Part shown: piece by piece, positions 1-64,000 of the stretch
How the letters are laid out: each line of letters begins with the position of its first letter
How positions within the stretch are numbered: the stretch's first letter is position 1
NCBI GenBank assembly: GCA_031261985.1
Contig: JAISIR010000003.1
Span: forward strand, 26,924 to 90,923
Reading direction: 5' to 3'
Length of the DNA: 64,000 nucleotides
Source: Clostridiales bacterium
Lineage (GTDB): Bacteria > Bacillota > Clostridia > Monoglobales > WRBX01
Program-made: the position numbers and the translations under genes
Notes under the pieces: model-generated
What the model was told of the DNA's origin: nothing
Database searches by the model: none
The model's input: the letters and a program-made list of their open reading frames with translations, nothing else

Positions 1-183
1 ATTTGTCTTAAATGTAATCAACTTGTTTTATGTTTGATATCTAACTTTCAAACTTCTGAAATAATTCTGTTAAAAAACATGGTAGATATTACATACCATG
101 TAAAAAATAGGGTTTTTTTGAAATATTTCGTTAACATAACGCCTTTTTGTAACGCTTTTGTAACATTAATATTTAAAGACATG

Positions 184-696
184 TTATATATCCATCAATC
201 TTTTAATATCCATAACCACATATCCGCCCTCAGCGTTCTTCTCTTTTACAAATTCATCTACATTAGGAACCAATACCTCTTTACCATTATTTAGCTTAAC
301 AATAAATATTATGTGCGCAGGATTATCCATAAAATCTTGAATCTTGCCTATCTCTTCACCATGCTCATCACGCACCGCCTGCCCTATTACATCAACTAAA
401 AAAGGCCTGCCATCGCCATTGTCCGCGCTATCACGGTCGGCATACAAAATTTTTCCCTTTAATAATTCCGCCTGCTCTATTGAATCTATCCCCTTAAACT
501 TTAAGATAACTTTGTTCTTAAAATATCTCACTTGCTCTATCTCACGCTCTATTCCGTCAATGCAACAACGCGTCATATTCTCAAACGTTATAGAGTCACC
601 CCACGGAAGACACTTAACCTCGCCCTTTAGTGCATGCGTATTTATTATTTTACCCATTTGTATAGTATACTCGCTGTTCGCCATATTCCCCTCCAT
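184..696 (-). CDS. rimM: 16S rRNA processing protein RimM
   Basis: 170-aa ORF with N-terminal 'MGKIINTHALKGEVKC' RimM-type motif and a PRC-barrel-like C-terminal half. Size is typical. Confidence 0.85.
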   Translation of the reverse strand: MEGNMANSEYTIQMGKIINTHALKGEVKCLPWGDSITFENMTRCCIDGIEREIEQVRYFKNKVILKFKGIDSIEQAELLKGKILYADRDSADNGDGRPFLVDVIGQAVRDEHGEEIGKIQDFMDNPAHIIFIVKLNNGKEVLVPNVDEFVKEKNAEGGYVVMDIKRLMDI

Positions 697-733
697 ATTA
701 CCTAACTAACCCGCCTGCTTCGCAAAAAAACAC

Positions 734-1372
734 TCAAGTATTCCGCTCTTTGTAAAACTTATACCATTTATATACACCCCAAAATGCAAGCAATACAAAC
801 AAGAATACAATCGAGAACTTATTCTTCGCCCACATTTGCACAAAAAACGATCCGAACAATCCGCCTAAGCTAACGCTCTCTAAATTATCCTCATCAACCG
901 CCTCTGGCGCACTTGCCGCAGGCGTCGCATTAGGGTCGGCAGATGTCTGCACACCGCCCCCCGCCTCGGGCGAGCTAGGGTTTGCCGCCACGTTAGGGTT
1001 AACAGGCGCCGCCCCCGTCCCCTTAGCTGTTATAACACAATCCGCGGTGAAATTCTCGGTCACTGTAACACTTTTAGGCGCCGAAAACGCAACGGTAGGT
1101 CTAAAGTTCTCATCTGCTGGGTCAACAAAAATGTAATACGTCCCAGGCTCTAACCCACTAATCAACGCGCTATATTCCGCCGAAGGATATAACGCAACCG
1201 TCGCACTCTCGTTAGTTGCGCCATTAGTATAAGTTACAATAATCCCCTCGGTATAATCAACACACTCTGCATTAAACGATATATTCCCCGCGGCTGCCAT
1301 AACCAATTGTATAGGCGCAATAAACATTATCAACATGATTACAATTAAAGATATCAAGTATATTTTCTTCAT
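734..1372 (-). CDS. Exported protein with C-terminal membrane anchor, unknown function
   Basis: Start moved to the ATG at 1372 (MKKIYLISL...), preceded by AAAGGGTG. Has a signal-peptide-like N-terminus, an Ala/Pro-rich linker and a C-terminal hydrophobic helix. Confidence 0.5.
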   Translation of the reverse strand: MKKIYLISLIVIMLIMFIAPIQLVMAAAGNISFNAECVDYTEGIIVTYTNGATNESATVALYPSAEYSALISGLEPGTYYIFVDPADENFRPTVAFSAPKSVTVTENFTADCVITAKGTGAAPVNPNVAANPSSPEAGGGVQTSADPNATPAASAPEAVDEDNLESVSLGGLFGSFFVQMWAKNKFSIVFLFVLLAFWGVYKWYKFYKERNT

Positions 1373-1420
1373 AATAACACCCTTTGTGAATAAAGTGAAA
1401 CACATTTCTGAAACAAGTAG

Positions 1421-1876
1421 CTGTTACTTTTTTTACGCTGCCCGAATGAGTTTTTCGCCGCAAACCTGACTAGCATTTTTCCGTTGCGAGTCAAGGGCGA
1501 TGCGAAGCATCGTGCATTTTACCTTTGACTAAGCAGGGAACCCATAAAAGCCGATTTTGCTTTTATGGGAATAGCGAAGCAATGCGAAACACAAGCGACG
1601 TTTTTGTGCTTTTGGCAAAAACAAGCGAGTGAAGCCATTGCGACGCATGCTAAGGTTGATAGGCGAAAGGCTCATCGGGCAAGCGTAAAATACGCAGCTT
1701 GAATAGATTTAGAGCTTTAAAGGTTCTAATTATCTTACCGGCTATCAACGTGGCAAAGTGGCGAAACTAAGCGAAGGAATAAAGAGCGCTTTCCTCGTCC
1801 TGACTGAGCGGTTTTGCCAATTTGCCGCGTTGATAGCTTTAAAAAATGTAATAAGTTTTCAGAAAAACAAGCCCCA
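1421..1876. repeat. Composite nested-hairpin repeat, copy 1 (partner at 10729-11082)
   Basis: Aligns end to end by eye with 10729-11082. Long imperfect inverted repeats, e.g. GCTATCAACGTGGCAAA...TTTGCCGCGTTGATAGC. Carries an extra ~110-bp module at about 1536-1647. Confidence 0.85.
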
Positions 1877-1956
1877 AACCACACATCAGCCTACCCCACC
1901 GCACCCATGCTCCTAAAAATTTGCGAACACCACGCAATTTTGCATATTTAAGTTTC

Positions 1957-3120
1957 TCACTCGTCCTCTACATCTATCCCATACTCGTCAATAAAAACTC
2001 TAACATCATCTTCGTCTATCGTCATCATGTCCGCCTTGCTAATATGCGCCCTCGAGCCCACACGCTCAGCCTGATGCTGAGCTAACTCTTCAAATATATT
2101 ACGCGCCAACCTACCATTAGCAAAATTCTTATCACGGTTGTCGATTAATGTCTGAAAAGCCTCTTCTAATAAATCCTTAGCCCCGTCTGTCAACGAATAA
2201 TCACGCTTCTTAGCATCTAACGTTAAAATCTTAACTAACTCAGCCGCTGTGTAATCGTCGAACTTAATATGCTTTGTAAACCTACTCTCTAGCCCTGGGT
2301 TGCTGGATATAAACTCGTGCATTAAATCGTCATACCCCGCAACAATTACAACTAAGTCTTCTTTATAATCCTCCATAATTTTAAGCAAAGTATCCACCGC
2401 TTCTTGCCCATAACTGTCCTTGCCTGCTGTTAAGGTATACGCCTCGTCGATAAACAATACACCGCCTAACGCACTCTCGGCTACCTCACGTGTCTTCATG
2501 GCTGTCTGCCCCTGATATTGCGCTATCAACGACGAACGGTCACACTCTATAAACACACCTGTAGATATAATCCCATTAGCCGCCAGCTCCTGCGCTAAAT
2601 ATCGCGCCACAACAGTTTTACCTGTTCCAGGATTGCCATAAAATACTAGGTTAAGGTTTAAATCACTTGCCGCCAAGCCCTTTTTCTTACGCTCACGCTG
2701 AACTTTATAATAGCCTATAATTTTCTCTAACTCACGCTTTACATTGGCAAGCCCTATCATCTCGTCTATATTTATCGCCGCAAACTTATCTACACGCGCC
2801 TTTTTAAGCCCCTTGCTGCGCCCAATCTCGCCCTTGTACTTTTTACTAAAGAAGAACATAAGCAACAGCCCTGCCACCAAGCAGATAAAGATGAATATGT
2901 ACAATGCGCTAACAAACACTTCTTTTTTAAACACAAACCCATGCTTAAGCGAGAATAGCACCGAAATAACTTGAGTAAAATTACTAACCCCCTGCAATAA
3001 GCTTAACCCTTTAAACGGGTAAAAGTTTAAAATAGTGGCTAATCGCATAGAAAAAACCGCCGCAATTATTATGCCAATAATGCTAAATGTTGTGTACCTG
3101 TTAGTGTTGTTTACCTTCAT
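1957..3120 (-). CDS. Membrane-anchored AAA+ ATPase, SpoVK/CbxX-like
   Basis: Walker A 'GNPGTGKTVVAR', Walker B 'LFIDEAY' and the CbxX/SpoVK-type 'VIVAGY' segment. The N-terminal ~95 aa is hydrophobic (2-3 TM helices). Confidence 0.7.
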   Translation of the reverse strand: MKVNNTNRYTTFSIIGIIIAAVFSMRLATILNFYPFKGLSLLQGVSNFTQVISVLFSLKHGFVFKKEVFVSALYIFIFICLVAGLLLMFFFSKKYKGEIGRSKGLKKARVDKFAAINIDEMIGLANVKRELEKIIGYYKVQRERKKKGLAASDLNLNLVFYGNPGTGKTVVARYLAQELAANGIISTGVFIECDRSSLIAQYQGQTAMKTREVAESALGGVLFIDEAYTLTAGKDSYGQEAVDTLLKIMEDYKEDLVVIVAGYDDLMHEFISSNPGLESRFTKHIKFDDYTAAELVKILTLDAKKRDYSLTDGAKDLLEEAFQTLIDNRDKNFANGRLARNIFEELAQHQAERVGSRAHISKADMMTIDEDDVRVFIDEYGIDVEDE

Positions 3121-3325
3121 ATTAAAATCACCACTTATTTTTTATATAAACTGCCATAATCATTATACCATACAATTCAACTAAAATAAAGAGATATTTT
3201 AAAATTTTACACAATTGTAAAAAATTTGTAATATTTTGCGACGAAAAAAACTTGCAAATAATAAACATCTGTGGTATATTTATCTATATGGAAGAATATG
3301 GAAATTTCCAAAGGAGGCTTCTCTC

Positions 3326-3676
3326 ATGCTGACCATTCTACGTCAAGACGACTCTATTATCGCGCAAATTTCAGGCGATTTAGACCATCATAATGCAATA
3401 GAAATTCGCTCTAAAATTGATGACCTATTAATTAAATACCCTAATTGCGATTTAATTTTAAATCTATCGGGCTTAAATTTTATGGATAGCTCGGGCATAG
3501 GCGTTATTATCGGTCGATACAGAAACCAGCAACAGCGCGGCAAAAAAACCTATATCTGCGGTGTTAATTCTAAGATATCTAAATTAATCGAACTCTCGGG
3601 CATTAAAAAGATAGTACCAATTATAGATAATCCCTCGGCAATTTCTACACTAAATAAAGGAGGCGAAGCGGTATGA
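3326..3676 (+). CDS. spoIIAA: Anti-sigma-F factor antagonist SpoIIAA (STAS domain)
   Basis: Start moved to the ATG at 3326, downstream of AAGGAGG (3311-3317). STAS motif 'LNFMDSSGIGVIIGR'. Immediately precedes spoIIAB and sigF. Confidence 0.85.
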   Translation: MLTILRQDDSIIAQISGDLDHHNAIEIRSKIDDLLIKYPNCDLILNLSGLNFMDSSGIGVIIGRYRNQQQRGKKTYICGVNSKISKLIELSGIKKIVPIIDNPSAISTLNKGGEAV

Positions 3677-4125
3677 GCAATAAAATACATAGCATCTTAA
3701 ACGAGGTTAAATTAGATTTTTTAGGGATCTCGCAAAACGAATCATTTGCGCGAGGCGTTGTGGCTAATTTTGTGTCACAGTGCGACGTTACCATCGAGCA
3801 GCTAAGCGATATAAAAACCGCGGTTTCGGAGGCTGTAACTAACGCAATCGTTCATGGCTATAAAGGTACAACTGGCATGGTAACTCTGGCTTGCAGGCTA
3901 TATTCTAGCAACGACAGATTCACCAAAACACTAGAGATTGCAATATCCGATAACGGCATAGGCATTAGCAATGTAGAAAAAGCGCGCGAGCCACTATTTA
4001 CTACCCAGCCCGAAATGGAACGCTCTGGCATGGGCTTTACTGTGATGGAAACCTTTATGGACGATGTAACCGTGCGCTCAGCACCCAAATGCGGCTGCAT
4101 TGTTACTATGAGAAAAACTTTATAA
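3673..4125 (+). CDS. spoIIAB: Anti-sigma-F factor SpoIIAB (serine kinase)
   Basis: HATPase N-box 'EAVTNAIVHG' and G-boxes 'DNGIGI' and 'GMGFTVM'. ATGA overlap with spoIIAA. Confidence 0.9.
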   Translation: MSNKIHSILNEVKLDFLGISQNESFARGVVANFVSQCDVTIEQLSDIKTAVSEAVTNAIVHGYKGTTGMVTLACRLYSSNDRFTKTLEIAISDNGIGISNVEKAREPLFTTQPEMERSGMGFTVMETFMDDVTVRSAPKCGCIVTMRKTL

Positions 4126-4216
4126 AGCATAATTCCTGTAATTTAAAATTATCAATTATGAATTATGATTGCCCCAAAGGAGTTGACACGCTATTTCTGT
4201 TGAAAACACTTACGAA

Positions 4217-4903
4217 ATGATAGAAAACGCTAAAAATGGCGATAGTGATGCGCGTCAATTTTTAGTAGAAAATAATATCGGCTTAATCTGGAATATCGCC
4301 AAAAAATTCTACGGTCGTGGCGTCGAGCCCGACGATTTATTCCAAATAGGCTCTATTGGTCTGCTTAAAAGTATCGATAAGTTCGACCCTAGCTTTGGCG
4401 TTAAATTCTCTACCTATGCCGTGCCAATGATACTTGGCGAAATCAAGCGTTTCTTGCGTGACGACGGTGCTGTAAAAGTAAGCCGCTCGCTTAAAGAACT
4501 AAATGGCAAAGTGCTTTTTGTGCGCGAAAGTTTAACAAAAGAACTAGGCCGCGAACCAACCATCCGCGAGATTGCCGAACATCTAGGAGTCGAGGTCGAA
4601 GACATTGTCCAAGCAGCAGACGCCATGCAAACCCCTACTTCACTATACGCAGGCGAGGGCGAGGATAGCCCCGTTGTAATAGACGGGCTTGCATCTAAGC
4701 AAAATGTCGAAGACGAGGTAGCGCATAAAGTTATGATACAAAACGCCCTCTCTAAATTTAAATCGCGCGAACGCCAAATAATTATAATGCGATATTTTGA
4801 AGAAAAATCTCAAACGCAAATAGCTAAAATGTTGGGTATCTCGCAGGTTCAAGTCTCTAGAATAGAAAAAAAAGTCCTGCTCGAAATGCGAAAATACATG
4901 TAA
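4217..4903 (+). CDS. sigF: Sporulation sigma factor SigF
   Basis: Close match to SigF regions 2-4: 'PDDLFQIGSIGLLKSIDKFD', 'FSTYAVPMILGEIKRFLRDDGAVKVSRSLKEL', 'ISQVQVSRIEKK'. The N-terminus is short and the start codon is uncertain. Confidence 0.9.
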   Translation: MIENAKNGDSDARQFLVENNIGLIWNIAKKFYGRGVEPDDLFQIGSIGLLKSIDKFDPSFGVKFSTYAVPMILGEIKRFLRDDGAVKVSRSLKELNGKVLFVRESLTKELGREPTIREIAEHLGVEVEDIVQAADAMQTPTSLYAGEGEDSPVVIDGLASKQNVEDEVAHKVMIQNALSKFKSRERQIIIMRYFEEKSQTQIAKMLGISQVQVSRIEKKVLLEMRKYM

Positions 4904-4989
4904 TCTACAATTCTCTCTGTTTTTACACGCATTATAAATCTTCCCCTACTTTTTTACAACCATTTTCTACTATGTGTTATTCAAACAAA

Positions 4990-5066
4990 CAAATTGCCAG
5001 CTTGTCGACAATTTGCACATAATAACTTTAGAAGCTTCAGTGGATTCATTCCACTGAAGCGTTTTT
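4990..5066 (+). repeat. Two-hairpin dispersed repeat (family H1)
   Basis: CAAATTGCCAGCTTGTCGACAATTTG hairpin followed by CTTTAGAAG plus the CTTCAGTGGA/TCCACTGAAG hairpin. Same architecture at 5133-5208, 22441-22518 (inverted), 47386-47464 and 48376-48406. Confidence 0.85.
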
Positions 5067-5132
5067 ATTTAATAAAAATATTATCCCTTGACATTTGCTG
5101 CAAAAATGTGATATAATGTAGTTATAAACATA

Positions 5133-5208
5133 CAAATTGCCAGGCAAGTCGGCAATTTGAACACAATACCTTTAGAAGTGTAGGCGGATTCATTCCGCCG
5201 GAACGTTT
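5133..5208 (+). repeat. Two-hairpin dispersed repeat (family H1)
   Basis: CAAATTGCCAGGCAAGTCGGCAATTTG followed by CCTTTAGAAG plus a GGCGGA/TCCGCC hairpin. Confidence 0.85.
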
Positions 5209-5250
5209 ATAATATAATATAATATTTTATCTGTTAGTTGGGGGATTTTT

Positions 5251-5409
5251 ATGCACGTCAAAAAAAGCATAGGTATATCGCTAGACACCGATGTTATAAC
5301 AAACATTAAAAAGCTTGCAAAAAAAGATTCGCGTCCACTCTCTCAATACATAAACCTTGTCTTGCGTAAACATTTAGAAGAGTATGCCGACGAGCTAGAT
5401 AATATCTAG
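5251..5409 (+). CDS. Small ribbon-helix-helix (CopG/Arc-like) protein, 52 aa, not in the ORF track
   Basis: ATG at 5251 after GGGGG. Encodes MHVKKSIGISLDTDVITNIKKLAKKDSRPLSQYINLVLRKHLEEYADELDNI, a beta-strand/helix/helix pattern typical of RHH DNA binders. Confidence 0.5.
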   Translation: MHVKKSIGISLDTDVITNIKKLAKKDSRPLSQYINLVLRKHLEEYADELDNI

Positions 5410-5428
5410 CCCTATCCTTTTAATTCCT

Positions 5429-6562
5429 TTGATTACTAATCCCACCCCAACGGATTCCGTTCTCACCAATACTCCCCCGCCAAAGCTAGGCCTCTATATC
5501 CATATCCCCTTTTGCCTTCGCAAATGCCATTATTGCGACTTTTTTTCGTTGTCATCATCTCCTGAATCGCGCACCAATTATATCAATTATCTTGTTAACA
5601 ATATAACAAGCTTCCCAAGCTCTCCCGCAGCACCTCACTGTAACAACGCCCTGGTAGATACTATCTTTTTTGGCGGCGGCACTCCTTCTGTTCTTTCGCC
5701 CAATCAGCTTAATTCTATCCTAACCGCCCTTCATTCCACCTTTACTATCAGCCCCTCAGCCGAAATCTCTATCGAGGTCAACCCTAAAACACACGCCGAC
5801 TATTCCGCCCTAAAATCTATCGGCTTCAACCGCCTTAGCCTTGGGCTACAGTCAGATAATAACGCCATCCTTAAACATTTAGGCCGTCTTCATACAGCCG
5901 AAGATTTTTTTGCAGAATACAATATAGCACAGCGTTATTTTGATAATATAAACATAGACCTTATGTTCGGTCTGCCACATCAAACGCTCGAATCTTGGCA
6001 ATCTACACTCAAAAATATAATCAACCTTAACCCTGCCCACATCTCGACATATTCACTTATTATCGAGCCCGGCACGCCCTTTTATAACCAAACCTTAACC
6101 CTTCCGCCCGAGGATATAGAGCGTAACATGTACTACACCGCCAGCCAAACACTTGCGCAAGCTGGGCTTAATAGGTACGAAATCTCTAACTTTTCGCACA
6201 TAAATAAAGAATGCAAACACAATTTAAAGTATTGGACGCGCCAAGATTATTTAGGCTTTGGCTCGAACGCCCATAGCATGGTAAACAATGTTAGGTACCA
6301 AAATTCATCTGAGCTTGAATATAAAACAAGTATAGAAGAAGTTGTTACCCCTAGCGAGCGTGTTAAAGAACAGATAATGCTAGGCCTGCGCTTGTCTTGC
6401 GGCGTATTAATAACACCTAAAATTCAAGGAAAATATGGTGACGCTCTGCGCAGGCAAGAACTCCTTGGCAACTTAAAAATTACTAACTCCCACGCCATTT
6501 TAACCCCCCGCGGCATAGATATTAGTAATGTTGTAATTTCAGAAATCTTGAACTTCGACTAA
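5429..6562 (+). CDS. hemW: Radical SAM heme chaperone HemW (HemN-like, oxygen-independent coproporphyrinogen oxidase family)
   Basis: 'LYIHIPFCLRKCHYCDF' CxxxCxxC radical-SAM motif, 'FFGGGTPS', and a HemN C-terminal domain. TTG start with a weak RBS. Confidence 0.8.
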   Translation: MITNPTPTDSVLTNTPPPKLGLYIHIPFCLRKCHYCDFFSLSSSPESRTNYINYLVNNITSFPSSPAAPHCNNALVDTIFFGGGTPSVLSPNQLNSILTALHSTFTISPSAEISIEVNPKTHADYSALKSIGFNRLSLGLQSDNNAILKHLGRLHTAEDFFAEYNIAQRYFDNINIDLMFGLPHQTLESWQSTLKNIINLNPAHISTYSLIIEPGTPFYNQTLTLPPEDIERNMYYTASQTLAQAGLNRYEISNFSHINKECKHNLKYWTRQDYLGFGSNAHSMVNNVRYQNSSELEYKTSIEEVVTPSERVKEQIMLGLRLSCGVLITPKIQGKYGDALRRQELLGNLKITNSHAILTPRGIDISNVVISEILNFD

Positions 6563-6610
6563 TGCGCAACCACCTTTCCCCACTATTTTAAAATTTTCGT
6601 CAAAAACCTA

Positions 6611-6639
6611 TTGACATTTAACATTTTTTGTAGTATAAT
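6611..6639 (+). promoter_or_regulatory. Sigma-A type promoter of tRNA-Lys
   Basis: TTGACA (6611-6616), 17-nt spacer, TATAAT (6634-6639). Nearly identical to the promoter at 42141-42169. Confidence 0.7.
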
Positions 6640-6687
6640 AGTCTAGTGAGATTTTTTTCTTGACGTTTTCTCACTTGTTAAAACTTT

Positions 6688-6763
6688 GGTCCATTAGCTC
6701 AGTTGGTAGAGCACTTGACTTTTAATCAAGGTGTCCCGCGTTCGAATCGCGGATGGATCACCA
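6688..6763 (+). tRNA. tRNA-Lys (anticodon UUU)
   Basis: Cloverleaf readable by eye: acceptor GGTCCAT/ATGGATC, anticodon loop CTTTTAA, T-arm GCGTTCGAATCGC, encoded CCA. Confidence 0.9.
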
Positions 6764-6908
6764 AAACTTTGCCTGCGGCAAAGAGATAAAAGATAAGAAT
6801 GAAAAGTTAAAAGTTGTTGAGGAAGTTTTGCTATCGCAAAACAATTAAAGGCAAAGTTTTGTACTTTTATCCTTTCACTTTTCATTTTTCTCTTTTCACT
6901 AAATCCTT
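6764..6908 (+). repeat. Structured tRNA trailer repeat (partner at 42262-42421)
   Basis: Begins right after CCA: AAAACTTTGCCTGCGGCAAAGAGATAAAAGATAAGAATGAAAAGT...GGCAAAGTTTTGTACTTTT. Near-identical to the trailer of tRNA(CAU). Confidence 0.85.
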
Positions 6909-6934
6909 TCCTTGCTACTTCGCAAGGATTTTTT
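6909..6934 (+). terminator. Intrinsic terminator of the tRNA-Lys unit
   Basis: TCCTTGC / GCAAGGA stem followed by TTTTTT. Confidence 0.7.
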
Positions 6935-7049
6935 AATTCCCCAAAACTTTACACAAATTTAACATAAATCCCCTTGACTTTTGTTGTGATTCGTGATATA
7001 TTTCAGTTATTCCATAACGATTATATAATAAAACTAAGGGGGATATATT

Positions 7050-7751
7050 ATGGAAAAAATATTTCAATGGCCAGATTACGATAAGTTTATTGATAATGTT
7101 TACAATGGTGAAAGTCCATTAAAAAATGCAATTAATGACTCCACATCTGCTTTTGATATGTCGTTAATGATTTGCATAAGAGCAAAATATTACGAACAAC
7201 AAAAACAGGACAGTAAAAACAATCCTGTTTATTCTAACGATATTAAGCAACGAATAGAACAAGATTTAAACACTAGTTTTTTAAATGAACTAAAAAGCCT
7301 ATCCGATAAACAATGGGAGAGTATTCTTTATTTAGCCTCGCGCAAAGTGAATGTGAATTCTTATTACGTTTATAATCGAGGTCAAAATATCGTTGATAAT
7401 AGAGCCGAGTCAATACCATCAAAAATCGCATGTGCGCTATTTGACCCTTCTTCTAATTACGGTTTTTATAATAAAACCGTTGATCTTTTATCTGTGGTTC
7501 CAACTAATTTGTTAGAAAAATATAAGCCGATTTTCTCTGAGTCAGCCGGCGACCAAAATAACTCGTACGTTCGTCCAACCAGCGACTATATCGGAATGTA
7601 CGGGGAGCCAGTTTCGATGATTACACATGAAATAACGCTTTTACATAATTTGCAACATCAATGCGCTGAGAATTTCACAAACGAGCTTAAATTAAGAAAC
7701 GGCAAAAACACAAGACAATTACTAAACACCCCTGCTCCGTTTAGTAAATAA
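7050..7751 (+). CDS. Hypothetical protein (233 aa)
   Basis: Clean ORF with GGGGGA RBS and its own TTGACT-17-TATATT promoter (6974-7001). No recognisable motif. Confidence 0.5.
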   Translation: MEKIFQWPDYDKFIDNVYNGESPLKNAINDSTSAFDMSLMICIRAKYYEQQKQDSKNNPVYSNDIKQRIEQDLNTSFLNELKSLSDKQWESILYLASRKVNVNSYYVYNRGQNIVDNRAESIPSKIACALFDPSSNYGFYNKTVDLLSVVPTNLLEKYKPIFSESAGDQNNSYVRPTSDYIGMYGEPVSMITHEITLLHNLQHQCAENFTNELKLRNGKNTRQLLNTPAPFSK

Positions 7752-7783
7752 TCCGTTAAGTACTAAATAAATTTTAGTATTAA

Positions 7784-7828
7784 AAAGACGAGGTGTTTCT
7801 AAAAACATTGCTCGTCTTTTATTTTTTC
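7784..7828. terminator. Bidirectional intrinsic terminator
   Basis: AGACGAG / CTCGTCT stem flanked by an A-run and a T-run, between convergent genes. Confidence 0.7.
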
Positions 7829-7843
7829 CTTTTTTCCTAATTG

Positions 7844-8851
7844 TCAATCACCTTTTTCTTCCCCCAACCAATGCAACTCAGCCCCCGCGGTCCGCCTAGC
7901 TATATCCTCGCGCATATCATCCATACTAAACTCCGCCCCTTGCTTCAGCGCGCCCACATATATCTCAAACTTAAGGTTGTAATTTATCGCCTCGGCAACC
8001 GCACGCGCACGCATATATGCAGGGGAAGATTCTGCCCCATCAATCACATCCACCATCGGCACAAAAATTACTTTATCTAGATTTAATTCTTTAATCCCAT
8101 GTTCTGCCAATTCCATATGCTCGCGCCCAATTTGGTCGAATCTTCCCATTATAATACCAATCTTCTTTGGCTCTAATAAATCAGGACGTTTTTTCTTAGT
8201 AACCTCATAGCTCTCACGCGCTCGCCATTTATCAATTTCCTTATGATTCCCACTTAACAACACACTCTCTACCTCTGCCCCGCGCCAACATGCAGGGCGC
8301 GTATATTGTGGATATTCCAAAGCAGATGTGTAAAAACTCTCGTCCGTTTGCTCAGCAATCACGCCATCTACACACCTCGCCGTCGCATCGATAATTGCCA
8401 TGGCAGGAATCTCGCCACCAGTTAAAACAAAATCACCAAGCGAAAGCTCCAGCGGCTCAAGCGCATCAATCGCCCTCTGGTCTATCCCCTCGTAATGCCC
8501 ACAAATTAGGTTAATCTTAGGCTGTGTCGATAAAAATTCCGCCATCGATTGGTCAAACTTGCGCCCCTGAGGCGTCAGCAAAACATTCAACGCATTATCA
8601 TCGGGCGGCGACACACTTTCTACCGCGGCAACAATAGGCTCTGCCTGCATAACCAGCCCTGTGCCACCGCCAAACGTGTAATCATCTACCTTTTTATGCT
8701 TGTTATCTGCAAAATCTCGAATATTAATCAAATTTATATTTATAACTCCGCCCGATACCGCCCGCGCAATAATGCTATCCTGCAACGGCGCAAACATGTT
8801 AGAGAACAGCGTGAACACATTAAACTGTGTTGGCGTTTTTTTATTACCCAT
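7844..8851 (-). CDS. trmD: tRNA (guanine37-N1)-methyltransferase TrmD fused to a degenerate NadD-like N-terminal half domain
   Basis: TrmD motifs 'VFTLFSNMF', 'DDYTFGGGTGLVM', 'ICGHYEGIDQR', 'SLGDFVLTGGEIPAM'. The extra ~105 aa, 'KKIGIIMGRFDQIGREHMELAEHGIKELNLDKVIFVP', resembles the (T/H)xGH nucleotidyltransferase start of NadD. Start set at the ATG at 8851. Confidence 0.85.
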   Translation of the reverse strand: MGNKKTPTQFNVFTLFSNMFAPLQDSIIARAVSGGVININLINIRDFADNKHKKVDDYTFGGGTGLVMQAEPIVAAVESVSPPDDNALNVLLTPQGRKFDQSMAEFLSTQPKINLICGHYEGIDQRAIDALEPLELSLGDFVLTGGEIPAMAIIDATARCVDGVIAEQTDESFYTSALEYPQYTRPACWRGAEVESVLLSGNHKEIDKWRARESYEVTKKKRPDLLEPKKIGIIMGRFDQIGREHMELAEHGIKELNLDKVIFVPMVDVIDGAESSPAYMRARAVAEAINYNLKFEIYVGALKQGAEFSMDDMREDIARRTAGAELHWLGEEKGD

Positions 8852-8993
8852 AAATATCAAACCTTCTTGGTTGCTTAATTTCACTTATTGTATCAGCTTT
8901 TTTTGCCATTGTCAAGGGAGTATTAACAAATTATAGCCACTTTTCATACTATATAAAGACATAACTATATCCTAAAAAGGAGAGATTTTTTTA

Positions 8994-9623
8994 ATGACAA
9001 ATTATTATGATCCAAACTGTGCAGAGGCATTGCTTGGTTTATCTACAAACGCTAATGTAACTAAACGCTGCACAGGAAAGTGTGGTGCAAGTGGCGCAGG
9101 CTGTTCTTGCTCATGCTGTTGTAGAGGTCCCGCGGGTCCTCAAGGCCCTATGGGTCCGGCTGGTATAGCAGGTCCTCAAGGCCCAACAGGCGCACAAGGC
9201 CCAATAGGTGCAACGGGCGCAACTGGCCCAATGGGTCCTCAGGGATTACAAGGCCCAGCAGGCGCAAGCGGCGCAACTGGCCCAACAGGACCCCAAGGTA
9301 TTCAAGGACCTCAGGGTGCAGCTGGAGCAACTGGACCTACAGGAGCAACAGGCGCGACTGGTGCAACAGGCGCGACGGGTGCAACAGGTGCAACTGGCGC
9401 AACAGGAGCGACGGGTGCAACAGGCCCAACTGGAGCAACTGGAGCAACGGGAGCGACAGGTGCAACTGGAGCAACAGGCCCAACCGGCCCAACCGGCCCT
9501 GCCGCTACACCTGCAGCTGATGTTGCCGATATTGCCAACCCATCAGAGGCTACAGCCCAGGAAAATGCTACTACCATCAATAGTATTCTAGCCGCTCTTA
9601 GAGCTGCTGGCTTGATGTCATAG
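8994..9623 (+). CDS. Collagen-like (Gly-X-Thr) repeat protein, BclA-like
   Basis: About 125 uninterrupted G-X-Y triplets (GPQ, GPT, GAT). Cys-rich segment '[18 protein letters not shown]' before the repeat and a short C-terminal tail. Confidence 0.75.
9340..9478 (+). repeat. Tandem 9-bp (GAT-triplet) repeat inside the collagen-like gene
   Basis: Runs of GGNGCNACN encoding (GAT)n. Likely length-variable. Confidence 0.8.
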
Positions 9624-9711
9624 TTAGATAAGACTTTTACCTCGCATTATCTGTTAAAAAACTAGCTTAAACCGAACATAACGTTCTTTAAGTAACAGAT
9701 GTTTTAGAGGC

Positions 9712-9746
9712 GCACAAGGCTGATTTTCTTCAGCCTTTTTGTGTTG
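9712..9746 (+). terminator. Intrinsic terminator after the collagen-like gene
   Basis: AAGGCTG / CAGCCTT stem followed by a T-run. Confidence 0.65.
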
Positions 9747-9792
9747 CATTCTTCAATTTAATCAAACACAATAGGCAATGCTCATTTAGGGC

Positions 9793-9821
9793 TTGACAAA
9801 CCGATATTTCTGTGATATAAT
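9793..9821 (+). promoter_or_regulatory. Sigma-A type promoter of rplU-rpmA
   Basis: TTGACA (9793-9798), 17 nt, TATAAT (9816-9821) with an upstream TG. Confidence 0.7.
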
Positions 9822-9828
9822 ATAACAG

Positions 9829-9989
9829 CTGTGATTTAAGCAAGTGCTAATTGCTTAAAAAGTGCCGCGTGAACAAGGCAACTAAGTGGTAAATTAGGGT
9901 TGTTACACTAATATCCAAAACCCCTTTGCCCGCCAATGTTTAGCGAGTCTTTTTCACAAATATTTTATAGAAAGAGGGTAACTAAGTTT
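9829..9989 (+). promoter_or_regulatory. Long 5' leader of rplU, a possible ribosomal-protein L21 leader
   Basis: About 160 nt of untranslated leader between a consensus promoter and rplU. Firmicutes are known to carry an L21 leader here. The structure was not verified. Confidence 0.3.
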
Positions 9990-10307
9990 ATGACAGCTAT
10001 TATTCAAACAGGCGGTAAGCAATATGACGTTCAAAAAGGAACTATTTTAAACATAGAGCTTTTGCCTAACGCTAACCCAGGTGATAAATACACTTTTGAC
10101 CAAGTGTTAGCCACCTTCGAAAATGGCGAACTTGTAACAGGCGCACCTTATATCGACGGTGCAAAAGTAGAGGCTAAGGTTATAGAGAACGGACGAGGAA
10201 AGAAAATCAAAATCTATAAGTATAAGCCAAAAAAAGGTAGCACTCGCAAACGCATGGGGCATAGGCAACCATTTACAAAAGTCGAGATTACTAAAATTTC
10301 TGCTTAA
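9990..10307 (+). CDS. rplU: 50S ribosomal protein L21
   Basis: Start moved to the ATG at 9990 ('MTAIIQTGGKQYDV'). Ends 'HRQPFTKVEI'. Confidence 0.9.
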   Translation: MTAIIQTGGKQYDVQKGTILNIELLPNANPGDKYTFDQVLATFENGELVTGAPYIDGAKVEAKVIENGRGKKIKIYKYKPKKGSTRKRMGHRQPFTKVEITKISA

Positions 10308-10366
10308 ATAACAATTTAGGCAATAGCAAAAACCATTTTTAAAAAACGAACGGAGTTGAATTATAC

Positions 10367-10621
10367 ATGGCACATAAAAAAGGTATGGGTAGTACTAAAA
10401 ACGGTCGCGATAGTGCTGCCAAACGATTAGGTGCAAAATGTGCAGACGGTCAAACAGTTACCGCTGGCATGATTATTTATCGTCAACGCGGAACACATAT
10501 CCACCCAGGCTTAAATGTAGGCAAGGGCGGCGACGATACCTTGTTTGCACTTGCTAATGGTGTTGTTAAATACGAACGCCTAGGTAGAGATAAAAAACAA
10601 GTAAGCGTGTACGCATCGTAA
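10367..10621 (+). CDS. rpmA: 50S ribosomal protein L27 (no N-terminal propeptide)
   Basis: '[22 protein letters not shown]...IIYRQRGT' begins directly with the mature AHKKG sequence. Confidence 0.9.
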
Positions 10622-10663
10622 AATTAGCAAATGCTAGTTAATTAGTAATTAATAAAATATAAA

Positions 10664-10696
10664 ATCGAGGCAGCCTATAGCTCCTCGATTTTTTTA
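10664..10696 (+). terminator. Intrinsic terminator after rpmA
   Basis: ATCGAGG / CCTCGAT stem followed by TTTTTT. Confidence 0.75.
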
Positions 10697-10728
10697 TATG
10701 TGCGAAACAAATTTGCATTCAGTAAGAA

Positions 10729-11082
10729 GCCTGCTTTTTTACGCTGCCCGAATGAGTTTTTCGCCGCAAACCTTGACAAGCATTTTTCCGCTGCGTGTCA
10801 AGGGCGATGCGTAGCATCGTGCATTTTACCCTTGACTAAGCAAGCGGAACAAATGCTAAGGTTGATAGGTGAAAGGCTCGTCGGGCAAGCGCAAAATTAC
10901 GCAGTTTGAATAGATTTAGAGCTCAAAGGATTCTAAATACTTGCCCGCTATCAACGTGGCAAAGTGGCGAAACTAAGCGAAGGAATAAAGAGCGATTTCC
11001 TCGTCCTGACTGAGCGGTTTTGCCAATTTGCCACGTTGATAGCTTGAAACAATACAATAAGTTTTCAGAAAAACAAGCCCCG
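10729..11082. repeat. Composite nested-hairpin repeat, copy 2
   Basis: Aligns with 1421-1876 but lacks the internal ~110-bp module. Lies between convergent rpmA and rny. Confidence 0.85.
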
Positions 11083-11101
11083 ATTCTGCATTGCCTTTAA
11101 A

Positions 11102-12655
11102 TCATGTCGCATACTCAACCGCACGAGTCTCGCGTATAACATTAACCTTTATCTGTCCTGGGTACTCCATCTCGCCCTCTATCTTCTTAACAATTTCTTT
11201 AGCCACAACAACCATCGAGCTATCGTTAACTTCTTCTGGCTTAACAATAATCCTAATTTCACGCCCCGCCTGGATAGCATACGTCTTCTCTACCCCGCCA
11301 AAGCTATTGCCAATTTCTTCTAATTGTTCCAAGCGTTTCACATAATTTTCTATGTTTTCCCTACGCGCTCCAGGCCTAGAAGCCGAAATCGCATCCGCCG
11401 CCTGAACAATAACCGCTATAACACTCTCTGGCTCTACATCGCCATGATGCGCGGCAATAGTGTTAATAATTACAGGGCTTTCTTTGTACTTTTTAGCAAT
11501 ATCCGCACCTATAGACGCGTGACTTCCCTCAACCTCGTGGTCTATTGCCTTACCAATATCGTGCAACAGCCCCGCACGCCTAGCCACTTTTACATCAGCG
11601 TGTAGCTCGGCAGCAATTAGCCCACTTATAATAGAAACTTCGCACGCATGCTTAAGCACGTTTTGCCCATAACTGGTGCGATATTTAAGCTTACCTAAAA
11701 TACGCACAAGTTCTGGATGCAATCCATACACATTAGTATCAAACGTTGCTTGGTTACCCGCCTTGCGAATAATCTCCTCAACTTCTTTTTTAGCCTTCTC
11801 GACCATTTCTTCTATACGCGTCGGATGAATTCGACCGTCTATAATCAACTTCTCAAGAGTTATGCGCGCAATCTCGCGCCTTACAGGGTCAAACCCGCTT
11901 AAAATAACCGCCTCTGGAGTATCGTCTATTATTAAATCTACACCCGTTAAATTCTCTATTACTCTAATATTCCTACCCTCGCGCCCGATAATCCTGCCTT
12001 TTATATCATCACTTGGCAGTTGAACAACCGAAACCGTCGACTCGGTAACTTGGTCAGACGCCACACGCTGGATAGCACCCACAATTATATTGCGCGCTTT
12101 ATCGTTCGCTTCTTCTTTAGCTTTTTCTTCAATTTCTTGAACACGTTGCGCCGCCTCATGCACCGCTTCGGTATGAATAGCATTTATCAGCTCTTGCTTA
12201 GCTTCTTCTGCCGACATATGCGCCACACGCTCTAGCTCTATTTTTTGCTTGTCTAACGCAACAAACAATTGTTGCTCTTTATCTGCAAGCTCTTTAACTT
12301 TATCGTCTAGCTGTTGTTCGCGCTTCTCTGCTGCTTCTTCTTTTTTATCTAACGATTCTTCTTTAAGCAAAACCCTACGCTCTTGGCGCGATATCTCTGC
12401 CCGACGTTCCTTAATCTCTTTATCAAGCTCCGTCTTGTTTTTTAAAATCTCTTCCTTAGCCTCAAGCAAAACCTCGCGCTTTTTAGCTTCCGACTTCTTT
12501 TTCGCTTCGTTAATAATGTCCTTAGCTTTATTTTCCGCCCCGCCAATTTCTGCCTCGGCAACTTTTTGACGATACGCCATTCCAAATTTAAAACATACAA
12601 AACCAGATACTCCGGCAAGTACCACTGCGATAACAATCGCTAACCATATATCCAT
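11102..12655 (-). CDS. rny: Ribonuclease Y
   Basis: N-terminal TM helix, long Lys/Glu coiled coil, KH domain '[12 protein letters not shown]', HD domain '[10 protein letters not shown]'. Confidence 0.9.
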
Positions 12656-12906
12656 CTTAATTTCTCCCTTTAAAAGTTAAGGCACAGGCTTTGTTAAAAC
12701 CTAAACCAAAACCATATATATAAACACTAAACACCATTTAAAAAAACAAATAGTTTTTAGCAGTTGTAAAACATTTTATCACATATTAAAAAAAAAGTCA
12801 AGTGGTATTGACAAATTGTAATATTTGTGATACAATTGTAAAGCAACAAATTTTTTAAACAAACAAAACGTATAAAGCAATCTTATTTTTAGGGGGTTAA
12901 TTAGCT

Positions 12907-13095
12907 ATGGCAAAATGTGATGTGTGCGGAAAAGGTGTTGCGTTTGGCAATAATGTAAGCCACTCGCACAGAAGGTCTAATCGTACATTTAAACCAAATA
13001 TACAAAAAATGTCTATATTTGTAGATAACGTTAAGCTTCGCTTTAATGTTTGTACTAAATGTATGCGTACTTTGCGCAAAAATTCAAACGCGTAA
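12907..13095 (+). CDS. rpmB: 50S ribosomal protein L28
   Basis: 'MAKCDVCGKGVAFGNNVSHSHRRSNRTFKPN' is the typical L28 N-terminus. 62 aa. Confidence 0.9.
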   Translation: MAKCDVCGKGVAFGNNVSHSHRRSNRTFKPNIQKMSIFVDNVKLRFNVCTKCMRTLRKNSNA

Positions 13096-13317
13096 AAAAA
13101 GTGATACAAAGATTTTTTATTTTATATAAAACTTTAGATATTTATTAATTCATTAAACAAATATTTATGTTTTATTAAAAATTTATAAATTTTGCTTGAC
13201 TTTTACCTTCTCTTTTTGATAAAATGTCCTTACACTAAACAAGGGCATTTTTTGTTTTTGCTTTTTTTGCAAAAACTAACCATGTGAAGCAGTTACGACG
13301 AGAAAGGAGGGGTTTCC

Positions 13318-14826
13318 ATGCAAGCACAACAAAATTTAGCAATTTCGGTTACTGCAGAAGATTTATCATCACCAAATACAACCGACGAACGCATTCCTAA
13401 CCAACTAATATGGAACAATATCCTTCCTCGCCTGGTTAAAAAGTTCTCGCAGGCTACTTTCGATGCCTGGTTTTCGTCGCTTAAACCCATGGGCATGACC
13501 AAAACTACCTTCTACATCGGCGCGCCTAATAACATTTTAGCAGATATCATTATGAAGATGTACACATCAACTCTTTCTCAAATTATCCACGAAATTACCG
13601 GCAAACAATACTTAATCGGTGTCGAAATTATTCAAAAGACTTCCCCTTTACCTAATAATCCTCAACAAACTAACACTAACACACCGCCTAAAACAACTAC
13701 GCTTCCCCTTAACACTAAACCTGTAGATAAACCTGTAGATTCACCTGTTAAAACCACATATACAATCCCGGCAAACATTACATATTCACAAACTACCACC
13801 CAAATTACCGAACCCTCTAATACAAATATAAAAAACCCTCATCTTTTGCCCGACCCTTCTTTTACCTTTAACAACTTTGTAGAAGGCGAGGATAACGAGT
13901 TTGCAAAATCGGCTGCTTTAAATGTAGCTCAAAGCAAAAATATTAAGTATAACCCATTAGTTATATATGGCGGAACAGGCGTGGGTAAAACTCATCTGCT
14001 TAATGCAATAGGTAACGAGATTCTTAAAAATAACCCAAGTTACATTGTTGCTTATGCCCCATCCGAAAAATTTACCAACGAACTTTTAGAAAGTTTATAT
14101 ACTAAAAACACTAGCGCATTTCGCAATAAATATCGCAAAGTAAACGCACTTTTGCTTGACGATATTCAGTTTTTGATGGAAAAAGAACGTACACAAGAAG
14201 AATTTTTCCATACCTTTAACGACCTTATTGCCGAAGATTGCTTGGTGGTTATTACTTCCGACCGACCACCTAAAGAGCTTACTAAACTTACCTCTCGCTT
14301 ACAATCTCGTCTACAAGGCGGCTTAATTGTAGATATTAAAAAACCTAATCTTTCTACTCGCTTAGGAATCTTACACTCTATGCTTAACGCCCTGCATGTT
14401 CCTTCCGATAAAATTGAGCCTGGCGCGTTAGAAGAATTAGCTAAAGATATAAAATCAAATACACGCGAACTTAAAGGGTTTGTTAATAAAATTGCCGCTT
14501 ATTACGATATTACAAATAAGCCTATATCCGTTTCTTACATAAAATCTCTTTTAGGTGAGTACTTTGGTACAACCGATAGTAATTTATCGTATACCGACAT
14601 AATCCGCCAGGTAGAACAACAATATAAACTACCTAGTAACTCGCTTGTTAGCAAAAGCCGAAATAAAAACGTAACTCTTCCGCGCCAAATTGCCATGTAC
14701 CTATGTAGAACTAAGCTTAACCTTAGCTATCCTAAAATAGGAAGCATTTTTGGCCGCTCTCATGCCACTGTTATACATAATGTTAAGATAATAGAAGAGA
14801 ATAAAGATATAATTAACTTCCTCTAA
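13318..14826 (+). CDS. dnaA: Chromosomal replication initiator DnaA
   Basis: AGGAGG RBS. Walker A 'GGTGVGKTHL', 'LLLDDIQF', and C-terminal DNA-binding 'LPRQIAMYLCR...SYPKIGSIFGRSHATVIHN'. Unusually long Pro/Thr/Asn-rich domain II. Confidence 0.95.
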   Translation: MQAQQNLAISVTAEDLSSPNTTDERIPNQLIWNNILPRLVKKFSQATFDAWFSSLKPMGMTKTTFYIGAPNNILADIIMKMYTSTLSQIIHEITGKQYLIGVEIIQKTSPLPNNPQQTNTNTPPKTTTLPLNTKPVDKPVDSPVKTTYTIPANITYSQTTTQITEPSNTNIKNPHLLPDPSFTFNNFVEGEDNEFAKSAALNVAQSKNIKYNPLVIYGGTGVGKTHLLNAIGNEILKNNPSYIVAYAPSEKFTNELLESLYTKNTSAFRNKYRKVNALLLDDIQFLMEKERTQEEFFHTFNDLIAEDCLVVITSDRPPKELTKLTSRLQSRLQGGLIVDIKKPNLSTRLGILHSMLNALHVPSDKIEPGALEELAKDIKSNTRELKGFVNKIAAYYDITNKPISVSYIKSLLGEYFGTTDSNLSYTDIIRQVEQQYKLPSNSLVSKSRNKNVTLPRQIAMYLCRTKLNLSYPKIGSIFGRSHATVIHNVKIIEENKDIINFL

Positions 14827-14970
14827 CCAACAACTTATCCAACAACTTTTTCAACACCCTCCATCCGTGGTTTTGACGAACCCCTTTTCCCTTTTTCAAC
14901 AGTTCCAACAACCATTACTACTACTACTTTCTTAATTATATTATATATTATATAAGGAACAAAAAAAGAG

Positions 14971-16200
14971 GTGTCTTTCATTAAAACATTAAAACAACTT
15001 AAAAACACAAAAAAACAAACTATCCTCTTTTGGTTAGCATTTATAATACTAATAAACATTCGTTTTTTATTAGCCTTTAAACTAGACATTAAACATAAAT
15101 ACGATTTTAATTGCTTCTGGGCATGGAGCAGCCACATCACACGCGTCGGATTCCGCGAATTTTACCCAACTATAAGCTTTTGCGATTATCCACCTTTTTA
15201 CATGATAATACTTTTCTTTGTAGGTAAACTTTCTAATCTTTTGCACATAACACAAGGAAGCATACCATATATAGGGCTAATAAAATCCCCTGCAATGATA
15301 TCCGACATCATAATAGCAATACTTTTATATATTTATGCAAAACAAAACAAAGCAGGCTCGGCAATACTTGCCACACTTTGGATATTACTAGACTTTGGCA
15401 TTGCAATAAACTCGGTCTTTTGGGGTCAAATAGATAGCGTTTGGGTATTAATGATAGTTGCATCTATAATTTTACTAACAAAAGATAAAAAAATCCCCGC
15501 TGTTTTCCTTTTTGTATTAGCAATCCTTACAAAAACTCAATCGTTTGTGTTTGCACCAATATATTTAGCATATTTTTTGACCGAAAAAAAGCCAAAAACA
15601 TGGGTGCTTTCGGTTGCAATAGCGCTTATAACTATATTTTTAGTGGCTATCCCCTTTACAAAAAACTTCGATTTTACTTGGCTGTACGAAAAATATCGCT
15701 ATGCTATGAATCTTTATAAATACAGAACCATGAACGCATTTAACTTTTACTATATGTTAGGTTGGAACTATAAAAGCTCTGAAGGAGCAATATTTAGTAT
15801 AATATCTATATTAGTAGCAGGAACATTATCTATATATAGCATGCTAACAATACTATTAAAAAAGAATAACAATAATATATTTTACACAGCCTTTTTATTA
15901 ATGTTTGGTATATTTGTTTTAATGCCCCAGATGCACGAAAGATACATCTTCCCCGCGCTTGTCTTTTTATACTTTGCATTTGTAGCATTCCCAATTACTT
16001 TGCGTAAAAAAGTATTACCATTATTAATTACCATATCGATAACAACATATGCAAATTGTCATTACGCATTAGTCTTTAACGAAGGACCAATACCAAACAA
16101 CTTTTTAACTTACGGATTATCATTAATTAACGTCATAGCCTTTATTTATTCAATAGTGTTTAGTATAAAGTTATGGAAAACACAACCAAGCAAAAATTAA
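14971..16200 (+). CDS. Polytopic membrane protein, GT-C-type glycosyl/mannosyltransferase-like
   Basis: About 11 predicted TM segments. N-terminal 'KYDFNCFWAWS...CDYPPFYMII' resembles the D..F..W / YPP motif of GT-C (DUF2029/Gpi18-like) transferases. GTG start is uncertain. Confidence 0.5.
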   Translation: MSFIKTLKQLKNTKKQTILFWLAFIILINIRFLLAFKLDIKHKYDFNCFWAWSSHITRVGFREFYPTISFCDYPPFYMIILFFVGKLSNLLHITQGSIPYIGLIKSPAMISDIIIAILLYIYAKQNKAGSAILATLWILLDFGIAINSVFWGQIDSVWVLMIVASIILLTKDKKIPAVFLFVLAILTKTQSFVFAPIYLAYFLTEKKPKTWVLSVAIALITIFLVAIPFTKNFDFTWLYEKYRYAMNLYKYRTMNAFNFYYMLGWNYKSSEGAIFSIISILVAGTLSIYSMLTILLKKNNNNIFYTAFLLMFGIFVLMPQMHERYIFPALVFLYFAFVAFPITLRKKVLPLLITISITTYANCHYALVFNEGPIPNNFLTYGLSLINVIAFIYSIVFSIKLWKTQPSKN

Positions 16201-16234
16201 AAATATATAAAACTCTAACAAAGGAGAAAAAACC

Positions 16235-16855
16235 ATGAGCAAAAAGAATCTAATGATTACAATACTAACCGTTGCAATCATAGCAATTTTAGGCGCGTTG
16301 GGTTATTACATCTACCTAAAAAACAGCACAATTAAACCAATGGCCGAAGAGCAAGCAAAACAAGTAAAAGCCGAGCAACAAAAACAAGTAGTAGCAAAGG
16401 TAGTTGGCGATAGCCGCCTTATTAAAATAAATAGCGAGGTTATGTTTAACTTCTTCCTAAAAAAAGATATAGAACTAACCGCGTTTGATAACAAAAAACT
16501 ATCTACTTTAATAAAAGAGAATTATGACCAAGACATCTCTAAATACTATGGCAAATATATAACTGTACGAACAGCCGATACCGTTTTAAGAACAACCACC
16601 GACCCTAACGAACCAGGCAACTTAACTTATGTGTTCGTGTTTGCAGAGGAAGAGCTTGTGTATAGCACAACCATCCCCGATAGCAGCGGAAGCGCAGAAT
16701 TTAACAATTTAATCCAAGTATGCGTTCAGCTAGAAAAAGAATATGGCATCCCAAGCCCAACACCTTCTCCTACTCCAACACCTACTCCAGAAGAAGAGCA
16801 AAACACAGAAGCACCAATCGAAGAAGTACCTGTAGAAGAAGTCCCAGCACAATAA
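16235..16855 (+). CDS. Membrane-anchored protein with Pro/Thr/Glu-rich tail
   Basis: N-terminal TM helix and a C-terminal 'PSPTPSPTPTPTPEEE' linker. AAGGAGA RBS. Confidence 0.5.
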   Translation: MSKKNLMITILTVAIIAILGALGYYIYLKNSTIKPMAEEQAKQVKAEQQKQVVAKVVGDSRLIKINSEVMFNFFLKKDIELTAFDNKKLSTLIKENYDQDISKYYGKYITVRTADTVLRTTTDPNEPGNLTYVFVFAEEELVYSTTIPDSSGSAEFNNLIQVCVQLEKEYGIPSPTPSPTPTPTPEEEQNTEAPIEEVPVEEVPAQ

Positions 16856-16881
16856 GCTAAAAATAAAATAAAAATAACCAA

Positions 16882-16920
16882 AAAACGGTCATCTGTCAAA
16901 TCAGGTGACCGTTTTGCTTT
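16882..16920 (+). terminator. Intrinsic terminator
   Basis: AAAACGGTCATCTG / CAGGTGACCGTTTT stem. Confidence 0.75.
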
Positions 16921-17147
16921 AATAATATGGAAAAAACAACATTAACAAAAAAACTTAACAGAAATTTAACAAAACGACAGTTTTACCCCTTGAAAAAGAT
17001 TTATATTTGTGTTATAATAGAAATGTAAGGAAAATAAGAAGGCTAGTCGGCATTAGTTAATCTGCTACGCCGCTAGCCCTTACTTGTATCCTTGACCCGC
17101 AAAAATGAATTTTTGCGGAATTTAATCACAAACAAGTAAAAAGAACG

Positions 17148-18050
17148 GTGGTGTTTCAATTGGCAAAATTCCCTAACAATTTAGATGTTATCTTAAAAGA
17201 CATCCCAGCACGCGATAAAAAGGCGGTTTTAGCCATTAAAAAGACCGACCCCGTTACCTTTGACCATGTTTGCGGTGTTGTCGAAACTGCCTATTTAATT
17301 GCCGATAATATCCAAAAACAAGGTATTAAAATAGATATGACCGCCGTTGTTCATGGCGCCCTGCTTCACGATATCGGCAAATGCGAGATAGACCCTACCA
17401 TGCTTCACTCGCCCGCCTGGCTTAACGACGAAGAAAGACGAGTTATGTCTAGCCATGTGCAATTAACCGCCGATTATATGGAAGGCAAGAACAATATATC
17501 ACCCCTTGCCAAAGATGTCGCCATTTATCACCACGAAAAACTAAGCGGCGGCGGAACATATGGCGTTAAACAATTACCCATCGAGGTAAGCATTGTAAGC
17601 GTTGCCGATGTATTCGATGCTCTAACTAAATATCGTTCGTATAAAGATGCAATGGAGCCAGAAGAAGCAATAGCCAAAATAAAAAAAGACACTATTGCAG
17701 GCGACTTCCCCGAAAGAGTTGCCGTTGCGCTAGAAAAGGTTAACCCTAAAATTAAAGGTTTAACTAAACAAGTAGTAGACGCGCACACAATTTTTTCTGC
17801 ATCTGGCGAGACCATTCCTAAACGAAAAATTAAAAGAATGAATAAAGAAGAAATTAAAGACACAATTGCTTACTTAAAAGATAATAAGTTCTTCGATTTA
17901 TTACAACTTCAGCATCGGACTAAAATTTCAAATGCGCTTACCGTTATTAACGATACAAAGAAGCGGAACACCATTATCAACATTCCTATAAATCAACACG
18001 GTAAACCAGTTGGCAAAATAACACCAATAAACGGAGGCGTTTTACAATGA
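17148..18050 (+). CDS. HD-GYP-type phosphohydrolase domain protein
   Basis: 'HGALLHDIGK' and 'HHEKLSGGGTYG' (degenerate HHExxDGxGYP). The exact start codon is uncertain. Confidence 0.65.
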   Translation: MVFQLAKFPNNLDVILKDIPARDKKAVLAIKKTDPVTFDHVCGVVETAYLIADNIQKQGIKIDMTAVVHGALLHDIGKCEIDPTMLHSPAWLNDEERRVMSSHVQLTADYMEGKNNISPLAKDVAIYHHEKLSGGGTYGVKQLPIEVSIVSVADVFDALTKYRSYKDAMEPEEAIAKIKKDTIAGDFPERVAVALEKVNPKIKGLTKQVVDAHTIFSASGETIPKRKIKRMNKEEIKDTIAYLKDNKFFDLLQLQHRTKISNALTVINDTKKRNTIINIPINQHGKPVGKITPINGGVLQ

Positions 18051-18571
18051 GCCATATAACAAATCAATTACGCGTCAGTAAAAAAAGGGAAAAAGCAATT
18101 AAAAAAGCACAAAGAATAAACCCTAATTTTAAAGAAATGGAAGCGAAATGCGAAGCTTTATGGGAATTAAAAGTTAGCTTGGTAGATAGCAATGAACAAA
18201 GCGACGGAAAATGGGAAGGCGGGCAACCAGATTCTAAAGCAACTATATATTCAGGCGAGCAAGAATATGTCCCCTTTGGCTCGTACATAACCGAGAAGCT
18301 AGGTATTACCGAGTCTATTATTATAGTGCCTCAAGAGTTCGATAACGTAGGCGACCGCGCATTTCATATAGAAATCCGTAAGCCGGGTGAAAAAGTAAAA
18401 ATAGGTCACACCCGTGAAGATAAAATGGACGCCACCGTTCTTACATATCTATCTGATAGCCTAGAGTTCTTTAATAGTAAACAGAATGTGCATGATAAAT
18501 CTACTCAAAACGCACGCGTCGAAGCCGCAATAAAAGCAACTCAAGCCAAAATAACCCCAAGGCAAATATAA
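18047..18571 (+). CDS. Hypothetical protein, translationally coupled to the HD-GYP gene
   Basis: ATGA start/stop overlap. No recognisable motif. Confidence 0.45.
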   Translation: MSHITNQLRVSKKREKAIKKAQRINPNFKEMEAKCEALWELKVSLVDSNEQSDGKWEGGQPDSKATIYSGEQEYVPFGSYITEKLGITESIIIVPQEFDNVGDRAFHIEIRKPGEKVKIGHTREDKMDATVLTYLSDSLEFFNSKQNVHDKSTQNARVEAAIKATQAKITPRQI

Positions 18572-18576
18572 CAAAC

Positions 18577-18607
18577 AAAAAATCCTTGAAATTCAAGGAT
18601 TTTTTTA
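18577..18607. terminator. Bidirectional intrinsic terminator
   Basis: AAAAAATCCTTGAA / TTCAAGGATTTTTT. Confidence 0.8.
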
Positions 18608-18626
18608 TAGGTTCAACTTATTATAT

Positions 18627-21600
18627 TCAATCAGTTTTAATTACATTTTCTATCATATTAAATAACGTCTGAGCTGTCTCGGCACGTGTTGCTGTGTTAT
18701 ATGGGTCGAACAAATTATTCAACCGCCCCTTCATAACACTCAAATTTTTAAGGAACAACACATTATCTCTCGCCCAAAGCGCAATATCGTTATCATCATC
18801 AAACGTATGAGGTAGCAAGGAATCATCATCTTTAATACCCTTATATCGTAAATAATTAGCAATAATCGTCGCCATTTCTTCGCGAGTTATGTTTTGCTCG
18901 GGTTTAAAAGTGCCATCACCATACCCTAAAATAATACCGTTTGCCGCACCCCATGCAACGCTCTTGGTATACCAAGTATCGCTGGCTACATCGCTAAACT
19001 CAGCATCAGGCGCACCCACAGGCTCACCCTCTAACCGCCAAAGAATAGTCGCTATCATGGCACGCGTTGTCGACATATCTGGTTCAAAATATGTATTGCT
19101 TGTGCCAATCATTAAATTATTATTAACCGCATACGCAATTGGCGCACTAAACCACGCATCAAGCGGAACGTCTGCAAACAAAGGAGTGTCTAGGCCGGGC
19201 CCAGGCGCAGGGCTAGGTTTTACGATAGGGCTAGGTGATGGCGAAGGACTCGGGCGTGGTCTAGAACCACCTCTGCCACCAATGTCATCTGTTGATGGGG
19301 CGTCAACATCCCACACAATTTGGCTTTCGGTATATCCAATGCTAGTGAACGCCGCAAAAACTTGAGCCTTTGTTAACGCACTTGTCCCGGTAAGATACAC
19401 ATAATCCCAACCGTCGCCAAGCACTTCCTCGGCAGCTGCCGCCGCCTCAGCCGCTGTCATACCTGTGATATCGCGCACATCCTCAAGTTTATTATGGTTT
19501 ATCGCAATATCATCGGTATGTGCAAAAGCCTCACCAATTATTTCACTACTTGGAGGAGAAGAAAGCGTTCCGTATTTTATTAGGAGCCTATAGAGCGATT
19601 CATCACCATAATCGTCATCGTCTGGGTTAAATGTAACGGCTGCGCCATATGGGTAAACGCCGATAGCCACTTCGTAAAAATAGGAACCAATGTTACTCCA
19701 CTTTAGCGTTATATTTTCTACTTCATCAGGAACATCAAAGTTATAATACACCGTGGTAAAACCGTCGCCCGATGTGCCATTATCAGGCATACCAATGCCA
19801 ACATGTTCACTAAGAACACCGTCAAAATAGATATCAAACTTGCTGTCGTTATCCCAACCGTCGCCATTGCTGTCATCCATTGCGATTGTATATCGCGTTA
19901 CAGGCACAACACTTTCATTCGCACCGTTTACCACCAAAGGCACAGCGTTCGAGACCGCCCTGCCCGCACTATTTTCCGCAAAGTATCGCAAGGTGTACCC
20001 ATCATGACGAGGATAGCTAGCGATATTGCGGTCAAGCACCGTCCAAGTCTCGTCGTCCGCACTTATCTCCCAGCCGACATCGGTTTCAGCACCCGATGGG
20101 TCAGCCGCACCAAACGTAACTTGCGGCGCTGTTAAATTTAGCGGGTCACCATGATTATACGCAGCCGGAGCATCGATATCTTCCAGCGTAGGCGCCTGGT
20201 ACACATAACGCCCACCAAAGACGATTTCACCAGAGTCGTCAACCGTCCAAGTGCGATATCTTGTCATAGCATACGCCATATCATAGCCAGCGTGCTCAGC
20301 GGTCAGCGCGGCACCTTTCCACATGCCACCAGTTCCAGGTGTGTCATCGTTTAGCCTTTCAACAGCATTGCCCGCAATCGCATCAGCATTCGTTAAAAAC
20401 CCAAGGTTCGCATCAAGCTTGTAATGATAATCGCTATCAAGGATTAAATTAAGCGCATGCCCAAAAAAGTCGCCGCCATCATATTCTCCCGCCGTGCCAC
20501 CGTTATTAAACTCATTGCCAATATAAAGATTGTTCACCACGCTATCGTTTACAACAAGCCCAGCTATACCACCTTTGTGGCTTCGATAATCTCCGCCACC
20601 GCCTACTTCAGCCAAATTAATGCTGATATCCGAGTATTCATAATCTGCAAAGTTATTAAGCAAGCAGAATTCCGACAATTCCTGAGTAGCCGAGGTAAAC
20701 CCTGCAATGCCACCGACAGCCATAATTGCTGTGCCATCGTCCGATAGATTCCCCTCAAGCTCAACAGATGAATAACAGCTAGTCACAACGCTGTCATAGT
20801 TCCAGCCGACAATGCCACCGACATACGCACCATAATCCGCGCCACCGTTATTATTATAACTATCACAAGGCACGTTATCCGCGGTGGCAGAGATAAGCCC
20901 AACGCCACCTCCATTATCTATATCGCCATACACTTCGCAATCGGTAAGGATAGCATTGCCCGATGTATATCCCACAATCCCGCCGACAACCGAAACGTTC
21001 ATATATTCGCTATCCATCGCCCTATCGTCAACTGTCAGCACAGGCTCTTCTACATTTACTTGCTTAATTTTCGCGCCGTCATACACGCCACCCGCCACCG
21101 AGCCAACATAGATGTTTGTAAACTCATCTACATAGTATGGTTTTGCATCAACCGTGACTTTTGGGCTTATTAGCGTAAAATCTTGCACGGTGCCACCGGT
21201 AATAGAAAGGAACAACCCACCACCTAGGTAGTCGTCGCTATTTGAAATGGGCATATCGTCTTCATCAGCGGCGTGGTATGTTGTATTTTCTACCTGCAAG
21301 CCCTCGATAGTATGCCCGTTACCGTTAAAGTTAGCATTCCACAGCACCCCTGGCATCCACAGATGAGCAGAAAGGTCGAGGTCGGCGCACAGCTCCACCG
21401 TAAAGCCCGCCCAATCCCACGGGTAGTCGGCTGATTCATACGCAAAGAGAGCAAACTCCTCTTCGTTATCTATGTATAACGTGGTTTCAACTTCTGCGCC
21501 ATCAGATTGCAGAAAGTCCATAATGTCATCAATATCCGCAGGGGTCTGCACATGTTCGCCACCCTCAAAATTGTCGGCGCGATTATCCTCATCCTGCCAA

Positions 21601-22397
21601 TAATCGGGAACGTGCGTCACTTTTAGATAACGCTCGTAGTCGTACGTGTAAAAATCCAATTCATCGCCGCGCAACATTTCAGGGTCTGCCGAAGTAACGC
21701 CTGCTTCCCATTCAAAATTCGGGCGCAGGGTGTTAATAGAGGTGCCAATAGCATAGCTTCCCGTCGCCTCGCCGCCTTGAGCGGTAATAGAACCAGTGTC
21801 AAGATTAATCCCCAAACCTATGCCGACAGAATAACCTGCTACTCCAAACACATCTCCGCCTGTAAAAGTTAGCTGCGGGCCGAGTATATTAACACTAGCA
21901 AAAACCTCTGCATAAAACCCTGTCGATTTCAAATTAGGCCCTGTGGCATCGGGCGCCGTTGCCGATAGCGCACCACTGCCAATAAAATTTAGCACACAGT
22001 CAGGTGACAAACTCGAAAAAATACCATATGTATCAGTCGCATAACCATAATCAGAAGCAAACGAGCTTTCGCTGCCCGTCGGCAAAGCGATATTAACAGC
22101 GCCAGAAAAGGTGTGGGCAATCTCGAATAAGATTTCCGCCGAAGAGGTAAAGTTAAAATTAATCAGCGTCAGCGTTTGAGAGGTTGCGTCCCACGTCCAA
22201 TTTTCGCCCTCACCTTGCGTGAACGCCGCGCCTCCAAAACCTCGCCTAAGCCCAGTCGAATCAAGATAAAGCGTGTAATCGCCACTAATTGATAACTCGC
22301 TTGGCAAACCTGCCGCCTGCACCGTCAAGGTAAACATAGGCATAAGCGAGAGTACCATTGCCAATATAATCAAACTGCTAGTTAGTTTTTTAAACAT
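18627..22397 (-). CDS. Large cell-surface protein with GLUG-like repeats and three C-terminal SLH domains
   Basis: Signal peptide 'LTVQAAG'. Repeated 'VGGIVGY / VGGIAGF / KGGIAGL' motifs, a PSPSPSP linker, and SLH repeats 'FADVPLDAWFSAPIAYAV', 'FSDVASDTWYTKSVAWGA', 'TRAETAQTLFNMIE'. Confidence 0.8.
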   Translation of the reverse strand: MFKKLTSSLIILAMVLSLMPMFTLTVQAAGLPSELSISGDYTLYLDSTGLRRGFGGAAFTQGEGENWTWDATSQTLTLINFNFTSSAEILFEIAHTFSGAVNIALPTGSESSFASDYGYATDTYGIFSSLSPDCVLNFIGSGALSATAPDATGPNLKSTGFYAEVFASVNILGPQLTFTGGDVFGVAGYSVGIGLGINLDTGSITAQGGEATGSYAIGTSINTLRPNFEWEAGVTSADPEMLRGDELDFYTYDYERYLKVTHVPDYWQDEDNRADNFEGGEHVQTPADIDDIMDFLQSDGAEVETTLYIDNEEEFALFAYESADYPWDWAGFTVELCADLDLSAHLWMPGVLWNANFNGNGHTIEGLQVENTTYHAADEDDMPISNSDDYLGGGLFLSITGGTVQDFTLISPKVTVDAKPYYVDEFTNIYVGSVAGGVYDGAKIKQVNVEEPVLTVDDRAMDSEYMNVSVVGGIVGYTSGNAILTDCEVYGDIDNGGGVGLISATADNVPCDSYNNNGGADYGAYVGGIVGWNYDSVVTSCYSSVELEGNLSDDGTAIMAVGGIAGFTSATQELSEFCLLNNFADYEYSDISINLAEVGGGGDYRSHKGGIAGLVVNDSVVNNLYIGNEFNNGGTAGEYDGGDFFGHALNLILDSDYHYKLDANLGFLTNADAIAGNAVERLNDDTPGTGGMWKGAALTAEHAGYDMAYAMTRYRTWTVDDSGEIVFGGRYVYQAPTLEDIDAPAAYNHGDPLNLTAPQVTFGAADPSGAETDVGWEISADDETWTVLDRNIASYPRHDGYTLRYFAENSAGRAVSNAVPLVVNGANESVVPVTRYTIAMDDSNGDGWDNDSKFDIYFDGVLSEHVGIGMPDNGTSGDGFTTVYYNFDVPDEVENITLKWSNIGSYFYEVAIGVYPYGAAVTFNPDDDDYGDESLYRLLIKYGTLSSPPSSEIIGEAFAHTDDIAINHNKLEDVRDITGMTAAEAAAAAEEVLGDGWDYVYLTGTSALTKAQVFAAFTSIGYTESQIVWDVDAPSTDDIGGRGGSRPRPSPSPSPSPIVKPSPAPGPGLDTPLFADVPLDAWFSAPIAYAVNNNLMIGTSNTYFEPDMSTTRAMIATILWRLEGEPVGAPDAEFSDVASDTWYTKSVAWGAANGIILGYGDGTFKPEQNITREEMATIIANYLRYKGIKDDDSLLPHTFDDDNDIALWARDNVLFLKNLSVMKGRLNNLFDPYNTATRAETAQTLFNMIENVIKTD

Positions 22398-22440
22398 TAT
22401 ACCGCTTCCTTTTATGAAAAGATATATATAAATACGCTTC

Positions 22441-22518
22441 AGCGGAATGAATCCGCTTTCGCTTCTAAAGTTATTTGGATATTTTCGGCGACAAGCTGCC
22501 GAAAAATTTTTTATATAA
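22441..22518 (-). repeat. Family H1 two-hairpin repeat in the 5' UTR of the SLH gene
   Basis: Reverse complement matches the H1 architecture (CGGCAGCTTGTCGCCG hairpin plus GCGGATTCATTCCGC hairpin). Confidence 0.8.
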
Positions 22519-22699
22519 TCTCAAAAAAATTAAGGAACGAACTCAAGTTGCAATATAGTTGCCCATGGTTCCACTCCTTATAGTATAATTATACATAAAG
22601 CTACACAAAAAGTCAACAAAACCTAAAATAATGTAACAAAAATGTAATAAAAAAACGCCTGTTTTCACAAGCGTTTTTAAAAATGAACATTGAAGAGTA

Positions 22700-23344
22700 T
22701 TAATATGCTACATATTCTGTATCATCTTCGGTAGAAATTGTGTATTGGTCTACAAGGAACAGCTTAATATCATCTTTACCCTCGCGTTTAATAAATATAA
22801 ACGCGCCGTCACTTTCGGTAGAATATGTCCCTCGCTCGGTCTCGCCATCACGCACAACATCGCATAAGCCATTGTTCTCGAATAAATAATACGAGCCACC
22901 GTCATAATCGGCATTTTTATAATACTCTACACCTGTTCTAAGCGCAACGTCTTTGTAAGGGCTTTCGCCTTCACCATAAAATACTTTGTTATTAAAAATC
23001 AAAGTAGTCTTGCCGTCCTCTTCACTAACCGAAACAACAAATTTGCCCGCTTCTTTAGAGGTAATATAGATATTGCCTTCTTCTTTAACTTTACCTTTAA
23101 ACTTTGCGCGAATCTGGTTAGATTCAGGTAAATCGCCAATTGGCATACCAGGGATAGAGTTAAAATCGACCGTGCCATCTTCATTAAACATTATGCCATT
23201 ACCGTTAGGATATCCCTCTTGATAATACCACATACCAGTTGTAACATTGCCGATATCGCCATACCCGCCACAGCCAGTTAAAAATAATGGAGCAAATAAC
23301 GCCACCGCTAAAAACAAAATGGTTTTAGAATTTTTTAATTTCAT
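22700..23344 (-). CDS. Lipoprotein, unknown function
   Basis: Lipobox 'FLTGCGG' after a signal peptide. Confidence 0.65.
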   Translation of the reverse strand: MKLKNSKTILFLAVALFAPLFLTGCGGYGDIGNVTTGMWYYQEGYPNGNGIMFNEDGTVDFNSIPGMPIGDLPESNQIRAKFKGKVKEEGNIYITSKEAGKFVVSVSEEDGKTTLIFNNKVFYGEGESPYKDVALRTGVEYYKNADYDGGSYYLFENNGLCDVVRDGETERGTYSTESDGAFIFIKREGKDDIKLFLVDQYTISTEDDTEYVAY

Positions 23345-23520
23345 AATTCTCCTCCTTGATAAAATTATTACTCCTATATTTTAACAAATATGATTTTAAA
23401 TGTCAATATTAAAAAAGCTAAATTTTACATAAACTTAACAATAAAGGCGAATAACACGTTGACATTCCTTGATTTTTATGGTATAATAGGTTTGTTACAA
23501 TCTAAGGGGGAGCAATTTTT

Positions 23521-24399
23521 ATGTCTTTAAACTCACTGCAAAATTTTTCTAAACCAAATAAACCAACAAGCGTTGCTGTTTCTAACGACGCAAGCAATTC
23601 TATTAAACGTCTGTCAAACTCTGTTAATTCTAGTAATCCCATTACAATTGGCGACAACTTAAAACAACGCGCACTTGCAAAAATTAATTCTGGCGAGGCG
23701 GGTAAACTTAAAGAGCTAGCTTACGACGAGGCAGAGCTTGTGTTTTTATTGGACGAAACAGGGTCTATAATTAATCAAGATGCCGACAATATTGCACAAG
23801 GCAGGCCAAGCGTTATCTTAGGTACAACAAAAGCTGTTAATTATGTGCTAGATAAAGAACGGCAAAATTCTAAAAACACATTAGTAACCATTGCTCAGTT
23901 TAGCGAGGATATGCGAACAGTTTGCGACCGCGCACATATCTCTAATGTTAAACCGTTTTCTTTTGAGCCAACAGGTGGAAACACTAGAATTTACGAAAAC
24001 TTATACAAAAAAATCAAACAAACAATGGCAATGCGCGCAAGCGAGCATCATGCTAATAACAATGTGTTGTTTGCAATAATGACCGACGGGCACGATTCAT
24101 ACTCTAGTTCTGCTCCGCAAGAATTACGCGACCTTATTAAAAAAAGTGGGTATAAATATATCCTGTTAGCAGAGGAAACACTAAATATTGCCTGGTTTGC
24201 TAACGATTTAGGCATAAATCAAAGCAACGCTGTTAGCTACTCTACCAAGGGTAAGTTTGGCGTTTCGGCAAACGGGCTTGCTATTTGCGCGGCAATCGAT
24301 GGTTTGCGCAAAACAGGCGATATACCTAAAAATTGGGCGCAAAATGTTATAGATAATAGAATCAACGACCCTTCTAAGCTACTAGGCAACAGGAAATAA
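23521..24399 (+). CDS. von Willebrand factor A (vWA) domain protein
   Basis: MIDAS elements 'LLDETGS', 'PTGGNT' and 'IMTDGHDS'. Confidence 0.65.
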   Translation: MSLNSLQNFSKPNKPTSVAVSNDASNSIKRLSNSVNSSNPITIGDNLKQRALAKINSGEAGKLKELAYDEAELVFLLDETGSIINQDADNIAQGRPSVILGTTKAVNYVLDKERQNSKNTLVTIAQFSEDMRTVCDRAHISNVKPFSFEPTGGNTRIYENLYKKIKQTMAMRASEHHANNNVLFAIMTDGHDSYSSSAPQELRDLIKKSGYKYILLAEETLNIAWFANDLGINQSNAVSYSTKGKFGVSANGLAICAAIDGLRKTGDIPKNWAQNVIDNRINDPSKLLGNRK

Positions 24400-24438
24400 T
24401 CGCAAAGCAAAGCATACACAAAAAAGGGGGGAGCCTTT

Positions 24439-26436
24439 TTGACACAGTGGCAACAAAGCTGGAAGGATTATTATAAAATATTAAATATAGCGCGAACCGC
24501 CGAGGCTAAAACTATCAAAAAGGCTTATCGTAAACTAGCCAAAAAGTATCACCCCGATATTAATCCTAACGATTCATCAGCCGAAGAAAACTTTAAACTT
24601 GTAAACGAAGCAAACGAATGCCTATCTAATGCAAGTTTAAAAAAAGAGTATGATGCTTCGTACGACGAATGGATACGTCTAGGCGAGCCAAAGCGTGAAG
24701 GCGATATCGGCAATTGGCAAGAGAATGTTAATAATTCTTACGCTGCCCCAAATAATGGCGATGCCGCAAACGCTCAAGCTAATTCATCTAGCCAATTCGA
24801 CGAGCAATTTTATGCAGAGGGCGAAGTATACCGTGAAGATATCCGCGCTTTTATAGATGAGTATTCTAAAGCATTCAATGATGCAATGGACGAAATCAAC
24901 CAAAAGTTAAACGATATAAACTACAACGATTATGAATCAGACTTTTTAGAACTAAGTAATTTTGCCGATGCTTTTGTTAAAAATTTGAAAGAGTATTTAG
25001 TGTATGCAAATCATTATGGCTTAGCAGAAGAAAAAACCGAGATAAACAATCTTATTAAAAAAACTAATCGGCGCACGTCAAAATTACAAACTAAAATTAG
25101 GCTGTTAAACACTACTCGTAAAATAGATGTTATGACACAAGAACTAAACGGAATTTTGTTCGATATGCCTAGCCTTTTAGAAGGAGTTTATACAGGAAAA
25201 GAAAATAACGAGAGCTATAGTAATAAGTATAATTTAATTTCGCAAAAGATGAAAGATTACCTTGCCGAACTAAACCCGCTTTTAGATATTCTCGACAAAG
25301 AAGGGTTCGTAAACGATTACCAAAAATTTGTTCGGCAAAAGGCAATTTTGCAGTTTCAGTTTAGAAGCATACCCAACTCTTTAGAGCATGCCTTAAAAGA
25401 CGTTAAAGTAGGCTCGCCGGGTGAAATGTATGGTCTAACGGTGTTTTGGGGTGCCAGCCACTCGTATATAAACGAGGATGCTAAAACTTATTATGGCATG
25501 CACTTTATAAAGAACTCTAATTTTAGAAGAAAGCACAATTTTATCAATTGTAGTTTTGATAGTAATTGCGACATAGCCGCTGGTTCAAACTTAACAAATT
25601 GCACTTTTGGCAGGTCGGTAAATATTAATTCCCATTTATATCCCGATGATGCACCCGACGAAGTTGACTTTGGCGAAGTAGTAAACAGCAGAATTATTAA
25701 TTGCAAATTTAGCAACGAAGCATTTATAGGCGGTTGCAATAAAGAGGGTCAAGGTATAACAGTTATTAATACTTCATTCGGAAGAGATTGCTCTTTAGGC
25801 GGCAACTCATTATTTACCGATTGTACTTTTGGCAGCAATTGCAAAGGCGGCTGGGGTGTCGATTACCCTATTTTTATAAACGGTGTTAAGTTCAAGAACC
25901 CTCCAACATCGGCGCATTCGTCTAGAAGTTCGGCTCAGCAAACGCAAAGCGGCAGTCAGCCGACGTTTAACACCTCGACCAGTTACGATTATAGCCCTTA
26001 TAACGACCCATACAACGATTTTTCTTACGGTTGGGAAGATATAGATGGCTGGCTACGATATACTAACTTTAAATCTAGCATTGTAGCACAAGCCGGGCAA
26101 AAGTTTTTATCTGGCGACCATACTATACAAATTGTAGAAGATGGAATACTAATTGACGGTGATGTGCCAAAGGTAAATGGAAAGCCTATAGATGTTTCGT
26201 TTTATGAACATCTAGACGGTAAAGAATACTTATGTTTTAAAAGAGAATGTATAGATTTTGCAGACAAAACTTTTTATTTTAACAACGAAAATGTTACGTA
26301 TAGAGATAAAACAAACGGCTTGATAATTTTTTTAGACCCATCGCCATATATATCTAATTCTTTTACACAAACAGCTCAGAACTCAGCTTCTAAGCCACAA
26401 AACAGCAACGCAAAATACGCAAGGAGGTTTATTTAA
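24439..26436 (+). CDS. J-domain (DnaJ-like) protein with a Cys/Asn-rich beta-helix-like repeat region
   Basis: 'DYYKILNIARTAEAKTIKKAYRKLAKKYHPDINP' (HPD motif). Later repeats 'NCSFDSNCDI / NCTFGRSVNI / NCKFSNEAFI / DCTFGSNCKG'. TTG start after AAGGGGGGAG. Confidence 0.7.
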   Translation: MTQWQQSWKDYYKILNIARTAEAKTIKKAYRKLAKKYHPDINPNDSSAEENFKLVNEANECLSNASLKKEYDASYDEWIRLGEPKREGDIGNWQENVNNSYAAPNNGDAANAQANSSSQFDEQFYAEGEVYREDIRAFIDEYSKAFNDAMDEINQKLNDINYNDYESDFLELSNFADAFVKNLKEYLVYANHYGLAEEKTEINNLIKKTNRRTSKLQTKIRLLNTTRKIDVMTQELNGILFDMPSLLEGVYTGKENNESYSNKYNLISQKMKDYLAELNPLLDILDKEGFVNDYQKFVRQKAILQFQFRSIPNSLEHALKDVKVGSPGEMYGLTVFWGASHSYINEDAKTYYGMHFIKNSNFRRKHNFINCSFDSNCDIAAGSNLTNCTFGRSVNINSHLYPDDAPDEVDFGEVVNSRIINCKFSNEAFIGGCNKEGQGITVINTSFGRDCSLGGNSLFTDCTFGSNCKGGWGVDYPIFINGVKFKNPPTSAHSSRSSAQQTQSGSQPTFNTSTSYDYSPYNDPYNDFSYGWEDIDGWLRYTNFKSSIVAQAGQKFLSGDHTIQIVEDGILIDGDVPKVNGKPIDVSFYEHLDGKEYLCFKRECIDFADKTFYFNNENVTYRDKTNGLIIFLDPSPYISNSFTQTAQNSASKPQNSNAKYARRFI

Positions 26437-27282
26437 ATGTTACCTTACAATAATCAAAACGAAAATTACGACCAAGACGGTGTTTCGCCTCAGGCAAGAT
26501 TAGCCGAGATGAATCGCAACCCATATAGCCGAGAATGGCGAATACCTAACGGGCCTCAACGTATAAAACCAATTAATAATCGAGTTTACAAGTTCTTTAT
26601 CGACGAGCATCAAGTTAGTGTAAGTAAAATGGACGAGAAAGACGGTATGGATGTTTTAATGGTACAAGTTGATGGTGCATCTTTACAAGTCTCGCGCTAT
26701 GATTTTAATTTCTTGTATTCATCTGATGGTTTTTTTGAAGTAAACCAAGAAGGTATTTTTACCACTCAAGACGATGTAACTTTTGAAAATGGCAATATAT
26801 ATTTTAATGGCAATTTAATTCGTCGCCCTACTAACCAAGTGACTAACGCTTATGGCAAGCCAACGGGCGACTGCCGAACGTATGCCGCCGACCGCCTTAG
26901 CGGCAAAATAGGCAAGCCAACCAACCCTAAAGAATGGTACCCAATAATCACTAGCGACATTACTAAAGAATATTGCCAAGTTGGCGAGGCAATTAATATT
27001 CTCGCACCGCTAATGAACCGAACAGTTGAACTTTTGCGTACCGAGGCAAAAGGCTTTAATGTTATTATCGACGATAAACTAGCAACGGTAAATGGCAAGC
27101 CAATAATGATTACATCTGGTGAAGGCGATGTTATATTTGGCAAAGATAAAGATGGAGATATCGCCATTAGCGGAATGACAGGTGATATCCTAAAAATCAA
27201 CGAGAATGCTACTCGAATTACCCTAAACGACGTTGCTGTTACTTGTAAAAACATGAATAACACTTTAAGCGCAACTAGGTAA
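26437..27282 (+). CDS. Hypothetical protein sharing a motif with the C-terminus of the J-domain protein
   Basis: The start abuts the stop of the upstream gene. 'VIIDDKLATVNGKPI' matches 'ILIDGDVPKVNGKPI' in the upstream protein. Confidence 0.5.
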   Translation: MLPYNNQNENYDQDGVSPQARLAEMNRNPYSREWRIPNGPQRIKPINNRVYKFFIDEHQVSVSKMDEKDGMDVLMVQVDGASLQVSRYDFNFLYSSDGFFEVNQEGIFTTQDDVTFENGNIYFNGNLIRRPTNQVTNAYGKPTGDCRTYAADRLSGKIGKPTNPKEWYPIITSDITKEYCQVGEAINILAPLMNRTVELLRTEAKGFNVIIDDKLATVNGKPIMITSGEGDVIFGKDKDGDIAISGMTGDILKINENATRITLNDVAVTCKNMNNTLSATR

Positions 27283-27290
27283 AACTCATT

Positions 27291-27320
27291 AAAAAAACGC
27301 CTTTATTATAGGCGTTTTTA
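27291..27320. terminator. Bidirectional intrinsic terminator
   Basis: AAAAACGCC / GGCGTTTTT. Confidence 0.8.
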
Positions 27321-27332
27321 ATATTTCAATTA

Positions 27333-27761
27333 CTATCGTCCAGGTCCCTTGCCGATATTCGGGTTCTTATTTAAATTAGAAGAACCATCGCGAATTCCGT
27401 CGAAAATTTGGCTAACGAGTTTTTCGTTATATAGCTCATTTGCCGTCGACAATAATTTTGAATATTTAGTAACCTTAGCTTTTTCTGCTTCCGTTAAATG
27501 CGGTTCAATGGTAGCATATTTTTCTTTAACGATAGCACAAAATTTGTCAAAGTCGTCTTTCGTAGCATTTAATTCTTTGCTTAACTCAAAAAGCGCAAAC
27601 TGGTTTTCGTCTCCCTTAAAATAATCGAAACAGATATTCGCCATTGCGGCATACATATCTTCAGATAAGCTGGCGCTAACAAAAACAAATAATTCATCGA
27701 CACTTTTGTCTGCATTCGGGTTTATTTCTTCGCGTGATTTAAGCGCTTCAGCAATATTCAT
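27333..27761 (-). CDS. Hypothetical protein (142 aa)
   Basis: GGGGGAG RBS. Promoter carries the shared TTAACACAAATTTAACATAA box (27828-27850). Confidence 0.5.
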   Translation of the reverse strand: MNIAEALKSREEINPNADKSVDELFVFVSASLSEDMYAAMANICFDYFKGDENQFALFELSKELNATKDDFDKFCAIVKEKYATIEPHLTEAEKAKVTKYSKLLSTANELYNEKLVSQIFDGIRDGSSNLNKNPNIGKGPGR

Positions 27762-27890
27762 TTTTTCTCCCCCTTATGTAACTATTATAACACAAAAGTA
27801 CCGCAAACGCAATAGCAAATTCGCGTTTTATGTTAAATTTGTGTTAAGTTATTTTGCAAAACTGTCATTCTAACCTTTGCTTAGATAATT

Positions 27891-28571
27891 TTAATAAGGT
27901 TTTTTAGGTTGATTTTTACTAGGCACATTTGGTTTAACATTAACATTAGGTGTATTAGCCCTATCTTGTTTAAACGTAGCTAGCTTCTTGCTTGGCGCTT
28001 GTTTGTTATGCTCTTCTACAGCCAAGTTAAAGTACATTTTTAAATTAGTTTCCTTACAGTCTTTAGCAATATCCATAATGCGTCTTTTAGCGTCTAAATA
28101 ATTTTCCACGTTATTAAAACTCATCCTGCTGTTCTTGCCTATTTCTATAACCTCATTACCATTAATTAAATATCCATTCCCAAAAACGTTTACAACAGCA
28201 CCAATGCCACCGTCTGTTTCCGCCTGTGTGTTGCCATAATAAACTCGTCCAAGAGCTGGGTTAAATGAAGCCACAATACCCTTAGCAGTTACAACAAAAC
28301 ATCCCTCGTTTAGGCTGTCACCAACGTTCGATTTTTCAGCCATTTCTAGTACATCGTTAAAAATATCTTTGGCGTAAACAGAAATATCACTTTGTGCAAT
28401 AATCTCGCACGAAATCTCTAAACTTTTCAATGGTAGACTAACATCGGTTCTATCATCAGATAAAGCGGCGAACCCCTTTAAGTGTTCGATGTTACTACTT
28501 ATCTCGCGCTCAAACTGGTCGTCAAGGTTTAACTTGTAATTATCGCTTTCAATAAAATTTGCAAAACTCAT
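27891..28571 (-). CDS. Hypothetical protein (226 aa)
   Basis: AAGGGGAG RBS, TTGACA-17-TATAAT promoter, and the shared upstream box at 28650-28672. Confidence 0.5.
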   Translation of the reverse strand: MSFANFIESDNYKLNLDDQFEREISSNIEHLKGFAALSDDRTDVSLPLKSLEISCEIIAQSDISVYAKDIFNDVLEMAEKSNVGDSLNEGCFVVTAKGIVASFNPALGRVYYGNTQAETDGGIGAVVNVFGNGYLINGNEVIEIGKNSRMSFNNVENYLDAKRRIMDIAKDCKETNLKMYFNLAVEEHNKQAPSKKLATFKQDRANTPNVNVKPNVPSKNQPKKPY

Positions 28572-28774
28572 TTTAAAACTCCCCTTTTATTGATTTTGCA
28601 AGCATTATATCACATTTTCTTACTTATGTCAACATAAAAACGCCCGATTTTATGTTAAATTTGTGTTAAGTTATCTAGCTTCCAAAAGCATCCTTGGTTC
28701 AAATTCATAAACAAAAAACATTTTGCTAAAAAGCAAAATGTCCTTCACAACTATTCATTGTTCGCTATTTATGT

Positions 28775-29164
28775 TTAATTCTCGTTTATATAATCTTCAA
28801 TGGTTTTCCCATCAACCCAAAGCCCAGTTACAACGCCTTTCTTCCCTAACACACTAATTGTAACATATGCCTTTTCTTGCCCATTACTTACCATTTCTTC
28901 TGCCTTTTGTGCATATTTTTCGTCGATGTAATATCTATCAAAAGTCGCAGTCGTCAAACCGACTTCTTCAGGGAATTCGCCTATTATATTAATAACAACA
29001 TATTTTCCACGGAAGGCATCATAAGGGTCTATTGGCGCAACTTCAAATTTATACTCCGTTCCATATTTTGCAATAAACGCATTAGAATTTAATGTGTAAC
29101 CGAGATATGAAAAAGTTAAAACTATCACAAGCAATGTAGCATATAATTTCAAGTTTTTACTCAA
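28775..29164 (-). CDS. GDYXXLXY-family-like membrane-anchored protein
   Basis: N-terminal TM helix and 'DPYDAFRGKYVVINI', which resembles the GDYXXLXY motif. Overlaps the upstream polytopic gene by 8 nt, the usual family pairing. Confidence 0.45.
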   Translation of the reverse strand: MSKNLKLYATLLVIVLTFSYLGYTLNSNAFIAKYGTEYKFEVAPIDPYDAFRGKYVVINIIGEFPEEVGLTTATFDRYYIDEKYAQKAEEMVSNGQEKAYVTISVLGKKGVVTGLWVDGKTIEDYINEN

Positions 29165-30473
29165 AACGATTCTCTCCTTTATTTAATCGCTGATTTTTCT
29201 TCGCATAAATATTTACACCTAAAAAAACACACCCTACTAGGATAAACACCAATGCTTTAATGCCTAATGCAAAATTACTGTCAAAAAATCTTGTTAAAAT
29301 TATTAAACAAACAAGGAACATTCCGCTATTCATATTCTTAAAATTGCCATCAATCATTCCAAAATAAATACGCATAGCACCAATAATTAAAACAACCCCA
29401 TTTGCAATAAGCATAGGAATAATAATTTTACCGGCAAGCGATGACAAAAATAATAGAGAAAAAGCAATAATCGTTACTCTAAAATACTTGCTATCGTTTT
29501 TATAAGACGCAATAGTCGCCAGCGCAATTGTAATTAAACCCAAAACAATCAAGGCTGCCCATTGCCCGCCAACAGGAACGCGCTCCGCTGTTGCATAGTT
29601 AATTGTTGCAAAAAACGAGTCGCCGAATCCCTTAAAAGTACAAAGATAAGTTATTACTAACAATGACGCTATGCTCCATTTTAAAATAGAAGCAAAAAAC
29701 TCATTTTTGTAATATTGCAAAATTATACTAACCGCAAGCAATAAAAGAGGCACCAAGTAAATAAAATCCATTATAATTTGGTTATTGTTAAAAGAGAGGA
29801 TAAAAGTATATATAAATATCCCAACAAAGCTGACCGAACCAAGGAACTTATTCAACCTATGGGAAGCGTTTAGTTTAAGTAAATGTATAATCCTTGGAGC
29901 AATTAATAACAATTCTATTGTGAACCAAATATTTTGTTCAACAATGCTTTTGTATTCAATTGCCGAATATGAACTTAAAACCGTTGCTATATATATTGGA
30001 ACTAAAGAAATTGAATCCAACAAATAAATCATGGGCAAGGTTAAAATCCCACAAGTTAAAAAATAAGAATGATTATCTACATGAAAAATTCTTGAGATTA
30101 ACGCAACAGCTGTGAACACCGACGCTGAATATAAAATGGCTGTTATTTCTTTGAAATTTTGTGAATCAATGCGATTTCCAACAATATAAATTGCTCCGCA
30201 ACTCGAAAGAATCAAAGGTAATAGTGAAATCACGGTCTTAGTTGCTACCGAAAACGAGTGCCAATTAATAGACGCAAACACTATAACGCCCAATCCTATT
30301 AATAGTGCGCCGATAATTGCAAACATCATGCTCGATGTTCTGGAACTTTCGTTATTCTTGCGGACTTTAATTTTGCTATAATACATTTCCATTTTGGTGG
30401 CTGTCTCTTGATCAATTATCCCACTAGCAAGCAAATTAGTAATTTCCTCGTTTGGAACAAAAAAATCTTTCAT
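29157..30473 (-). CDS. Polytopic membrane protein (DUF2157/DUF4401-like partner of the GDYXXLXY protein)
   Basis: About 12 TM segments after a short soluble N-terminus. Call rests on gene pairing. Confidence 0.4.
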   Translation of the reverse strand: MKDFFVPNEEITNLLASGIIDQETATKMEMYYSKIKVRKNNESSRTSSMMFAIIGALLIGLGVIVFASINWHSFSVATKTVISLLPLILSSCGAIYIVGNRIDSQNFKEITAILYSASVFTAVALISRIFHVDNHSYFLTCGILTLPMIYLLDSISLVPIYIATVLSSYSAIEYKSIVEQNIWFTIELLLIAPRIIHLLKLNASHRLNKFLGSVSFVGIFIYTFILSFNNNQIIMDFIYLVPLLLLAVSIILQYYKNEFFASILKWSIASLLVITYLCTFKGFGDSFFATINYATAERVPVGGQWAALIVLGLITIALATIASYKNDSKYFRVTIIAFSLLFLSSLAGKIIIPMLIANGVVLIIGAMRIYFGMIDGNFKNMNSGMFLVCLIILTRFFDSNFALGIKALVFILVGCVFLGVNIYAKKNQRLNKGENRFE

Positions 30474-30517
30474 ACATAAATCCTCCGCAACTGTTCATTA
30501 TTCACTTAGAAATATTG

Positions 30518-31213
30518 TTATCGCAATTTATTTATAAATTTTAACACATTTTGTTTTGCTGAGTTTTCAAAATTATCGACAATTCTCTCATTTTGTCTTT
30601 GAGCACTTGATTTAAATATTTTTTTCCTAGATGAGTTTTGTAACCGTTCTTTGGTGCGTTGTGCCATTTCCATTTCCTCTTTAGCTGCTGATATAAATTC
30701 TTCTGGGTTTTGCAAATAGTTTCTGCACTCTTTGATAAAAGCAACTTTCTCTTTTACTCTAACCACGTCATAAGAATCATGAGCTAAGCGAAAGTCATCA
30801 AATATTTTTGCAATTTCGTTTAGAATAGATACAGTCTTGTCGTTCGTTTCAGCATTCTTAACGAATCCTAACACTTTTTGTTTCTCAGAGTTTTCAAAAT
30901 TATTGACAATTCTCTCGTTTTGTCTTTGAGCACTTGATTTAAATATTTTTTTCCTAGATGAGTTTTCTAACCGTTCTTTGGTGCGTTGTGCCATTTCCAT
31001 TTCTTCTTTAGCTTTTGATATAAATTCTTCTGGGTTTTGCAAATATTCGCTACATTCTTTGACAAAATCAAGTATCCCATTTACATCATCGGCGCGATAA
31101 TAATCACTTCCTGCTATCATCATATTACCACAATATGTATAATCACACGTTGGATTGAGGCCATTAAATCTTTGTATTATTTCATTTAGAATAAATACAG
31201 CCTTATCGTCCAT
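30518..31213 (-). CDS. Protein with an internal ~107-aa tandem duplication, unknown function
   Basis: Start moved to the ATG at 31213, because the ORF-track N-terminus runs through the TTGACT-17-TATAAT promoter. Two near-identical units 'YLQNPEEFISxAKEEMEMAQRTKERLxNSSRKKIFKSSAQRQNERIV'. Confidence 0.55.
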   Translation of the reverse strand: MDDKAVFILNEIIQRFNGLNPTCDYTYCGNMMIAGSDYYRADDVNGILDFVKECSEYLQNPEEFISKAKEEMEMAQRTKERLENSSRKKIFKSSAQRQNERIVNNFENSEKQKVLGFVKNAETNDKTVSILNEIAKIFDDFRLAHDSYDVVRVKEKVAFIKECRNYLQNPEEFISAAKEEMEMAQRTKERLQNSSRKKIFKSSAQRQNERIVDNFENSAKQNVLKFINKLR

Positions 31214-31593
31214 TAGTATCATCCCCTTACTTATATTATAACAGATTTTCGCGTAAAAGTCAAGCAAAAAGATATGAATTATGTTAAATTTGTGTAAAGG
31301 TATTAAGGTAAAAAGTGCACCCCCGGTTCAAATCTGTTTTTAGGCTCTAAGTAACCCCCTAAACACTACAAATAAAAAAATGAAGAATGATAAGTGATGA
31401 ACGATAAATGTTGAATACAAAAAGTGCACTATAGCATGCCTTTCATTCATCATTTACAATTGATCATTTTTCATTGCCAAGCTTGCTTGGCACTTTTTGT
31501 TTGGTTTGGACAAAAAAGATACCCAAGAAGGTTTATAAGCAACTTTCAAAGTTTTATCAATTTTTTAATTCTTTTTTGTAGCTTGTTGGCAAT

Positions 31594-31872
31594 TTAATAG
31601 CCTCTTTCCCGATAAGAGCCATAAGGATTTTTCTTTCTCAATTCTTCGATATATTTTAATTGTGCTTTTTCTAAATCTTCTTTTTCCATTTTCTCAGTTG
31701 CCTTTTTGAAATAAGTTTCCCCTGCTTCATTATATTTTTGTGCTTTTTTTGCACTTTTGCGAGCAGATATGGCACTGCATAATGACCATATAGCACTTCC
31801 AACGGCGATATAAATAGTAATTATATCTCCTACTGTTATGTTTTCTTTCATAAATGTCATAAAACTTTCCAT
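31594..31872 (-). CDS. Small single-pass membrane protein (92 aa), island cassette A
   Basis: Start at ATG 31872, 7 nt after the AAGAGGTG of the conserved module. One TM helix 'ITIYIAVGSAIWSLCSAI' followed by a charged tail. Confidence 0.5.
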   Translation of the reverse strand: MESFMTFMKENITVGDIITIYIAVGSAIWSLCSAISARKSAKKAQKYNEAGETYFKKATEKMEKEDLEKAQLKYIEELRKKNPYGSYRERGY

Positions 31873-31877
31873 ATTAC

Positions 31878-31923
31878 TCACCTCTTACATAATTATATAT
31901 ATTTCGTCATACAAAGTCAATAC
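31878..31923 (-). promoter_or_regulatory. Conserved island promoter+RBS module, copy 1
   Basis: Minus strand reads TTGACTTTGTATGACGAAATATATATAATTATGTAAGAGGTGA (-35, 17 nt, -10, RBS). Confidence 0.75.
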
Positions 31924-32203
31924 TCAAAATGCCCCCCGTTCAAATCTGTTTTTAGGGGTGGAGAGGAACAGTGAAGTATTTTGGTTGCACCAAAAAGTGA
32001 AGCAGTTGGCTTTCAGCCAACAGTGAAGTATAGCGTGAACGCTAAATGAAGTAAAGTTTGCATAAAAATTACGAAGCAACTTCATTCGCCGATAGGCGAA
32101 CTTCACTTCGCAAGATACTTCACTTGCCCGACAGGGCAAACTTAGTTGCAATTTGCTATGCAAATTGCATGTCCCATTTGGACAAAAAAGATACCCGAGA
32201 GAT

Positions 32204-32329
32204 TTATGTTATCACGCCATGCGTCTGTTTAATTATAGTTCTATATCCTTTAACAACCCAAATCTCGCAATTCTTAGTAAAAGAAAAACTCTGTGCATAT
32301 CGAAAAATATTGCTTTTATTATTTTTCAT
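32204..32329 (-). pseudogene. 41-codon ORF behind a degenerate copy of the island module; possible decayed cassette
   Basis: MKNNKSNIFRYAQSFSFTKNCEIWVVKGYRTIIKQTHGVIT. RBS is GGAAGGGTG. The stop abuts the same GATACCCGAGAGAT junction that follows gene 37066-38616. Confidence 0.25.
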
Positions 32330-32496
32330 CACCCTTCCAAAATTATATTTAAATCGGTTTGTGAAGAAATTATAAATTTTCGTGTTTTATAATATAGCGT
32401 TCTGTTGACTTTTACATTATTATGTGCTAAAATAATAAAAAGATGTTGTCGTCATAATCGAATATTATTAAAAGTTTGATGAAGTGGAGGGCTATT

Positions 32497-33042
32497 GTGG
32501 CTAAAAGAGAGGCTATTAAAACAACACTTAATTCAATTGTGGAATATTGGGGCTCGAGGGTTGATGAATGTGATCTTAGTGTTGACTGGGCAGAAGCGGA
32601 CAGCCATTGTTGGAGGTGTGGGTGCGAAAAAAATTTAGAACGGTGTCATATAATCCCGCATTCATTACAGGGAAAGGATGAGCCTTCTAATTATGTGTTA
32701 CTATGCAAAAGATGTCATTTGGAAAATCCTAATGTCGCCGATAAGGAAATTATGTGGGATTGGCTAAAAGCATATAAAACATCTTTTTATGAAACTTTTT
32801 GGCTAATTCAAGGTTTAGAAGAATACAAACGCATATATGGAAAAAGCGTTGTTGAGGAACTCAAAAAGCTAGGAATTAAAGATAGAAATAAAGTTTTAAG
32901 CTCGTTCAAAGCTACCCATAATATGGCAAGCTTTCATTTCGGGCAACCATATTTCAACTCAGCAACTGTTGCAGGATTATTGAGGATGATGATAAAGGAA
33001 TTGGAAGCGGAAACGGAAACTATTGAGAAATGCAACGCATAA
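32497..33042 (+). CDS. Free-standing HNH endonuclease
   Basis: GTG start 6 nt after GGAGG. 'CWRCGCEKNLERCHIIPHSLQGKDEPSNYVLLCKRCH' is an HNH motif. Confidence 0.7.
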   Translation: MAKREAIKTTLNSIVEYWGSRVDECDLSVDWAEADSHCWRCGCEKNLERCHIIPHSLQGKDEPSNYVLLCKRCHLENPNVADKEIMWDWLKAYKTSFYETFWLIQGLEEYKRIYGKSVVEELKKLGIKDRNKVLSSFKATHNMASFHFGQPYFNSATVAGLLRMMIKELEAETETIEKCNA

Positions 33043-33097
33043 AATTCTCATAAATTAATTTGTTCTATTTATATCAGCTCGTTTATTTTTAAAAACA

Positions 33098-33910
33098 TTA
33101 TTGTTGAATAGCTTTAGTCAAGCCATGCATCCCAGCTTCAAAATCTTCTCTAAAATCAATATACTTTTTATTCTTTAATAAATGTGGGATTTCACAATCT
33201 TTTAGCAAAATAGGTATAACCTTGATTCTGTTTTCACCTATTTCACGCCAAAACATAGACTGCCATTCCGTTTTAACCCAGTTAGATTCAATAGAATTCG
33301 GAGATAGGATAACCAATATATAGTCGCTGGCATCAAGAGCTTTTGATATTTCATCGGGTATAGATTGCCCGCCACATATCTCACTATCTATCCAAGGGTC
33401 ATGCCCATCTTCTGCCAATTGAACAAATAAACTTTCTGCAAATGGCTTATCTTTTGTTGCGTGAGAGATGAAAATTTTCAAGCCTTTTTTATTGCCAAAC
33501 CTAGTTTTAACATGTCGCTCATACATTAAAGCTATAGTAAGATTAAGTTCCAATAATAAGTCTTCTTTTTGTTGCATTAATTCCTTTTCATCGCCCTCGC
33601 CAGACATAATTTTTTCGGTAATCCCCCAAATTTCATATTCTATAGATTTCATTCTATTTGAGCAAGCAGACATAGGAATAGTGTTTGTTATATTACCTTT
33701 TGGTACATAAGCAAATGTATTGCAATGCAATATATTTCCCCAATAGATAATCGCATATTGATTATGCAACATTTCACAATCTTCATCAATGCCATCTGTA
33801 CATAATTCACAAATGTCACATTCGCAAGCATCATCGTCAAAAATTCCAATTCTCCCTTTATACTCTCCTTTTATACATAAAACTGGACCATAGCTTAATT
33901 CAGAATGCAT
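33098..33910 (-). CDS. TIR-domain protein with a Cys/Asp-rich N-terminal domain
   Basis: C-terminal 'LKIFISHATKDKPFAESL...DPWIDSEICGGQSI...YILVILSPNSIESNWVKTEW' is TIR-like. The N-terminal ~130 aa contains 'DDDACECDICELCTDGIDEDCE'. Confidence 0.75.
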   Translation of the reverse strand: MHSELSYGPVLCIKGEYKGRIGIFDDDACECDICELCTDGIDEDCEMLHNQYAIIYWGNILHCNTFAYVPKGNITNTIPMSACSNRMKSIEYEIWGITEKIMSGEGDEKELMQQKEDLLLELNLTIALMYERHVKTRFGNKKGLKIFISHATKDKPFAESLFVQLAEDGHDPWIDSEICGGQSIPDEISKALDASDYILVILSPNSIESNWVKTEWQSMFWREIGENRIKVIPILLKDCEIPHLLKNKKYIDFREDFEAGMHGLTKAIQQ

Positions 33911-33948
33911 GTATTATCCTCTCTTTCGATGAGAATTATTTTAAAAAC

Positions 33949-34857
33949 TTAAACACATATTTTCGCACCTTTTTTTCTATTACATCTCCAACACAAACAT
34001 TGAAGGTTTTCCTCTACAGATAAACCACCTTTAGAAATTGGAATTATGTGGTCTATTTCTAGAAGTAGTGTGGGTTCATCTTTTATAGAAACATTACATA
34101 ACTTGCAAGCATAGTTATCTCTTTTTTTAATTTTTTCTCTTAATTGTGGAGTCATTATAACTCTTTGGTATTGAGCAGATTTTTTATATTTGATACTGTC
34201 GTCTAGCCAATGCATAAAACCCTCTAAATTATTGGGGTTGAGCTTTAAAGTGTAAGACAATCCACTATTGCCACCTGAACTTGTATAAGAGAAAACATAT
34301 TGCGGATAAATAACTGAAACTAAATCTAATTCAGTTAATCCTAACTTTTTATAAAGAGATTTTTTCAAAATTTTAATCAAAAATGGTAAATTGTTTTTAA
34401 TCTTATCAAATAAATTATTACGTTTTGTCCTAAGTAGTTCTCTCGATTCTTCATAAGAATTAAAATTATTCAGCATGTCGTTTGCATAATTACGATGCGT
34501 TTCATCTATAGGTATATTAAAATACTTACAAATATACTTATAGCCATTTAGCTGAGCATTACTAACAACAGAACGAGAACAATGATATATGTATTGTTTG
34601 TTTTCTCTACTAAAAAGCCCAGAATGTTTATAACCCCATCGGCTTTCATTTGAGATTTCTCCAACAAAAGTTTGCTTAGTTTGGCCTCCTAAAAGATTTA
34701 TGCTTAAAAAATCGGCATACTCATTCAGCTCGTTAAAATCGTTAGTTAAATCCTCTACACTTTTCTTTATGGAAGCAAATTCATCAGAATTAAAATAAAC
34801 ATTTCTATAAATGATAATACCTATCCAAACTATAAAAATTATTGCTAAAGGATTCAT
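33949..34857 (-). CDS. Membrane-anchored HNH nuclease
   Basis: N-terminal TM 'LAIIFIVWIGIIIY' and C-terminal 'CKLCNVS...LEIDHIIPISKGGLSVEENLQCLCWRCNRKKG'. Confidence 0.7.
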   Translation of the reverse strand: MNPLAIIFIVWIGIIIYRNVYFNSDEFASIKKSVEDLTNDFNELNEYADFLSINLLGGQTKQTFVGEISNESRWGYKHSGLFSRENKQYIYHCSRSVVSNAQLNGYKYICKYFNIPIDETHRNYANDMLNNFNSYEESRELLRTKRNNLFDKIKNNLPFLIKILKKSLYKKLGLTELDLVSVIYPQYVFSYTSSGGNSGLSYTLKLNPNNLEGFMHWLDDSIKYKKSAQYQRVIMTPQLREKIKKRDNYACKLCNVSIKDEPTLLLEIDHIIPISKGGLSVEENLQCLCWRCNRKKGAKICV

Positions 34858-34936
34858 GGTATTCCGCCTTTATGTTTTTGTATTTTACCGCTTAGAAATT
34901 ATAGTGAAATGAAAAATCTCAGGAGTTTTTTCATGC

Positions 34937-35521
34937 CTATTGTAATTTAAATCCATTTTGTTTGTCTGCTAATTTTGCGATTTCGGTTCTTTGAAGTTTT
35001 ATTTCTTTAAGAAATTTTTCTTCAAAAGTTTCAATAGTATGAAAATGAGCGTAATTCATTAAATTAATATGAAAATTTTGTTCTTTAATATCATCGTTGA
35101 TATCTTTATAATAAACAACTCCAGAAGCAGGTTCTTTCCTTGCGTTTCTTCTGATCTTTGTTGTACCAATAGGAACCTCATATGTTTGACCTATACCAAT
35201 TATACATTCCATGGTTTTTAATTCCTTAAGAATTCTAATTATATCGTTTTCCATGAGACTATTGATAAAGTTATCATCAAATACAATTTTTACATTTTTA
35301 GCTATTTTTCTTCCGTTATTTGTAAATTTTAACATGTAAAAAGCTCGATTCACAAAAACGACTTCTACGGTGATATAAGCCCGATTTTCTTCGTCAAATT
35401 GGCGCTTTATTTCTATAGTTTGTTCTTTAGTAGCTTTAGTGGATTTATAATTAAAAAAGCATATAAAAATTGTAGCTACTGTATAAATAAAAGTTATAAT
35501 AACATTAAGCCAATCTGCCAT
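34937..35521 (-). CDS. Single-pass membrane protein, first gene of the TIR operon
   Basis: Start at ATG 35521 after GGAAGAGGTGG. TM helix 'WLNVIITFIYTVATIFICFF'. The rest is unrecognised. Confidence 0.5.
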   Translation of the reverse strand: MADWLNVIITFIYTVATIFICFFNYKSTKATKEQTIEIKRQFDEENRAYITVEVVFVNRAFYMLKFTNNGRKIAKNVKIVFDDNFINSLMENDIIRILKELKTMECIIGIGQTYEVPIGTTKIRRNARKEPASGVVYYKDINDDIKEQNFHINLMNYAHFHTIETFEEKFLKEIKLQRTEIAKLADKQNGFKLQ

Positions 35522-35526
35522 ATCTC

Positions 35527-35570
35527 CACCTCTTCCATAATTATACATTATTCGCACTTTGATGTCAAGC
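35527..35570 (-). promoter_or_regulatory. Conserved island promoter+RBS module, copy 2 (more diverged)
   Basis: Minus strand reads TTGACATCAAAGTGCGAATAATGTATAATTATGGAAGAGGTGG. Confidence 0.7.
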
Positions 35571-35834
35571 CTCAGCTAAAATCCGCATTCAGCCTATAAC
35601 CAACTCTTAAACGCTATTTTTAAACTGCATCTTAAAAAACAAAAAAACCTGCGAGGCAGGCGTTAGAAATATATTTTTAATGGATAATGAAAAGTGGGGA
35701 AATATTAAAAACGTCGTTTAATAATTCGAAACAGCGTATTATCGCAGTTTTTGCTAAATAATCTTCCCTGTTTTCTTCTAAGGATGGCTTTATCTCACTT
35801 GGTAAAAGATATGAGAAATTTATACTTTCCCCAA

Positions 35835-36836
35835 CTAATATGGATTTTCAAGATCTAATCCATAATGATTTCCAATGCATCTATAGATACCTTCAACGGC
35901 ATTGCAAATATCTGATATATAGCTTGATATAATTTCATCTGTTATATCGATATTAATTTCAGCAGCGTGGACTATCGCATTTCTAATAGTAATTATATCA
36001 TCAATACTATCTAATAATGTATCGGAACGGGCAGGAATGGGTTTTGAAAATACAGCGTTTATATCAAGATTTTCGTTCACCATTTTATAATTGTCTATAA
36101 TAGATTTAGGTCTTTGAAAACTTAACCATTCGCTCAAAACCCATTCTACTTTTTCATTATCTTGCGAAAATGTTTCTATGTGTTGTGGAAGAATTTTTAT
36201 TTTATTTATTACTTTTTTAAATGCTTTTTTCCTGTCATCCGCAAATTTCAAAAGTACAACGAAAGTGGATTTAAGATATTTTTCCCAAGCACCAACAATA
36301 TAAGGTATAAGTAGATTGTTAAATATGGTATTTGCATTAAATTCCATAAGCCAAGGAATATTTGTATTATTACCTTCTATTCTAGTCTGATATTCGAGCA
36401 AAGCCACCTTTTTAATATTATTATCGAAAATCCACTTTTGATAGTACAACCCAACTTCTATTTCAGATTTCTCTGGTAATTCTACTCCGAGCTTAAGGTC
36501 GTCCCAATCATCTTCTTCAAATTCACCACCAAAAAAATTGCTTAAAGCTATTACGGTTTCGTGTTGATGCTTATGCTCCCAATAACTACGCCCAATACGC
36601 GTTCGCGTACAAACCGATATAACTCCATTTTCCTCGTAAAGAGTCAATTCAAGTCCAACAAGTGATTGGAATTCTTTTGCTCCAACCCACACATAACTCC
36701 CTTTGCGTTGCGGAATTTCTTCCTTAGGCACGATTTCAAAGCCATCGTATATCTCATAGTCAAGCCATTTAATAACATCTTTTACTCTTTCAATGTTTGT
36801 TCCAATAGGAAAGGTATTAGTGGTTTCATAACTCAT
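35835..36836 (-). CDS. HEPN-motif protein (ApeA/Abi-like), island cassette C
   Basis: Start moved to ATG 36836; the ORF-track N-terminus crosses the promoter module and spacer repeats. C-terminal 'IITIRNAIVHAAE' contains an Rx4H motif. Confidence 0.55.
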   Translation of the reverse strand: MSYETTNTFPIGTNIERVKDVIKWLDYEIYDGFEIVPKEEIPQRKGSYVWVGAKEFQSLVGLELTLYEENGVISVCTRTRIGRSYWEHKHQHETVIALSNFFGGEFEEDDWDDLKLGVELPEKSEIEVGLYYQKWIFDNNIKKVALLEYQTRIEGNNTNIPWLMEFNANTIFNNLLIPYIVGAWEKYLKSTFVVLLKFADDRKKAFKKVINKIKILPQHIETFSQDNEKVEWVLSEWLSFQRPKSIIDNYKMVNENLDINAVFSKPIPARSDTLLDSIDDIITIRNAIVHAAEINIDITDEIISSYISDICNAVEGIYRCIGNHYGLDLENPY

Positions 36837-36841
36837 GCTTT

Positions 36842-36887
36842 TCACCTCTTTCATAATTATATATAATTCGTCATGCGAAGTCAATAC
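36842..36887 (-). promoter_or_regulatory. Conserved island promoter+RBS module, copy 3
   Basis: Minus strand reads TTGACTTCGCATGACGAATTATATATAATTATGAAAGAGGTGA. Confidence 0.75.
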
Positions 36888-37006
36888 AAAAAAATGCGCC
36901 CCCAGTTTAAATCTGTTTTTTGGGGGTGGGCAACCCCCTAAAGCGCCCTTGCAAAAATTTGCACTTAGAAATGCGAAAAACGCCCATAAATACAGGCGTT
37001 TTTGGC

Positions 37007-37058
37007 TGGGTATCTTTTTTGTCCAAACAACTTGTCCTGTTTGGACAAAAAAGATACC
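37007..37058. terminator. Perfect 21-bp-stem palindrome between cassettes (bidirectional terminator/insulator candidate)
   Basis: GGGTATCTTTTTTGTCCAAAC, 10 nt, GTTTGGACAAAAAAGATACCC. Half copies at 31511-31531 and 32175-32197. Confidence 0.7.
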
Positions 37059-37065
37059 CGAGAGA

Positions 37066-38616
37066 TTAAGACTCTTCGTCATCGTCAACTTCATCGAAAA
37101 TGATATTAGAATTCCCTATTAAATAATCGACGCCTTCTAATCTTTCTTTCCATTTTTGTTTATTTTCTTCGCATAATTCATCATATAACACATCGACAGC
37201 ATCAGATAAATACTCACATCCATTTTTATTATCAAATATTTCGCTTATATAAGTCCCAATATTCGCACGGTCAAAATCTAATTCTTGAAAAACATTTAAA
37301 AATTCATGTTCAGGGTGTTTTTGCCCATATTTTAACAGCCAAAAGATAAGTTCTTTTTTCGATTGTTTTATTTGTAAAAATATATTATATAGTTTTTTGG
37401 ATTTTTCGCCTCTAAATACAAGACAAGCTGTTGATTCGCTTTCTAATTCGTATGCGTAAATATTAAGTTCTGAACACAAACTATACACTAGATTATAATA
37501 CGAAAAAGCTATTTTGCCCAAAGCAGTACCAAAAGCTTTTTTAATATTCTCAGAATATTCTTCTTTATTCCCACCACCTATTTTTTCTAATAATTTAAGT
37601 TCTTTGTTTATATCATCCTGTGTGCTAAATCTGGAATATCGTGCGTCATTATAGAATTGCAGCAATACGTCAAACAGGATGTTTTCATTATCCTTAAAAT
37701 CATTTTCTGCTATTTTATTTATATAATCACGAAGTCCTGTGTGATTGTGACTCATAAGCAGTCTTCTTATTCGATCTTGCTCGCTTCTTAAATCTTTGTT
37801 TTTATAATACATTAGCTCAATTATTATTTTTTGTAATCTTTCTACTCCTTGAGCTGCGAAATACAAAGCCAAAAATGGATACTCGCATAGGTATTCTTTG
37901 TTTTGAAACAAACTTTTATCATCGGGATGGAAAAATTTAATTTTACTTATCTCTTCTATTGATTTCCAAATCATTGCTCCAGAAATTTGCAACTCCTTTC
38001 TTAAAGCAAAATTCATTTCCGATAGATCTCTATCTAAATCAACTTCTATTTTTTCATCAAAATGTTCATTTTCTTCATGAGTGTAACTACCAATACTAAT
38101 TGCATAACTTAATTTTTTTGTTGCTTCTTCAAAAACAAAATTTTCTTCTTCACCGTCGCATTCATTGTGGAAAGCTGTTATTAAGTTTTCTTTTACAGAA
38201 CAAAGAGGTATCAAATTCTTCCAAAACTGTTTCCTTTCATCTTTAGACAACATATCAACCCTTGCCATTCCTTTGTAAGCAACTAGTTTTTTATTCAAAA
38301 TGTCGTCAATTACTTTCGCTGCTTTTTCTGAAATATTTTGCAACACCCAGCAAAAAGGCCAGCCTTTTAATCCGCCCCAAGATATCGGTTGAAAATCAAT
38401 GGTGCATAAATCGTCTTTAATGAGAAATGGCGATAAGTCTCCAAATACACGCCTATCAAGAATATCACCTGCTCTTATAACTATTTCATCTGAACAATTT
38501 TTCAATTCTTCAACACTCATAATTACTTCAAAAACTTCTTCGCCATACCAACCAGTGTTGAATTTTCCACTATCAAAAATAAAAGCAATATTAAGTTGTT
38601 CATTTATATTTCCCAT
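37066..38616 (-). CDS. Large Abi-like protein with a candidate Rx4H HEPN motif, island cassette D
   Basis: ATG at 38616 after GGAAGAGGTG. Central 'RIRRLLMSHNHTG' contains RLLMSH. Otherwise unrecognised. Confidence 0.45.
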   Translation of the reverse strand: MGNINEQLNIAFIFDSGKFNTGWYGEEVFEVIMSVEELKNCSDEIVIRAGDILDRRVFGDLSPFLIKDDLCTIDFQPISWGGLKGWPFCWVLQNISEKAAKVIDDILNKKLVAYKGMARVDMLSKDERKQFWKNLIPLCSVKENLITAFHNECDGEEENFVFEEATKKLSYAISIGSYTHEENEHFDEKIEVDLDRDLSEMNFALRKELQISGAMIWKSIEEISKIKFFHPDDKSLFQNKEYLCEYPFLALYFAAQGVERLQKIIIELMYYKNKDLRSEQDRIRRLLMSHNHTGLRDYINKIAENDFKDNENILFDVLLQFYNDARYSRFSTQDDINKELKLLEKIGGGNKEEYSENIKKAFGTALGKIAFSYYNLVYSLCSELNIYAYELESESTACLVFRGEKSKKLYNIFLQIKQSKKELIFWLLKYGQKHPEHEFLNVFQELDFDRANIGTYISEIFDNKNGCEYLSDAVDVLYDELCEENKQKWKERLEGVDYLIGNSNIIFDEVDDDEES

Positions 38617-38622
38617 TGATTT

Positions 38623-38668
38623 TCACCTCTTCCATAATTATATATAATTCGTCATACAAAGTCAATAC
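38623..38668 (-). promoter_or_regulatory. Conserved island promoter+RBS module, copy 4
   Basis: Minus strand reads TTGACTTTGTATGACGAATTATATATAATTATGGAAGAGGTGA. Confidence 0.75.
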
Positions 38669-39872
38669 AAATTATCGTGATTTTGGTATAATACACCGCA
38701 TTTTATCCCAAGCTTTCATTATGAGTAAATACACTAACGAACAAAAAGAAAAAGCGTTGGAACTTTATGCTTCTGGGGTAAGTGTTGCGAGCGTTGTTAA
38801 GGAATGCAAAATCCCGCGAAGCACGGTGTATGGGTGGATTTCAGCCGAAAATCTAAACGGCAATGACGAGCTTGCGTTCACTCCGAAAAACTTTCGCATG
38901 CTTAAAACAAAGGCGGACAAGTTGGAGCAGATTGTCGCTGTGCTTAAATCGTCTGATTGCACCCTTAACGCTCCATTACACGAAAAACTTAAAGTTATCA
39001 AAAAGCTGTATGGGCAATATAGTGTGCATATTTTATGCGAGGCGTTCTCAGTTAGCCGTGGGACTTTCTATAATTATCTACTACGCAACAAAAACGAAAA
39101 CACCACTTATGCAAAGCGGCGTGAGGTTTTTAGCAAACTCGTTAAAGATGTTCACGATGAGTTTAATCAGATTTTGGGTGCAAAGAAAATCACGGCGGTA
39201 CTAAATGAGCTAGGGCACAGGACGACTGAGAAATATGTGCGAAGCATTATGCAGGATATGGGGCTTGCGAGCATTCGGCAGGGGGCAAAAGCATTTTACC
39301 ACAAGGAACAATCAAAGGCAAAAAATCATCTAAATCAAAATTTCAAGGTGGACACCCCTAACGAGGTTTGGGTTAGCGATGTTAGTTTCTTCCATTTGCA
39401 CAAGCACACATATTACATTTGCGTGATTATCGACCTTTTCGCTCGAAAAGTTGTGAGTCATAAAGTGTCGCACAAAAACAGCACACAACTTACAAAATCA
39501 ACTTTTAAGCAAGCGTATTTAACACGAAAGCCCAAAGATGGTTTGATTTTCCATACCGATCAAGGCTCAAATTATCGCTCATTCACTTTTATGAGCTATC
39601 TAAAAGAGTTAGGCGTTACGCAATCGTTTTCGAGGGCTCATATTCCTTACGATAATTCTGTTGCGGAGGCGTTCTTTTCGTCTTTGAAGCAAGAAGATCT
39701 TTATCGCCATAAGTTCAAAACCGAAAAAGATTTCCGCAAAGCCGTCGATGAATATATTGTTTTTTATAACACCAAACGCCCACATACTTATAACAAGAAT
39801 AAAACGCCTGTTAAGGTGGAGGATGAGTTTTATAGCAATAATGAGAAGAATTCACAATAACAATATAGATGT
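38669..39872 (+). mobile_element. IS3-family insertion sequence (ends approximate)
   Basis: Contains the transposase ORF and fills exactly the gap between the copy-4 module and the stop of gene 39873-41279. Terminal inverted repeats are only weakly visible. Confidence 0.55.
38721..39860 (+). CDS. IS3-family transposase (HTH + DDE/rve), single uninterrupted ORF
   Basis: HTH region 'IPRSTVYGWI'. rve core 'VWVSDVSFF...YICVIIDLFARKVV...HTDQGSNYRS...YDNSVAEAFFSSLKQE'. Start set at ATG 38721. Confidence 0.8.
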   Translation: MSKYTNEQKEKALELYASGVSVASVVKECKIPRSTVYGWISAENLNGNDELAFTPKNFRMLKTKADKLEQIVAVLKSSDCTLNAPLHEKLKVIKKLYGQYSVHILCEAFSVSRGTFYNYLLRNKNENTTYAKRREVFSKLVKDVHDEFNQILGAKKITAVLNELGHRTTEKYVRSIMQDMGLASIRQGAKAFYHKEQSKAKNHLNQNFKVDTPNEVWVSDVSFFHLHKHTYYICVIIDLFARKVVSHKVSHKNSTQLTKSTFKQAYLTRKPKDGLIFHTDQGSNYRSFTFMSYLKELGVTQSFSRAHIPYDNSVAEAFFSSLKQEDLYRHKFKTEKDFRKAVDEYIVFYNTKRPHTYNKNKTPVKVEDEFYSNNEKNSQ

Positions 39873-41279
39873 CTATTTAGGTTTTTTCTTACTGTCTTTA
39901 TTGGTTTTGAATCTATTTTTATAATTAAAATAGAACATAAGTAATTCTTCTGGTGGCAGCTCGTTAATTTGTAAGGTTCTAGCGAAACTTCTCATTTGCC
40001 GCAGTAAAGCTTGTTCCGAAGGCGGAGAGTTTCTGTATTCTTCTTTTGAAAGTTCGTATTCCATTGCTTCATAAATACATTTTGCAGTAACAGGCGGAAC
40101 CCCCTGACTTTGCTTTAATGCAGTGTTATGCCAATTGCGGCAATACTTTACCCAAACATCATTTACATTTTTTATTTCAACTAAATTGTTAAACTTTTCT
40201 AACATATCAGGCAATTTCATATTTTTAGGATTAGTGCAATAATAAACAACTTTTTCCAAATTGCCGTTTTCTAAACTTTTACAAATGCAATCAAATATGT
40301 GAGAGTCGTTTTGGGGATTCACACCTATTATAAAAAGTGCACCTTCTATATTTTCAAACTCTGAAAAATGGTAATCAGACCAACCTTGCAATTCTGGATG
40401 CTCAATTGCTATATTTGGAGTTAATTGCAAGTAATGTTCGTCTGGAAATATTGTTTTATACAAGTCGACTATTCCTCTTTTGAGATTTTCCTGTTGGGTT
40501 CCAGTGCCACCCTTTAACTTATTATAATAATTATTAGCATTTTGAAAATCTTTAGCAAATGTATATTTTTTATTCCCTGAATAGCTTAATAAGGCATTGC
40601 AAAAACAATGTTCGAAATTTAGTGGTATATAAATCGAAGCCCCATCTTGTCGTCTTGCAAAGCCAGGAATAGTATGAGGATTTTCGCTATCTGGCAAAAC
40701 AGAATAGTCTCCATGCAAGTGATAAACAGGGACTTCCGTAATTTTTTCAATATTATTATCATAATTAAGTGTGAATATTTGTTCAAATTGTTTGAAAAAT
40801 TTCTTAGCTGTCATCATCGTTTTATATGTTTCTTGTAATCTGCCGTCACAATATATCGCATCTAAAATCATGCGTTCAACACCTTGAAGTGTAGCTCGCT
40901 TTTGAGAAATAACATCTGGGTTATCAATATAGAAAAACTCAAAAACTAAAAGCCAATCTTCTATCCCAATTTGGTCTGGCTTAGAAATTGGTTCATTATA
41001 TGTTTTTTTAAACTCAGTTAAAGCACTTTTTAAATTTTTTGGTACTTTTTCATCATATTTACCATTTATCGCATTGTTAATTAGAGGAACAAAGTTGTTA
41101 AATATATTCACTATGCCATCGCCTTCAATAGCCGCCTCTGAAGTTTCGTCTGCTTTGAATAAATCATTATATAAATTTTGCTTAGCTTTTGCAATCATAC
41201 GGATAAAAATCCATTTTGAAAGAAAATCCTTACCACCAAACTCAATATTAATGCCATTGCCTACTAATAAATTCTTCAT
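39873..41279 (-). CDS. AbiH-like / SIR2-like abortive-infection candidate, island cassette E
   Basis: Start at ATG 41279 after GGAAGAGGTG. N-terminal 'LLVGNGINIEFGG' resembles the AbiH 'IIGNGFDLAHG' start, and there is an 'YHLHGDY' motif. Confidence 0.4.
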   Translation of the reverse strand: MKNLLVGNGINIEFGGKDFLSKWIFIRMIAKAKQNLYNDLFKADETSEAAIEGDGIVNIFNNFVPLINNAINGKYDEKVPKNLKSALTEFKKTYNEPISKPDQIGIEDWLLVFEFFYIDNPDVISQKRATLQGVERMILDAIYCDGRLQETYKTMMTAKKFFKQFEQIFTLNYDNNIEKITEVPVYHLHGDYSVLPDSENPHTIPGFARRQDGASIYIPLNFEHCFCNALLSYSGNKKYTFAKDFQNANNYYNKLKGGTGTQQENLKRGIVDLYKTIFPDEHYLQLTPNIAIEHPELQGWSDYHFSEFENIEGALFIIGVNPQNDSHIFDCICKSLENGNLEKVVYYCTNPKNMKLPDMLEKFNNLVEIKNVNDVWVKYCRNWHNTALKQSQGVPPVTAKCIYEAMEYELSKEEYRNSPPSEQALLRQMRSFARTLQINELPPEELLMFYFNYKNRFKTNKDSKKKPK

Positions 41280-41284
41280 TTCAA

Positions 41285-41329
41285 TCACCTCTTCCATAAT
41301 TATATATAATTCGACTTATAAAGTCAATC
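41285..41329 (-). promoter_or_regulatory. Conserved island promoter+RBS module, copy 5
   Basis: Minus strand reads TTGACTTTATAAGTCGAATTATATATAATTATGGAAGAGGTGA. Confidence 0.75.
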
Positions 41330-41588
41330 TCATAAAAACAAAACTTCGCAAAAGGGGTAAGCGAATTTTTACGGTAATAATCATCGGATTTCTAAAATCT
41401 ATTTCAGACATTTGTGTTCAAAAGTAAACTTTTTTGCGATTTAGTTCCAAAATTTTCACTGTTTTGTATAAGTGTCCGAAAGTTGTTTATAACACGGAAA
41501 GATTAAACCCCTCATTAATTCAAGCGAAAATAAAAATAGCGACTGCACTTTTGGACACGGGGGTTCAAAAGTGAGCCACTAATTCACT

Positions 41589-41662
<74 letters not shown>

Positions 41663-41665
41663 GTG

Positions 41666-41880
41666 TCGTCGCAACTGCTACGCTCAGCTATTTTTTGCCA
41701 AAAGCGCAAAAACGTCGCTTATGCTCCGAGTTGCTCCTCTTATCCCACAAAACGGAAATCGCGTTTTGCGGGAGCCCTATGCGCTTACGCGCATAGCAAC
41801 TGCTACGCTTAGCTTATTTTCACAAAAAGCGTGAAAATATCACCTTGCTCCGCGTTACCTCTCTTTATAATAATATGTAA
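41666..41880 (-). repeat. Two-unit modular hairpin repeat immediately 5' of tRNA-Cys (family U)
   Basis: On the minus strand, 41666-41784 matches 48528-48646 with about 9 differences in 119 nt by eye. Units consist of a GGGCTCCC hairpin, ATAAGAGGAGCAAC, a TTTTTGCG..GCAAAAA hairpin and AGCAGTTGC. Confidence 0.85.
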
Positions 41881-41978
41881 TAGAGAGGACTAAGATTCCT
41901 TTTAAAAAAATAGAACGGAACAAAACGCTCCACCCTAAATTATATATCGCTGCAAAAAAGTGGATATTTAGCAGCTTT

Positions 41979-42053
41979 TGGAGCGGAAGACGAGATTCGA
42001 ACTCGCGACTTTCACCTTGGCAAGGTGACACTCTACCACTGAGTCACTCCCGC
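41979..42053 (-). tRNA. tRNA-Gly (anticodon GCC)
   Basis: Reverse complement is GCGGGAGTGACTCAGTGGTAGAGTGTCACCTTGCCAAGGTGAAAGTCGCGAGTTCGAATCTCGTCTTCCGCTCCA. Confidence 0.9.
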
Positions 42054-42140
42054 ATGACCAATTGCATAAAACATTATAGCATAAAGATGATACTTTGTCA
42101 ACCCCTTTTAAAAAAATATTACCAAATTTAATTAAAAGTA

Positions 42141-42169
42141 TTGACATATTTAATATTTTGTAGTATAAT
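42141..42169 (+). promoter_or_regulatory. Sigma-A type promoter of tRNA(CAU)
   Basis: TTGACA, 17 nt, TATAAT. The spacer ...TTTTGTAG matches the tRNA-Lys promoter. Confidence 0.7.
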
Positions 42170-42184
42170 GGTTAAGGTCAATGT

Positions 42185-42261
42185 GCACCTTTAGCTCAGT
42201 TGGTTAGAGCAACCGGCTCATAACCGGTTTGTCCGGGGTTCAAGTCCCTGAAGGTGCACCA
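42185..42261 (+). tRNA. tRNA with CAU anticodon (Met, or Ile2 if lysidine-modified)
   Basis: GCACCTTTAGCTCAGTTGGTTAGAGCAACCGGCTCATAACCGGTTTGTCCGGGGTTCAAGTCCCTGAAGGTGCACCA. The Ile-like body leaves the identity ambiguous. Confidence 0.85.
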
Positions 42262-42421
42262 AAACTTTGCATGCAGCAAAGAGTTAAAAGATAAGAGAGA
42301 AAAGTTAAAAGTTAAGGAAGTTTTGCTAACGCAAACAATTAAAGGCAAAGTTTTGTACTTTTCATTTTTCTCTTTTAACTTTTCACGCTTCACTAAAAAG
42401 CTAACTTCACAAATACCTTTT
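42262..42421 (+). repeat. Structured tRNA trailer repeat, copy 2
   Basis: AAAACTTTGCATGCAGCAAAGAGTTAAAAGATAAGAGAGAAAAGT...GGCAAAGTTTTGTACTTTT, matching 6764-6908. Confidence 0.85.
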
Positions 42422-42446
42422 TCCTTGCTTATAGCAAGGATTTTTT
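42422..42446 (+). terminator. Intrinsic terminator of the tRNA(CAU) unit
   Basis: TCCTTGC / GCAAGGA followed by TTTTTT, the same stem as at 6909-6934. Confidence 0.7.
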
Positions 42447-42508
42447 ATGTTTATTACTAATCATTTATTATTCATAAATTTTTTAATTTATACATTAATT
42501 CCGCACTT

Positions 42509-42559
42509 TGTAACAATTCTGTAATATTTCTGTAACAATTTTGTAAAAAACTCTTGACA
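42509..42559 (+). promoter_or_regulatory. Four 11-bp-phased TGTAAY repeats abutting the cysS -35 box
   Basis: TGTAAC 42509, TGTAAT 42520, TGTAAC 42531, TGTAAA 42542, then TTGACA 42554-42559. Confidence 0.6.
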
Positions 42560-42812
42560 TTTTAACCTCTTTATGATATAGTATGCAATAATTAACTAGC
42601 GTTTAGCTATTTTTAGGATAAATTTTTCTTTTTGAAACAAACGAGTAAGGCAAGGCTGGCGCCTGCCGCAATGAGTTTGTGCGCAAAAAGGGGGATTTAA
42701 CTAAAAAGAGCAAATGATAGTTATTTATTGCATACTAAAGTATGCTAAATTCGATATTACAACCACTTCTATCCGCTTTAATTTTTAATATTTACAAGGG
42801 GGAGCAATGCAA

Positions 42813-44369
42813 ATGAAAATTTACAACACGTTAAAAAAGCAAAAAGAAGATTTCATCCCGCTAGAACCTGGTAAAGTTAAGATGTACGCTTGTGGTATTA
42901 CTGTGTATGACCAATGCCATATTGGCCACGCCCGACAAGCCATTGCTTACGATATGATTACAAAATATCTCCGATTTAAAGGTTTAGAAGTTAAATATGT
43001 ACGTAATTACACAGATGTTGATGATAAAATAATCGCCCGAGCAAACGACTTAGGCGTTAATGCACTAGATTATTCTGCCGATAGAATTATAGATGCAGAA
43101 GCCGATTTAAAAGCGCTAGATATTGCAGATGCCACCGTTAAACCTCAGGCATCGCAATACATACCACAAATTCAAAAATTCGTCGAAGGGTTAATCAACA
43201 AAGGTAATGCGTATGCCACCGATAATGGCGATGTATACTTTTCGGTAGATAGTTTCCCTCAATATGGCGAGCTATCTGGCATAAAATCGGACGAACTAAT
43301 AGAAGGAACGCGCAAAGATATAGAGCCAGGCAAAAGAAGCCCTAAAGACTTCGCACTTTGGAAGTCTGCCAAGCCAGGTGAGATTTCGTGGGAATCGCCT
43401 TGGGGAGAAGGCCGCCCAGGTTGGCATATAGAGTGTTCTGCCATGGCAATAGATAATTTAGGCGAAACCATTGATATCCATGGCGGCGGTCAAGATTTAG
43501 TCTTCCCGCATCACGAGAACGAAAAAGCTCAAAGCGAGGCATTAACTGGTAAGACATTTGTTAAAACCTGGACTCATAGCGGGCTTATTACCGTTGACGG
43601 TCAAAAAATGGGTAAATCGCTTGGTAACTCGGTTACAATTAAGCAAGCACTTAATGCCTACGATAAAGAAGTAATCCGCTACGCCATGCTTTCTAAGCAT
43701 TATTCGTCACCGGTAGATTATAACGACAAAGAGTTTTCTCTTGCCGAAAAGCATTTGTATTATTTTTATAATTCGTTAAAATCGGTTAAGGATTATCTTG
43801 CCAAAGCCGACGCAACTAATGCACCTACCACTAAAGAAATGATGGACATAAACAAAAAAGTCTCTCAAATCCGCGAGAATTTTATAAACGCAATGGACGA
43901 TGACTTTAATTCAGCATCGGCTTTATCACAACTATTTGCTACTTTTAAAAACGTTAATAGTGTTTTAAATTCAAAGGGAGTATCCGAAGAATATAAAGCC
44001 GAGTTCTTTAAACAATTTAACTCGACCGTTTTAGAGTTATACAAAGTGTTTGGTGTTTTGCAATATCAGCCCGAGCAATTTATCGACCAAACGCGCGAGA
44101 AATACATGAAGGGGTTAGACATAACCGTCCCCGAGATTCAGCAATCTATAGCTGAAAGAGCAACGGCAAAAGAGAATAAAGATTACGCAAAATCGGACGA
44201 AATTAGAAACAACCTAGATGCCCGAGGTATTATTTTAAAAGATACCCGAGCAGGTACCACTTGGGATATAAAAGAGCTTTATATAAGAGACTTAGCCGCG
44301 TTAGAAAAAAATGCCGAGCAAGCAAAAGAAGTAAAGCCTATTAGTGGTACAATTAAATTTAACAGATAA
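42813..44369 (+). CDS. cysS: Cysteinyl-tRNA synthetase
   Basis: 'CHIGHAR' (HIGH) and 'KMGKSLGN' (KMSKS). Start chosen at the second ATG (42813, 8 nt from GGGGGAG). The ATG at 42807 is also possible. Confidence 0.9.
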   Translation: MKIYNTLKKQKEDFIPLEPGKVKMYACGITVYDQCHIGHARQAIAYDMITKYLRFKGLEVKYVRNYTDVDDKIIARANDLGVNALDYSADRIIDAEADLKALDIADATVKPQASQYIPQIQKFVEGLINKGNAYATDNGDVYFSVDSFPQYGELSGIKSDELIEGTRKDIEPGKRSPKDFALWKSAKPGEISWESPWGEGRPGWHIECSAMAIDNLGETIDIHGGGQDLVFPHHENEKAQSEALTGKTFVKTWTHSGLITVDGQKMGKSLGNSVTIKQALNAYDKEVIRYAMLSKHYSSPVDYNDKEFSLAEKHLYYFYNSLKSVKDYLAKADATNAPTTKEMMDINKKVSQIRENFINAMDDDFNSASALSQLFATFKNVNSVLNSKGVSEEYKAEFFKQFNSTVLELYKVFGVLQYQPEQFIDQTREKYMKGLDITVPEIQQSIAERATAKENKDYAKSDEIRNNLDARGIILKDTRAGTTWDIKELYIRDLAALEKNAEQAKEVKPISGTIKFNR

Positions 44370-44382
44370 GGGGAATAATAAA

Positions 44383-46137
44383 ATGCCAAACAAATACAAC
44401 TTTGATGTTTACACCGATAGAACTGGCACCCACTCTGCGCAACACGACGACGCACCAGCCGACGGGTTACCTCTTTGGGTTGCCGATACCGACTTTCCTA
44501 CAGTTAAAGAAGCAAACGAAGCCATTATAAAAGCCGCCGAAAAAGGCATTTATGGCTACGAGCGATTAGGCGATGAGTATTATAAAGCTATCATTAATTG
44601 GTTCGATAGGCATCATGGTTTAAAAATAAAAAAAGATTGGGTAGTAAACACTCCAGGCGTAGTGACGGCCGTGGGCCTTGCAATTAACGCGTATACCGAA
44701 AAAGGCGAGAGCGTAATGATAAACCGCCCTGTTTATTATCCATTCTCTAATACAATTAATGCAAGCGACAGAAAGTTAATTAACAGCCCCATGGTATACA
44801 AAAATGGCGAGTACACATTAGACTTTGCCGATTTTGAAGAGAAGATTAAAAACAATAACGTAAAGCTTTATATACTCTGTTCACCTCATAATCCTATTAG
44901 TAAAGTATGGAAGAAAGACGAGCTTAAAAAGATAGGTGATATCTGCCATAAGTATGGAGTAAAAGTAATTTCCGACGAGATTCACGCAGACTTAGCATTG
45001 TTCGGTAATAAACACACACCGTTTGCCTCACTAGGCAAAAAATATGCAGATATCTCGATAACCTGCACATCGCCAAGTAAAACCTTTAACCTAGCAGGCT
45101 TGCAGATGTCTAATATAGTAATATCTAACCCTCAAATGCGCGAGAAATTTAAAAAAGCCTACACGGGCGCAGGTCTAATGTGGCCAACCTTCTTCTCTGC
45201 CTTTGCAATAGAGGCGGCATATAATAACGGCGACGAGTATTTGGCACAATTAAAAGAGTACATAGAAGGCAACTTTAAACTAGCCGAAGAGTTTTTTAAA
45301 GAAAAACTCCCTAAAGTTAAAATTGTTAAGCCAGAAGGTACATACTTAGGCTGGTTCGATTTCTCGGAATATGGCTTAACTGGCGACGAAATGGAGCACT
45401 TGCTACAGAATAAAGCTAAGCTGTTCCTAGACGGTGGCAACTGGTTTGGTCCCGAGGGCGACCAGTTCCAAAGGGTTAATATGGCATACCCGCGTTCTAC
45501 TATACAAACCGCACTCGAGAAGTTAGAGATGGCGTTAACACCTACAAACGATATAAATGCCAAGCTAGATTTTGGTGACGCGCTAGACTTAACCGATAAG
45601 GACGAAAAAATTGCACTTGCTCATTATAAATTACGAATTGCCGATAGCAATATCCCAGAAAGCGAAGCAAGGGCGATTGTATCCGACCTTTTAGTAGCAG
45701 GCGATTACAAGTTTGTATTAAATGTGTTATCTAACCCCAAAACATCGTCTAATTTAAAAGAAATTATAGTAGAAGAGACCGCCAAACACATCCCACAGGT
45801 TGAAGATTACTTTTTAAACTCTAAGTTAGTAAATGCGCAATTGTATAAAGAATATAAAGAGTTCTTAAAAGGTTTTAACGCCATCAACGGCACAGAATAC
45901 TCGATACCAAAAGAGATTCAATGGAAAAACATGCCGTCTAAGGCAGACGAGCAAATAATGTTGGGCGAATATGTATCTGACACTAAAGTAGGCACAAACA
46001 AAAGCTTAAAAAGAATTTTAGATGCGTTTGATGAAGGAACAAAAGATAGAACAAGATTACAAAAGGCAATTGATAGAAATCCACAAACAAATCTAGGGGC
46101 AACACATAAAAACACAGCAATGGGCCACAAAAGATAA
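44383..46137 (+). CDS. PLP-dependent C-S lyase (PatB/MalY-type aminotransferase) with a ~190-aa C-terminal extension
   Basis: Start at ATG 44383 after AAGGGGA. 'SPHNPISKVW', 'SDEIHADL' and 'SPSKTFNLAGL' (PLP lysine). Residues after about 395 are unrecognised. Confidence 0.75.
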   Translation: MPNKYNFDVYTDRTGTHSAQHDDAPADGLPLWVADTDFPTVKEANEAIIKAAEKGIYGYERLGDEYYKAIINWFDRHHGLKIKKDWVVNTPGVVTAVGLAINAYTEKGESVMINRPVYYPFSNTINASDRKLINSPMVYKNGEYTLDFADFEEKIKNNNVKLYILCSPHNPISKVWKKDELKKIGDICHKYGVKVISDEIHADLALFGNKHTPFASLGKKYADISITCTSPSKTFNLAGLQMSNIVISNPQMREKFKKAYTGAGLMWPTFFSAFAIEAAYNNGDEYLAQLKEYIEGNFKLAEEFFKEKLPKVKIVKPEGTYLGWFDFSEYGLTGDEMEHLLQNKAKLFLDGGNWFGPEGDQFQRVNMAYPRSTIQTALEKLEMALTPTNDINAKLDFGDALDLTDKDEKIALAHYKLRIADSNIPESEARAIVSDLLVAGDYKFVLNVLSNPKTSSNLKEIIVEETAKHIPQVEDYFLNSKLVNAQLYKEYKEFLKGFNAINGTEYSIPKEIQWKNMPSKADEQIMLGEYVSDTKVGTNKSLKRILDAFDEGTKDRTRLQKAIDRNPQTNLGATHKNTAMGHKR

Positions 46138-46166
46138 TCTTAGAAAAGAAAAACGGAGGTTATAAA

Positions 46167-47357
46167 ATGGTTTATTTAGATAACGCAGCCACAACACCTG
46201 TCCGCGATGAAGTACTAGAAGCAATGATGCCTTATTTTAAGGAAGAGTTTGGTAATGCTTCAACTTCGTATAAACTTGGGCATAACGCAAAAAACGCGTT
46301 AGAGAACTCTCGAACTAAAGTAGCCGAAGTATTAAACACAAACGCTAACGAAATCCTTTTTACTAGCGGCGGAACAGAGAGCGATAATTTTGCCATAAAA
46401 GGTTATGCTCGAGCACACGCAAATAAAGGCAAGCACATTATCACTTCAAATATTGAACATCACGCTGTCTCTCATAGCCTTAAATCTTTGCAAAAAGAGG
46501 GCTTTGAAGTTACCGAGGTGCCCGTTAATAGCGAGGGCATTGTCGAAATCGCAGAGTTTGAAAAAGCAATCAGGCCCGACACTATTTTAGCAACAATTAT
46601 GCAGGCGAATAATGAGATAGGTACCATTCAACCTATAAAAGAGCTAGCCGAAATCGCGCATAAAAACGGATTTGCTTTTCATACCGATGCAGTTCAATCC
46701 ATCGCTCATATACCAGTTGATATAAACGATTTAGGTGTCGACATGCTATCCCTTTCTGGTCATAAATTTGGTGCCATGAAAGGCATCGGCGCAATATATG
46801 TTAAAAAAGGAATCAAACTAGACATCTTTAACGATGGCGGCGGTCAAGAAAAAGGCAGACGCGCAGGCACCGAGAATATCGCTGGTATTGTAGGCTTAGC
46901 AAAAGCTTTAGAGCTAGCACAGCAAGAATTACCAGAAGAAATGCCAAGGCTATCAAAATTGCGCGACACGCTAATGGACGGGCTATTAGAGAGAATTCCT
47001 GGCAGCAGGGTAAACGGCTCTAGAACTCAGCGCGTGCCTGGCAATGTTAACATGAGCTTCCCGTATGTAGAGGGCGAAAGCATGCTAATTCATCTAGATT
47101 TAATAAACACTTGCGCCGCTTCTGGCTCGGCTTGCACAAGCGGTTCACTCGACCCATCACATGTGCTATTAGCAATAGGGTTAGACCATGCCACCGCTCA
47201 CGGTTCAATAAGGTTCTCAATAGGCAAAGACAACACCGAGGAAGACATTAAATTTGTGCTAGACAATATGCCTAAAATTGTTGAAAAATTACAAGCCATG
47301 AGCCCGTTAAAACCACAAGGTAATACAAAAATGCCAATGTATAGTAGAGCAATGTAA
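46167..47357 (+). CDS. iscS: Cysteine desulfurase (NifS/IscS type)
   Basis: 'YLDNAATTP', 'SLSGHKFGAMKGIGAIYV' and the active-site loop 'AASGSACTSG'. Confidence 0.9.
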   Translation: MVYLDNAATTPVRDEVLEAMMPYFKEEFGNASTSYKLGHNAKNALENSRTKVAEVLNTNANEILFTSGGTESDNFAIKGYARAHANKGKHIITSNIEHHAVSHSLKSLQKEGFEVTEVPVNSEGIVEIAEFEKAIRPDTILATIMQANNEIGTIQPIKELAEIAHKNGFAFHTDAVQSIAHIPVDINDLGVDMLSLSGHKFGAMKGIGAIYVKKGIKLDIFNDGGGQEKGRRAGTENIAGIVGLAKALELAQQELPEEMPRLSKLRDTLMDGLLERIPGSRVNGSRTQRVPGNVNMSFPYVEGESMLIHLDLINTCAASGSACTSGSLDPSHVLLAIGLDHATAHGSIRFSIGKDNTEEDIKFVLDNMPKIVEKLQAMSPLKPQGNTKMPMYSRAM

Positions 47358-47385
47358 TCATTGCTTACATTGTATATGATATAAA

Positions 47386-47464
47386 CAAATTGCCAGCTTG
47401 TCGGCAATTTGCACAAAAGGGCTTTAGAAGCGCAGACGCGATTTACTCGCGTCGAAGCGTATTT
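47386..47464 (+). repeat. Family H1 two-hairpin repeat
   Basis: CAAATTGCCAGCTTGTCGGCAATTTG followed by GCTTTAGAAG plus a GACGCGA/TCGCGTC hairpin. Confidence 0.85.
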
Positions 47465-47492
47465 ATAAAAATTAATTAGGGGGAAACCAAAA

Positions 47493-48311
47493 ATGAAAAA
47501 GTTTCACGTAGAAGACGGAATTTTGTGTTATGTTAATCCAAAAACAGCAGGCGAGTTTGTAATACCCGAGGGCGTTACAGAAATTGCCGACCAAGCGTTT
47601 TACGACTGCTCACAATTAACAGGCGTTAAAATTCCCGACACAGTTACCACAATAGGCGCTCTTGCGTTTGAAGGCTGCTCGTCACTAAAAGAGGTAATTT
47701 TACCCGATAGCGTTACGTCTTTGGGCGAAGGCGCGTTTGCAAATTGCGAAAATTTAGAAAGCATCGACCTATCTAGCAATATCAAAAATTTAGAAGATGT
47801 TACATTCTCTAATTGCAAAAAGTTAAAACATGTTAGTGGTTTAGACTCGGTAGAAACAATCGGTTCAAAAGCCTTTTACTTTGCAGGGCTAGAAGCAATT
47901 TCGCTTCCTAAAGGTTTAACAACGCTTGCCGACAACGCGTTTTATGGCACAAAAATTAAAAAAGTTACATTTAATGGTAGTGTCGAAAACATCGTTTCAC
48001 AAGCGTTTGTTGGTGCAAACGATATTTCGGAACTAGAGTTTAACTTTAATGGCAAAAATGCTGGCGTCATTAATTTACAACAAAACAAAAGCCGCCTGCC
48101 TATGTTGCGCAAACCTTTAATGCTAACAGTTGTTCCCGATGCTCAAACCAAGGGCTACAACGTGTACCTAGGTAACGATGATACTAACCTAGCAGACGAA
48201 GTTTATAAAGTAAGCCAAAACTACATCCAAAAGTTCGAGAAAACATCAACAGGCTTCGATTATAAAACACGTCAAGAAGTGCCTGTTTATACACCATCAT
48301 TAATAAAATAG
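47493..48311 (+). CDS. BspA-type leucine-rich repeat protein (no signal peptide seen)
   Basis: Repeats 'IPEGVTEIADQAFYDCSQL', 'IPDTVTTIGALAFEGCSSL', 'LPDSVTSLGEGAFANCENL'. Confidence 0.7.
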   Translation: MKKFHVEDGILCYVNPKTAGEFVIPEGVTEIADQAFYDCSQLTGVKIPDTVTTIGALAFEGCSSLKEVILPDSVTSLGEGAFANCENLESIDLSSNIKNLEDVTFSNCKKLKHVSGLDSVETIGSKAFYFAGLEAISLPKGLTTLADNAFYGTKIKKVTFNGSVENIVSQAFVGANDISELEFNFNGKNAGVINLQQNKSRLPMLRKPLMLTVVPDAQTKGYNVYLGNDDTNLADEVYKVSQNYIQKFEKTSTGFDYKTRQEVPVYTPSLIK

Positions 48312-48331
48312 CATAAATTTTTAAAAAAGTA

Positions 48332-48360
48332 TTGACAAATTCGCATTTTTAGAATATAAT
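48332..48360 (+). promoter_or_regulatory. Sigma-A type promoter upstream of the cys leader/cysE-cysK
   Basis: TTGACA (48332-48337), 17 nt, TATAAT (48355-48360). Confidence 0.65.
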
Positions 48361-48375
48361 ACTATATAGTAAAAA

Positions 48376-48650
48376 ACAAATTGCCAGCTTGTCGGTAATT
48401 TGCACAAAAGGGCTCCCACAAAACGCGGGTTCCATTTTGTGGGATAAGAGGAGCAACGCGGAACAAAAGCGACGTTTTTGCGAATTTTGCAAAAACTAGC
48501 CGCGTGAAGCAGTTGCATTGCGCGAAAGCGCAAAGGGCTCCCGCAAAAGCCGATTTTGCTTTTGTGGGATAAGAGGAGCAACGCGGAGCATAAGCGACGT
48601 TTTTGCGCTTTTGGCAAAAACTAGCGGAGCGTAGCAGTTGCGACGAAAGG
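48376..48650 (+). repeat. H1 hairpin plus a two-unit family U modular repeat in the cysE leader
   Basis: 48528-48646 closely matches the sequence 5' of tRNA-Cys (41666-41784, minus strand). ORF-track minus-strand ORFs here are artefacts. Confidence 0.85.
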
Positions 48651-48659
48651 AAGGTAATT

Positions 48660-48743
48660 ATGCAAACTAACAAAGCAAATTTAGTATGTTGTTGCTGCGC
48701 TTGCTGTATTAAGCAAGTTAGTTTGTGTTGCATATTTATCTAA
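48660..48743 (+). CDS. Cys-codon-rich leader peptide (27 aa, 8 Cys), not in the ORF track
   Basis: ATG at 48660, 5 nt after AAAGGAAGG. Encodes MQTNKANLVCCCCACCIKQVSLCCIFI. Lies 104 nt upstream of cysE, with a terminator and alternative pairings. Confidence 0.65.
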   Translation: MQTNKANLVCCCCACCIKQVSLCCIFI

Positions 48744-48770
48744 AAAACATTGTAAAAGTAATTAGATAGA

Positions 48771-48805
48771 TACCGTGAGCAAACTAACTTGCCCACGGTG
48801 TTTTT
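48771..48805 (+). terminator. Attenuator terminator between the leader ORF and cysE
   Basis: Stem (T)ACCGTG-A-GC / GC-C-CACGGT(G), loop AAACTAACTT, then TTTTT. Confidence 0.7.
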
Positions 48806-48846
48806 ATGTAAAAAGCAAATATGTTAATAATTTAGAGGAGAATATT

Positions 48847-49506
48847 ATGTTTATCAATATGAAAAGCGAAATCGAAGCAGCAATAAAAAACGACCCCGCG
48901 GCAACATCTAGTTTTCAAGTAAAAATGCTTTATCCTAGTGTTAAAGTATTAAAAATGCACAAGATAGCCCATTATTTGTACAAGCACAAACACTTCTTTT
49001 TAGCAAGGCTTATATCGCAGATGGCAAGGCATAAAACAGGGATAGAAATCCACCCAGGCGCAACCATCGGCAAAGGTTTATTTATAGACCACGGAATGGG
49101 CGTTGTTATAGGCGAAACAGCCGAGATTGGTGATAATTGCCTAATGTATCATGGCGTAACCCTAGGCGGCGTGGGGCTAGAAGCAACCAAAAGGCACCCA
49201 ACAATAGGCAACAACGTAATGATAGGCGCAGGCGCAAAAGTTCTAGGGAACATTACAATCGGCGATAACGTAAAAATCGGCGCAAATAGTGTTGTTCTAA
49301 AAGACGTGCCCGCTAACTCGACAGTTGTAGGCATACCCGGCAGAATAATTAACAAAAGTAATAATACAATTAATAATAAAAATAATAAAGGAGAGCAAAT
49401 TAATGAAGGTTTACAAGAACTTAACCGAATTAGTAGGAAATACCCCGTTGGTAGAACTAGCTCGATATTCAAAGGAAGAGGGGCTGCAATCCAACTTAAT
49501 AGCTAA
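48847..49506 (+). CDS. cysE: Serine O-acetyltransferase
   Basis: Start at ATG 48847 after GGAGG; the ORF-track start lies in the terminator. '[33 protein letters not shown]' hexapeptide repeats. The Asn-rich tail overlaps cysK. Confidence 0.85.
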
Positions 49507-50314
49507 GGTAGAGTATTTTAATCCACTATCTAGCGTTAAAGACCGCGTAGGGCTTGCAATGATACAAGATGCAGAAGAGAAAGGCTTGCTAAAGCCAGGC
49601 GCAACCATAATAGAGCCAACCAGCGGAAACACAGGTGTAGGTCTTGCCTTTGTATCAGCTATTAAAGGATACAAACTAATACTAACCATGCCCGAATCGA
49701 TGAGCGATGAGCGCAAAAAATTACTAGCTAATTTAGGTGCCGAGCTTATTTTAACCCCTGCCAAAGAAGGCATGAGCGGCTCAATAGCTAAAGCAGAAGA
49801 ACTTAATAAACAAATAGAAGGCTCAATAATTTTAGGTCAGTTTGTAAACCCTGCCAACCCTGCCATTCATAAAAAAACCACCGCGGTAGAGATATGGAAC
49901 GACACCGACGGTAAAGTTGATTATATAGTAGCAGGCGTGGGCACAGGCGGAACGCTAACAGGTGTGGGCGAATATTTTAAAGAGAAAAACCCTAACGTTA
50001 AAATCATTGCCGTCGAGCCAGCCGAATCGGCAGTTTTATCTGGCAAGCCAAAAGGCACGCATGGGATTCAAGGCATAGGCGCAGGCTTTGTGCCAGAGAT
50101 TTTGGATACTAAAGTAATCGACGAAATTATGCCGATAGAAACCGAAGCCGCGTATGCGACTCTTCGTAAATTAGCCAAAACAGAGGGATTATTCGTCGGA
50201 ATCTCTGCATCTGCCGCTATTACAGCCGCTTCTATTATTGCAAAAACTCAAAAGGATAAAAACATTGTAGTAATTTTGCCCGACACTGGCGAAAGATATT
50301 TATCACTTTTGTAA
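49403..50314 (+). CDS. cysK: Cysteine synthase A (O-acetylserine sulfhydrylase)
   Basis: 'NPLSSVKDR' (PLP lysine), 'PTSGNTG' and '[10 protein letters not shown]'. AAAGGAG RBS. Confidence 0.9.
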
Positions 50315-50344
50315 TAAAATGTAGTTACAGTGTAGTTGCAATGT

Positions 50345-50375
50345 AAAAAACCACCTTGATTTGGTGGTTTTTTTA
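50345..50375 (+). terminator. Intrinsic terminator after cysK
   Basis: AAAAAACCACC / GGTGGTTTTTT. Confidence 0.8.
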
Positions 50376-50421
50376 ACGTTTAGTGACAAAAATATTACCA
50401 AAATGTAGAAAAATTTAAAAA

Positions 50422-50567
50422 TGTAACCAAAATGTTAAGTTATTGTAAAGAAAATGTAACAAAAGGCGAGTTGCCAAAATACCTAGGTTTACCCTTGCAA
50501 AAAGCCCTGTAATTTCTAATAATTTAACATTCTCTTAACACTAATTTAACACAAATTTAACTTGCAA
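50422..50567 (+). promoter_or_regulatory. Two blocks of 11-bp-phased (T/G)TAAC repeats ending at a promoter
   Basis: TGTAAC 50422, TGTTAA 50433, TGTAAA 50444, TGTAAC 50455. Then TTAAC at 50524, 50535, 50546 and 50557, then TTGCAA (50562), 17 nt, TATAAT. Confidence 0.6.
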
Positions 50568-50710
50568 TTTTCGACATTTGATTGTATAATAGAACTATAG
50601 CATTAGTATTATGCGTTCATTTTGCATACCTATATTAATGTAAGTAAAAAAACAAGCAAAAAACACAGACAACAACTCAAATAATAGATTTTTCTTAGGG
50701 GGAAATTTTT

Positions 50711-51499
50711 ATGTCAGATGAAAAGACAGAACTTACGTTCCAAGATAGCGGCGCAATTCAGATGGCTACAAGCCAAGCAATTATGACGGCAAACGCTGCA
50801 CGGATGAGCAAAAACGCAAATAAAAAAGACGAGAATTTACGTCGTCTGCCAAAAGCTTTAGCCGATCAGCCCGAGTCAGTTAAAAACCTTTACCGCGAGC
50901 TTACTAAAAAAGATAAAAAAACTTTTGCCGACCTTGTTAAAGGCGAACATATCCCACTAACTAAAGAGGGAATGACACATGTTTTAGAAAAATTTGTTGC
51001 TACTAAATCACCCGCTCAGCTTGGTAATAACTCTACAGATGAAGAAAGACTTAAAAACGATATGCTTTACCAAATGCTAGAGAGTTTAGCGCGCGCAGTT
51101 GGCGTTCCAGAAGAAGACTTACAAAAGATTCGTCGCGGCGAGGACCCTCACCCCGAAGAGCTTAAAGACACCGAGCAACAACTAAGCGCAAATAAAGAGC
51201 AAGATAAAATTGAAGTTAAGCACGCAGAAGCTAAAATTCGTGATGATTATAACAATAGCGATATATTAAAAGAAATTAGCCAGGACGATACCTTAAAGAA
51301 GCATACTAAACGTATAGAAGATGCTATGGATAAAGCTCCTGAAAAAGTAGGCAAAGAGATTAACGCTCTAGAGCGCACTTTCGATAACAGAAAATATTCT
51401 AACGAGAAGCGCAACGATATCCGTGAAGCGTTAATGCAAAAAAGCCCTAAAGTACGCGAGGCTTATGCACTACATCCGCCTGCTGGGCTATCAAAATAA
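50711..51499 (+). CDS. Hypothetical charged protein, first gene of the conjugation-module transcription unit
   Basis: GGGGGA RBS. Lys/Glu-rich with no motif recognised. Confidence 0.5.
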   Translation: MSDEKTELTFQDSGAIQMATSQAIMTANAARMSKNANKKDENLRRLPKALADQPESVKNLYRELTKKDKKTFADLVKGEHIPLTKEGMTHVLEKFVATKSPAQLGNNSTDEERLKNDMLYQMLESLARAVGVPEEDLQKIRRGEDPHPEELKDTEQQLSANKEQDKIEVKHAEAKIRDDYNNSDILKEISQDDTLKKHTKRIEDAMDKAPEKVGKEINALERTFDNRKYSNEKRNDIREALMQKSPKVREAYALHPPAGLSK

Positions 51500-51532
51500 T
51501 TTAACAATAAAAAACAAGGAGTGAGATAAATC

Positions 51533-53524
51533 ATGGCTGGAGAAGGAACCGAACTAAAACAAACCTTTGGGCAAAAACTAAGCAGCACCTTTTTGAACCC
51601 ATTTATGTTCAACTATTACTTTGCAATTATTAAGGCAATCAAACGTGCTATCCAAATTGGCGATGTTGGGCCTTTAAAAGACGAGCTTAAAACTTTAGGC
51701 GAGGTAATAGATAAAAATATAGAGGCACAAGGTAATTACTTAAACAAGCTAGGTAAAGCGCGCGATGGCGTGGCAAACGATTTAAAGAAAAAGAACGTCG
51801 AGCTTGTTGATGTTAATAACGACCTTGCAGATATTGCCGATAAAAATTCGCCCGCGTATAAAGAGGCAGCAGCTAAGCGTAATGCTATACAAAAAGAGAT
51901 TAACGGGCTTAACGAAGATATGTCTAACCTAGACGGCATGATAAAGAAAAATAGTGACTTTGCCAACCAATTGCAATCTCAAAGTGCCGAGATTAAAAAG
52001 TATACGCAAATGAGTAAAGAGCAATTTAAAGGCGTCGTAAGTAGCATGGACGCTAAACGTTGTAAAGAAGTATTTTACGATAATATGTTTAAACCGTTTG
52101 AGACTACAATGAATAACATGAGCATGGGCTATGGTGCCGATAAAGATATTTTGGCATCTGCTCATAGCCAGGCAGTCCAAGGCTTTATCCCCGAGTTGCA
52201 CGATGCAATGTCTAACGCTGTTGCTATTCAGTCGGTAGGTTCAAACTTTGCTCTAGAGCGCAAGCTAACTAAAGAAGAGTGGGAGACTTTAGCGCCAGCC
52301 TTTAAGCAATTAGATGTAGCTTCAGGAAAAGCTAAAAACGCTATCCACGATAAAGCTCCAGAGCTAACTAAACAGGTTCATGAAGAGGCATTAAACGCTG
52401 TGTTTGAAAAAGCTAAGGGTAACGCCGAGTTAGTTGCCGAATTAACCGACCCTAAAAAATTCACGCAACACATGACAGATTATATGGTAGACAAAGGCTA
52501 TATGAACCTAGAGCGTCAAAAGGAAATATTAGCAGACCCAAGATTAGCACAAGTTCAAGCCAACGATATAAACGTATTAAACAACCGTGGCAGTGGTCCA
52601 GATGGTCCTAGTGTCCCAACTCCTGGCGATCTTGGGGAGCCTGCACAGGAGCCAAATATCCAAAGCCCAGGGCAAGGCACTCCGCAGGGTAATGGTCAAC
52701 CAATAAACGCTACACGACCTCAGCCTGTGCAGCTTACTTCTGAGCAAATACAAGAGTTTACTAAAGCCAACGGGTTTTTACAAAAAAATGGGATTACAGA
52801 TGAACAGATTGGCGCTGCACTTCAAGAATCATTAGCCGAAGGAAAGATTCTCCCTACCGATAGAGCGAATGATATAGCTAAAAAAATTACCGATAAATTA
52901 TACGATAACCGCGAGATTAATAACGAGCAAAAGGCGATCCTAGAAAAAACTAGGTATGAGCAATTATCCGAGGCGGCTGTAGATACAAATTTGACCGTCG
53001 GGCAAATGGAAAAAACTCTCGACCCGCACGAAAATGCGTTCGACGGTGCTAACTTAAGCGAAGCATCGCGCACGGTAGAAGCAGCCAAGGTTCGCGGCGA
53101 TCGCGTGGTAGATAAAGCTAATAAGTTTCAGATGGACCTAGATAAAACTCTAGAGCTTGAAGGCGTTTCTCAAAGAGAGCGTAACAAAATAGCTAAAAGG
53201 TATGGTAAGCAACAATATAACCAATACAAGGTAGAGTTTAAAATTATCGAAGGTACAGGCATGTTAGATTATAAAGAACCAATGCTTGTGTCACCTATTG
53301 GCGTTCCAATACTCGACCCAAGGGTTAGCAAGCACTTAAAGCAGATTGATAAACACAGAGCCATAGGCGATAAGATATATCAGCATTTTAGAGAACATGT
53401 TAAAGGTGAACTCGCTGGATTTACCGATAAAAAAGTAAATGAAGTATTAGGTTCCGAGCCAGCCAAACAACTTGCGCAGTCCAGGGCACCAAAAGGTGGA
53501 CTTCCTGCACCTTTGCCTGTGTAA
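51533..53524 (+). CDS. Large coiled-coil protein, unknown function
   Basis: AAGGAG RBS. Long heptad-like charged regions and a Pro/Gln-rich linker. Confidence 0.5.
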   Translation: MAGEGTELKQTFGQKLSSTFLNPFMFNYYFAIIKAIKRAIQIGDVGPLKDELKTLGEVIDKNIEAQGNYLNKLGKARDGVANDLKKKNVELVDVNNDLADIADKNSPAYKEAAAKRNAIQKEINGLNEDMSNLDGMIKKNSDFANQLQSQSAEIKKYTQMSKEQFKGVVSSMDAKRCKEVFYDNMFKPFETTMNNMSMGYGADKDILASAHSQAVQGFIPELHDAMSNAVAIQSVGSNFALERKLTKEEWETLAPAFKQLDVASGKAKNAIHDKAPELTKQVHEEALNAVFEKAKGNAELVAELTDPKKFTQHMTDYMVDKGYMNLERQKEILADPRLAQVQANDINVLNNRGSGPDGPSVPTPGDLGEPAQEPNIQSPGQGTPQGNGQPINATRPQPVQLTSEQIQEFTKANGFLQKNGITDEQIGAALQESLAEGKILPTDRANDIAKKITDKLYDNREINNEQKAILEKTRYEQLSEAAVDTNLTVGQMEKTLDPHENAFDGANLSEASRTVEAAKVRGDRVVDKANKFQMDLDKTLELEGVSQRERNKIAKRYGKQQYNQYKVEFKIIEGTGMLDYKEPMLVSPIGVPILDPRVSKHLKQIDKHRAIGDKIYQHFREHVKGELAGFTDKKVNEVLGSEPAKQLAQSRAPKGGLPAPLPV

Positions 53525-53602
53525 ATATTAAAAAAAGTTAAAAATTTTTTGGGGGAGCAAATCAATAAAGAATCATAAACAAAAAAATTCGAGGTGCTCT
53601 AT

Positions 53603-55324
53603 ATGCCAAAATTAAAACCAAATGACATCTTAATAAATGCAATAGCCCTAGTACTAACTGTTCTGTTGGGCATGCGCATAGGCACCGCTTTAACCGAGTT
53701 TCCGGGTAAAGATTTAATCGTAACCGCACTAAACGATGCCTTAGCCCGCCCGCAACATATAGTGCTTGGCTTACCGCAAACCTTCCAGTTTGGAGCATAC
53801 GCCTTCTTCATCTACGCAGTTACATTTTTGTATATCCAAACTAATAAAAAGAACCTTATGCAAGGTAAAGAACATGGTACAGCCGAGTGGGGCAACCATA
53901 AAGACATCGCATCTATTATAGATTCTGACGATGACAAAAACATATTGTTTACCGAGTCAGAAAAAATGAGCCTAGACACTCATAAAACTCGTAAGAACCT
54001 AAACGTTATGGTTATCGGTGGTTCAGGTAGTGGTAAAACTCGCTTCTTTGTTAAACCTAATATAATGCAGCGTAACACTAGCTATATTATAACCGACCCA
54101 AAAGGCGAGCTGTTATCATCTACCAGCGGATTATTAGCCGAGGCAGGCTACAAAATAAGGGTGTTTAACCTAATAGATATGGCACATAGCAATTGCTATA
54201 ATCCATTTGCCTATCTAAAAGAAGATAAAGACGTAATGCGCCTTATCCGCACACTTATTAAAAATACTACCCCGCCTAACGCACAAGCTAACGACCCATT
54301 TTGGGAGAAATCCGAGACCGCGTTGCTAATGGCGCTTGTGTATTACTTGTTTTACGAGGCTCCACCAGAAGAACAAAACTTTAGCATGATAATGGAGTTA
54401 TTACGTGCCGCCGAAGTCCGCGAGACCGATGAGAACTTTGAAAGTGATTTAGATAGACTGTTTAATATGCTAGAAGAGAAAGACCCTAACCACGTTGCCC
54501 TAAAGCAATACAAGGTGTTTAAACAGGCAGCTGGTCAAACGGCAAAATCTATCTTGGTAAGTGCAAGCGTGCGTTTAGCACCATTTAATATCCGCGATAT
54601 TGGCGCACTAACCATCGACGATAATATCGATCTAGATAAAATTGGCGACGAAAAAACTGTTTTATATGCCGTTATCCCCGATAGTCACGATACTTACAAC
54701 TTTATAGTAGCCATGATGTATAGCCAAGTTTTCGAGTCACTATTCTATAAGGCAGACTTTGAATATGGCGGTAGGCTGCCAGTGCATGTGCGCTTCCTAC
54801 TAGACGAGTTTGCTAACATAGGTCAAATCCCCGATTTCGAGAAGATGGTTGCTACTATCCGAAGCCGCGAGATTTCTACTAGCATAATCATCCAGAACTT
54901 AGCTCAGCTTAAAACAATGTATAAAGATAGTTGGGAGAGTATAACCGGTAACTGCGATAGCACACTTTTCTTGGGCGGTCAAGAGCAATCTACGCTAGAG
55001 TACATATCTAAAGCCCTTGGCAAAAAAACTATCGATACCAAAACCACTAGCAAAAATAAAGGTAAAAGCGGTGGTACAACCGTTAACTTTAACATCCATG
55101 GGCGCGAACTTATGATGCCTGACGAAATAGGACGCATGCCCGACAACACTTGCATTTTGATGATGCGTGGCATGAGGCCGTTTAAATCTCATAAAATAGT
55201 GTTAGAGAAGCATAAAATGTATGGTAAATTATTCGATGGCAAAGGCGCACAAAGTTACGACTATCGCGACCACTTCGCTACACCTTACGATAAACTCGAC
55301 CACTTCTTTAATGAGTTTAAGTAA
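53603..55324 (+). CDS. Type IV coupling protein (VirD4/TraG family)
   Basis: Two N-terminal TM helices, Walker A 'VIGGSGSGKT', Walker B 'RFLLDEFANIG'. Start at ATG 53603 after GAGGTG. Confidence 0.85.
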   Translation: MPKLKPNDILINAIALVLTVLLGMRIGTALTEFPGKDLIVTALNDALARPQHIVLGLPQTFQFGAYAFFIYAVTFLYIQTNKKNLMQGKEHGTAEWGNHKDIASIIDSDDDKNILFTESEKMSLDTHKTRKNLNVMVIGGSGSGKTRFFVKPNIMQRNTSYIITDPKGELLSSTSGLLAEAGYKIRVFNLIDMAHSNCYNPFAYLKEDKDVMRLIRTLIKNTTPPNAQANDPFWEKSETALLMALVYYLFYEAPPEEQNFSMIMELLRAAEVRETDENFESDLDRLFNMLEEKDPNHVALKQYKVFKQAAGQTAKSILVSASVRLAPFNIRDIGALTIDDNIDLDKIGDEKTVLYAVIPDSHDTYNFIVAMMYSQVFESLFYKADFEYGGRLPVHVRFLLDEFANIGQIPDFEKMVATIRSREISTSIIIQNLAQLKTMYKDSWESITGNCDSTLFLGGQEQSTLEYISKALGKKTIDTKTTSKNKGKSGGTTVNFNIHGRELMMPDEIGRMPDNTCILMMRGMRPFKSHKIVLEKHKMYGKLFDGKGAQSYDYRDHFATPYDKLDHFFNEFK

Positions 55325-55364
55325 GGGCAAGCAATAAGCCAGAAGCCAGAAATATTGTAAAATT

Positions 55365-55400
55365 CCCGTCATTGCGGGCTACGACCCGCAATCTACACGC
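55365..55400 (+). repeat. Terminal hairpin motif, left of the GIY-YIG gene
   Basis: CCCGTCATTGCGGGCTACGACCCGCAATCTACACGC. The inverted partner is at 55833-55865. Confidence 0.8.
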
Positions 55401-55434
55401 AAATAAGGAATAGCAAAATAAAGAAGGGTAATAG

Positions 55435-55749
55435 ATGGATAAAAAATATTACGTCTACTTTATGAGTAATTACGATAATTCTGTTTTATATATAGGCGTA
55501 ACAAACAATTTAGTCCGTCGAGTATCTGAACATATAGAGAAACAAAAGTTAAAAGGCAAAAAGAAACCATTCACTTTTAAATATAATTGCAATCGTTTAG
55601 TTTATTATGAAGATTTTAATAGCATAAATCAAGCCATAGAGCGCGAGAAACAATTAAAAAATTGGAAGCGTGAGTGGAAAAACGAATTAGTAGAGAGGCG
55701 TAATCCAAATTGGTCAGATTTAAGTAGAATGATAGGCGCAAAGATGTAA
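55435..55749 (+). CDS. Small GIY-YIG nuclease (UPF0213/COG2827 type)
   Basis: 'YYVYFMSNYDNSVLYIGVTNNLVRRVSEH' carries the GIY...YIG...R motifs, with a downstream 'EREKQLKNW' glutamate. 104 aa. Confidence 0.8.
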   Translation: MDKKYYVYFMSNYDNSVLYIGVTNNLVRRVSEHIEKQKLKGKKKPFTFKYNCNRLVYYEDFNSINQAIEREKQLKNWKREWKNELVERRNPNWSDLSRMIGAKM

Positions 55750-55764
55750 AACAAGGTAGAGAGT

Positions 55765-55865
55765 TCCGTCATCCTGAACTTGATTCAGGATCTACACGCA
55801 ATGTTGTAATCGACTACTATCATTCAAAACAAGCATATAGATTGCGGGTCAAGCCCGCAATGACG
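55765..55865. repeat. ~100-bp double-hairpin palindromic unit right of the GIY-YIG gene
   Basis: TCCGTCATCCTGAACTTGATTCAGGATCTACACGC, 33 nt, GCATATAGATTGCGGGTCAAGCCCGCAATGACG. Confidence 0.8.
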
Positions 55866-56003
55866 TAACCAGATTTCTGCATTCTGCATTAGAACGAAGT
55901 TCTGCGTTCTGCATTATATACATTGTCCGCAACGACACTAAACTAACCCAACATGTAAAAATTTACAATATATATTCATCAAATCAAAAAGGAGATGTTT
56001 ACC

Positions 56004-56318
56004 ATGTTAAAATTCATCAAAGAGAAATTCACAAGGCTTGCAGTTTCTACAGGTGTTATGCTTAGCATGCCAATGACAGCGTTTGCAGTTACTATGCCAG
56101 CGATTGGCAGCGCAAACATGGATTCAGCCGATAGCGTGCTTTCATTGCTTTACAAAGGCATTCAGTACATTGGCGTAATATTTGTAGTATTCGGTGCTGT
56201 TCAAGCCGGCTTAGGTTTTAAAAACGACGATGCTGAGGGCAAAGCTAAAGGTATGCGTTCAGTTATCGCTGGTGCTATTGTTTGGGGTATTGGTGCACTT
56301 GTATCAGGAGTATCCTAA
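56004..56318 (+). CDS. Maff2-like small membrane protein, paralogue 1
   Basis: Signal/TM region then 'GAVQAGLGFKNDDAEGKAKGMRSVIAGAIV'. Start at ATG 56004. Confidence 0.5.
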   Translation: MLKFIKEKFTRLAVSTGVMLSMPMTAFAVTMPAIGSANMDSADSVLSLLYKGIQYIGVIFVVFGAVQAGLGFKNDDAEGKAKGMRSVIAGAIVWGIGALVSGVS

Positions 56319-56366
56319 ATAACATTTTAGTTAGCAGCAATAAAAGGAATTAAGGGGGAAGCAATC

Positions 56367-56939
56367 ATGCTTAACTTACATAAAAAAACTAAATTTTTCT
56401 GTGCAGGGTTATCAGCGCTGATTCTTCCCTTGCTTTTGCTGCCGCAACAAGTGCTTGCAGCCATTAATTTAGACCCTTCACAAGTAACCTCGGCAATGGA
56501 TGGCATTGGCGGCGGCGCGTATGGCAAAATAGGTAGCTACTTTTTAGGCGGCATATTTTGCATAGGCGTTGTATTGGTTACATTCGGTGCAGTTAAGTCT
56601 GGCATGGGTTTTAAAGATGAAGACTCTGCCGCAAAAATTCAAGGTATGCAATCAGTTATTGCGGGTGCATTATTAGCAGCTATTTCGTTAGTAACAGGCG
56701 TTTTTGGCTCGGCTACACGCCGAATTGCCGAAATCGAAGGCGTAGGCGAGACTATATCTCTACTATCGCAAGGAATTACATATTTAGGCGTAGCAACGCT
56801 TGTCTTTGGCGCAGTCCAAGCAGGCGCGGGCTTTAAAAACGACGATGCCGATGGTAAAGTAAAAGGTATGCGCACAGTTATTGCAGGTGCAATCGTCTTT
56901 GCCGTTGGTCAAGCAGCAGCTGCTGCAAGCGGTACTTAA
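56367..56939 (+). CDS. Maff2-like protein, paralogue 2 (two domains in tandem)
   Basis: 'GAVKSGMGFKDEDSAAKIQGMQSVIAGALL' and 'GAVQAGAGFKNDDADGKVKGMRTVIAGAIV'. Confidence 0.5.
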   Translation: MLNLHKKTKFFCAGLSALILPLLLLPQQVLAAINLDPSQVTSAMDGIGGGAYGKIGSYFLGGIFCIGVVLVTFGAVKSGMGFKDEDSAAKIQGMQSVIAGALLAAISLVTGVFGSATRRIAEIEGVGETISLLSQGITYLGVATLVFGAVQAGAGFKNDDADGKVKGMRTVIAGAIVFAVGQAAAAASGT

Positions 56940-56983
56940 TTGATTACTTTAAAAAAGCAAAATATCCCAAAGGGGTGTTTAAA

Positions 56984-57286
56984 ATGTATACAATAATACA
57001 AAAACTCAAAAAAATTGCATACGTCTGGGCGGTAACATTAGCCATTCCGCTGCAAGTTTGTGCTGCAGGATGGTCTGCCCCTGGTGGATATAGCACCATC
57101 GGCGGGTTCCTTGGCGAAGGCATTAAATATGTCGGCGCAGCAACCGCTTTGTTCGGCGCGGTTCAAGCTGCCATGGGCTTCCGTAAGGACGATAACGATG
57201 GCAAGATAAAAGGCATTCAAGGCGTTGTAGCAGGCGCGTTAACCTTTGCTATCGGTGGAATGGGCGCACAATTCTTTACCGCATAA
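56984..57286 (+). CDS. Maff2-like protein, paralogue 3
   Basis: 'GAVQAAMGFRKDDNDGKIKGIQGVVAGALT'. Start at ATG 56984 after AGGGGTG. Confidence 0.5.
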   Translation: MYTIIQKLKKIAYVWAVTLAIPLQVCAAGWSAPGGYSTIGGFLGEGIKYVGAATALFGAVQAAMGFRKDDNDGKIKGIQGVVAGALTFAIGGMGAQFFTA

Positions 57287-57346
57287 TTATTTGACATATA
57301 TCTGTCATTTAACACGCAAGATTTATCACGAAAGCAGGTGATTGCA

Positions 57347-57883
57347 ATGAAAAAACTCAAAACTATAGTGCTTGCACTTGTTGCCATTGCAATTATCCTT
57401 GTACCATCACCCGCCCTAGCAGAAGGCGAAGCCCAAGCTGTAAACGAATGGCTAGGCGGCGCATTTAACACGTTCGCTGGTGCCATGCTCTTCTTTGGCA
57501 TGGTCTCACTTAGCTTAGGGTTTATGGGTAACGACGATGCAGGCTTCCACTTTGACCGCGGCTGGAACAGTCGCAAACAACAAGGCTTAATTTTACTGTT
57601 TAGCGCAGGAATTTTAAATAGCCTAGGCGCAGACGGAGGCAGCATATTTAGCGCAATAACACCAGCCGATTGCACCGTTCCAGGTTTCACATGGATAGGA
57701 AAAGGCGCTAAGGAAATTGGCGGCATAGTAATGATGTATGGCATGGGGCAATTCGCCCTTAATATAGCAATGCCAGATATCGGCAGCCGCTTATGGGGCA
57801 TACGCTTGATAGTCGCTGGCGCGGCAATAACGCAGATAGGCGGCATTGCAAACCTTATATTGCCAGGGCTAGGAATAAGCTAA
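57347..57883 (+). CDS. Diverged Maff2-like membrane protein, paralogue 4
   Basis: Signal peptide 'PALAEG'. 'SLSLGFMGNDDAG' and a second hydrophobic/Gly-rich half. Confidence 0.4.
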   Translation: MKKLKTIVLALVAIAIILVPSPALAEGEAQAVNEWLGGAFNTFAGAMLFFGMVSLSLGFMGNDDAGFHFDRGWNSRKQQGLILLFSAGILNSLGADGGSIFSAITPADCTVPGFTWIGKGAKEIGGIVMMYGMGQFALNIAMPDIGSRLWGIRLIVAGAAITQIGGIANLILPGLGIS

Positions 57884-57936
57884 AGACTTTACCAAACCAA
57901 ACATATACCACTAACCAAAAAAAGGGGTTGTTTCCC

Positions 57937-58476
57937 ATGCTTATTACAAAACAAAAACTAAAAAAATTCTTTTCTAGCATCGGCGCTCGCGTTATAGCCC
58001 TTAGTGCTATTTTCGCCCTAACCCCTATCATCGCTTTAGCCGACCCTATAGCAGACGTCGCCGCCCCAGCAATAGGCTTTGCATCAAGGCTTATCGGCGG
58101 AGGCATAGTGCTTTTTGGCGCGTATCAAACAGCTTTAGCTTTTAAAGACGAAGCAGTGGGCGGCAAGGTAAAAGGTATTATGGTAATTGTAGCAGGCGCA
58201 ATGTTATACGCCTTAGGCGCAATGGATTTAAGCGGGTTTAGCGTGTATAGCAGCGGGCCAACACCCTTCCCAGGTGAAGGAAGCCTTTTACAAATTGCCA
58301 ACTCGATAGCTCAATGGATACCTGGTTTTGGCAGCGCAGCGGCATTATATGGCATATTTACCTTGATAATCGGCTTTAAAGACGATGCGCCAGGCGAGAA
58401 AATAAAAGGCATGAAGTTTATAGTCGGCGGCATAATGATGGCACAGATATGTGGCGTTGCACAAGCCTTGCTGTAA
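57937..58476 (+). CDS. Maff2-like protein, paralogue 5 (two domains)
   Basis: 'GAYQTALAFKDEAVGGKVKGIMVIVAGAML' and 'LIIGFKDDAPGEKIKGMKFIVGGIMM'. Start at ATG 57937. Confidence 0.5.
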   Translation: MLITKQKLKKFFSSIGARVIALSAIFALTPIIALADPIADVAAPAIGFASRLIGGGIVLFGAYQTALAFKDEAVGGKVKGIMVIVAGAMLYALGAMDLSGFSVYSSGPTPFPGEGSLLQIANSIAQWIPGFGSAAALYGIFTLIIGFKDDAPGEKIKGMKFIVGGIMMAQICGVAQALL

Positions 58477-58521
58477 AGGGAAATGATAAATGATAAATGA
58501 TAAATGATATTTCCTGGGCAC

Positions 58522-58620
58522 CTGTTATTGTGGACTTGATTCGCAATCTACACGCTAATGAGGAATGATATCAGTCAATTTCGACGAAGTGTATAGATCC
58601 TGAGTCAAGCTCAGGATGAC
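58522..58620. repeat. Gene-less ~100-bp double-hairpin palindromic unit (MITE-like)
   Basis: ...GGACTTGATTCGCAATCTACACGC, 33 nt, GTGTATAGATCCTGAGTCAAGCTCAGGATGAC. Same architecture as 55765-55865. Confidence 0.8.
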
Positions 58621-58712
58621 TATTTATAAATTGGAGCGTAGCGAGAATTTATTTCATTCATTCTCAATTCTCAATTATTCATTATTAATTGTTTTTTAGA
58701 GGGGTGTTTAAA

Positions 58713-60002
58713 ATGACAACACAATTAAGTATGAACCTACCAAAATTACATCGGTTCAAAAAAATACTACTCATTTTTATACTTAGCTTAACGCTAATCA
58801 CTACGGTGGCTAGTGTTTGCGATGTTGCCCCTATTTTAAGCCAATCAACCGGCAACACTGTGTATGCAGAACCTGTGATACCTACAGGCGAGAATCCGGA
58901 TGACTTATTAGGGCCAGCATTTGATGAAATAGCTGTTGCTGTAAATAGAGGATTAGGCTTAGATTTCAGCGATGGGTTTGGAGATGCAGTGGCTGCAATG
59001 GCACTATCGTTAGTTGCACTCTTTTTTGTAATAGAAGTTGTAAATAAAAGCGTGGCGTTAGAGAAAGTAACGATGGAAACAGTTATAAAGCTATTACTTC
59101 AATTGCTTGTAGCTAAAATATTAGTTGAAAATGCGCCAGAATTTATGGCAAAATTAGAATCGGGACTTACCGGGTTAGGTAACAAAATAGGAACAATAAC
59201 GTTAGCCGGTGGGGATGATGGCTGGAAAGGATTATTTAAAGGTTACACACATTTAGCTGGCACAAATGCCGAAACAGCATTAATAACTGATGGCGGCGGT
59301 GTATTTATAATAGTAAACTTATTAGCCTTAGCTAATACTATGGTTTTCTTTAACTTTATTATGCCGATAATCCAACTTATAGGTGGAGACCCATTTACAG
59401 GTAAGGCAATGGGCTTACTACTTCTTGTTCTTATCCCAGTGTATTATATTCAGTCGGGCGTAGCTATAGGTGCAGGCTTGGGGCTTGAAGCAGCATTCAG
59501 CGGTGCACCACCTGAGTTAGGCGTGCTTGAAGCTATTCTATCGGGCTGGACCAATTTGTTTGTAATGTGGGCTAATCTATTGATGATCGCATTAAATGGA
59601 GTTGCGTATTTATTATCTATTGTAGTTGTTAAAGTATTGCAGTTTTTTATATACATAGATTTATTACTAAGAGCTCTAGAACTGCAACTATTATTAGCTC
59701 TATCTCCATTGGCTATGGCAGCGTTTGTATCCGACGAATTTAGAAGCAACACCAAAAAGTTTATAATGAGTTTTGCAACCGTTTGTTTGCAAGGTGTTAT
59801 AATTGTTATTATGTGTAGAGTGTGTAAAGCGTTGTTTACCTTCGACGAAGGCACAGGGCTTTTAGGTAAAATGATGATAGCTGGCAATATAATGATGCCA
59901 AACCCTTTTAATACACTACTTACGCCTATAATAGGAATGTTATCGCTTAAAATGCTAATCGGTAAATCACGCGGGTTCGCCAGCGCAATTTTGGGCGGTT
60001 AA
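58713..60002 (+). CDS. VirB6/TrbL-like polytopic T4SS membrane protein (CD3337/EF1877-type)
   Basis: Signal/TM region plus at least 6 TM helices. Sits between the Maff2 and PrgI/VirB4 genes, as in Firmicute ICEs. Start at ATG 58713. Confidence 0.6.
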   Translation: MTTQLSMNLPKLHRFKKILLIFILSLTLITTVASVCDVAPILSQSTGNTVYAEPVIPTGENPDDLLGPAFDEIAVAVNRGLGLDFSDGFGDAVAAMALSLVALFFVIEVVNKSVALEKVTMETVIKLLLQLLVAKILVENAPEFMAKLESGLTGLGNKIGTITLAGGDDGWKGLFKGYTHLAGTNAETALITDGGGVFIIVNLLALANTMVFFNFIMPIIQLIGGDPFTGKAMGLLLLVLIPVYYIQSGVAIGAGLGLEAAFSGAPPELGVLEAILSGWTNLFVMWANLLMIALNGVAYLLSIVVVKVLQFFIYIDLLLRALELQLLLALSPLAMAAFVSDEFRSNTKKFIMSFATVCLQGVIIVIMCRVCKALFTFDEGTGLLGKMMIAGNIMMPNPFNTLLTPIIGMLSLKMLIGKSRGFASAILGG

Positions 60003-60110
60003 TGTAGAATTGAGAATGAACACAATTAAATTTTAGAAAGTAAAATTTAATTTCCTTCATTTTGTATTATTAGTTATTAATTTTTAATTGTTTTTTAAGG
60101 TGGTGATTGT

Positions 60111-60500
60111 ATGATAGAAATTAGAATACCAAAAGAGATTAACGAATATAAAGAGCGGTTATTCTTAAGCTTTACCCTACGTCAAACATTATCTATCGTA
60201 GGTATATTAGCCATAAACGTACCGCTGTGGTGGTTGGTTGCTCCCATAATTGGTAACGATTTAGCCGGGTGGATTTGTATCATCAACGCACCCATAATTG
60301 GCGCGATAGGCTTTTACCGCCCTAACGGAATGCCGCTAGAAAAATATATAGGCTTTATTTTTGTCACTACTTTTATTTATCCACCTAATAGAGCATATAA
60401 AACCGATAATATATTCGAGGAGATTGCACTTATTATAGATAGAGAGCGCGAGGCTGCAGAACGTGGCGGCTCACGCGGGTTTAAGTTGGGGAAGAGGTAA
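60111..60500 (+). CDS. PrgI/TcpE-like (VirB3-like) small T4SS membrane protein
   Basis: 129 aa with two adjacent TM helices, directly upstream of VirB4. AAGGTGG RBS. Confidence 0.55.
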   Translation: MIEIRIPKEINEYKERLFLSFTLRQTLSIVGILAINVPLWWLVAPIIGNDLAGWICIINAPIIGAIGFYRPNGMPLEKYIGFIFVTTFIYPPNRAYKTDNIFEEIALIIDREREAAERGGSRGFKLGKR

Positions 60501-60586
60501 AACCAAGCCACACAACACAACCACGAATTACTAAATATTGATACAATAGTTGCTCCGGGGAGGGAGTGAGATAGGGTGAATTAATT

Positions 60587-63376
60587 ATGCCAGATTTAAC
60601 AAAACTACCTCGAAACCATTCTAACCATGTGCAAGGCGCAGGGATAGGTACAAATGGCAAGCTCGAGGCAAACAAACATCTTTTAAATAATCCGCTAAAA
60701 AAAGGAGCTAAAAAAACTCCTCAATCTAAAAAAACTATACCTAAATCCTCGCAGGATACCGTGCCATATAAACGCATTCTGCCCGATGGTGTAGTGTACC
60801 TTGGCGGTAATAAATATTGCAAAAGTATTAGTTTTACAGATATTAACTACCAAATTGCGCGTCAAGAGGACCAAGAGAATATCTTTATTCGTTATGGCGA
60901 GTTTTTAAACTCGTTCGATGTATCTACCGGCGTGCAAATTACCATTGTAAACAAAGCCATGAACCGCGCTAAGTTCGAGAAGGATATGATGGTTAAGTAC
61001 CGTCACGACTTTTTAGACCACTTGCGCGAAGAGTATAACCAAATGCTTAAAAAGCAGATGACTCAAGGTAGTAACGAAATAGAACGCGAGAAGTTTGTCA
61101 CCCTAAGCATAACTGCTAAAGATGACGAAAAAGCTGTTGCCACTTTAACTAGGCTAGAGAACGAAACTATCGCTAACCTTAAAAAGCTAGGCAGTAAGGG
61201 CGAGAGCGTTGGGGTTAAAAAACGTATCGAGCTATTGCACGAGTTCTTCCGCCCGCTCGATTTACAAAGCACTAAAATAGATTACGACCGCTTGCAAGAG
61301 CAAGGTATAACAACCAAAGACCTTATCGCACCCGATAGCTTCTCGTTTAAACGCAATTACTTTATGATGGGCGAGAAATACGCGCGTGCGTTATATGTTA
61401 ACCAGCTTCCTAGCTTTTTAAGCGATAAATTTATAGCATCAATGACCGAGAACGCTATCCAAATGATGCTTACCATGAATATTAAAAATATCAACCCCGA
61501 AGAAGCACTTCGTATAGTTAGGCACCAAATAACGGGCATGGAAACTAATAAAATAGACCAGCAAAAAAAGGCGTTACGCTCGGGCTACGATATGACCATG
61601 ATTTCGCACGATTTAAAACACAGTCTAGACGAAGCCGAAGAGTTGCTAGACGACCTTATCAATAAAAACCAAAAGATGTTCTTAACTAATATAGTTATCG
61701 TCCACACAGCCGATACTTTAGAGCAGCTAAATGGTGATACCGATACGCTAATGTCTACTGGGCGTAAAGCCTTGTGTAACCTAGGCGTGCTTAACTTCCA
61801 GCAAGAGCAAGGAATGAACTCTGCTCTGCCACTTGGAATCAACACTATCCACGCAACTCGAAGCCTAACAACCGAGAGCACCGCTGTGTTTATGCCTTTT
61901 ACCTCGCAAGAGCTTATGCAAAAAGATGGTATGTACTATGGTCTTAATGCGGTTTCTAAAAACTTGCTAATGTTTAACCGCAAGCACCTTAAAAACCCTA
62001 GCGGATTCATCTTGGGTACTCCTGGTAGTGGTAAATCGTTTAGTGCTAAGCGCGAGATGGTTAATGTATTGCTTAACACCGACGATGACGTGCTAATTAT
62101 CGACCCCGAGCGCGAGTATACACCTGTCGCTCAAAACTTCCGTGGCACGCTAATCAATATTTCTACATCTAGTCAAAACTATATTAACCCAATGGATATG
62201 ACATCCGACTACTCAGACGACGAGAACCCGGTTGTCTTAAAGTCCGAGTTTATACTATCGCTTTGCGAAACATTGCTTGGCGGTAACGTAGGGCTATCGG
62301 GTACCGAGCGTACAATTATCGACCGTTGCGTGCGTAACGTGTATGCCGAGTATATACAAGACTTTAACCAAGACAAAATCCCTACCCTGTTAGACTTCCA
62401 ATTAATGCTAGAACGTCAGCCCGAGCCAGAAGCCCGCGGCATTGCCCTAGCGTTAGAGATTTATACTAAAGGTAGTCTTTCCATCTTTGCTAACAAAAGT
62501 AACGTTAACTTGGCTAACCGCCTAGTAGTATTCGATATTAAAGACCTAGGCAAGCAGCTTAAAACAATGGGTATGCTTATTGTGCTAGATGCTATCTGGA
62601 ACCGCATCACCACCAACCGATTAAGCGGCAAACGCACATGGATATACATGGATGAGATTTACCTACTATTCACTAACGAGCATTCGGCGCAATTCTTGTT
62701 CGAGCTATACAAGCGCGCGCGTAAGTGGGGTGGTATTCCAACAGGTATCACGCAGAACGTAGAGGATTTATTACAATCCGATTTAGCTAGGCGTATGCTT
62801 TCAAACTCCGACTTTTTGCTTATGCTTAACCAAGCAGGGCCCGATAGAATTGAGCTTGCAAACTTGCTTAATATATCTAATACTCAGCTAAGTTATGTAA
62901 CCAATGCAGATGCAGGTCAAGGCTTGCTATTTAGTGGTGACGCAATCATTCCATTTGTCGATAAGTTCCCAACTAATACCAAGCTATATCACATGATGAC
63001 AACTAAGCCAGAGGAAGTTGAGGCTAATAAGGTATCGGCAACTGGTATGAACAATACACCGGTAGATAGTAACAATGGCGATAGTGGCAATAACGCGCAG
63101 CCAGGCGCGGGCGATGCAAGCGCAGAATCGCTTATACCTAATAAATTTAGGCCAAAAGGCCCTGGTATAGGTCACGCGGCAACATCTGCTAAAACTGCAA
63201 TGGACGGGCTAGATGTAAGCCAGTTTATCCCTGGCGCGGCGGTGCCAACTACTCCTGTTATTGGCGCACCAAGCGAAGGCGGGGGGACAGCGGCTACACC
63301 TGCAACCGATGCTAATCCATTTATCCAAAAACTAAAAGATAACCCTAATATACCAAAGCCGGATAGTAATAATTAA
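60587..63376 (+). CDS. VirB4-family conjugal transfer ATPase with a low-complexity C-terminal tail
   Basis: Walker A 'GTPGSGKSF', Walker B 'WIYMDEIY' and 'GIPTGITQN'. The last ~120 aa are Gly/Ala/Pro/Asn-rich. Confidence 0.85.
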   Translation: MPDLTKLPRNHSNHVQGAGIGTNGKLEANKHLLNNPLKKGAKKTPQSKKTIPKSSQDTVPYKRILPDGVVYLGGNKYCKSISFTDINYQIARQEDQENIFIRYGEFLNSFDVSTGVQITIVNKAMNRAKFEKDMMVKYRHDFLDHLREEYNQMLKKQMTQGSNEIEREKFVTLSITAKDDEKAVATLTRLENETIANLKKLGSKGESVGVKKRIELLHEFFRPLDLQSTKIDYDRLQEQGITTKDLIAPDSFSFKRNYFMMGEKYARALYVNQLPSFLSDKFIASMTENAIQMMLTMNIKNINPEEALRIVRHQITGMETNKIDQQKKALRSGYDMTMISHDLKHSLDEAEELLDDLINKNQKMFLTNIVIVHTADTLEQLNGDTDTLMSTGRKALCNLGVLNFQQEQGMNSALPLGINTIHATRSLTTESTAVFMPFTSQELMQKDGMYYGLNAVSKNLLMFNRKHLKNPSGFILGTPGSGKSFSAKREMVNVLLNTDDDVLIIDPEREYTPVAQNFRGTLINISTSSQNYINPMDMTSDYSDDENPVVLKSEFILSLCETLLGGNVGLSGTERTIIDRCVRNVYAEYIQDFNQDKIPTLLDFQLMLERQPEPEARGIALALEIYTKGSLSIFANKSNVNLANRLVVFDIKDLGKQLKTMGMLIVLDAIWNRITTNRLSGKRTWIYMDEIYLLFTNEHSAQFLFELYKRARKWGGIPTGITQNVEDLLQSDLARRMLSNSDFLLMLNQAGPDRIELANLLNISNTQLSYVTNADAGQGLLFSGDAIIPFVDKFPTNTKLYHMMTTKPEEVEANKVSATGMNNTPVDSNNGDSGNNAQPGAGDASAESLIPNKFRPKGPGIGHAATSAKTAMDGLDVSQFIPGAAVPTTPVIGAPSEGGGTAATPATDANPFIQKLKDNPNIPKPDSNN

Positions 63377-63475
63377 GAAACAAGCCAGAAATAATGATAA
63401 ATTTGAGCATAGCGAAAATTTATTGCATTAACTTTTCACTCTTCATTCTTCACTTTTTTAAAAGGGGGTGTTCCC

Positions 63476-64000
63476 ATGGCTACTTATAAAAACGGAAAGA
63501 ATAAAAGTAAAGAGCACTTGGGAAGCGGCGACACCTCTAAAACGCCTCCACCCAAAGATACCACCAAATCAGGCGGCAGCACCAAAAGTACGGGATCTCT
63601 TAATAAAAAAGAGCCTAAAGAAGCTAAAGAGCCAAAGGGCAGCACATCCACTCGCTCTTCTGGCGGCTCATACGATAATACTCATATCGATACCTCTAAA
63701 ATAGCCGACCAAGTACGCGAGAAAGTTGGCAAGTCTTATCAAGAACAAGCAGCCGAGCGCGCAGCAGCAACACGTTCTAAAGAATCCACCTCTAGCAGCT
63801 CATCACGCTCAAGTTCGTCGCGTTCAAGCTCTTATAATCGCTCCAGCACGCCCGAACGTTCAAGCTCTAGCTATGGTTCTTCTAGCGGTTCAGGCTCACG
63901 TGGGAGTAAATCGACTAGCTCATTAAATAGTAAAGAAACAAAGGCACCCAAGCAATCTCGGGCGCCTAAAAGTGTTGCAGAAGTTGCCGAATCAAAAGTA
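63476..64000 (+). CDS. Partial ORF (runs off the window), Ser/Lys-rich disordered N-terminus; absent from the ORF track
   Basis: ATG at 63476 after AAGGGGGTG. 175 codons without a stop: MATYKNGKNKSKEHLGSGDTSKTPPPKD...SSSSRSSSSRSSSYNRSS. In an ICE this position often holds a cell-wall hydrolase, but no catalytic domain is visible yet. Confidence 0.5.
   Translation, partial: MATYKNGKNKSKEHLGSGDTSKTPPPKDTTKSGGSTKSTGSLNKKEPKEAKEPKGSTSTRSSGGSYDNTHIDTSKIADQVREKVGKSYQEQAAERAAATRSKESTSSSSSRSSSSRSSSYNRSSTPERSSSSYGSSSGSGSRGSKSTSSLNSKETKAPKQSRAPKSVAEVAESKV

Follow-up and report, generated by a model that had tools for sequence, protein, structure and literature searches.

The ERIC (IRU) and Correia (NEMIS) elements of proteobacteria are transcribed, structured intergenic repeats of ~100-150 nt that can alter mRNA stability or processing, and REP/BIME repeats, which are palindromes of 20-40 nt with a GTAG/CGTC tag, are found with a RAYT transposase gene. 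The BOX elements of Streptococcus pneumoniae are modular and co-transcribed; one of them lies inside a T-box leader, and the family was first taken for regulators on the strength of the adjoining genes (PMC3049150). A BOX element between two trp T-boxes did not abolish control, and BOX was later judged to be parasitic (PMC3049150). In the Bacillus cereus group, the repeats bcr1-bcr18 are intergenic and 100-400 nt long, about half of them being transcribed in 5′ or 3′ UTRs or in operon spacers, and bcr10 and bcr18 combine a conserved secondary structure with a 5′ UTR location (PMC3446304). Two further features of 5′ regions are of interest here: in T4 genes 38 and 25 a folded insert splits the SD from the AUG (PMC3014915), and the STAB-SD of cry3A is a non-initiating SD-like sequence in the 5′ UTR (PMC4113751).

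The repeat described here is ~115 nt long and occurs in six copies at four loci (1.5, 13.3, 41.7 and 48.5 kb) of the window, the 64-kb stretch of DNA analysed. Like BOX (boxA-boxB(n)-boxC) and the S. suis repeats of BOX type, it is small and intergenic, and its modules, which are predicted to form RNA stem-loops, may be present, absent or in tandem. However, the boxA and boxC ends are TIR-like, whereas our unit has no TIRs; its host is a deep-branching Clostridiales MAG, and the architecture of its module b (closed multi-loop stem, GACGA tail) is peculiar to it. It resembles bcr elements in being a structured Firmicute intergenic repeat found in 5′ UTRs, but bcr1-3 are MITE-like, whereas the present unit has no such ends and is not known to share sequence with any bcr. 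ERIC and Correia elements are long imperfect palindromes with TIRs, Correia also with a TA duplication, in contrast to an asymmetric unit of two domains with neither TIR nor TSD. Compared with REP/BIME, the hairpins of the unit are palindromic, yet the unit as a whole is 115 nt long and asymmetric. The repeat is most likely a so far undescribed, lineage-restricted member of the class of BOX/bcr/ERIC-like structured interspersed repeats, with no sequence relation to BOX expected. The block upstream of tRNA-Cys from which this analysis started is probably a copy of a small interspersed repeat, ~115 nt long, that is modular, RNA-structured and specific to its lineage, an assignment that rests on four loci within 64 kb.

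Copies and layout of the repeat

Searches with nhmmer and with a covariance model run with its filters off returned the same six copies, and neither method found a seventh in the 64-kb window (Table 1). When the proximal units of the tRNA-Cys locus (41666-41780, minus strand) and the cys leader (48532-48646, plus strand) are compared in a gap-free register, each read in the direction of the gene that follows it, 106 of 115 positions are equal (92%, nine differences), rising to 66 of 69 (96%) for module b only. The tRNA-Cys block stops at 41666 and is followed by CAC and then by the tRNA itself (41662-41589). The cys-leader block stops at 48646 (…GUUGCGACGA), where the SD AAGGAAGG begins (48647-54), with the ATG at 48660. 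This similarity is not due to chance, because a 23-mer common to the blocks occurs three times in the window against 0.00 expected from shuffles and BLASTN aligns 201 nt of the tRNA-Cys array with the cys-leader array at E = 7e-56.

The layout had been outlined in a first-pass annotation, which described the two blocks as the same sequence with about nine differences; the sequence and coordinates are as it described them, with nine differences over 115 nt (92%). It had also reported a second, more diverged unit 5′ of the block at both loci, which proved to be a full unit at the leader and a partial unit at tRNA-Cys, and related modules at 1536-1647 and in the dnaA 5′ UTR, which we delimit as a full unit (1533-1647) and a partial one (13240-13301).

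In each array a GNRA mini-hairpin of 12 nt (GCGCGAAAGCGC or GCGCGUAAGCGC) connects the two units. The distal unit of the cys leader is 82-83% identical to the proximal units. The distal unit of tRNA-Cys is without hairpin 1, in place of which there is a CCTCTCT (41888-82)/AGAGAGG (41864-58) hairpin. The unit at 1533-1647, hereafter w1535, shows 75-81% identity and is antisense to both local genes. At dnaA, the partial unit lies between a promoter (13196-13225; TTGACT-18-TAAAAT with an extended -10) and the SD (13303-13312), with the ATG at 13318, and the 5′ UTR consists mostly of this partial unit and the SD. Five of the six copies are in the sense orientation with respect to the downstream gene, and at three loci the gap from the end of the copy to the SD or the tRNA start is only 0-3 nt.

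Table 1 Repeat units and neighbouring features in the window
Feature	Position	Strand	Basis or remarks
Full unit within the 400-nt repeat copy 1440-1880	1533..1647	+	Covariance model; both flanking genes on - strand
Partial unit (AAGGGC, hairpin 2, tail ACGACGA), dnaA 5′ UTR	13240..13301	+	Covariance model, 33.4 bits
tRNA-Cys (GCA), CCA encoded	41589..41662	-	
Proximal full unit, tRNA-Cys (hairpin 1, SD-like linker, module b)	41666..41780	-	Covariance model, 132.6 bits; stops 3 nt short of tRNA-Cys
GNRA mini-hairpin linker GCGCGTAAGCGC between distal and proximal units	41781..41792	-	Sequence and fold
Distal partial unit, tRNA-Cys (SD-like AAAGAGAGG and module b)	41791..41868	-	Covariance model, 73.5 bits
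Terminator-like hairpin between tRNA-Gly and tRNA-Cys	41937-41911		
tRNA-Gly, upstream of tRNA-Cys	41979-42053		Consensus promoter 42101-42073
cys leader promoter, consensus sigma-70-type	48332..48360	+	Perfect TTGACA-17-TATAAT
Hairpin X module, 5′ end of leader RNA	48374..48406	+	Different repeat family
Distal full unit, cys leader	48407..48521	+	Covariance model, 129.4 bits
GNRA mini-hairpin linker GCGCGAAAGCGC	48520..48531	+	Sequence and fold
Proximal full unit, cys leader	48532..48646	+	Covariance model, 139.7 bits; ends at leader-ORF SD (48647-48654)
Predicted leader-peptide attenuator	48660..48808	+	Self-contained, separate from repeat
cysE	48847-49506	+	cysK ORF (49403-50314) next

Predicted fold of the unit

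From 5′ to 3′, a full unit consists of module a, an SD-like AAGAGGAG linker, module b and a GACGA tail. Module a (hairpin 1) is a 12-bp hairpin (CCCGCAAAA…UUUUGUGGG), and the linker that follows it is predicted to be single-stranded, with the SD-like sequence AUAAGAGGAG. In three of the four full units AAGAGGAG lies exposed, flanked by hairpin 1 and the outer stem; the SD-like motif is lost in w1535. Module b is a closed multi-stem domain that ends in GUUGCGACGA. Its outer stem pairs GCAACGC with GC-GUUGC (closing part GCAAC/GUUGC), and within it are three purine-rich internal loops, two 2-bp stems and an 8-bp A/U-rich apical hairpin.

The 31 base pairs of this fold are 96.7% paired across the six copies. 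Compensatory two-sided changes are present at nine of the 31 pairs, including the long-range pairs 51-106 and 57-99, although it should be borne in mind that the structure was derived from the same six sequences and that these are related. None of 500 shuffles equalled the nine compensated pairs, and sliding the 3′ partners yielded 0-2. Because nine pairs are compensated, the fold appears to be under selection, compensated long-range pairs being hard to obtain without it. With respect to the downstream genes, the sense strand has five G.U cells versus one C.A cell; since G.U cells outnumber C.A cells on this strand, the selected form is probably a sense RNA, which is mildly favoured over a DNA cruciform.

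The hairpins of the unit were ruled out as terminators, since on the sense strand no U-run comes after either of them. Inside and between the units there was no promoter-like site; a sigma-54 or sigma-70 promoter within the unit was rejected by eye, as was a DnaA box in TTATCCCACA, where the 9-mer does not fit. A further pairing between GCUCC (6-10) and GGAGC (44-48) was discarded because w1535 gives it no support. At the gathering threshold of Rfam 15, four tRNAs and no other family passed in the whole window, and low-threshold scans of the repeat regions, even at E<=10, returned noise. A T-box was likewise rejected: RF00230 had no match in 48250-48850 or 41560-42100 with a cut-off of E<=10, nor in 42260-42830 with one of E<=1.

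The cysteine cluster and its attenuator

tRNA-Cys belongs to a 9-kb cysteine cluster that also comprises cysS (42807-44369), a PatB-type C-S lyase, nifS, the leader ORF, cysE and cysK. An LRR protein that is not cysteine-related is encoded in the same cluster, and the window encodes the sporulation genes spoIIAA, spoIIAB and sigF. The distance from tRNA-Gly to tRNA-Cys is 316 nt. Because the promoter of tRNA-Gly is a consensus one and there is no convincing promoter in the stretch between the two tRNAs, we infer that the units are co-transcribed with tRNA-Cys.

The cys leader transcript runs in the order promoter, hairpin X, two units, SD and leader ORF; further copies of hairpin X lie at 4987, 5131 and 47383. 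The leader ORF (48660-48743; MQTNKANLVCCCCACCIKQVSLCCIFI) has 27 codons, eight of them for Cys, and the 1:2 hairpin (48699-48718) lies within the Cys-codon run. The antiterminator (2:3) pairs 48713-26 with 48782-94, a 13-nt perfect pairing that forms once the first 20 nt are masked, and a terminator with a U-run follows at 48769-48808. These structures fold as expected without the repeat. On the modelled folds, with its Cys-rich ORF, alternative hairpins and terminator, this segment qualifies as a leader-peptide transcription attenuator, and the repeat does not. The repeat shares with T-boxes and leader-peptide attenuators its site in an amino-acid biosynthesis leader, and the cys leader holds a genuine Cys-codon attenuator. 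Unlike such elements, however, the repeat lies upstream of the attenuator and is separable from it, has no T-box match and is dispensable in the relative L082.

The collections searched contain no close relative of the host (best CysE identity 78%, next-best CysS 62%), and L082, with a CysE identity of 73%, is the best usable one. Its cysE locus consists of a consensus promoter, a 5′ UTR of ~10 nt, an SD, a leader peptide (MQLSQICCCCYFYFNQI), a terminator and cysE, without the repeat. Among the 86 relatives' loci (1.29 Mb), none carries the repeat at a cysE leader, and the two weak covariance-model matches in these 1.29 Mb lie upstream of genes other than cysE.

Probable insertion and exchange, and competing readings

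As expected of an interspersed repeat, similar copies occupy multiple intergenic sites and are present or absent at otherwise homologous sites. The latter is illustrated by a 400-nt repeat, unrelated to the 115-nt unit, of which the window has two ~92% identical copies (1440-1880 and 10745-11085). The copy at 10745-11085 is without ~101 nt exactly where its counterpart carries the unit (gap at 10842), yet it retains GCAAGCGGAACAAAUGC, which is similar to the unit core between both hairpins. Because this core-like sequence is retained in the empty copy, it is apparently hairpin modules that have been gained or lost here, rather than one whole block. The module borders of w1535 show short ambiguous AAGCA/A(A/T)GC repeats only. 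Hairpin 1 is missing, with clean borders, from two other copies, the distal unit of tRNA-Cys and the unit at dnaA.

The copies also appear to have exchanged sequence. The apex of hairpin 1 has two alleles that differ by a compensated CG/GC swap, one common to the tRNA-Cys proximal and cys-leader distal units and the other to the cys-leader proximal unit and w1535. The grouping by module b conflicts with this, pairing the tRNA-Cys proximal unit with the cys-leader proximal unit (96%). Because apex and module b group the copies differently, the copies are best read as mosaics, a pattern that is a signature of exchange between them, and the tRNA-Cys and cys-leader arrays may be the most alike because physical proximity favours gene conversion.

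The unit does not qualify as a MITE, having neither terminal inverted repeats (the first 30 nt score 4-6 against the reverse-complemented last 30 nt, random mean 5.2) nor a target-site duplication, with no direct repeat common to the flanks. The larger window ORFs that were scanned include no transposase associated with the repeat; they contain a single transposase, an IS3-type gene 2 kb away that shows no sign of a link. Likewise, no Y1/RAYT-type gene was found among the ~50 largest window ORFs scanned. The intergenic DNA of the window contains several further repeat families.

Beyond the window, a covariance model built from the window copies only gave two weak matches in other Clostridia MAGs, one of 28 bits in a goat-gut Clostridia MAG (L064) and one of 23 bits in an Oscillospiraceae MAG (L008). 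Both keep GAGGAG-[G/C]AA[C/G]…UU[G/C]CGACGA with compensated outer-stem pairs, in an alignment fitted to the model, and the element ends 13 nt before the start codon in L064 and 4 nt before it in L008. The MFE fold of L008 independently gives the module b architecture, whereas that of L064 is without the outer stem. In L008, the element forms part of an insertion of ~135 nt that separates a DUF1385 gene from prmC; the corresponding spacer in the relatives L009 and L042 is 22 nt long. In L008 the outer stem is preceded by the only SD (GGAGGAG), and the distance from GCGACGA to the ATG is 4 nt, in contrast to the ordinary SD-10 nt-ATG spacer of prmC in L009 and L042. The element behaves as an insertion that is specific to its lineage and parts the SD of prmC from the start codon, much like the folded insert between SD and AUG in T4 genes 38 and 25. 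Judging from these two genomes, related cassettes exist in distant Clostridia and again seem to behave as insertions.

A rebuilt covariance model detected no further members. Two other candidates were rejected, namely a covariance-model match in L080, the outer stem of which is unpaired, and a pattern match in L033, which lies within a coding region and has no structure. A tmRNA or tRNA gene 3′ of the L064 element was also considered and dismissed, ARAGORN and Rfam giving it no support. The exact pattern AAGCGACGTTTTTGNGNNTTTNGCAAAAA had zero matches in genome and metagenome contig collections, as had TTTTGTGGGATAAGAGGAGCAAC in metagenome and viral contig collections; a BLASTN comparison of the array with plasmid and phage sequences found no match, nor did the spurious ORFs translated from the repeat in a set of 5.8 billion proteins. 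Two Logan contigs (L001 and L087) that are 100% identical to the window added 715 nt of new sequence, in which there was no repeat.

Taken as an interspersed repeat, the copies would sit in transcribed non-coding DNA and be carried as passengers in leader or spacer RNA. Since the modules would fold on themselves, the outer stem sealing module b, an SD, start codon or RNase P site could have a copy right beside it without being disturbed, and such self-contained folding would explain both the survival of copies at these sites and the conservation of the fold. The tRNA-Cys and cys-leader arrays would be paralogous two-unit arrays, 7 kb apart, that exchange sequence by duplication or gene conversion, and control of cysE-cysK would come from the leader-peptide attenuator 3′ of the repeat and not from the repeat. 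Any effect of the repeat itself on stability or translation is something that we infer. That the block belongs to a dispersed repeat, recently spread or homogenized by gene conversion, was one of the two readings offered by the first-pass annotation, and it is supported by the six copies at four loci, the presence and absence at the 400-nt element and the mosaics. The other, a shared cis-acting leader that coordinates tRNA-Cys with cysE-cysK, is not supported, in view of the copies at dnaA and in the 400-nt repeat, the repeat-free locus of L082 and the complete attenuator.

In its explicit form, the latter proposal takes the two-unit block to be a cis-acting RNA, either a sensor of cysteine or tRNA-Cys status or the target of a common factor, through which tRNA-Cys and cysE-cysK are regulated together; we consider this very unlikely. 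It is true that the best-matching pair of copies (92%, and 96% in module b) stands in sense orientation immediately before Cys-related genes and that both arrays have the same architecture of two units and a GNRA linker; cysteine riboswitches are not known, so that a new sensor is conceivable. Yet family members also occur at dnaA and in an unrelated 400-nt repeat, and within the same cluster no unit is found in the leader of cysS, which has no T-box either, or upstream of patB or nifS. L082 has an equal leader-peptide design without the block, the attenuator is complete by itself, and the units, for which there is no T-box or other Rfam match, show no conserved specifier or UGGN feature in their loops. 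Moreover, because all the Cys genes lie within 9 kb, an association with cysteine is inseparable from proximity: any two arrays in those 9 kb would count as lying upstream of Cys genes, and proximity accounts for both the similarity and the apparent association. Absence of the block at orthologous Cys loci, which the annotation had held to speak against a shared leader, is what we find at L082, the only comparable Cys locus; as for equally similar copies at unrelated genes, such copies are present (dnaA, 400-nt repeat) but are less similar than the Cys pair. A cysteine-specific control role for the repeat is therefore not supported. It is also highly improbable that each unit is an independent small-RNA gene, in the manner of the LhrC sRNAs of Listeria, which are multicopy and partly in tandem. 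The units are indeed ~115 nt long, structured, in tandem and next to cys genes, and they contain a UCCC motif, but there is no promoter-like or sense-strand terminator-like site within or between them, and they lie between a consensus promoter and an SD, hence within a 5′ UTR. An assembly artefact or chance similarity is scarcely credible: although the source is a metagenome-assembled genome and the independent Logan contigs end short of the repeat loci, the copies differ by 8-40% and have unique flanks, their differences are compensatory, and shuffles expect zero matches.

A functional reading that is not tied to cysteine has more in its favour. Here the unit, above all module b and the SD-like flank 5′ of it, would be a general-purpose 5′ module, an exapted or selected cis-acting RNA cassette reused before many unrelated genes, which we regard as unlikely; the same holds, taken jointly, for its two variants, in which the unit would protect the 5′ end through STAB-SD-like binding of the 30S subunit and hairpins that block RNase J1, or would form an initiation-compatible structure bridging SD and AUG. 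Nine covarying pairs with a sense-strand G.U bias, the exposure of AAGAGGAG in three of the four full units, copy ends within 0-3 nt of an SD or tRNA start at three loci, and the sole SD of L008 lying 5′ of the outer stem, unlike the ordinary spacer of L009 and L042, all point in this direction, as does the recurrence of the motifs in distant Clostridia. Strong covariation, sense G.U pairs, purine-rich internal loops and constant abutment to SD and tRNA starts would equally be expected of a functional RNA module, and the recurrence in L008 and L064 argues for more than neutral junk. There are precedents in STAB-SD (PMC4113751), which the unit may resemble in having a non-initiating SD-like sequence in a 5′ UTR, and in the split translation-initiation region of T4 genes 38 and 25 (PMC3014915); these, however, are single-gene features and not repeats, and most window copies precede an ordinary SD. 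In addition, w1535 has no SD-like motif and is antisense to its neighbours, a role in stabilization or translation makes no sense 5′ of a tRNA, and the outside matches amount to two weak ones in 1.29 Mb, one of which (L064) has an MFE fold without the outer stem. A bolder version can be formulated, in which module b and its SD-like 5′ flank form a portable RNA cassette, closing on itself and common to distant Clostridia (this MAG, L008 and L064), that lands, or is retained, directly 5′ of start codons and stable-RNA 5′ ends. Such a mobile translation-initiation and stability module would bring its own ribosome-binding or 5′-protecting signal and could split SD from AUG without killing translation. 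We consider this distinctly improbable. Evidence for a positive function of the related cassettes is thin.

The interspersed-repeat reading carries a warning for annotation, namely that function should not be read from the genes that adjoin a repeat. What looked like a leader of a cysteine regulon is best explained by a structured repeat together with local gene conversion, the real control element being the adjoining attenuator. At the same time, the family offers a clean example of a structured repeat whose fold appears to be selected (9 of 31 pairs compensated in six copies) and which sits flush against RBSs and the 5′ end of a tRNA; its host belongs to an uncultured, deep-branching lineage of Clostridiales. 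If the related cassettes of other Clostridia do work between SD and AUG, they would be a natural mobile counterpart of the "split RBS" of phage T4.

Cysteine attenuator and hairpin X

The leader peptide of cysE-cysK contains Cys at 8 of its 27 codons; besides the 1:2 hairpin and the terminator, the accompanying attenuator includes an antiterminator of 13 nt. An equivalent attenuator, with the leader peptide MQLSQICCCCYFYFNQI and a terminator, was found at positions 2035-2170 of L082, a relative with 73% CysE identity. Hairpin X, a different repeat family, opens the 5′ UTR just downstream of a promoter-like site in the copies starting at 5131, 47383 and 48374. Three copies of hairpin X continue into TTTAGAAG and a variable second hairpin, in place of which the cys-leader copy is followed by the repeat units.

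Features of the window by position
Feature	Window positions	Remark
400-nt non-coding repeat (approximate length), two copies	1440-1880; 10745-11085	
Hairpin X (AAACAAATTGCCAGCTTGTCGGCAATTTGCACA)	4987-5035; 5131-5179; 47383-47431; 48374-48406	
IS3-type transposase	38721-39860	within 27-41 kb island
Complete cysteine leader-peptide attenuator	48660-48808	upstream of cysE-cysK
VirD4/TraG-type coupling protein	53594-55324	conjugative-element gene
VirB4/TraG P-loop ATPase	60587-63376	conjugative-element gene

Other repeats and their assembly

The two copies of the ~400-nt repeat are ~92% identical to each other, contain long internal inverted repeats (GCTATCAACG…CGTTGATAGC) and have no match in Rfam. 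One copy is flanked by two minus-strand genes and the other by rplU and the RNase Y gene; the element also hosts a nested repeat unit. Two independent Logan contigs of SRR14710920, L001 and L087, are 100% identical to the window. One contig end falls within hairpin X (47411) and the other within the 400-nt repeat (1456), consistent with assembly breaking at multi-copy sequence.

The gene at 8994-9623 codes for a protein with collagen-like GXY repeats, matched by Pfam Collagen, and its 9-nt DNA periodicity dominated the repeat-finder output. The 3′ flanks of tRNA-Lys and tRNA-Met are 77-85% identical over ~200 nt (6707-6903 versus 42205-42397) and share a long A/T-rich palindromic segment.

Weak matches in other Clostridia

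In L008 (1469-1625), from an Oscillospiraceae MAG, a ~135-nt multi-hairpin insertion separates a DUF1385 gene from prmC; the spacer at this site is 22 nt in its relatives. The sole SD of L008 prmC lies 5′ of a closed stem, with the ATG 4 nt downstream of GCGACGA, and the region may represent a natural split ribosome-binding site. In L064, tandemly duplicated segments (1327-2018, minus strand) lie 3′ of the element, code for the 27-aa peptide MGHS(R/H)FASCLLDDP(S/N)LSASVPVCAPFC and carry the tRNA T-arm-like sequence GGTTCAAGTCCC; neither ARAGORN nor Rfam called a tRNA or tmRNA in them.

Genomic surroundings of the Cys cluster

DnaA (13318-14826) contains a long, low-complexity P/T/N-rich linker at approximately residues 105-175. 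No Pfam match was found for the following ORF (14971-16200), so dnaA has no recognisable dnaN after it and may lie outside any canonical origin region.

The 27-41 kb segment, at whose end tRNA-Cys is located, appears to be a defence island. It encodes TIR-domain, HNH and HEPN (RiboL-PSP) proteins and includes six minus-strand genes, each preceded by a conserved 55-nt promoter/SD region (at 31872, 32322, 35520, 36836, 38617 and 41279, minus strand). Conjugative-element genes occupy 50711-64000, directly 3′ of cysK, and mobile DNA therefore flanks the Cys cluster on both sides.

What the first reader, a model, noticed from the sequence alone, without database searches (positions are those of the whole stretch)
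42509..42559. Helically phased (11-bp) TGTAAC/TTTAAC repeats stacked against promoter -35 boxes
Upstream of cysS, TGTAAC/TGTAAT/TGTAAC/TGTAAA start at 42509, 42520, 42531 and 42542, exactly 11 bp apart. The series runs straight into TTGACA at 42554.

The same pattern recurs elsewhere.
- TGTAAC/TGTTAA/TGTAAA/TGTAAC at 50422, 50433, 50444 and 50455.
- TTAAC at 50524, 50535, 50546 and 50557, ending at the -35 TTGCAA at 50562.
- TGTAAA/TGTAAT at 3216 and 3227, upstream of spoIIA.
- TGTAAC/TGTAAT at 22632 and 22643, in inverted orientation upstream of the SLH-gene promoter.
- TGTAAC at 148 and 159.
- TTAAC at 16955 and 16966, upstream of the HD-GYP gene.

An 11-bp period places every core on one face of the helix. 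That suggests a multimerising DNA-binding protein (a global regulator or nucleoid protein) or a built-in curved UP-like element. I do not recognise the core (T/G)TAAC as a known Firmicute regulator box.
Basis: seen in the sequence. Interest (0 to 1): 0.55.

Follow-up and report, generated by a model that had tools for sequence, protein, structure and literature searches.

The report
Response-regulator binding-site arrays upstream of promoters
The 11-bp-spaced TGTAAC/TTAACA repeats are real and far from chance, and they match the classic docking sites of OmpR/PhoB-type response regulators (WalR, ArcA, PhoP) placed in helical register with promoters; the only unusual feature is how many there are in this uncultured Clostridia genome.

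Summary
TGTWAH-N5-TGTWAH occurs 17 times in the window against about 0.9 expected. All 17 lie in the 16% of the window that is non-coding, at 11-12 loci.

Only the N5 spacer and its +11 and +22 harmonics are enriched, and only for direct repeats. Most arrays sit at fixed helical phases upstream of near-consensus sigma-A promoters, with hexamers starting 5, 15 or 24-25 bp (+11n) before the -35 box.

The same module, with the same bimodal 14-15 / 24-25 bp geometry, recurs in unrelated metagenomic contigs, in viral contigs and in Lactococcus phage phiQ1.

The core is not unknown. It equals the footprinted WalR/VicR consensus and the E. coli ArcA direct-repeat grammar, and it resembles the B. subtilis PhoP and cyanobacterial RpaB boxes. 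Independently, the exact 17-mer lies next to OmpR-family regulator genes in 8-9 of 182 motif-seeded loci, where about 0.3 would be expected.

Best explanation: tandem operator sites for a winged-helix response regulator that contacts RNA polymerase, probably as an activator. Intrinsic curvature is modest and inconsistent. The regulator itself cannot be identified, because none is encoded in the window.

The kind of element is known. The site density, about 40 times that of C. difficile, is the unusual part.

The parts
42509..42547 (+). Four-hexamer array TGTAAC-aattc-TGTAAT-atttc-TGTAAC-aattt-TGTAAA. Each hexamer is followed by A. It spans about -81 to -42 of the cysS promoter.
   Evidence: the position-7 A preference comes from PMC4168254
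42554..42582 (+). Predicted sigma-A promoter of the cysS operon: -35 TTGACA (42554-42559), 17-bp spacer, TGn-extended -10 TATAGT (42577-42582)
   Evidence: consensus match only; the transcription start is not mapped
42813..44369 (+). cysS (cysteine-tRNA ligase), first gene of a cysS-aminotransferase-cysteine desulfurase-like operon
   Evidence: Pfam; 100% match to P0001; gene calls
50422..50460 (+). Four-hexamer array TGTAAC/TGTTAA/TGTAAA/TGTAAC. It is the distal part of the composite control region in front of the conjugative module.
50524..50562 (+). Four-hexamer array TTAACA/TTAACA/TTAACA/TTAACT reading toward the promoter. The last unit overlaps the -35 box by one base.
50562..50590 (+). 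Predicted promoter TTGCAA-N17-TATAAT driving 50711 onward (two unknown ORFs, then the VirD4/TraG coupling protein)
50318..50347 (+). Degenerate 11-bp repeats TGTAGT/TGTAGT/TGTAAA at the 3' end of the cysK-like gene; a possible weak relative of the arrays
3216..3232 (+). Pair TGTAAA-aaatt-TGTAAT, 36 and 25 bp before the TTGCAA (3252)-N17-TATATT (3275) promoter of spoIIAA-spoIIAB-sigF
148..164 (+). Pair TGTAAC-gcttt-TGTAAC between the rimM stop codon and its terminator; no convincing promoter is nearby
6948..6964 (+). Pair TTTACA-caaat-TTAACA, proximal hexamer 15 bp before TTGACT (6974)-N17-TATATT; drives the unknown gene at 7050-7751
16942..16971 (+). Three TTAACA hexamers (16942, 16955, 16966), proximal one 24 bp before TTGAAA (16990)-N17-TATAAT; drives the HD-domain gene at 17148
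22632..22648 (-). Pair ATTACA-ttttt-GTTACA on the minus strand, 21 bp before TTGACT (22616-22611)-N17-TATAAT; drives the 1256-aa SLH surface protein gene
23424..23440 (+). Pair TTTACA-taaac-TTAACA placed symmetrically between divergent promoters: 23459(+) for the VWA/DnaJ-domain operon (hexamers at -24/-35) and 23406(-) for a lipoprotein gene (hexamers at -23/-34)
27831..27847 (-). Pair TTAACA-caaat-TTAACA, 24 bp before TTGCGT (27812-27807)-N17-TATAAT; drives gene 27761-27333
28653..28669 (-). Pair TTAACA-caaat-TTAACA, 26 bp before TTGACA (28632-28627)-N17-TATAAT; drives gene 28571-27891
31282..31298 (-). Pair TTTACA-caaat-TTAACA, 24 bp before TTGACT (31263-31258)-N17-TATAAT; drives the operon 31267-28775 (unknown protein, DUF2157, GDYXXLXY)
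12817..12842 (-). Weak, imperfect relative (TTTACA ... ATTACA, 20 bp apart, one-mismatch hexamer between them), 21 bp before the rny promoter TTGACT-N17-TAAAAT
   Evidence: marginal

Best explanation
The repeats are operator arrays for a winged-helix response regulator of the OmpR/PhoB family.

Each 11-bp unit has a 6-bp conserved core, TGTWAH (read on the other strand, DTWACA), and about 5 A/T-rich variable bases. Each unit would bind one DNA-binding domain. Successive units lie on one face of the helix, so protomers bind head-to-tail as dimers (2 units) or tetramers (4 units).

The arrays keep discrete helical phases relative to the -35 box of sigma-A promoters. Hexamers start 5, 14-16 or 24-26 bp (+11n) before the -35 hexamer, so the 17-bp site is centred near -52 or -62. 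From there the bound regulator can touch RNA polymerase through alpha-CTD, sigma region 4 or the beta-flap.

I infer that it mainly recruits polymerase, that is, it activates transcription, and so puts a subset of promoters under one phosphorylation signal. That subset includes cysS, spoIIA, a large SLH surface protein, several orphan genes and the first operon of a conjugative element.

Shown: the sequence grammar, its statistics, the promoter geometry, its recurrence elsewhere, and its identity with known operator consensus sequences.

Inferred: that a protein of this family binds here, which regulator it is (a WalR orthologue is the leading single candidate, at perhaps 0.3), and the sign of regulation.
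For: (1) Grammar. Only direct repeats with an N5 spacer are enriched: 17 against 0.9 expected, with harmonics at N16 and N27. Arrays have 2-4 units. This is the '6 conserved + 5 variable, 11-nt direct repeat unit' that defines PHO-box-type sites, which are bound as tandem dimers, tetramers or hexamers contacting sigma region 4, the beta-flap and alpha-CTD (PMC2275107; PMC11825685).

(2) Identity with known operators.
- It is an exact match to the footprinted WalR/VicR consensus TGTWAH-N5-TGTWAH, including the favourable A at position 7 in all four cysS units.
- It also matches ArcA sites: TGTTA/TGTAA core, 11 bp centre-to-centre, 2-5 repeats.

(3) Independent association with regulator genes.
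- Loci were fetched only because they contain the 17- or 20-mer. Six of them have it 58-120 bp upstream of an OmpR-family regulator gene.
- One has a four-unit array in front of a TetR-kinase-regulator operon. One has the site between a regulator gene and a MacAB/TolC efflux operon. One has it 273 bp upstream.
- About 0.3 such cases would be expected by chance.

(4) Promoter geometry.
- In the window the modal positions are -24/-35 relative to the start of the -35 box.
- In 58 metagenomic seeds, 40% have a strong promoter in range, against 8% at control positions. Distances are bimodal at 14-15 and 24-25, and the control is flat.
- In viral arrays, promoters occur in one direction only, at 5, 15 or 25-27 bp. 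phiQ1 promoters show 5, 16 and 16 bp.

(5) Specificity.
- All sites are non-coding.
- Many consensus promoters (tRNAs, rplU, trmD) lack them.
- The nearest relatives, though more AT-rich, show no enrichment.

(6) Precedent. RpaB is a global OmpR-family regulon with a (G/T)TTACA core, in which sites centred -66 to -45 activate.
Against: - No response-regulator gene is present in the window (Pfam; tblastn). The rest of the genome could not be retrieved, so no cognate protein is identified.
- The core promoters are already near-consensus, which is atypical for activator-dependent promoters.
- The density is about 40 times that reported for C. difficile (29 intergenic hits in 4.3 Mb) and about 10 times that of related metagenomic contigs once the seed is excluded. 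That is unusually high for one regulator.
- The genes served are functionally heterogeneous and are not a cell-wall or phosphate regulon.
- The arrays occur in both orientations relative to promoters.
- Promoters and transcription starts are predicted, not mapped.
Confidence: 0.6

Rival explanations
1. RNA-polymerase-intrinsic upstream element. The phased repeats are a lineage-specific UP-like or curved-DNA module. It is contacted directly by alpha-CTD or wraps the polymerase, and it boosts already strong promoters without any dedicated regulator.
For: - The arrays sit directly upstream of near-consensus promoters at fixed helical phase.
- Spacers are A/T-rich, with AATT/AAATTT tracts.
- Predicted curvature is higher than in matched intergenic controls: median 25.5 against 19.5 degrees, p = 2e-4.
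- The module occurs in phage promoters, including promoters in the region I take to be the early region of Lactococcus phage phiQ1. Such promoters must work with host polymerase alone.
Against: - The conserved part is a specific TGT..A / ACA core, not an A-tract.
- Curvature is inconsistent. The 50422-50460 array sits at about the 50th percentile, and repeat-free promoters reach similar values.
- The commonest site position (-71 to -54) lies mostly upstream of the classical UP zone of -60 to -40 (established knowledge, not tested here).
- The tRNA and ribosomal-protein promoters in the window lack the repeats.
- The same sequence is found beside response-regulator genes far more often than chance allows.
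Confidence: 0.15
2. The sites bind a different kind of tandem-binding protein. Candidates are a regulator encoded by a mobile element or phage (ribbon-helix-helix ParR-like, Rep/iteron-binding or MerR-like BldC-type) or a lineage-specific nucleoid or silencing protein that targets accessory genes.
For: - Many of the genes served are orphan or accessory genes, and one array set heads a conjugative module.
- Long TGTAAC-N5 arrays of 5-8 units in opposed pairs occur in viral contigs and look like iterons or centromeres.
- The density is high for a single classical regulator.
Against: - The arrays are short (2-4 units) and dispersed.
- They are phased to promoters, not clustered at one origin or centromere.
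- They also serve cysS, spoIIA and an SLH protein gene.
- The exact identity with the WalR and ArcA consensus sequences and the association with OmpR-family genes are unexplained by this reading.
- Silencers do not normally show a strict N5 direct-repeat grammar.
Confidence: 0.2
3. There is no function. The repeats are neutral slippage or duplication products in AT-rich intergenic DNA, or a chance pattern.
For: TRF finds other period-11 and period-7 repeats in the window's intergenic DNA. Perfect 11-bp microsatellites containing TGTAAT exist in giant-virus contigs.
Against: - 17 hits against 0.9 expected, and 0 of 100 shuffles reach 17.
- Cores are conserved while spacers vary.
- The same 17-20-mer recurs at unrelated loci and in unrelated organisms with the same promoter geometry.
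- AT-richer relatives show no enrichment.
Confidence: 0.02

Closest known systems
WalR/YycF/VicR boxes of Firmicutes (TGTWAH-N5-TGTWAH)
   Same: - All 17 sites are exact formal matches.
- They are direct repeats with an 11-bp period, and in-phase spacing matters.
- The favourable A at position 7 is present in the cysS array.
- Sites occur on either strand relative to the gene.
- WalR is conserved across Firmicutes, so a Clostridia MAG should encode it (PMC4168254, PMC9210968).
   Different: - WalR regulons are small (29 exact intergenic matches in all of C. difficile) and centred on cell-wall hydrolases.
- Here there are 11-12 loci in 64 kb, serving cysS, spoIIA, orphan cytoplasmic proteins and a conjugative module. 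Only an SLH protein and a lipoprotein are envelope-related.
- Four-unit arrays are not typical of WalR.
E. coli ArcA direct-repeat sites
   Same: - TGTTA/TGTAA core with 11 bp centre-to-centre spacing.
- A minimal pair plus 1-3 extra repeats at 11 or 22 bp.
- A/T-rich positions after the core.
- A global regulon (PMC4173790).
- The window consensus aTGTTAAatttgTGTWAA is nearly the ArcA logo.
   Different: - ArcA is proteobacterial and acts mainly as a repressor, with sites overlapping the -10 box and transcription start.
- Here the sites lie upstream of the -35 box at activator-like positions, in a Firmicute.
B. subtilis PhoP boxes and PHO boxes in general
   Same: - TT(A/T/C)ACA hexamers on the coding strand, repeated 2-4 times with about 5-bp spacers and abutting or replacing the -35 box. 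The consensus is from memory; the 6+5 structure and one-helix-face logic are cited in PMC2275107.
- Nine window sites match TTHACA-N5-TTHACA.
   Different: - None of the genes served is a phosphate-starvation gene.
- The (G/A)TTACA units of the cysS, spoIIA and SLH arrays fall outside the PhoP consensus.
- The promoters here keep good -35 boxes.
Cyanobacterial RpaB HLR1 motif
   Same: - (G/T)TTACA core in direct repeats.
- More than 150 target promoters.
- Upstream sites centred -66 to -45 activate, and sites over the transcription start repress (PMC6525291).
- It is a precedent for a global OmpR-family regulon with two discrete site positions.
   Different: HLR1 has 8-nt repeats separated by 2 nt, a 10-bp period. 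Here a 10-bp period is absent (N4 = 0). The phylum is also different.
UP elements and phased A-tract curved DNA upstream of Gram-positive promoters
   Same: Both are A/T-rich, helically phased and upstream of the -35 box, and both could stimulate strong promoters.
   Different: - UP elements have no conserved TGT/ACA core and no direct-repeat grammar.
- They lie at -40 to -60.
- They are strongest at rRNA, tRNA and r-protein promoters, which lack the repeats here.

Membership tests
OmpR/PhoB-family response-regulator operator (generic) | Direct (not inverted) repeats of a conserved core of about 6 bp plus about 5 variable bp, giving an 11-bp unit on one helix face | tested here: met
   N5 = 17 against 0.9 expected, harmonics at N16 and N27, no peak for convergent or divergent pairs; definition from PMC2275107
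OmpR/PhoB-family response-regulator operator (generic) | Two or more tandem units (dimer, tetramer or hexamer sites) | tested here: met
   Pairs at 8 loci, a triple at 16942-16971, and quadruples at 42509, 50422 and 50524; PMC11825685
OmpR/PhoB-family response-regulator operator (generic) | Placed in promoter regions at positions that allow contact with RNA polymerase | tested here: met
   Discrete phases of 5, 14-16 and 24-26 bp before the -35 box in the window, metagenomes and phages. Promoters are predicted, not mapped.
OmpR/PhoB-family response-regulator operator (generic) | The same sequence is used as an operator next to genes of such regulators (autoregulation or adjacent targets) | tested here: met
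   8-9 of 182 motif-seeded loci against about 0.3 expected
OmpR/PhoB-family response-regulator operator (generic) | A cognate regulator in this organism binds the sites | not testable with these tools
   No regulator gene lies in the window. The remainder of the MAG could not be retrieved.
WalR/YycF/VicR box | Sequence TGTWAH-N5-TGTWAH | tested here: met
   17 exact matches; consensus from PMC4168254 and PMC9210968
WalR/YycF/VicR box | Adenine at position 7 after each repeat in strong sites | tested here: met
   TGTAACA, TGTAATA, TGTAACA and TGTAAAA at 42509-42548; PMC4168254
WalR/YycF/VicR box | Targets are cell-wall metabolism and envelope genes | tested here: not met
   Only the SLH protein (18627-22397) and a lipoprotein (22700-23344) are envelope-related. 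The other targets are cysS, spoIIA, an HD-domain gene, a VWA/DnaJ operon, orphan genes and a conjugative module.
WalR/YycF/VicR box | Small regulon (tens of sites per genome) | tested here: not met
   17 matches in 64 kb against 29 intergenic matches in the 4.3-Mb C. difficile genome
ArcA direct-repeat site | TGTTA-type core, 11 bp centre-to-centre, 2-5 repeats | tested here: met
   PMC4173790
ArcA direct-repeat site | Sites overlap the -10 box or transcription start and repress; the regulator is the proteobacterial ArcA | tested here: not met
   The sites lie upstream of the -35 box, and the organism is a Clostridia MAG.
B. subtilis PhoP box | TT(A/T/C)ACA repeats with spacers of about 5 bp (consensus from memory) | tested here: inconclusive
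   9 matches against 0.2 expected, but the cysS, spoIIA and SLH arrays use (G/A)TTACA, which falls outside it.
B. subtilis PhoP box | Controls phosphate-starvation genes | tested here: not met
   No pst, pho or tua genes lie downstream of any site.
RpaB HLR1 | (G/T)TTACA(T/A)(T/A) repeats separated by 2 nt (10-bp period) | tested here: not met
   The core matches, but the 10-bp period is absent (N4 = 0); PMC6525291
UP element / intrinsically curved promoter DNA | A-tract-based, no conserved core, -40 to -60, strongest at stable-RNA promoters, high intrinsic curvature | tested here: not met
   - The core is a conserved TGT/ACA sequence.
- The modal site spans -71 to -54.
- The repeats are absent from the tRNA and rplU promoters.
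- Curvature is modest and inconsistent (parameters from memory).

The most novel reading that the evidence does not exclude
In this uncultured Clostridia lineage, a WalR/ArcA-type response regulator has grown into a global activator that is phased to RNA polymerase. It would serve roughly 40% of the promoter-bearing intergenic regions. Its targets would include housekeeping cysS, the spoIIA sporulation operon, surface proteins, many orphan accessory genes and the first operon of a conjugative type IV secretion element.

The same 'array plus consensus promoter' module is used by phages of Firmicutes (for example Lactococcus phage phiQ1), in what appears to be their early region. That would plug phage transcription into a conserved, growth-reporting host regulator.
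Probability: 0.15. Interest if true: 0.7.

Novelty: new member of a known kind. Interest (0 to 1): 0.4.

Why it matters
As a kind of element this is textbook: operator arrays of a two-component response regulator. The sequence by itself is therefore not a discovery.

It matters in three modest ways.
- It gives a ready-made regulon map and a testable promoter grammar (phases 5, 15 and 25 bp before the -35 box) for an uncultured Clostridia lineage with no close relatives.
- The site density implies an unusually large regulon that links cysteine-tRNA charging, entry into sporulation, surface proteins and a conjugative element to one signal.
- The same module in phage promoters of cultured Lactobacillales offers an experimentally tractable way to ask whether phages exploit WalR-type host regulators. 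I found no description of this in the searched literature.

Tried and rejected
(1) Retrieving more of the genome.
- Exact-protein look-ups for CysS (as read from the ORF), the 929-aa protein and RimM all failed.
- The database copy of CysS (P0001) led only to a 4.7-kb Logan contig.

It still served as a negative control and, unexpectedly, revealed the link to regulator genes.

(3) Orthologous conservation could not be tested. The nearest CysS relatives are only 58-62% identical, and their loci (L118, L119) have unrelated upstream regions and no motif enrichment.

(4) The downstream genes are neither paralogues nor a coherent functional class.

(5) No Rfam family, including T-box, matches the cysS leader.

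(6) BLAST of the cysS array and of the near-identical viral array L233 against GenBank phages gave nothing useful.

(7) Curvature alone was rejected as insufficient.

(8) Other boxes were considered from memory and rejected on sequence or symmetry:
- Spo0A 0A box (TGTCGAA), TnrA/GlnR (TGTNA-N7-TNACA, inverted), CcpA cre, CodY and CtsR;
- LytTR regulators (9-bp repeats, 21-bp period) and SaeR (GTTAA-N6-GTTAA, a partial match on one strand only);
- the ECF sigma-X -35 box TGTAAC (no partner -10 box);
- alternative -35 boxes of stacked promoters (no -10 box 17 bp downstream of the upstream hexamers).

(9) Whether TGTAAY and TTWACA units share one orientation or are opposite could not be settled, because TGTAACA is nearly palindromic. 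The geometry is the same to within 1 bp either way.
Full report
OBSERVATION.
- Upstream of cysS the sequence reads TGTAAC-aattc-TGTAAT-atttc-TGTAAC-aattt-TGTAAA (42509-42547).
- It is followed by TTGACA (42554), a 17-bp spacer and a TGn-extended -10 box TATAGT (42577).
- The 50422 and 50524 arrays and the pairs at 3216, 22632, 148 and 16955 are also as described.
- The downstream gene is cysS (Pfam).

Five further sites of the same kind were missed: 6948, 23424, 27831, 28653 and 31282. There is also a third hexamer at 16942. Several of these share a much longer consensus, aacTTWACAcaaatTTAACAtaa.

STATISTICS.
- The pattern TGTWAH-N5-TGTWAH has 17 matches against 0.87 +/- 0.94 in dinucleotide shuffles, with a maximum of 4. 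My own Markov shuffles give 0.96.
- The spacer spectrum is unambiguous: N5 = 17, N16 = 6, N27 = 5, and every other spacer from 0 to 29 gives 0-3. Convergent and divergent arrangements show no peak.
- In non-coding DNA, self-matches of any 5-mer at distance 11 number 77 against 27 +/- 7. TGTAA, TTAAC and TAACA are the specific contributors.
- All 17 matches lie in the 16% of the window that is non-coding.
- One-mismatch matches are near chance once the exact sites and their opposite-strand shadows are removed.

SOURCE AND RELATIVES.
- The window comes from an uncultured 'Clostridiales bacterium' MAG. There is a 100% CysS match (P0001) on a 106,855-bp contig, also seen in a Logan assembly of SRR14710920.
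- The next-best CysS is only 62% identical, so the lineage is isolated.
- Two such relatives are even more AT-rich (25-28% GC). They have 0 and 1 matches in 21 kb each, as their shuffles predict.
- 116 unrelated genome loci that were fetched because they contain one 17-mer mostly contain nothing beyond that seed.
- In C. difficile the same pattern has only 29 intergenic matches in the whole genome (PMC9210968).
- The density here, 11-12 loci in 64 kb, is therefore a property of this genome and not of AT-rich Clostridia in general.

GEOMETRY. Most arrays precede a near-consensus sigma-A promoter (TTGACx-N17-TATAAT).
- Measured from the start of the proximal hexamer to the start of the -35 hexamer, the distances are:
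  - 24 bp at 16966, 23435, 27836 and 31287;
  - 26 bp at 28658, and 21 bp for the SLH gene;
  - 15 bp at 6959, and 5/16/27/38 bp for the 50524 array;
  - 12/23/34/45 bp for cysS, and 25/36 bp for spoIIA.
- With the TSS assumed about 7 nt after the -10 box, the commonest 17-bp site spans about -71 to -54 (centre about -62). The nearer class is centred about -52.
- The 23424 site lies symmetrically between two divergent promoters, at -24/-35 for one and -23/-34 for the other.
- Many equally good promoters have no repeats. These include promoters upstream of the tRNA-Lys, tRNA-Met, tRNA-Gly/Cys, rplU and trmD genes. The element therefore marks a subset and is not part of general promoter architecture.

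RECURRENCE ELSEWHERE. A metagenome scan with the 20-mer TTWACACAAATTTAACATAA returned 66 loci. About 14 come from three sibling JGI samples (Ga0123353/4/7), with a few more from Ga0209737, Ga0209628 and JGI20163.
- Of 58 distinct seeds, 40% have a strong promoter 8-45 bp downstream, against 8% at random control positions.
- The distances are bimodal, 14-15 bp (7 cases) and 24-25 bp (9 cases), while the control is flat. The search pattern did not impose this geometry.
- Unseeded neighbouring hexamers extend the arrays to 3-4 units (L128, L132, L137, L154).
- In L156 a TGTAAY array abuts a TTWACA pair, as at 50422-50562 in the window.
- These contigs share almost no genes with the window.
- Once the seed is excluded they carry only about 1.3 extra sites per 64 kb. 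The module is widespread, but the window's density is exceptional.

A viral scan for four TGTAAY units at 11 bp gave at least 120 contigs, with well under one expected (my rough estimate for 20 specified bases).
- Many are perfect microsatellites or long iteron-like arrays.
- Forty arrays have conserved cores and variable spacers. Nine of these have a strong promoter downstream, at 5, 15 or 25-27 bp. Only two have one in the opposite direction.
- One array (L233) is almost identical to the cysS array.
- Matches in GenBank phages concentrate in phages of Lactobacillales.
- Lactococcus phage phiQ1 has three promoters, in what looks like its early region, with TGTAAC-N5-TGTAAH 5 or 16 bp before TTGACx-N17-TATAAT.

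WHAT IT IS. The core is not unknown.
- TGTWAH-N5-TGTWAH is the footprinted consensus of WalR/YycF/VicR. An A at position 7 and in-phase spacing improve binding (PMC4168254). All four cysS units have that A.
- E. coli ArcA sites are direct repeats with a TGTTA/TGTAA core 11 bp apart, usually with 1-3 additional repeats at 11 or 22 bp (PMC4173790). The window consensus is nearly the ArcA logo.
- PHO boxes are 11-nt direct-repeat units with 6 conserved and 5 variable positions. They are bound on one helix face by tandem dimers, tetramers or hexamers that contact sigma region 4, the beta-flap and alpha-CTD (PMC2275107, PMC11825685).
- RpaB uses a (G/T)TTACA core, controls more than 150 promoters, and activates from sites centred -66 to -45 (PMC6525291).

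An independent line came from the loci fetched only for containing the motif.
- In six of them, the exact 17-mer lies 58-120 bp upstream of an OmpR-family regulator gene. Five are Bacteroidota, nearest the PhoB/YycF/MtrA clade. One is a Lachnospiraceae, PmrA/RppA-like.
- A Clostridiales MAG has a four-unit array in front of a TetR-kinase-regulator operon.
- Another contig has the site between a regulator gene and a MacAB/TolC efflux operon.
- By chance about 0.3 such cases would be expected.

This shows that regulators of this family use this very sequence as an operator in several phyla.

MECHANISM (inferred).
- Each 11-bp unit binds one winged-helix domain.
- Two or four protomers bind head-to-tail on one face of the DNA.
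- The array is held at integral helical turns from the -35 box, so the proximal protomer faces RNA polymerase.
- Upstream positions centred about -52 or -62 resemble the activating class of RpaB and class-I activators. I therefore favour recruitment, that is activation (about 0.6, given that a protein binds).
- Near-consensus core promoters are an argument against strict activator dependence. Modulation or anti-repression remains possible.
- Which regulator binds is unknown. None is encoded in the window (Pfam calls). A WalR orthologue is the leading single candidate, because its specificity is conserved across Firmicutes and because phages of Lactobacillales carry the module. The gene set and the density do not look like a WalR regulon, so I do not file the sites as WalR boxes.

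RIVALS.
- Intrinsic curvature or a UP-like element.
  - A wedge-model calculation (parameters from memory) gives a median of 25.5 degrees against 19.5 for matched controls. The 50422 array is at the 50th percentile, and repeat-free promoters reach similar values.
  - Together with the conserved core, the mostly upstream position and the absence from stable-RNA promoters, this makes curvature at most a contributing property.
- A non-OmpR tandem binder (mobile-element regulator, iteron or centromere protein, silencer). The sequence alone does not exclude this. It leaves the consensus identity and the association with regulator genes unexplained.
- Chance or slippage is excluded by the statistics.

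VERDICT. The novelty is limited to an unusually dense regulon in an isolated uncultured lineage and to a possible, so far undescribed, use of the same module by phage promoters.

Noticed in passing
window 6787-6900 and 42282-42394: tRNA-Lys (6688-6763) and tRNA-Met (42185-42261) are each followed by a long imperfect hairpin built from heptad repeats (TAAAAGT x4 / TTTCACT x4; AGTTAAA x5 / ACTTTTC x5). After that come a terminator and then a repeat array plus promoter. The tRNA region also resembles metagenomic locus L154 8795-8876.
   Followed up: no
window 48407-48641: A 125-bp tandem repeat (1.9 copies, 84% identical) in the region between the LRR-protein gene and the serine-acetyltransferase-like gene. 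It overlaps a doubtful 123-aa ORF on the minus strand.
   Followed up: no
window 42583-42812 and 42813-44369: The cysS leader is about 215 nt long and matches no Rfam family, even at E <= 1, although T-boxes are usual for Firmicute cysS. The CysS protein is 518-520 aa, with a C-terminal extension compared with relatives of 480-490 aa.
   Followed up: partly
window 7050-7751, 27333-27761, 27891-28571, 50711-53524; L124, L137: Many proteins downstream of the arrays end in Pro/Lys-rich tails. These include several orphan proteins in the window. Two unrelated metagenomic proteins (L124, L137) end in nearly the same peptide, GSKEI(H/N)PPR. This may be a C-terminal sorting or secretion tag; a type IV secretion module is nearby.
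   Followed up: no
window 32476-39860: A defence-like island: two HNH endonuclease genes, a TIR-domain protein, a RiboL-PSP HEPN protein with a 516-aa partner, and then an IS-type DDE transposase.
   Followed up: no
window 50711-64000: A conjugative element-like block. It has two large unknown ORFs, a VirD4/TraG coupling protein (53594-55324), a GIY-YIG nuclease, small membrane proteins with a shared GMR/K-xVIAGAIV motif, and a 929-aa protein. It is headed by the most elaborate repeat region in the window (50318-50562).
   Followed up: partly
window 184-696, 3236-4903, 7844-8884, 13318-14826: The gene order is unusual. rimM and trmD are separated by about 7 kb that contains spoIIAA-spoIIAB-sigF. 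A dnaA gene lies near rny and is followed by a GT87-like membrane protein instead of dnaN.
   Followed up: no
window 8994-9623: A collagen-like (GXX repeat) protein gene with nested 9/18/27/36/54-bp tandem repeats, reminiscent of BclA-type exosporium proteins.
   Followed up: no
L200 1429-1738 and L246 8054-8331 (viral contigs): Two opposed arrays of 5 and 7-8 TGTAAC-N5 units about 250 bp apart. They look like replication iterons or a partition centromere, not promoter operators.
   Followed up: no
L312 (Lactococcus phage phiQ1) near 36361 and 46050; L311 604-650: Three promoters, apparently in the early region of a cultured lactococcal phage, carry TGTAAC-N5-TGTAAH 5 or 16 bp before a consensus -35/-10 pair. 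No annotation or paper describing this was found.
   Followed up: partly
L012, L018, L035, L045, L083 (Bacteroidota genomes): A conserved regulator of the PhoB/YycF/MtrA clade, below all NCBIfam equivalog cut-offs, carries the exact TGTTAAATTTGTGTWAA sequence 58-120 bp upstream of its own gene. This suggests an uncharacterised autoregulated two-component system in Flavobacteriales and Cytophagales.
   Followed up: partly
L174, L133, L158 (metagenomic contigs): In another lineage, TTAACA-taaac-TTAACA recurs four times in 4.2 kb. Each copy is followed at a fixed distance by a conserved ...cttggtgaat...TTACTTATCTTTAC..TAATAAA block, a different repeated promoter-like module.
   Followed up: no

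Follow-up and report, generated by a model that had tools for sequence, protein, structure and literature searches.

How cysteine supply is sensed at the cysE-cysK locus of a metagenome-assembled genome (contig labelled "Clostridiales bacterium") is the question raised here, the control repertoire of Clostridia having so far been regarded as T-boxes, S-boxes and CymR alone. In the window (i.e., the whole 64-kb stretch of contig analyzed), no T-box (RF00230) was detected at the gathering threshold, nor was any detected between 47300 and 49000 at E-values up to 10. Searches for any other cis-regulator of Rfam 15, S-box/SAM included, were negative as well (best chance match of 24.9 bits, for a gathering score of 60). 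The 27-bp CymR box, whose consensus we take to be TAAWNCN2ANTWNAN3ATMGGAATTW (Bacillus/Staphylococcus type), had 0 matches with up to 3 mismatches across the whole window, a count to be read with the reserve that this consensus may not hold in Clostridia.

The present analysis suggests that cysE-cysK is probably under classical ribosome-mediated transcription attenuation, with Cys-tRNA as the predicted signal. Attenuation of the trp/his type keyed to cysteine was the core of the original prediction, and it is supported by the anatomy of the region (Table 1), by ribosome-masked folding, by two relatives (loci L170 and L083) and by the lack of an intervening promoter.

Table 1. Features of the cysE-cysK upstream region and putatively regulated genes, in window coordinates; RNA pairings are predicted.
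Feature	Position	Strand	Details
Sigma-70-type promoter	48332..48360	+	TTGACA-17 nt-TATAAT; 12/12 consensus positions
Genome-specific dispersed repeats in 5' UTR	48374..48641	+	D2 48374-48414, D1a 48407-48516, D1b 48532-48641
Shine-Dalgarno site of leader ORF	48646..48654	+	AAAGGAAGG; 5-nt spacer to ATG
Leader ORF, 27 codons	48660..48743	+	MQTNKANLVCCCCACCIKQVSLCCIFI; ATG 48660, stop TAA 48741-48743
Distal partner of segment 2	48663..48671	+	CAAACUAAC, codons 2-4; 9/9 complementary to 48717-48725
Putative regulatory Cys run CCCC-A-CC	48687..48707	+	TGT TGT TGC TGC GCT TGC TGT
Local 1:2 hairpin	48699..48718	+	GCUUGCU / AGCAAGU, 7 bp, -9.3 kcal/mol; arms 48699-48705 / 48712-48718
Segment 2, antiterminator 5' arm	48713..48725	+	GCAAGUUAGUUUG
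Intrinsic terminator	48771..48805	+	Hairpin 48771-48800, -17.3 kcal/mol; U tract 48801-48805
Segment 3, antiterminator 3' arm	48780..48792	+	CAAACUAACUUGC
cysE, serine O-acetyltransferase	48847..49506	+	MDR0930332.1; first putatively regulated gene
cysK, cysteine synthase A	49403..50314	+	MDR0930333.1; second putatively regulated gene; start overlaps cysE tail

The Cys-rich leader ORF and the Shine-Dalgarno site upstream of it were recovered exactly where they had been predicted. Eight of its codons encode Cys, six of them within the seven codons of the run, and the Cys content of the window's long ORFs is 0.95% of residues. With the 888 short ATG ORFs of the window as background, the probability of at least 8 Cys in 27 codons was 1.3e-10 from the long-ORF Cys frequency and 2.6e-7 from base composition. 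Two Cys codons (48726-31) lie past the switch point described below, a misfit to the attenuator model, and L170 retains just one of them. The ORF had been called unannotated, and it indeed carries no annotation in the source record; accession numbering leaves it none, the sole number (...331) between NifS (MDR0930330) and cysE (MDR0930332) being taken, as we infer, by the LRR gene.

Gene coordinates bear out the order of cysE then cysK 3' of the leader. The promoter at 48332-48360 was the only promoter-like site on the + strand between the LRR gene and cysE, and none was found on that strand from 48361 to 49317. The terminator begins 28 nt past the stop codon of the leader, and 41 nt separate the U tract from the start of cysE. 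The cysE Shine-Dalgarno site (GAGGAG, ~48835) is located 30 nt past the terminator and was unpaired in folds. As no promoter separates the leader from cysE, and as only ~24 nt lie between the U tract and the cysE Shine-Dalgarno site in L170, cysE would be expressible only through read-through of the terminator.

The terminator was found in its predicted place, with a stem (ACCGUG-A-GCAA / UUGC-C-CACGGU) two A-U pairs longer than originally written, a loop ACUAAC (48783-48788) and a trailing G-UUUUU. Segment 3 spans the terminator loop and the inner portions of both stem arms, so that the 13/13 antiterminator pairing proposed with segment 2 does cover the loop and the inner stem. This 13-nt inverted repeat (48713-48725 / 48780-48792; 100% complementary) was the sole perfect one of that length in 47300-48900, and its duplex was computed at -17.0 kcal/mol. 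For the same RNA, the extended antiterminator structure reached -28.6 kcal/mol vs -20.2 kcal/mol for the terminator state, and the 156-nt leader folded with z = -2.96.

Segment 2 has three alternative partners, namely the Cys-run codons at 48699-705, the 5' end of the ORF, and segment 3 within the terminator. The Cys-run codons GCU-UGC-UGU make up the 5' arm of the local hairpin, and the 3' arm corresponds to the beginning of segment 2; followed by the U-rich UAGUUUGUGU, this hairpin (48699-48718) is a candidate pause hairpin. At the 5' end of the ORF, 48650-48672 (Shine-Dalgarno site and AUG included) pairs with 48716-48745 in a longer helix (duplex -18.5 kcal/mol), by which the untranslated RNA would sequester its own ribosome-binding site. 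The original prediction had cast 48663-71 / 48717-25 as the anti-antiterminator. The pairing was confirmed, but the role was not, given that this partner is located 5' of the stalled ribosome, is unmasked, and has its register lost in L170. Judged from sequence, the conserved and classically placed 1:2 element is instead the local hairpin (48699-48705 / 48712-48718).

Switching was modeled by folding only the stretch of RNA that runs from the ribosome's 3' edge to the terminator, with no pairing allowed across the ribosome. With a +15 edge in the window, the probability of the antiterminator was 0.95 to 1.00 for an A-site on Cys codons 1 to 5 (48687-48702) and ~0.5 at the sixth, and that of the terminator was 0.97 to 0.98 for an A-site on later codons, stop codon included. 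The terminator probability in the window fell to 0.11 or below solely when the A-site lay on the Cys run or, depending on the footprint, on the codon just before it, and the ON range remained on the Cys run at footprint edges of +12, +15 and +18. In L170, the ON range obtained by the same masked folding covered the first four Cys codons of the run as well as the two codons that precede it. None of 300 dinucleotide shuffles of 48660-48770 reproduced the position-dependent switch. The combination of a Cys-rich leader and a ribosome-dependent switch is not a product of chance. The leader stop codon lies 16 nt 3' of segment 2, and a ribosome at the stop thus leaves segment 2 unmasked.

Masking the footprint alone in an equilibrium fold of the whole RNA was also tried and gave no antitermination, owing to the 5' partner (48663-71) closing around the ribosome, and the terminator won. 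The modeled switch thus presupposes, as is customary, that a stalled ribosome keeps the RNA behind it from pairing with the RNA ahead.

Under the proposed mechanism, the local hairpin would be the earliest structure to form, and RNA polymerase may pause at it for the ribosome to catch up. When Cys-tRNA(Cys) is plentiful, the ribosome would cross segment 2 to the stop codon, the 3:4 terminator would form and transcription would end at 48801-05. With scarce Cys-tRNA(Cys), the ribosome would stall with a Cys codon in the A-site, where it would cover the hairpin's 5' arm and keep the 5' partner away from segment 2; left free, segment 2 would pair with nascent segment 3, no terminator would form, and polymerase would read into cysE-cysK. 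In the absence of translation, segment 2 would be doubly sequestered, with termination as the default. RNA polymerase outruns the ribosome in B. subtilis (Johnson et al. 2020, reviewed in PMC7858274), and such 'runaway' transcription, thought to disfavour leader-peptide control in Firmicutes, counts against this mechanism unless the polymerase pauses. If the mechanism is true, this is a Firmicute in which ribosome and RNA polymerase have to be kept in step, probably via the pause-type hairpin at 48699-48718. The ribosome would have to influence a polymerase ~100 nt ahead, which would make the locus a compact test case for coupling and pausing in Firmicutes outside B. subtilis.

The original prediction had called for a search of relatives, in which the ORF and the terminator, local-hairpin and antiterminator pairings proved to be kept in one (L170; JGI 3300042599) and an unrelated Cys leader was found in another (L083), but no leader was found in L082 and L084. 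In L170, cysE is 91% identical to that of the window as protein and 79% as DNA, and the order nifS-LRR-promoter-leader-terminator-cysE is kept. The -35 and -10 hexamers of the L170 promoter are conserved along with their TTTTTAGAATATAAT context, the -10 box being ~25 nt from the Shine-Dalgarno site. The orthologous leader peptide (MQTNKANQVCCCCTCCIKQVGLRCIFI) preserves frame, ATG and Cys run, the six Cys codons of the run being identical, and an in-frame TGA 15 nt 5' of the ATG leaves no other possible start. The Shine-Dalgarno sites of L170 (GAGGAGAGG) and L083 (AAGGAGAAA) are spaced as in the window.

Compared with the window, the L170 terminator showed one compensatory change (G-C to A-U), an A x C mismatch repaired to A-U, and pairing retained despite three one-sided changes, and its local hairpin was kept with the closing G.U turned into A-U. 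Together, terminator and local hairpin were 97.4% paired in L170 (four one-sided pairing-keeping changes in all) and the antiterminator was 100% paired in both genomes with two wobble-compatible changes, figures that rest on two sequences and for which shuffle controls of stem and antiterminator pairing are uninformative at n = 2. The 48663-71 / 48717-25 register gains a central A x G mismatch in L170, where GCAAAUCAA pairs with UUGGUUUGC instead. Synonymous differences between window and L170 affected 2 of the 23 residue-conserved codons of the leader vs 52 of 104 in cysE (Fisher p = 3e-4). Since synonymous changes are this few despite 4 of 27 leader residues having changed, the comparison indicates that constraint on the leader acts on the RNA rather than on the peptide.

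The L083 locus, with a cysE 73% identical to that of the window, encodes the leader MQLSQICCCCYFYFNQI, followed by a hairpin and U tract before cysE. Only MQ and CCCC are common to this peptide and that of the window. A promoter of its own (TTGACA-17-TATAAT) stands immediately upstream of the leader, which starts with AAGGAGAAATT-ATG. As far as these sequences can tell, L083 shows the independent recurrence of a Cys-run leader before cysE. Its candidate antiterminator is weak (duplex -7.8 vs terminator -8.8 kcal/mol) and faces competition from another hairpin, which is AU-only and has a U tract; a clear 1:2 / 2:3 / 3:4 scheme was sought for L083 and given up, the pairings being too weak and AU-rich.

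Among 169 cysE-homologue loci, only L081 (the window's own sequence) and L083 had a T run preceded by a short ORF that combines a Shine-Dalgarno site and an ATG with 3 or more consecutive Cys codons, and the Cys-leader instances found number three in all, two of them closely related. No leader precedes the nearest other cysE genes, L082 (P0001, 78%) and L084 (P0004, 75%). In P0002/L165, cysE belongs to an unrelated operon, and in P0005 and P0006 (L166-169) cysK-cysE is located behind a T-box. A protein search with the L083 cysE (P0003) returned nothing above 77%, and the cysE search of genome and metagenome contigs gave relatives of 51 to 69% among the matches listed, none with a Cys leader upstream.

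T-boxes occurred at the corresponding position in 8 of 20 Clostridia loci and in L166 (97 to 123 bits), and none was detected in L170 or L083. The putative attenuator is placed where related Clostridia have a Cys T-box. We lean towards the view that a small and poorly sampled lineage of Clostridiales once had a Cys T-box here, and that a terminator-based attenuator responding to cysteine, evolved independently, took its place.

Other explanations of the leader were weighed against attenuation by Cys-tRNA. Sensing of general translation stress (antibiotics or global amino-acid starvation) by the leader ORF, as for vmlR, erm or cat, is unlikely. Ribosome-dependent attenuation with polymerase pausing is documented for antibiotic sensing in B. 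subtilis (PMC9226507), and in the folding model a stall anywhere in codons 9-15 yields an equal RNA outcome; yet the stall-sensitive range coincides with six Cys codons in the window and L170 and with four in the otherwise unrelated L083 peptide, both regulated genes encode dedicated cysteine-synthesis enzymes, and the leader peptide has no family match and lacks any known arrest motif. The ORF could instead encode a functional Cys-rich micropeptide (metal/redox, membrane, toxin or RiPP), the hairpin ending its own transcript and cysE being expressed separately. Its good Shine-Dalgarno site and its intactness in two relatives would fit, and Cys-rich RiPP precursors of the SCIFF type are common in Clostridia. 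This was nevertheless considered the least probable explanation, in view of selection acting on the RNA, of the little that the L083 peptide shares with that of the window, and of the lack of a promoter or of room between terminator and cysE. Moreover, Pfam and NCBIfam scans of the leader peptides returned zero matches, upon which a RiPP/SCIFF identity was dropped; none of 5.8 billion protein clusters had even three 5-mers in common with the 46-aa TTG-extended leader ORF; and no maturase or transporter adjoins it. A switch made of RNA only or mediated by a factor (riboswitch, tRNA-binding element or target of an RNA-binding protein), with the ORF incidental, would agree with the nucleotide conservation above coding needs and with the usual reliance of Firmicutes on T-boxes, riboswitches and RNA-binding proteins in this role (PMC1262725; PMC2965389). 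It is very unlikely all the same, as the Rfam and CymR-box searches were empty, the element is too short and has no T-box features, and Shine-Dalgarno site, ATG, frame and Cys run are preserved in L170; the Cys run of L083, set amid different RNA, is hard to explain without translation.

The repeats of the 5' UTR bear on a further possibility, that the attenuator of the window is a decaying relic, uncoupled or misfolded by a 285-nt insertion and leaving cysE-cysK constitutively off or leaky. About 285 nt of structured repeats separate the window promoter from the leader, which was counted against the attenuator reading. This block is missing in the syntenic L170, and the equilibrium fold of the full 444-nt RNA was ambiguous, the minimum-free-energy structure being the terminator and the centroid the antiterminator. 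Against a relic stand the intact ORF, Cys run, terminator and three pairings, and a promoter conforming to consensus throughout. The repeats contain no terminator-like site on the + strand and fold strongly upon themselves, so that local structures should arise co-transcriptionally. Decay is accordingly given the same very low probability as a switch without translation, and attenuation by Cys-tRNA is retained, the repeats (48374-48641) apparently being outside the ancestral attenuator. The D1 repeats, found upstream of both tRNA-Cys and the leader, were considered as a tandem riboswitch and rejected, being dispersed across the window in varied contexts and missing from the L170 leader. In a megablast of 42000-60000 against plasmids, a tRNA was the sole match.

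The predicted attenuator resembles those of enterobacterial trp, his, leu, thr, ilvGMEDA/ilvBN and pheA in having an ORF with Shine-Dalgarno site and tandem codons for the amino acid of the pathway, an intrinsic terminator just 5' of the first biosynthetic gene, an exclusive 2:3 antiterminator, a 1:2 hairpin that overlaps the regulatory codons as a possible pause signal, and termination as the default when untranslated. It differs from them in its cysteine specificity, its Clostridiales host and the lack of sequence similarity, its origin being independent, and also in the extra long-range helix between Shine-Dalgarno site/AUG/codons 2-4 and the 3' end of the ORF and in the distance of its stop codon from segment 2 (16 nt).

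Leaders with Cys runs are known elsewhere. In mycobacteria, the poly-Cys leader ORFs of the 'Cys ribulon' were characterised experimentally and act on translation (Canestrari et al. 2020, 10.1101/834739; Mol Microbiol 114:93); no other Cys leader system is experimentally characterised. As predicted here, the Cys run of a tiny ORF senses Cys-tRNA by stalling and de-represses cysteine-metabolism genes. In mycobacteria, which belong to Actinobacteria, transcription starts at the AUG of these leaderless ORFs, whereas the ORF of the window is preceded by a 5' UTR with a Shine-Dalgarno site, the distance from -10 box to ATG being ~25 nt in L170, ~20 nt in L083 and ~300 nt in the window. The outputs differ too, that of the window being a strong Rho-independent terminator with the cysE Shine-Dalgarno site left unpaired. 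Poly-Cys leader ORFs of Actinobacteria had been predicted in 2005 (PMC1262725), and uORFC-8-2, upstream of cysS in Rhodobacterales, is a predicted Cys attenuator with an intrinsic terminator (PMC8632094). The latter is likewise predicted to work by ribosome-mediated transcription attenuation and has tandem Cys codons in a stem and a terminal U tract, but these codons number only two, and the motif regulates cysteinyl-tRNA synthetase and occurs in alpha-proteobacteria with unrelated sequence. The original prediction therefore put the novelty too high (10.1101/834739; PMC1262725; PMC8632094).

Cys T-boxes (cysE, cysK, ubiG-mccBA; RF00230; PMC2566862, PMC2940859) share with the predicted attenuator their position, tRNA-Cys charging as the signal, and a terminator/antiterminator output. 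A T-box, however, binds uncharged tRNA directly by ~220 nt of RNA with no translation, whereas in the window a translating ribosome would act on ~150 nt of RNA. A precedent for amino-acid leader peptides replacing T-boxes in Firmicutes is given by the histidine leader peptides predicted in bacilli ahead of hisZ and of a paralogue of hisS (Naville & Gautheret 2010, PMC2965389), which are His-specific, precede other genes, belong to Bacillales and are likewise predictions.

No new principle is involved, since mycobacteria already offer characterised Cys-run leaders and alpha-proteobacteria predicted ones; a cysteine leader-peptide switch is of a known kind, undescribed for cysteine in this bacterial group. 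If true, the switch would give cysteine biosynthesis genes their first leader-peptide transcription attenuator, and its confirmation would extend amino-acid leader-peptide attenuation to cysteine biosynthesis and to Clostridia. It would also represent a natural replacement of the sensor at one locus, with signal and output kept and the T-box RNA exchanged for a translating ribosome. Control of cysE-cysK in this metagenome-assembled genome would then hinge on an unannotated ORF of 27 codons, of a type that annotation pipelines miss.

The Cys-rich leader ORF ahead of cysE-cysK is a real feature, and it is predicted with good probability to belong to a Cys-tRNA-sensing transcription attenuator of these two genes. 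The ORF, its Shine-Dalgarno sequence and its eight Cys codons, six of them inside seven codons (48687-48707), were all recovered as originally predicted. Cys made up 0.95% of residues in the long ORFs of the window; at this frequency, the probability of at least 8 Cys in 27 codons was 1.3e-10, to be set against the 888 short ORFs with an ATG start that the window holds, and the leader RNA showed a folding z of -2.96. Chance occurrence of ORF and fold is excluded. The leader has no annotated gene in the source record, as the protein accession numbers are consecutive (cysS MDR0930328, NifS MDR0930330, cysE MDR0930332, cysK MDR0930333). Downstream of the promoter at 48332-48360, no other plus-strand promoter-like site was found before 49318, so that cysE can be reached solely via the terminator.

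Features of the leader-cysE-cysK region and its neighbourhood (window positions)
Feature	Position	Strand	Remarks
tRNA-Cys(GCA)	41589-41662	-	neighbourhood annotation
cysS	42807-44369		neighbourhood annotation
Class I/II aminotransferase	44344-46137		~200-aa C-terminal extension
nifS	46167-47357		NifS-type cysteine desulfurase
BspA-type LRR protein gene	47493-48311		interrupts the cys cluster
Promoter TTGACA-17-TATAAT	48332-48360	+	12/12 consensus
Shine-Dalgarno AAAGGAAGG	48646-48654	+	5-nt gap to ATG at 48660
Leader ORF MQTNKANLVCCCCACCIKQVSLCCIFI	ATG 48660, stop TAA 48741-48743	+	27 codons, from sequence
Local hairpin	48699-48705 / 48712-48718		-9.3 kcal/mol
Antiterminator structure			-28.6 kcal/mol
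cysE	48847-49506		downstream of leader
cysK	49403-50314		after cysE

The terminator consists of the stem ACCGUG-A-GCAA / UUGC-C-CACGGU, the loop ACUAAC and G-U5 at 48800-48805; the original prediction had placed it correctly with a slightly too short stem, lacking AA/UU. A repeat search returned the proposed 13/13 antiterminator pairing as an inverted repeat of 13 nt with 100% complementarity (48713-48725 / 48780-48792), the sole such repeat in 47300-48900. The comparison of competing fold energies called for earlier was run, and gave -17.3 kcal/mol for the terminator hairpin next to the values tabulated for the other two structures. Free leader RNA folded into three elements: a helix between the 5' and 3' parts of the ORF, in which the Shine-Dalgarno site and start codon are hidden as well, the local hairpin, and the terminator. 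A U-rich stretch follows the local hairpin, which was marked as terminator-like; by analogy with the trp leader, whose 1:2 hairpin pauses polymerase, this hairpin may act as a pause signal that keeps polymerase in step with the ribosome.

Under Cys-tRNA shortage, the ribosome would stall on the Cys run, allowing the antiterminator to form and transcription to read through into cysE-cysK. When the folded RNA was limited to the stretch from the ribosome 3' edge to the U tract, the antiterminator probability was 0.95-1.00 with the A-site on Cys codons 1-5 and about 0.5 on the sixth, while any later codon, stop included, gave a terminator probability of 0.97-0.98. This ON window remained over the Cys run whether the footprint edge was set at +12, +15 or +18 nt, and the behaviour was reproduced in 0 of 300 shuffles. 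In L170, a close syntenic relative locus, it spanned the two codons that immediately precede the run plus its first four Cys codons. The idea that a stall frees the antiterminator 5' arm thus held in this fold, which makes the standard assumption that no RNA pairs across the stalled ribosome; in a whole-RNA fold with the footprint alone masked, the 5' partner closed around the ribosome and the terminator persisted. Two further Cys codons (48726-48731) lie 3' of that arm, past the point where a stall still favours the antiterminator, and are probably outside the sensor, since one of them is Arg in L170.

Between the window and L170, the terminator and local hairpin kept 97.4% of cells paired, with one compensatory change (G-C to A-U) and an A x C mismatch repaired to A-U in L170, and four one-sided changes that all preserved pairing. 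The antiterminator was 100% paired in both, with two wobble changes, and the unpaired spacer (48744-48770) was far more diverged than the paired elements. These counts are supportive rather than statistical proof, as shuffle controls carry no weight with two sequences. The distal anti-antiterminator originally proposed (48663-48671 / 48717-48725) is 9/9 complementary in the window; in L170 it is interrupted by an A x G mismatch, and the antiterminator 5' arm is instead partnered by GCAAAUCAA (codons 6-8). The local hairpin is conserved there.

The substitution pattern speaks against a functional Cys-rich peptide. The cysE genes of the window and L170 shared 104 of 114 residues and 79% of DNA positions, and among residue-conserved codons synonymous differences reached 52/104 in cysE against 2/23 in the leader (Fisher p = 3e-4), of which 4 of 27 peptide residues had changed. 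This pattern, opposite to that of a functional peptide, indicates selection at the RNA level. The ORF also has no family match, no similar predicted protein and no adjoining maturase or transporter gene, and the gap between terminator and cysE is too short to hold a promoter for cysE. A switch made of RNA only is likewise disfavoured, as Rfam gave no matches and Shine-Dalgarno, ATG and Cys run recur within differing RNA surroundings. A search of the window for a CymR-like box, by a consensus that may not hold in Clostridia, gave no match. General sensing of translation stalls is possible, but leaves the Cys codons unexplained.

The window copy of the attenuator might also be perturbed by repeat insertion, in line with the disagreement between minimum-free-energy and centroid folds, although its functional parts are all intact. 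About 285 nt of dispersed repeats, D2 followed by D1 twice (48374-48641), separate promoter from Shine-Dalgarno. D1 (about 110 nt, here as tandem pairs) and D2 (about 40 nt, with a palindrome) are structured intergenic repeats of one genome-specific family, with other copies at 41666-41865 (minus strand, a tandem D1 pair between tRNA-Gly and tRNA-Cys), 1535-1645, 13254-13311, 4984-5022 and 47383-47423. They had no Rfam match, were not found in the orthologous L170 locus or in any other locus compared, and look like MITE- or REP-type elements. As the repeat block is missing from L170, the -10 box and the Shine-Dalgarno are about 25 nt apart there.

Among the matches listed in genome and metagenome cysE scans, relatives were 51-69% identical and had no Cys-run ORF 5' of cysE. 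A T-box occupied the leader position in 8 of 20 loci tested, and preceded cysK-cysE in L166-L169. Exact-protein look-ups yielded four informative loci, and a further search found none closer. L170 (JGI 3300042599), in the same 90% cysE cluster as the window, shares the order nifS-LRR-promoter-leader-terminator-cysE, with MQTNKANQVCCCCTCCIKQVGLRCIFI as leader. L083 (Logan SRR25904989; cysE 73% identical, 29% GC) has its own TTGACA-17-TATAAT promoter, Shine-Dalgarno, MQLSQICCCCYFYFNQI, and hairpin with U tract ahead of cysE; its pairings are AU-rich and weak (1:2 -12.5, 2:3 -7.8, terminator -8.8 kcal/mol). L082 (78%) and L084 (75%) harbored neither leader nor T-box. The suggested search for Cys-rich ORFs in relatives was thus positive in two of these four loci, and the leader is patchy in a poorly sampled clade. 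At its end, the L083 leader has an AU-only hairpin of 8 bp (2076-2101; AAUCAAAU / AUUUGAUU) with the stop codon in its loop, followed by U7, separate from the main terminator (2131-2162). AAGUCAAAU, immediately 5' of the Cys run, is a further pairing partner for the 3' arm of this AU-only hairpin, which may provide a weak second site of attenuation. The L084 contig also carries a 16S rRNA gene fragment (5114-5573) that covers gene positions 1-375.

The architecture displays every feature of classical leader-peptide attenuation that sequence can test, in agreement with the trp/his/leu-type reading first proposed. The element is not a T-box, nor does it belong to the mycobacterial poly-Cys leaderless sORFs, which lack the Shine-Dalgarno present here and act on translation (10.1101/834739; same description in PMC13236596). 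Cys leader ORFs without terminators were predicted in Actinobacteria (PMC1262725), and a Cys leader with terminator upstream of Rhodobacterales cysS (uORFC-8-2; PMC8632094). The novelty claimed originally was overstated; for Firmicutes, full-text literature searches found no description of a Cys leader. Amino-acid leader peptides are rare in this phylum, with a histidine leader predicted in bacilli (PMC2965389); ribosome-dependent attenuation and pausing are known there for antibiotic sensing (PMC9226507), and runaway transcription in B. subtilis speaks against easy coupling (PMC7858274).

Cysteine-related genes were clustered over 41589-50314, from tRNA-Cys to leader-cysE-cysK. As annotated (219 aa), cysE overlaps the cysK start by 104 nt (49403-49506); since cysE proteins of relatives span 173-204 aa, it appears C-terminally extended, reading into cysK. 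The cysS promoter (42554-42582; 11/12, extended -10) precedes some 220 nt of 5' UTR with neither T-box nor Cys-run ORF. The first 147 nt of this UTR (42585-42731) form one long imperfect hairpin (-66.9 kcal/mol, z = -5.7), which may be a further palindromic insertion or a regulator of cysS that has escaped recognition. The region 3' of cysK (50711-55324) holds two large ORFs (262 and 663 aa) without Pfam match and a TraG/VirD4-family type IV secretion coupling protein (53594-55324), which suggests a conjugative element at the edge of the cys cluster. Elsewhere in the window, an ORF (8994-9623) with collagen-like Gly-X-Y repeats follows a Cys-rich stretch and is similar to exosporium proteins of the BclA type from spore-forming Firmicutes.
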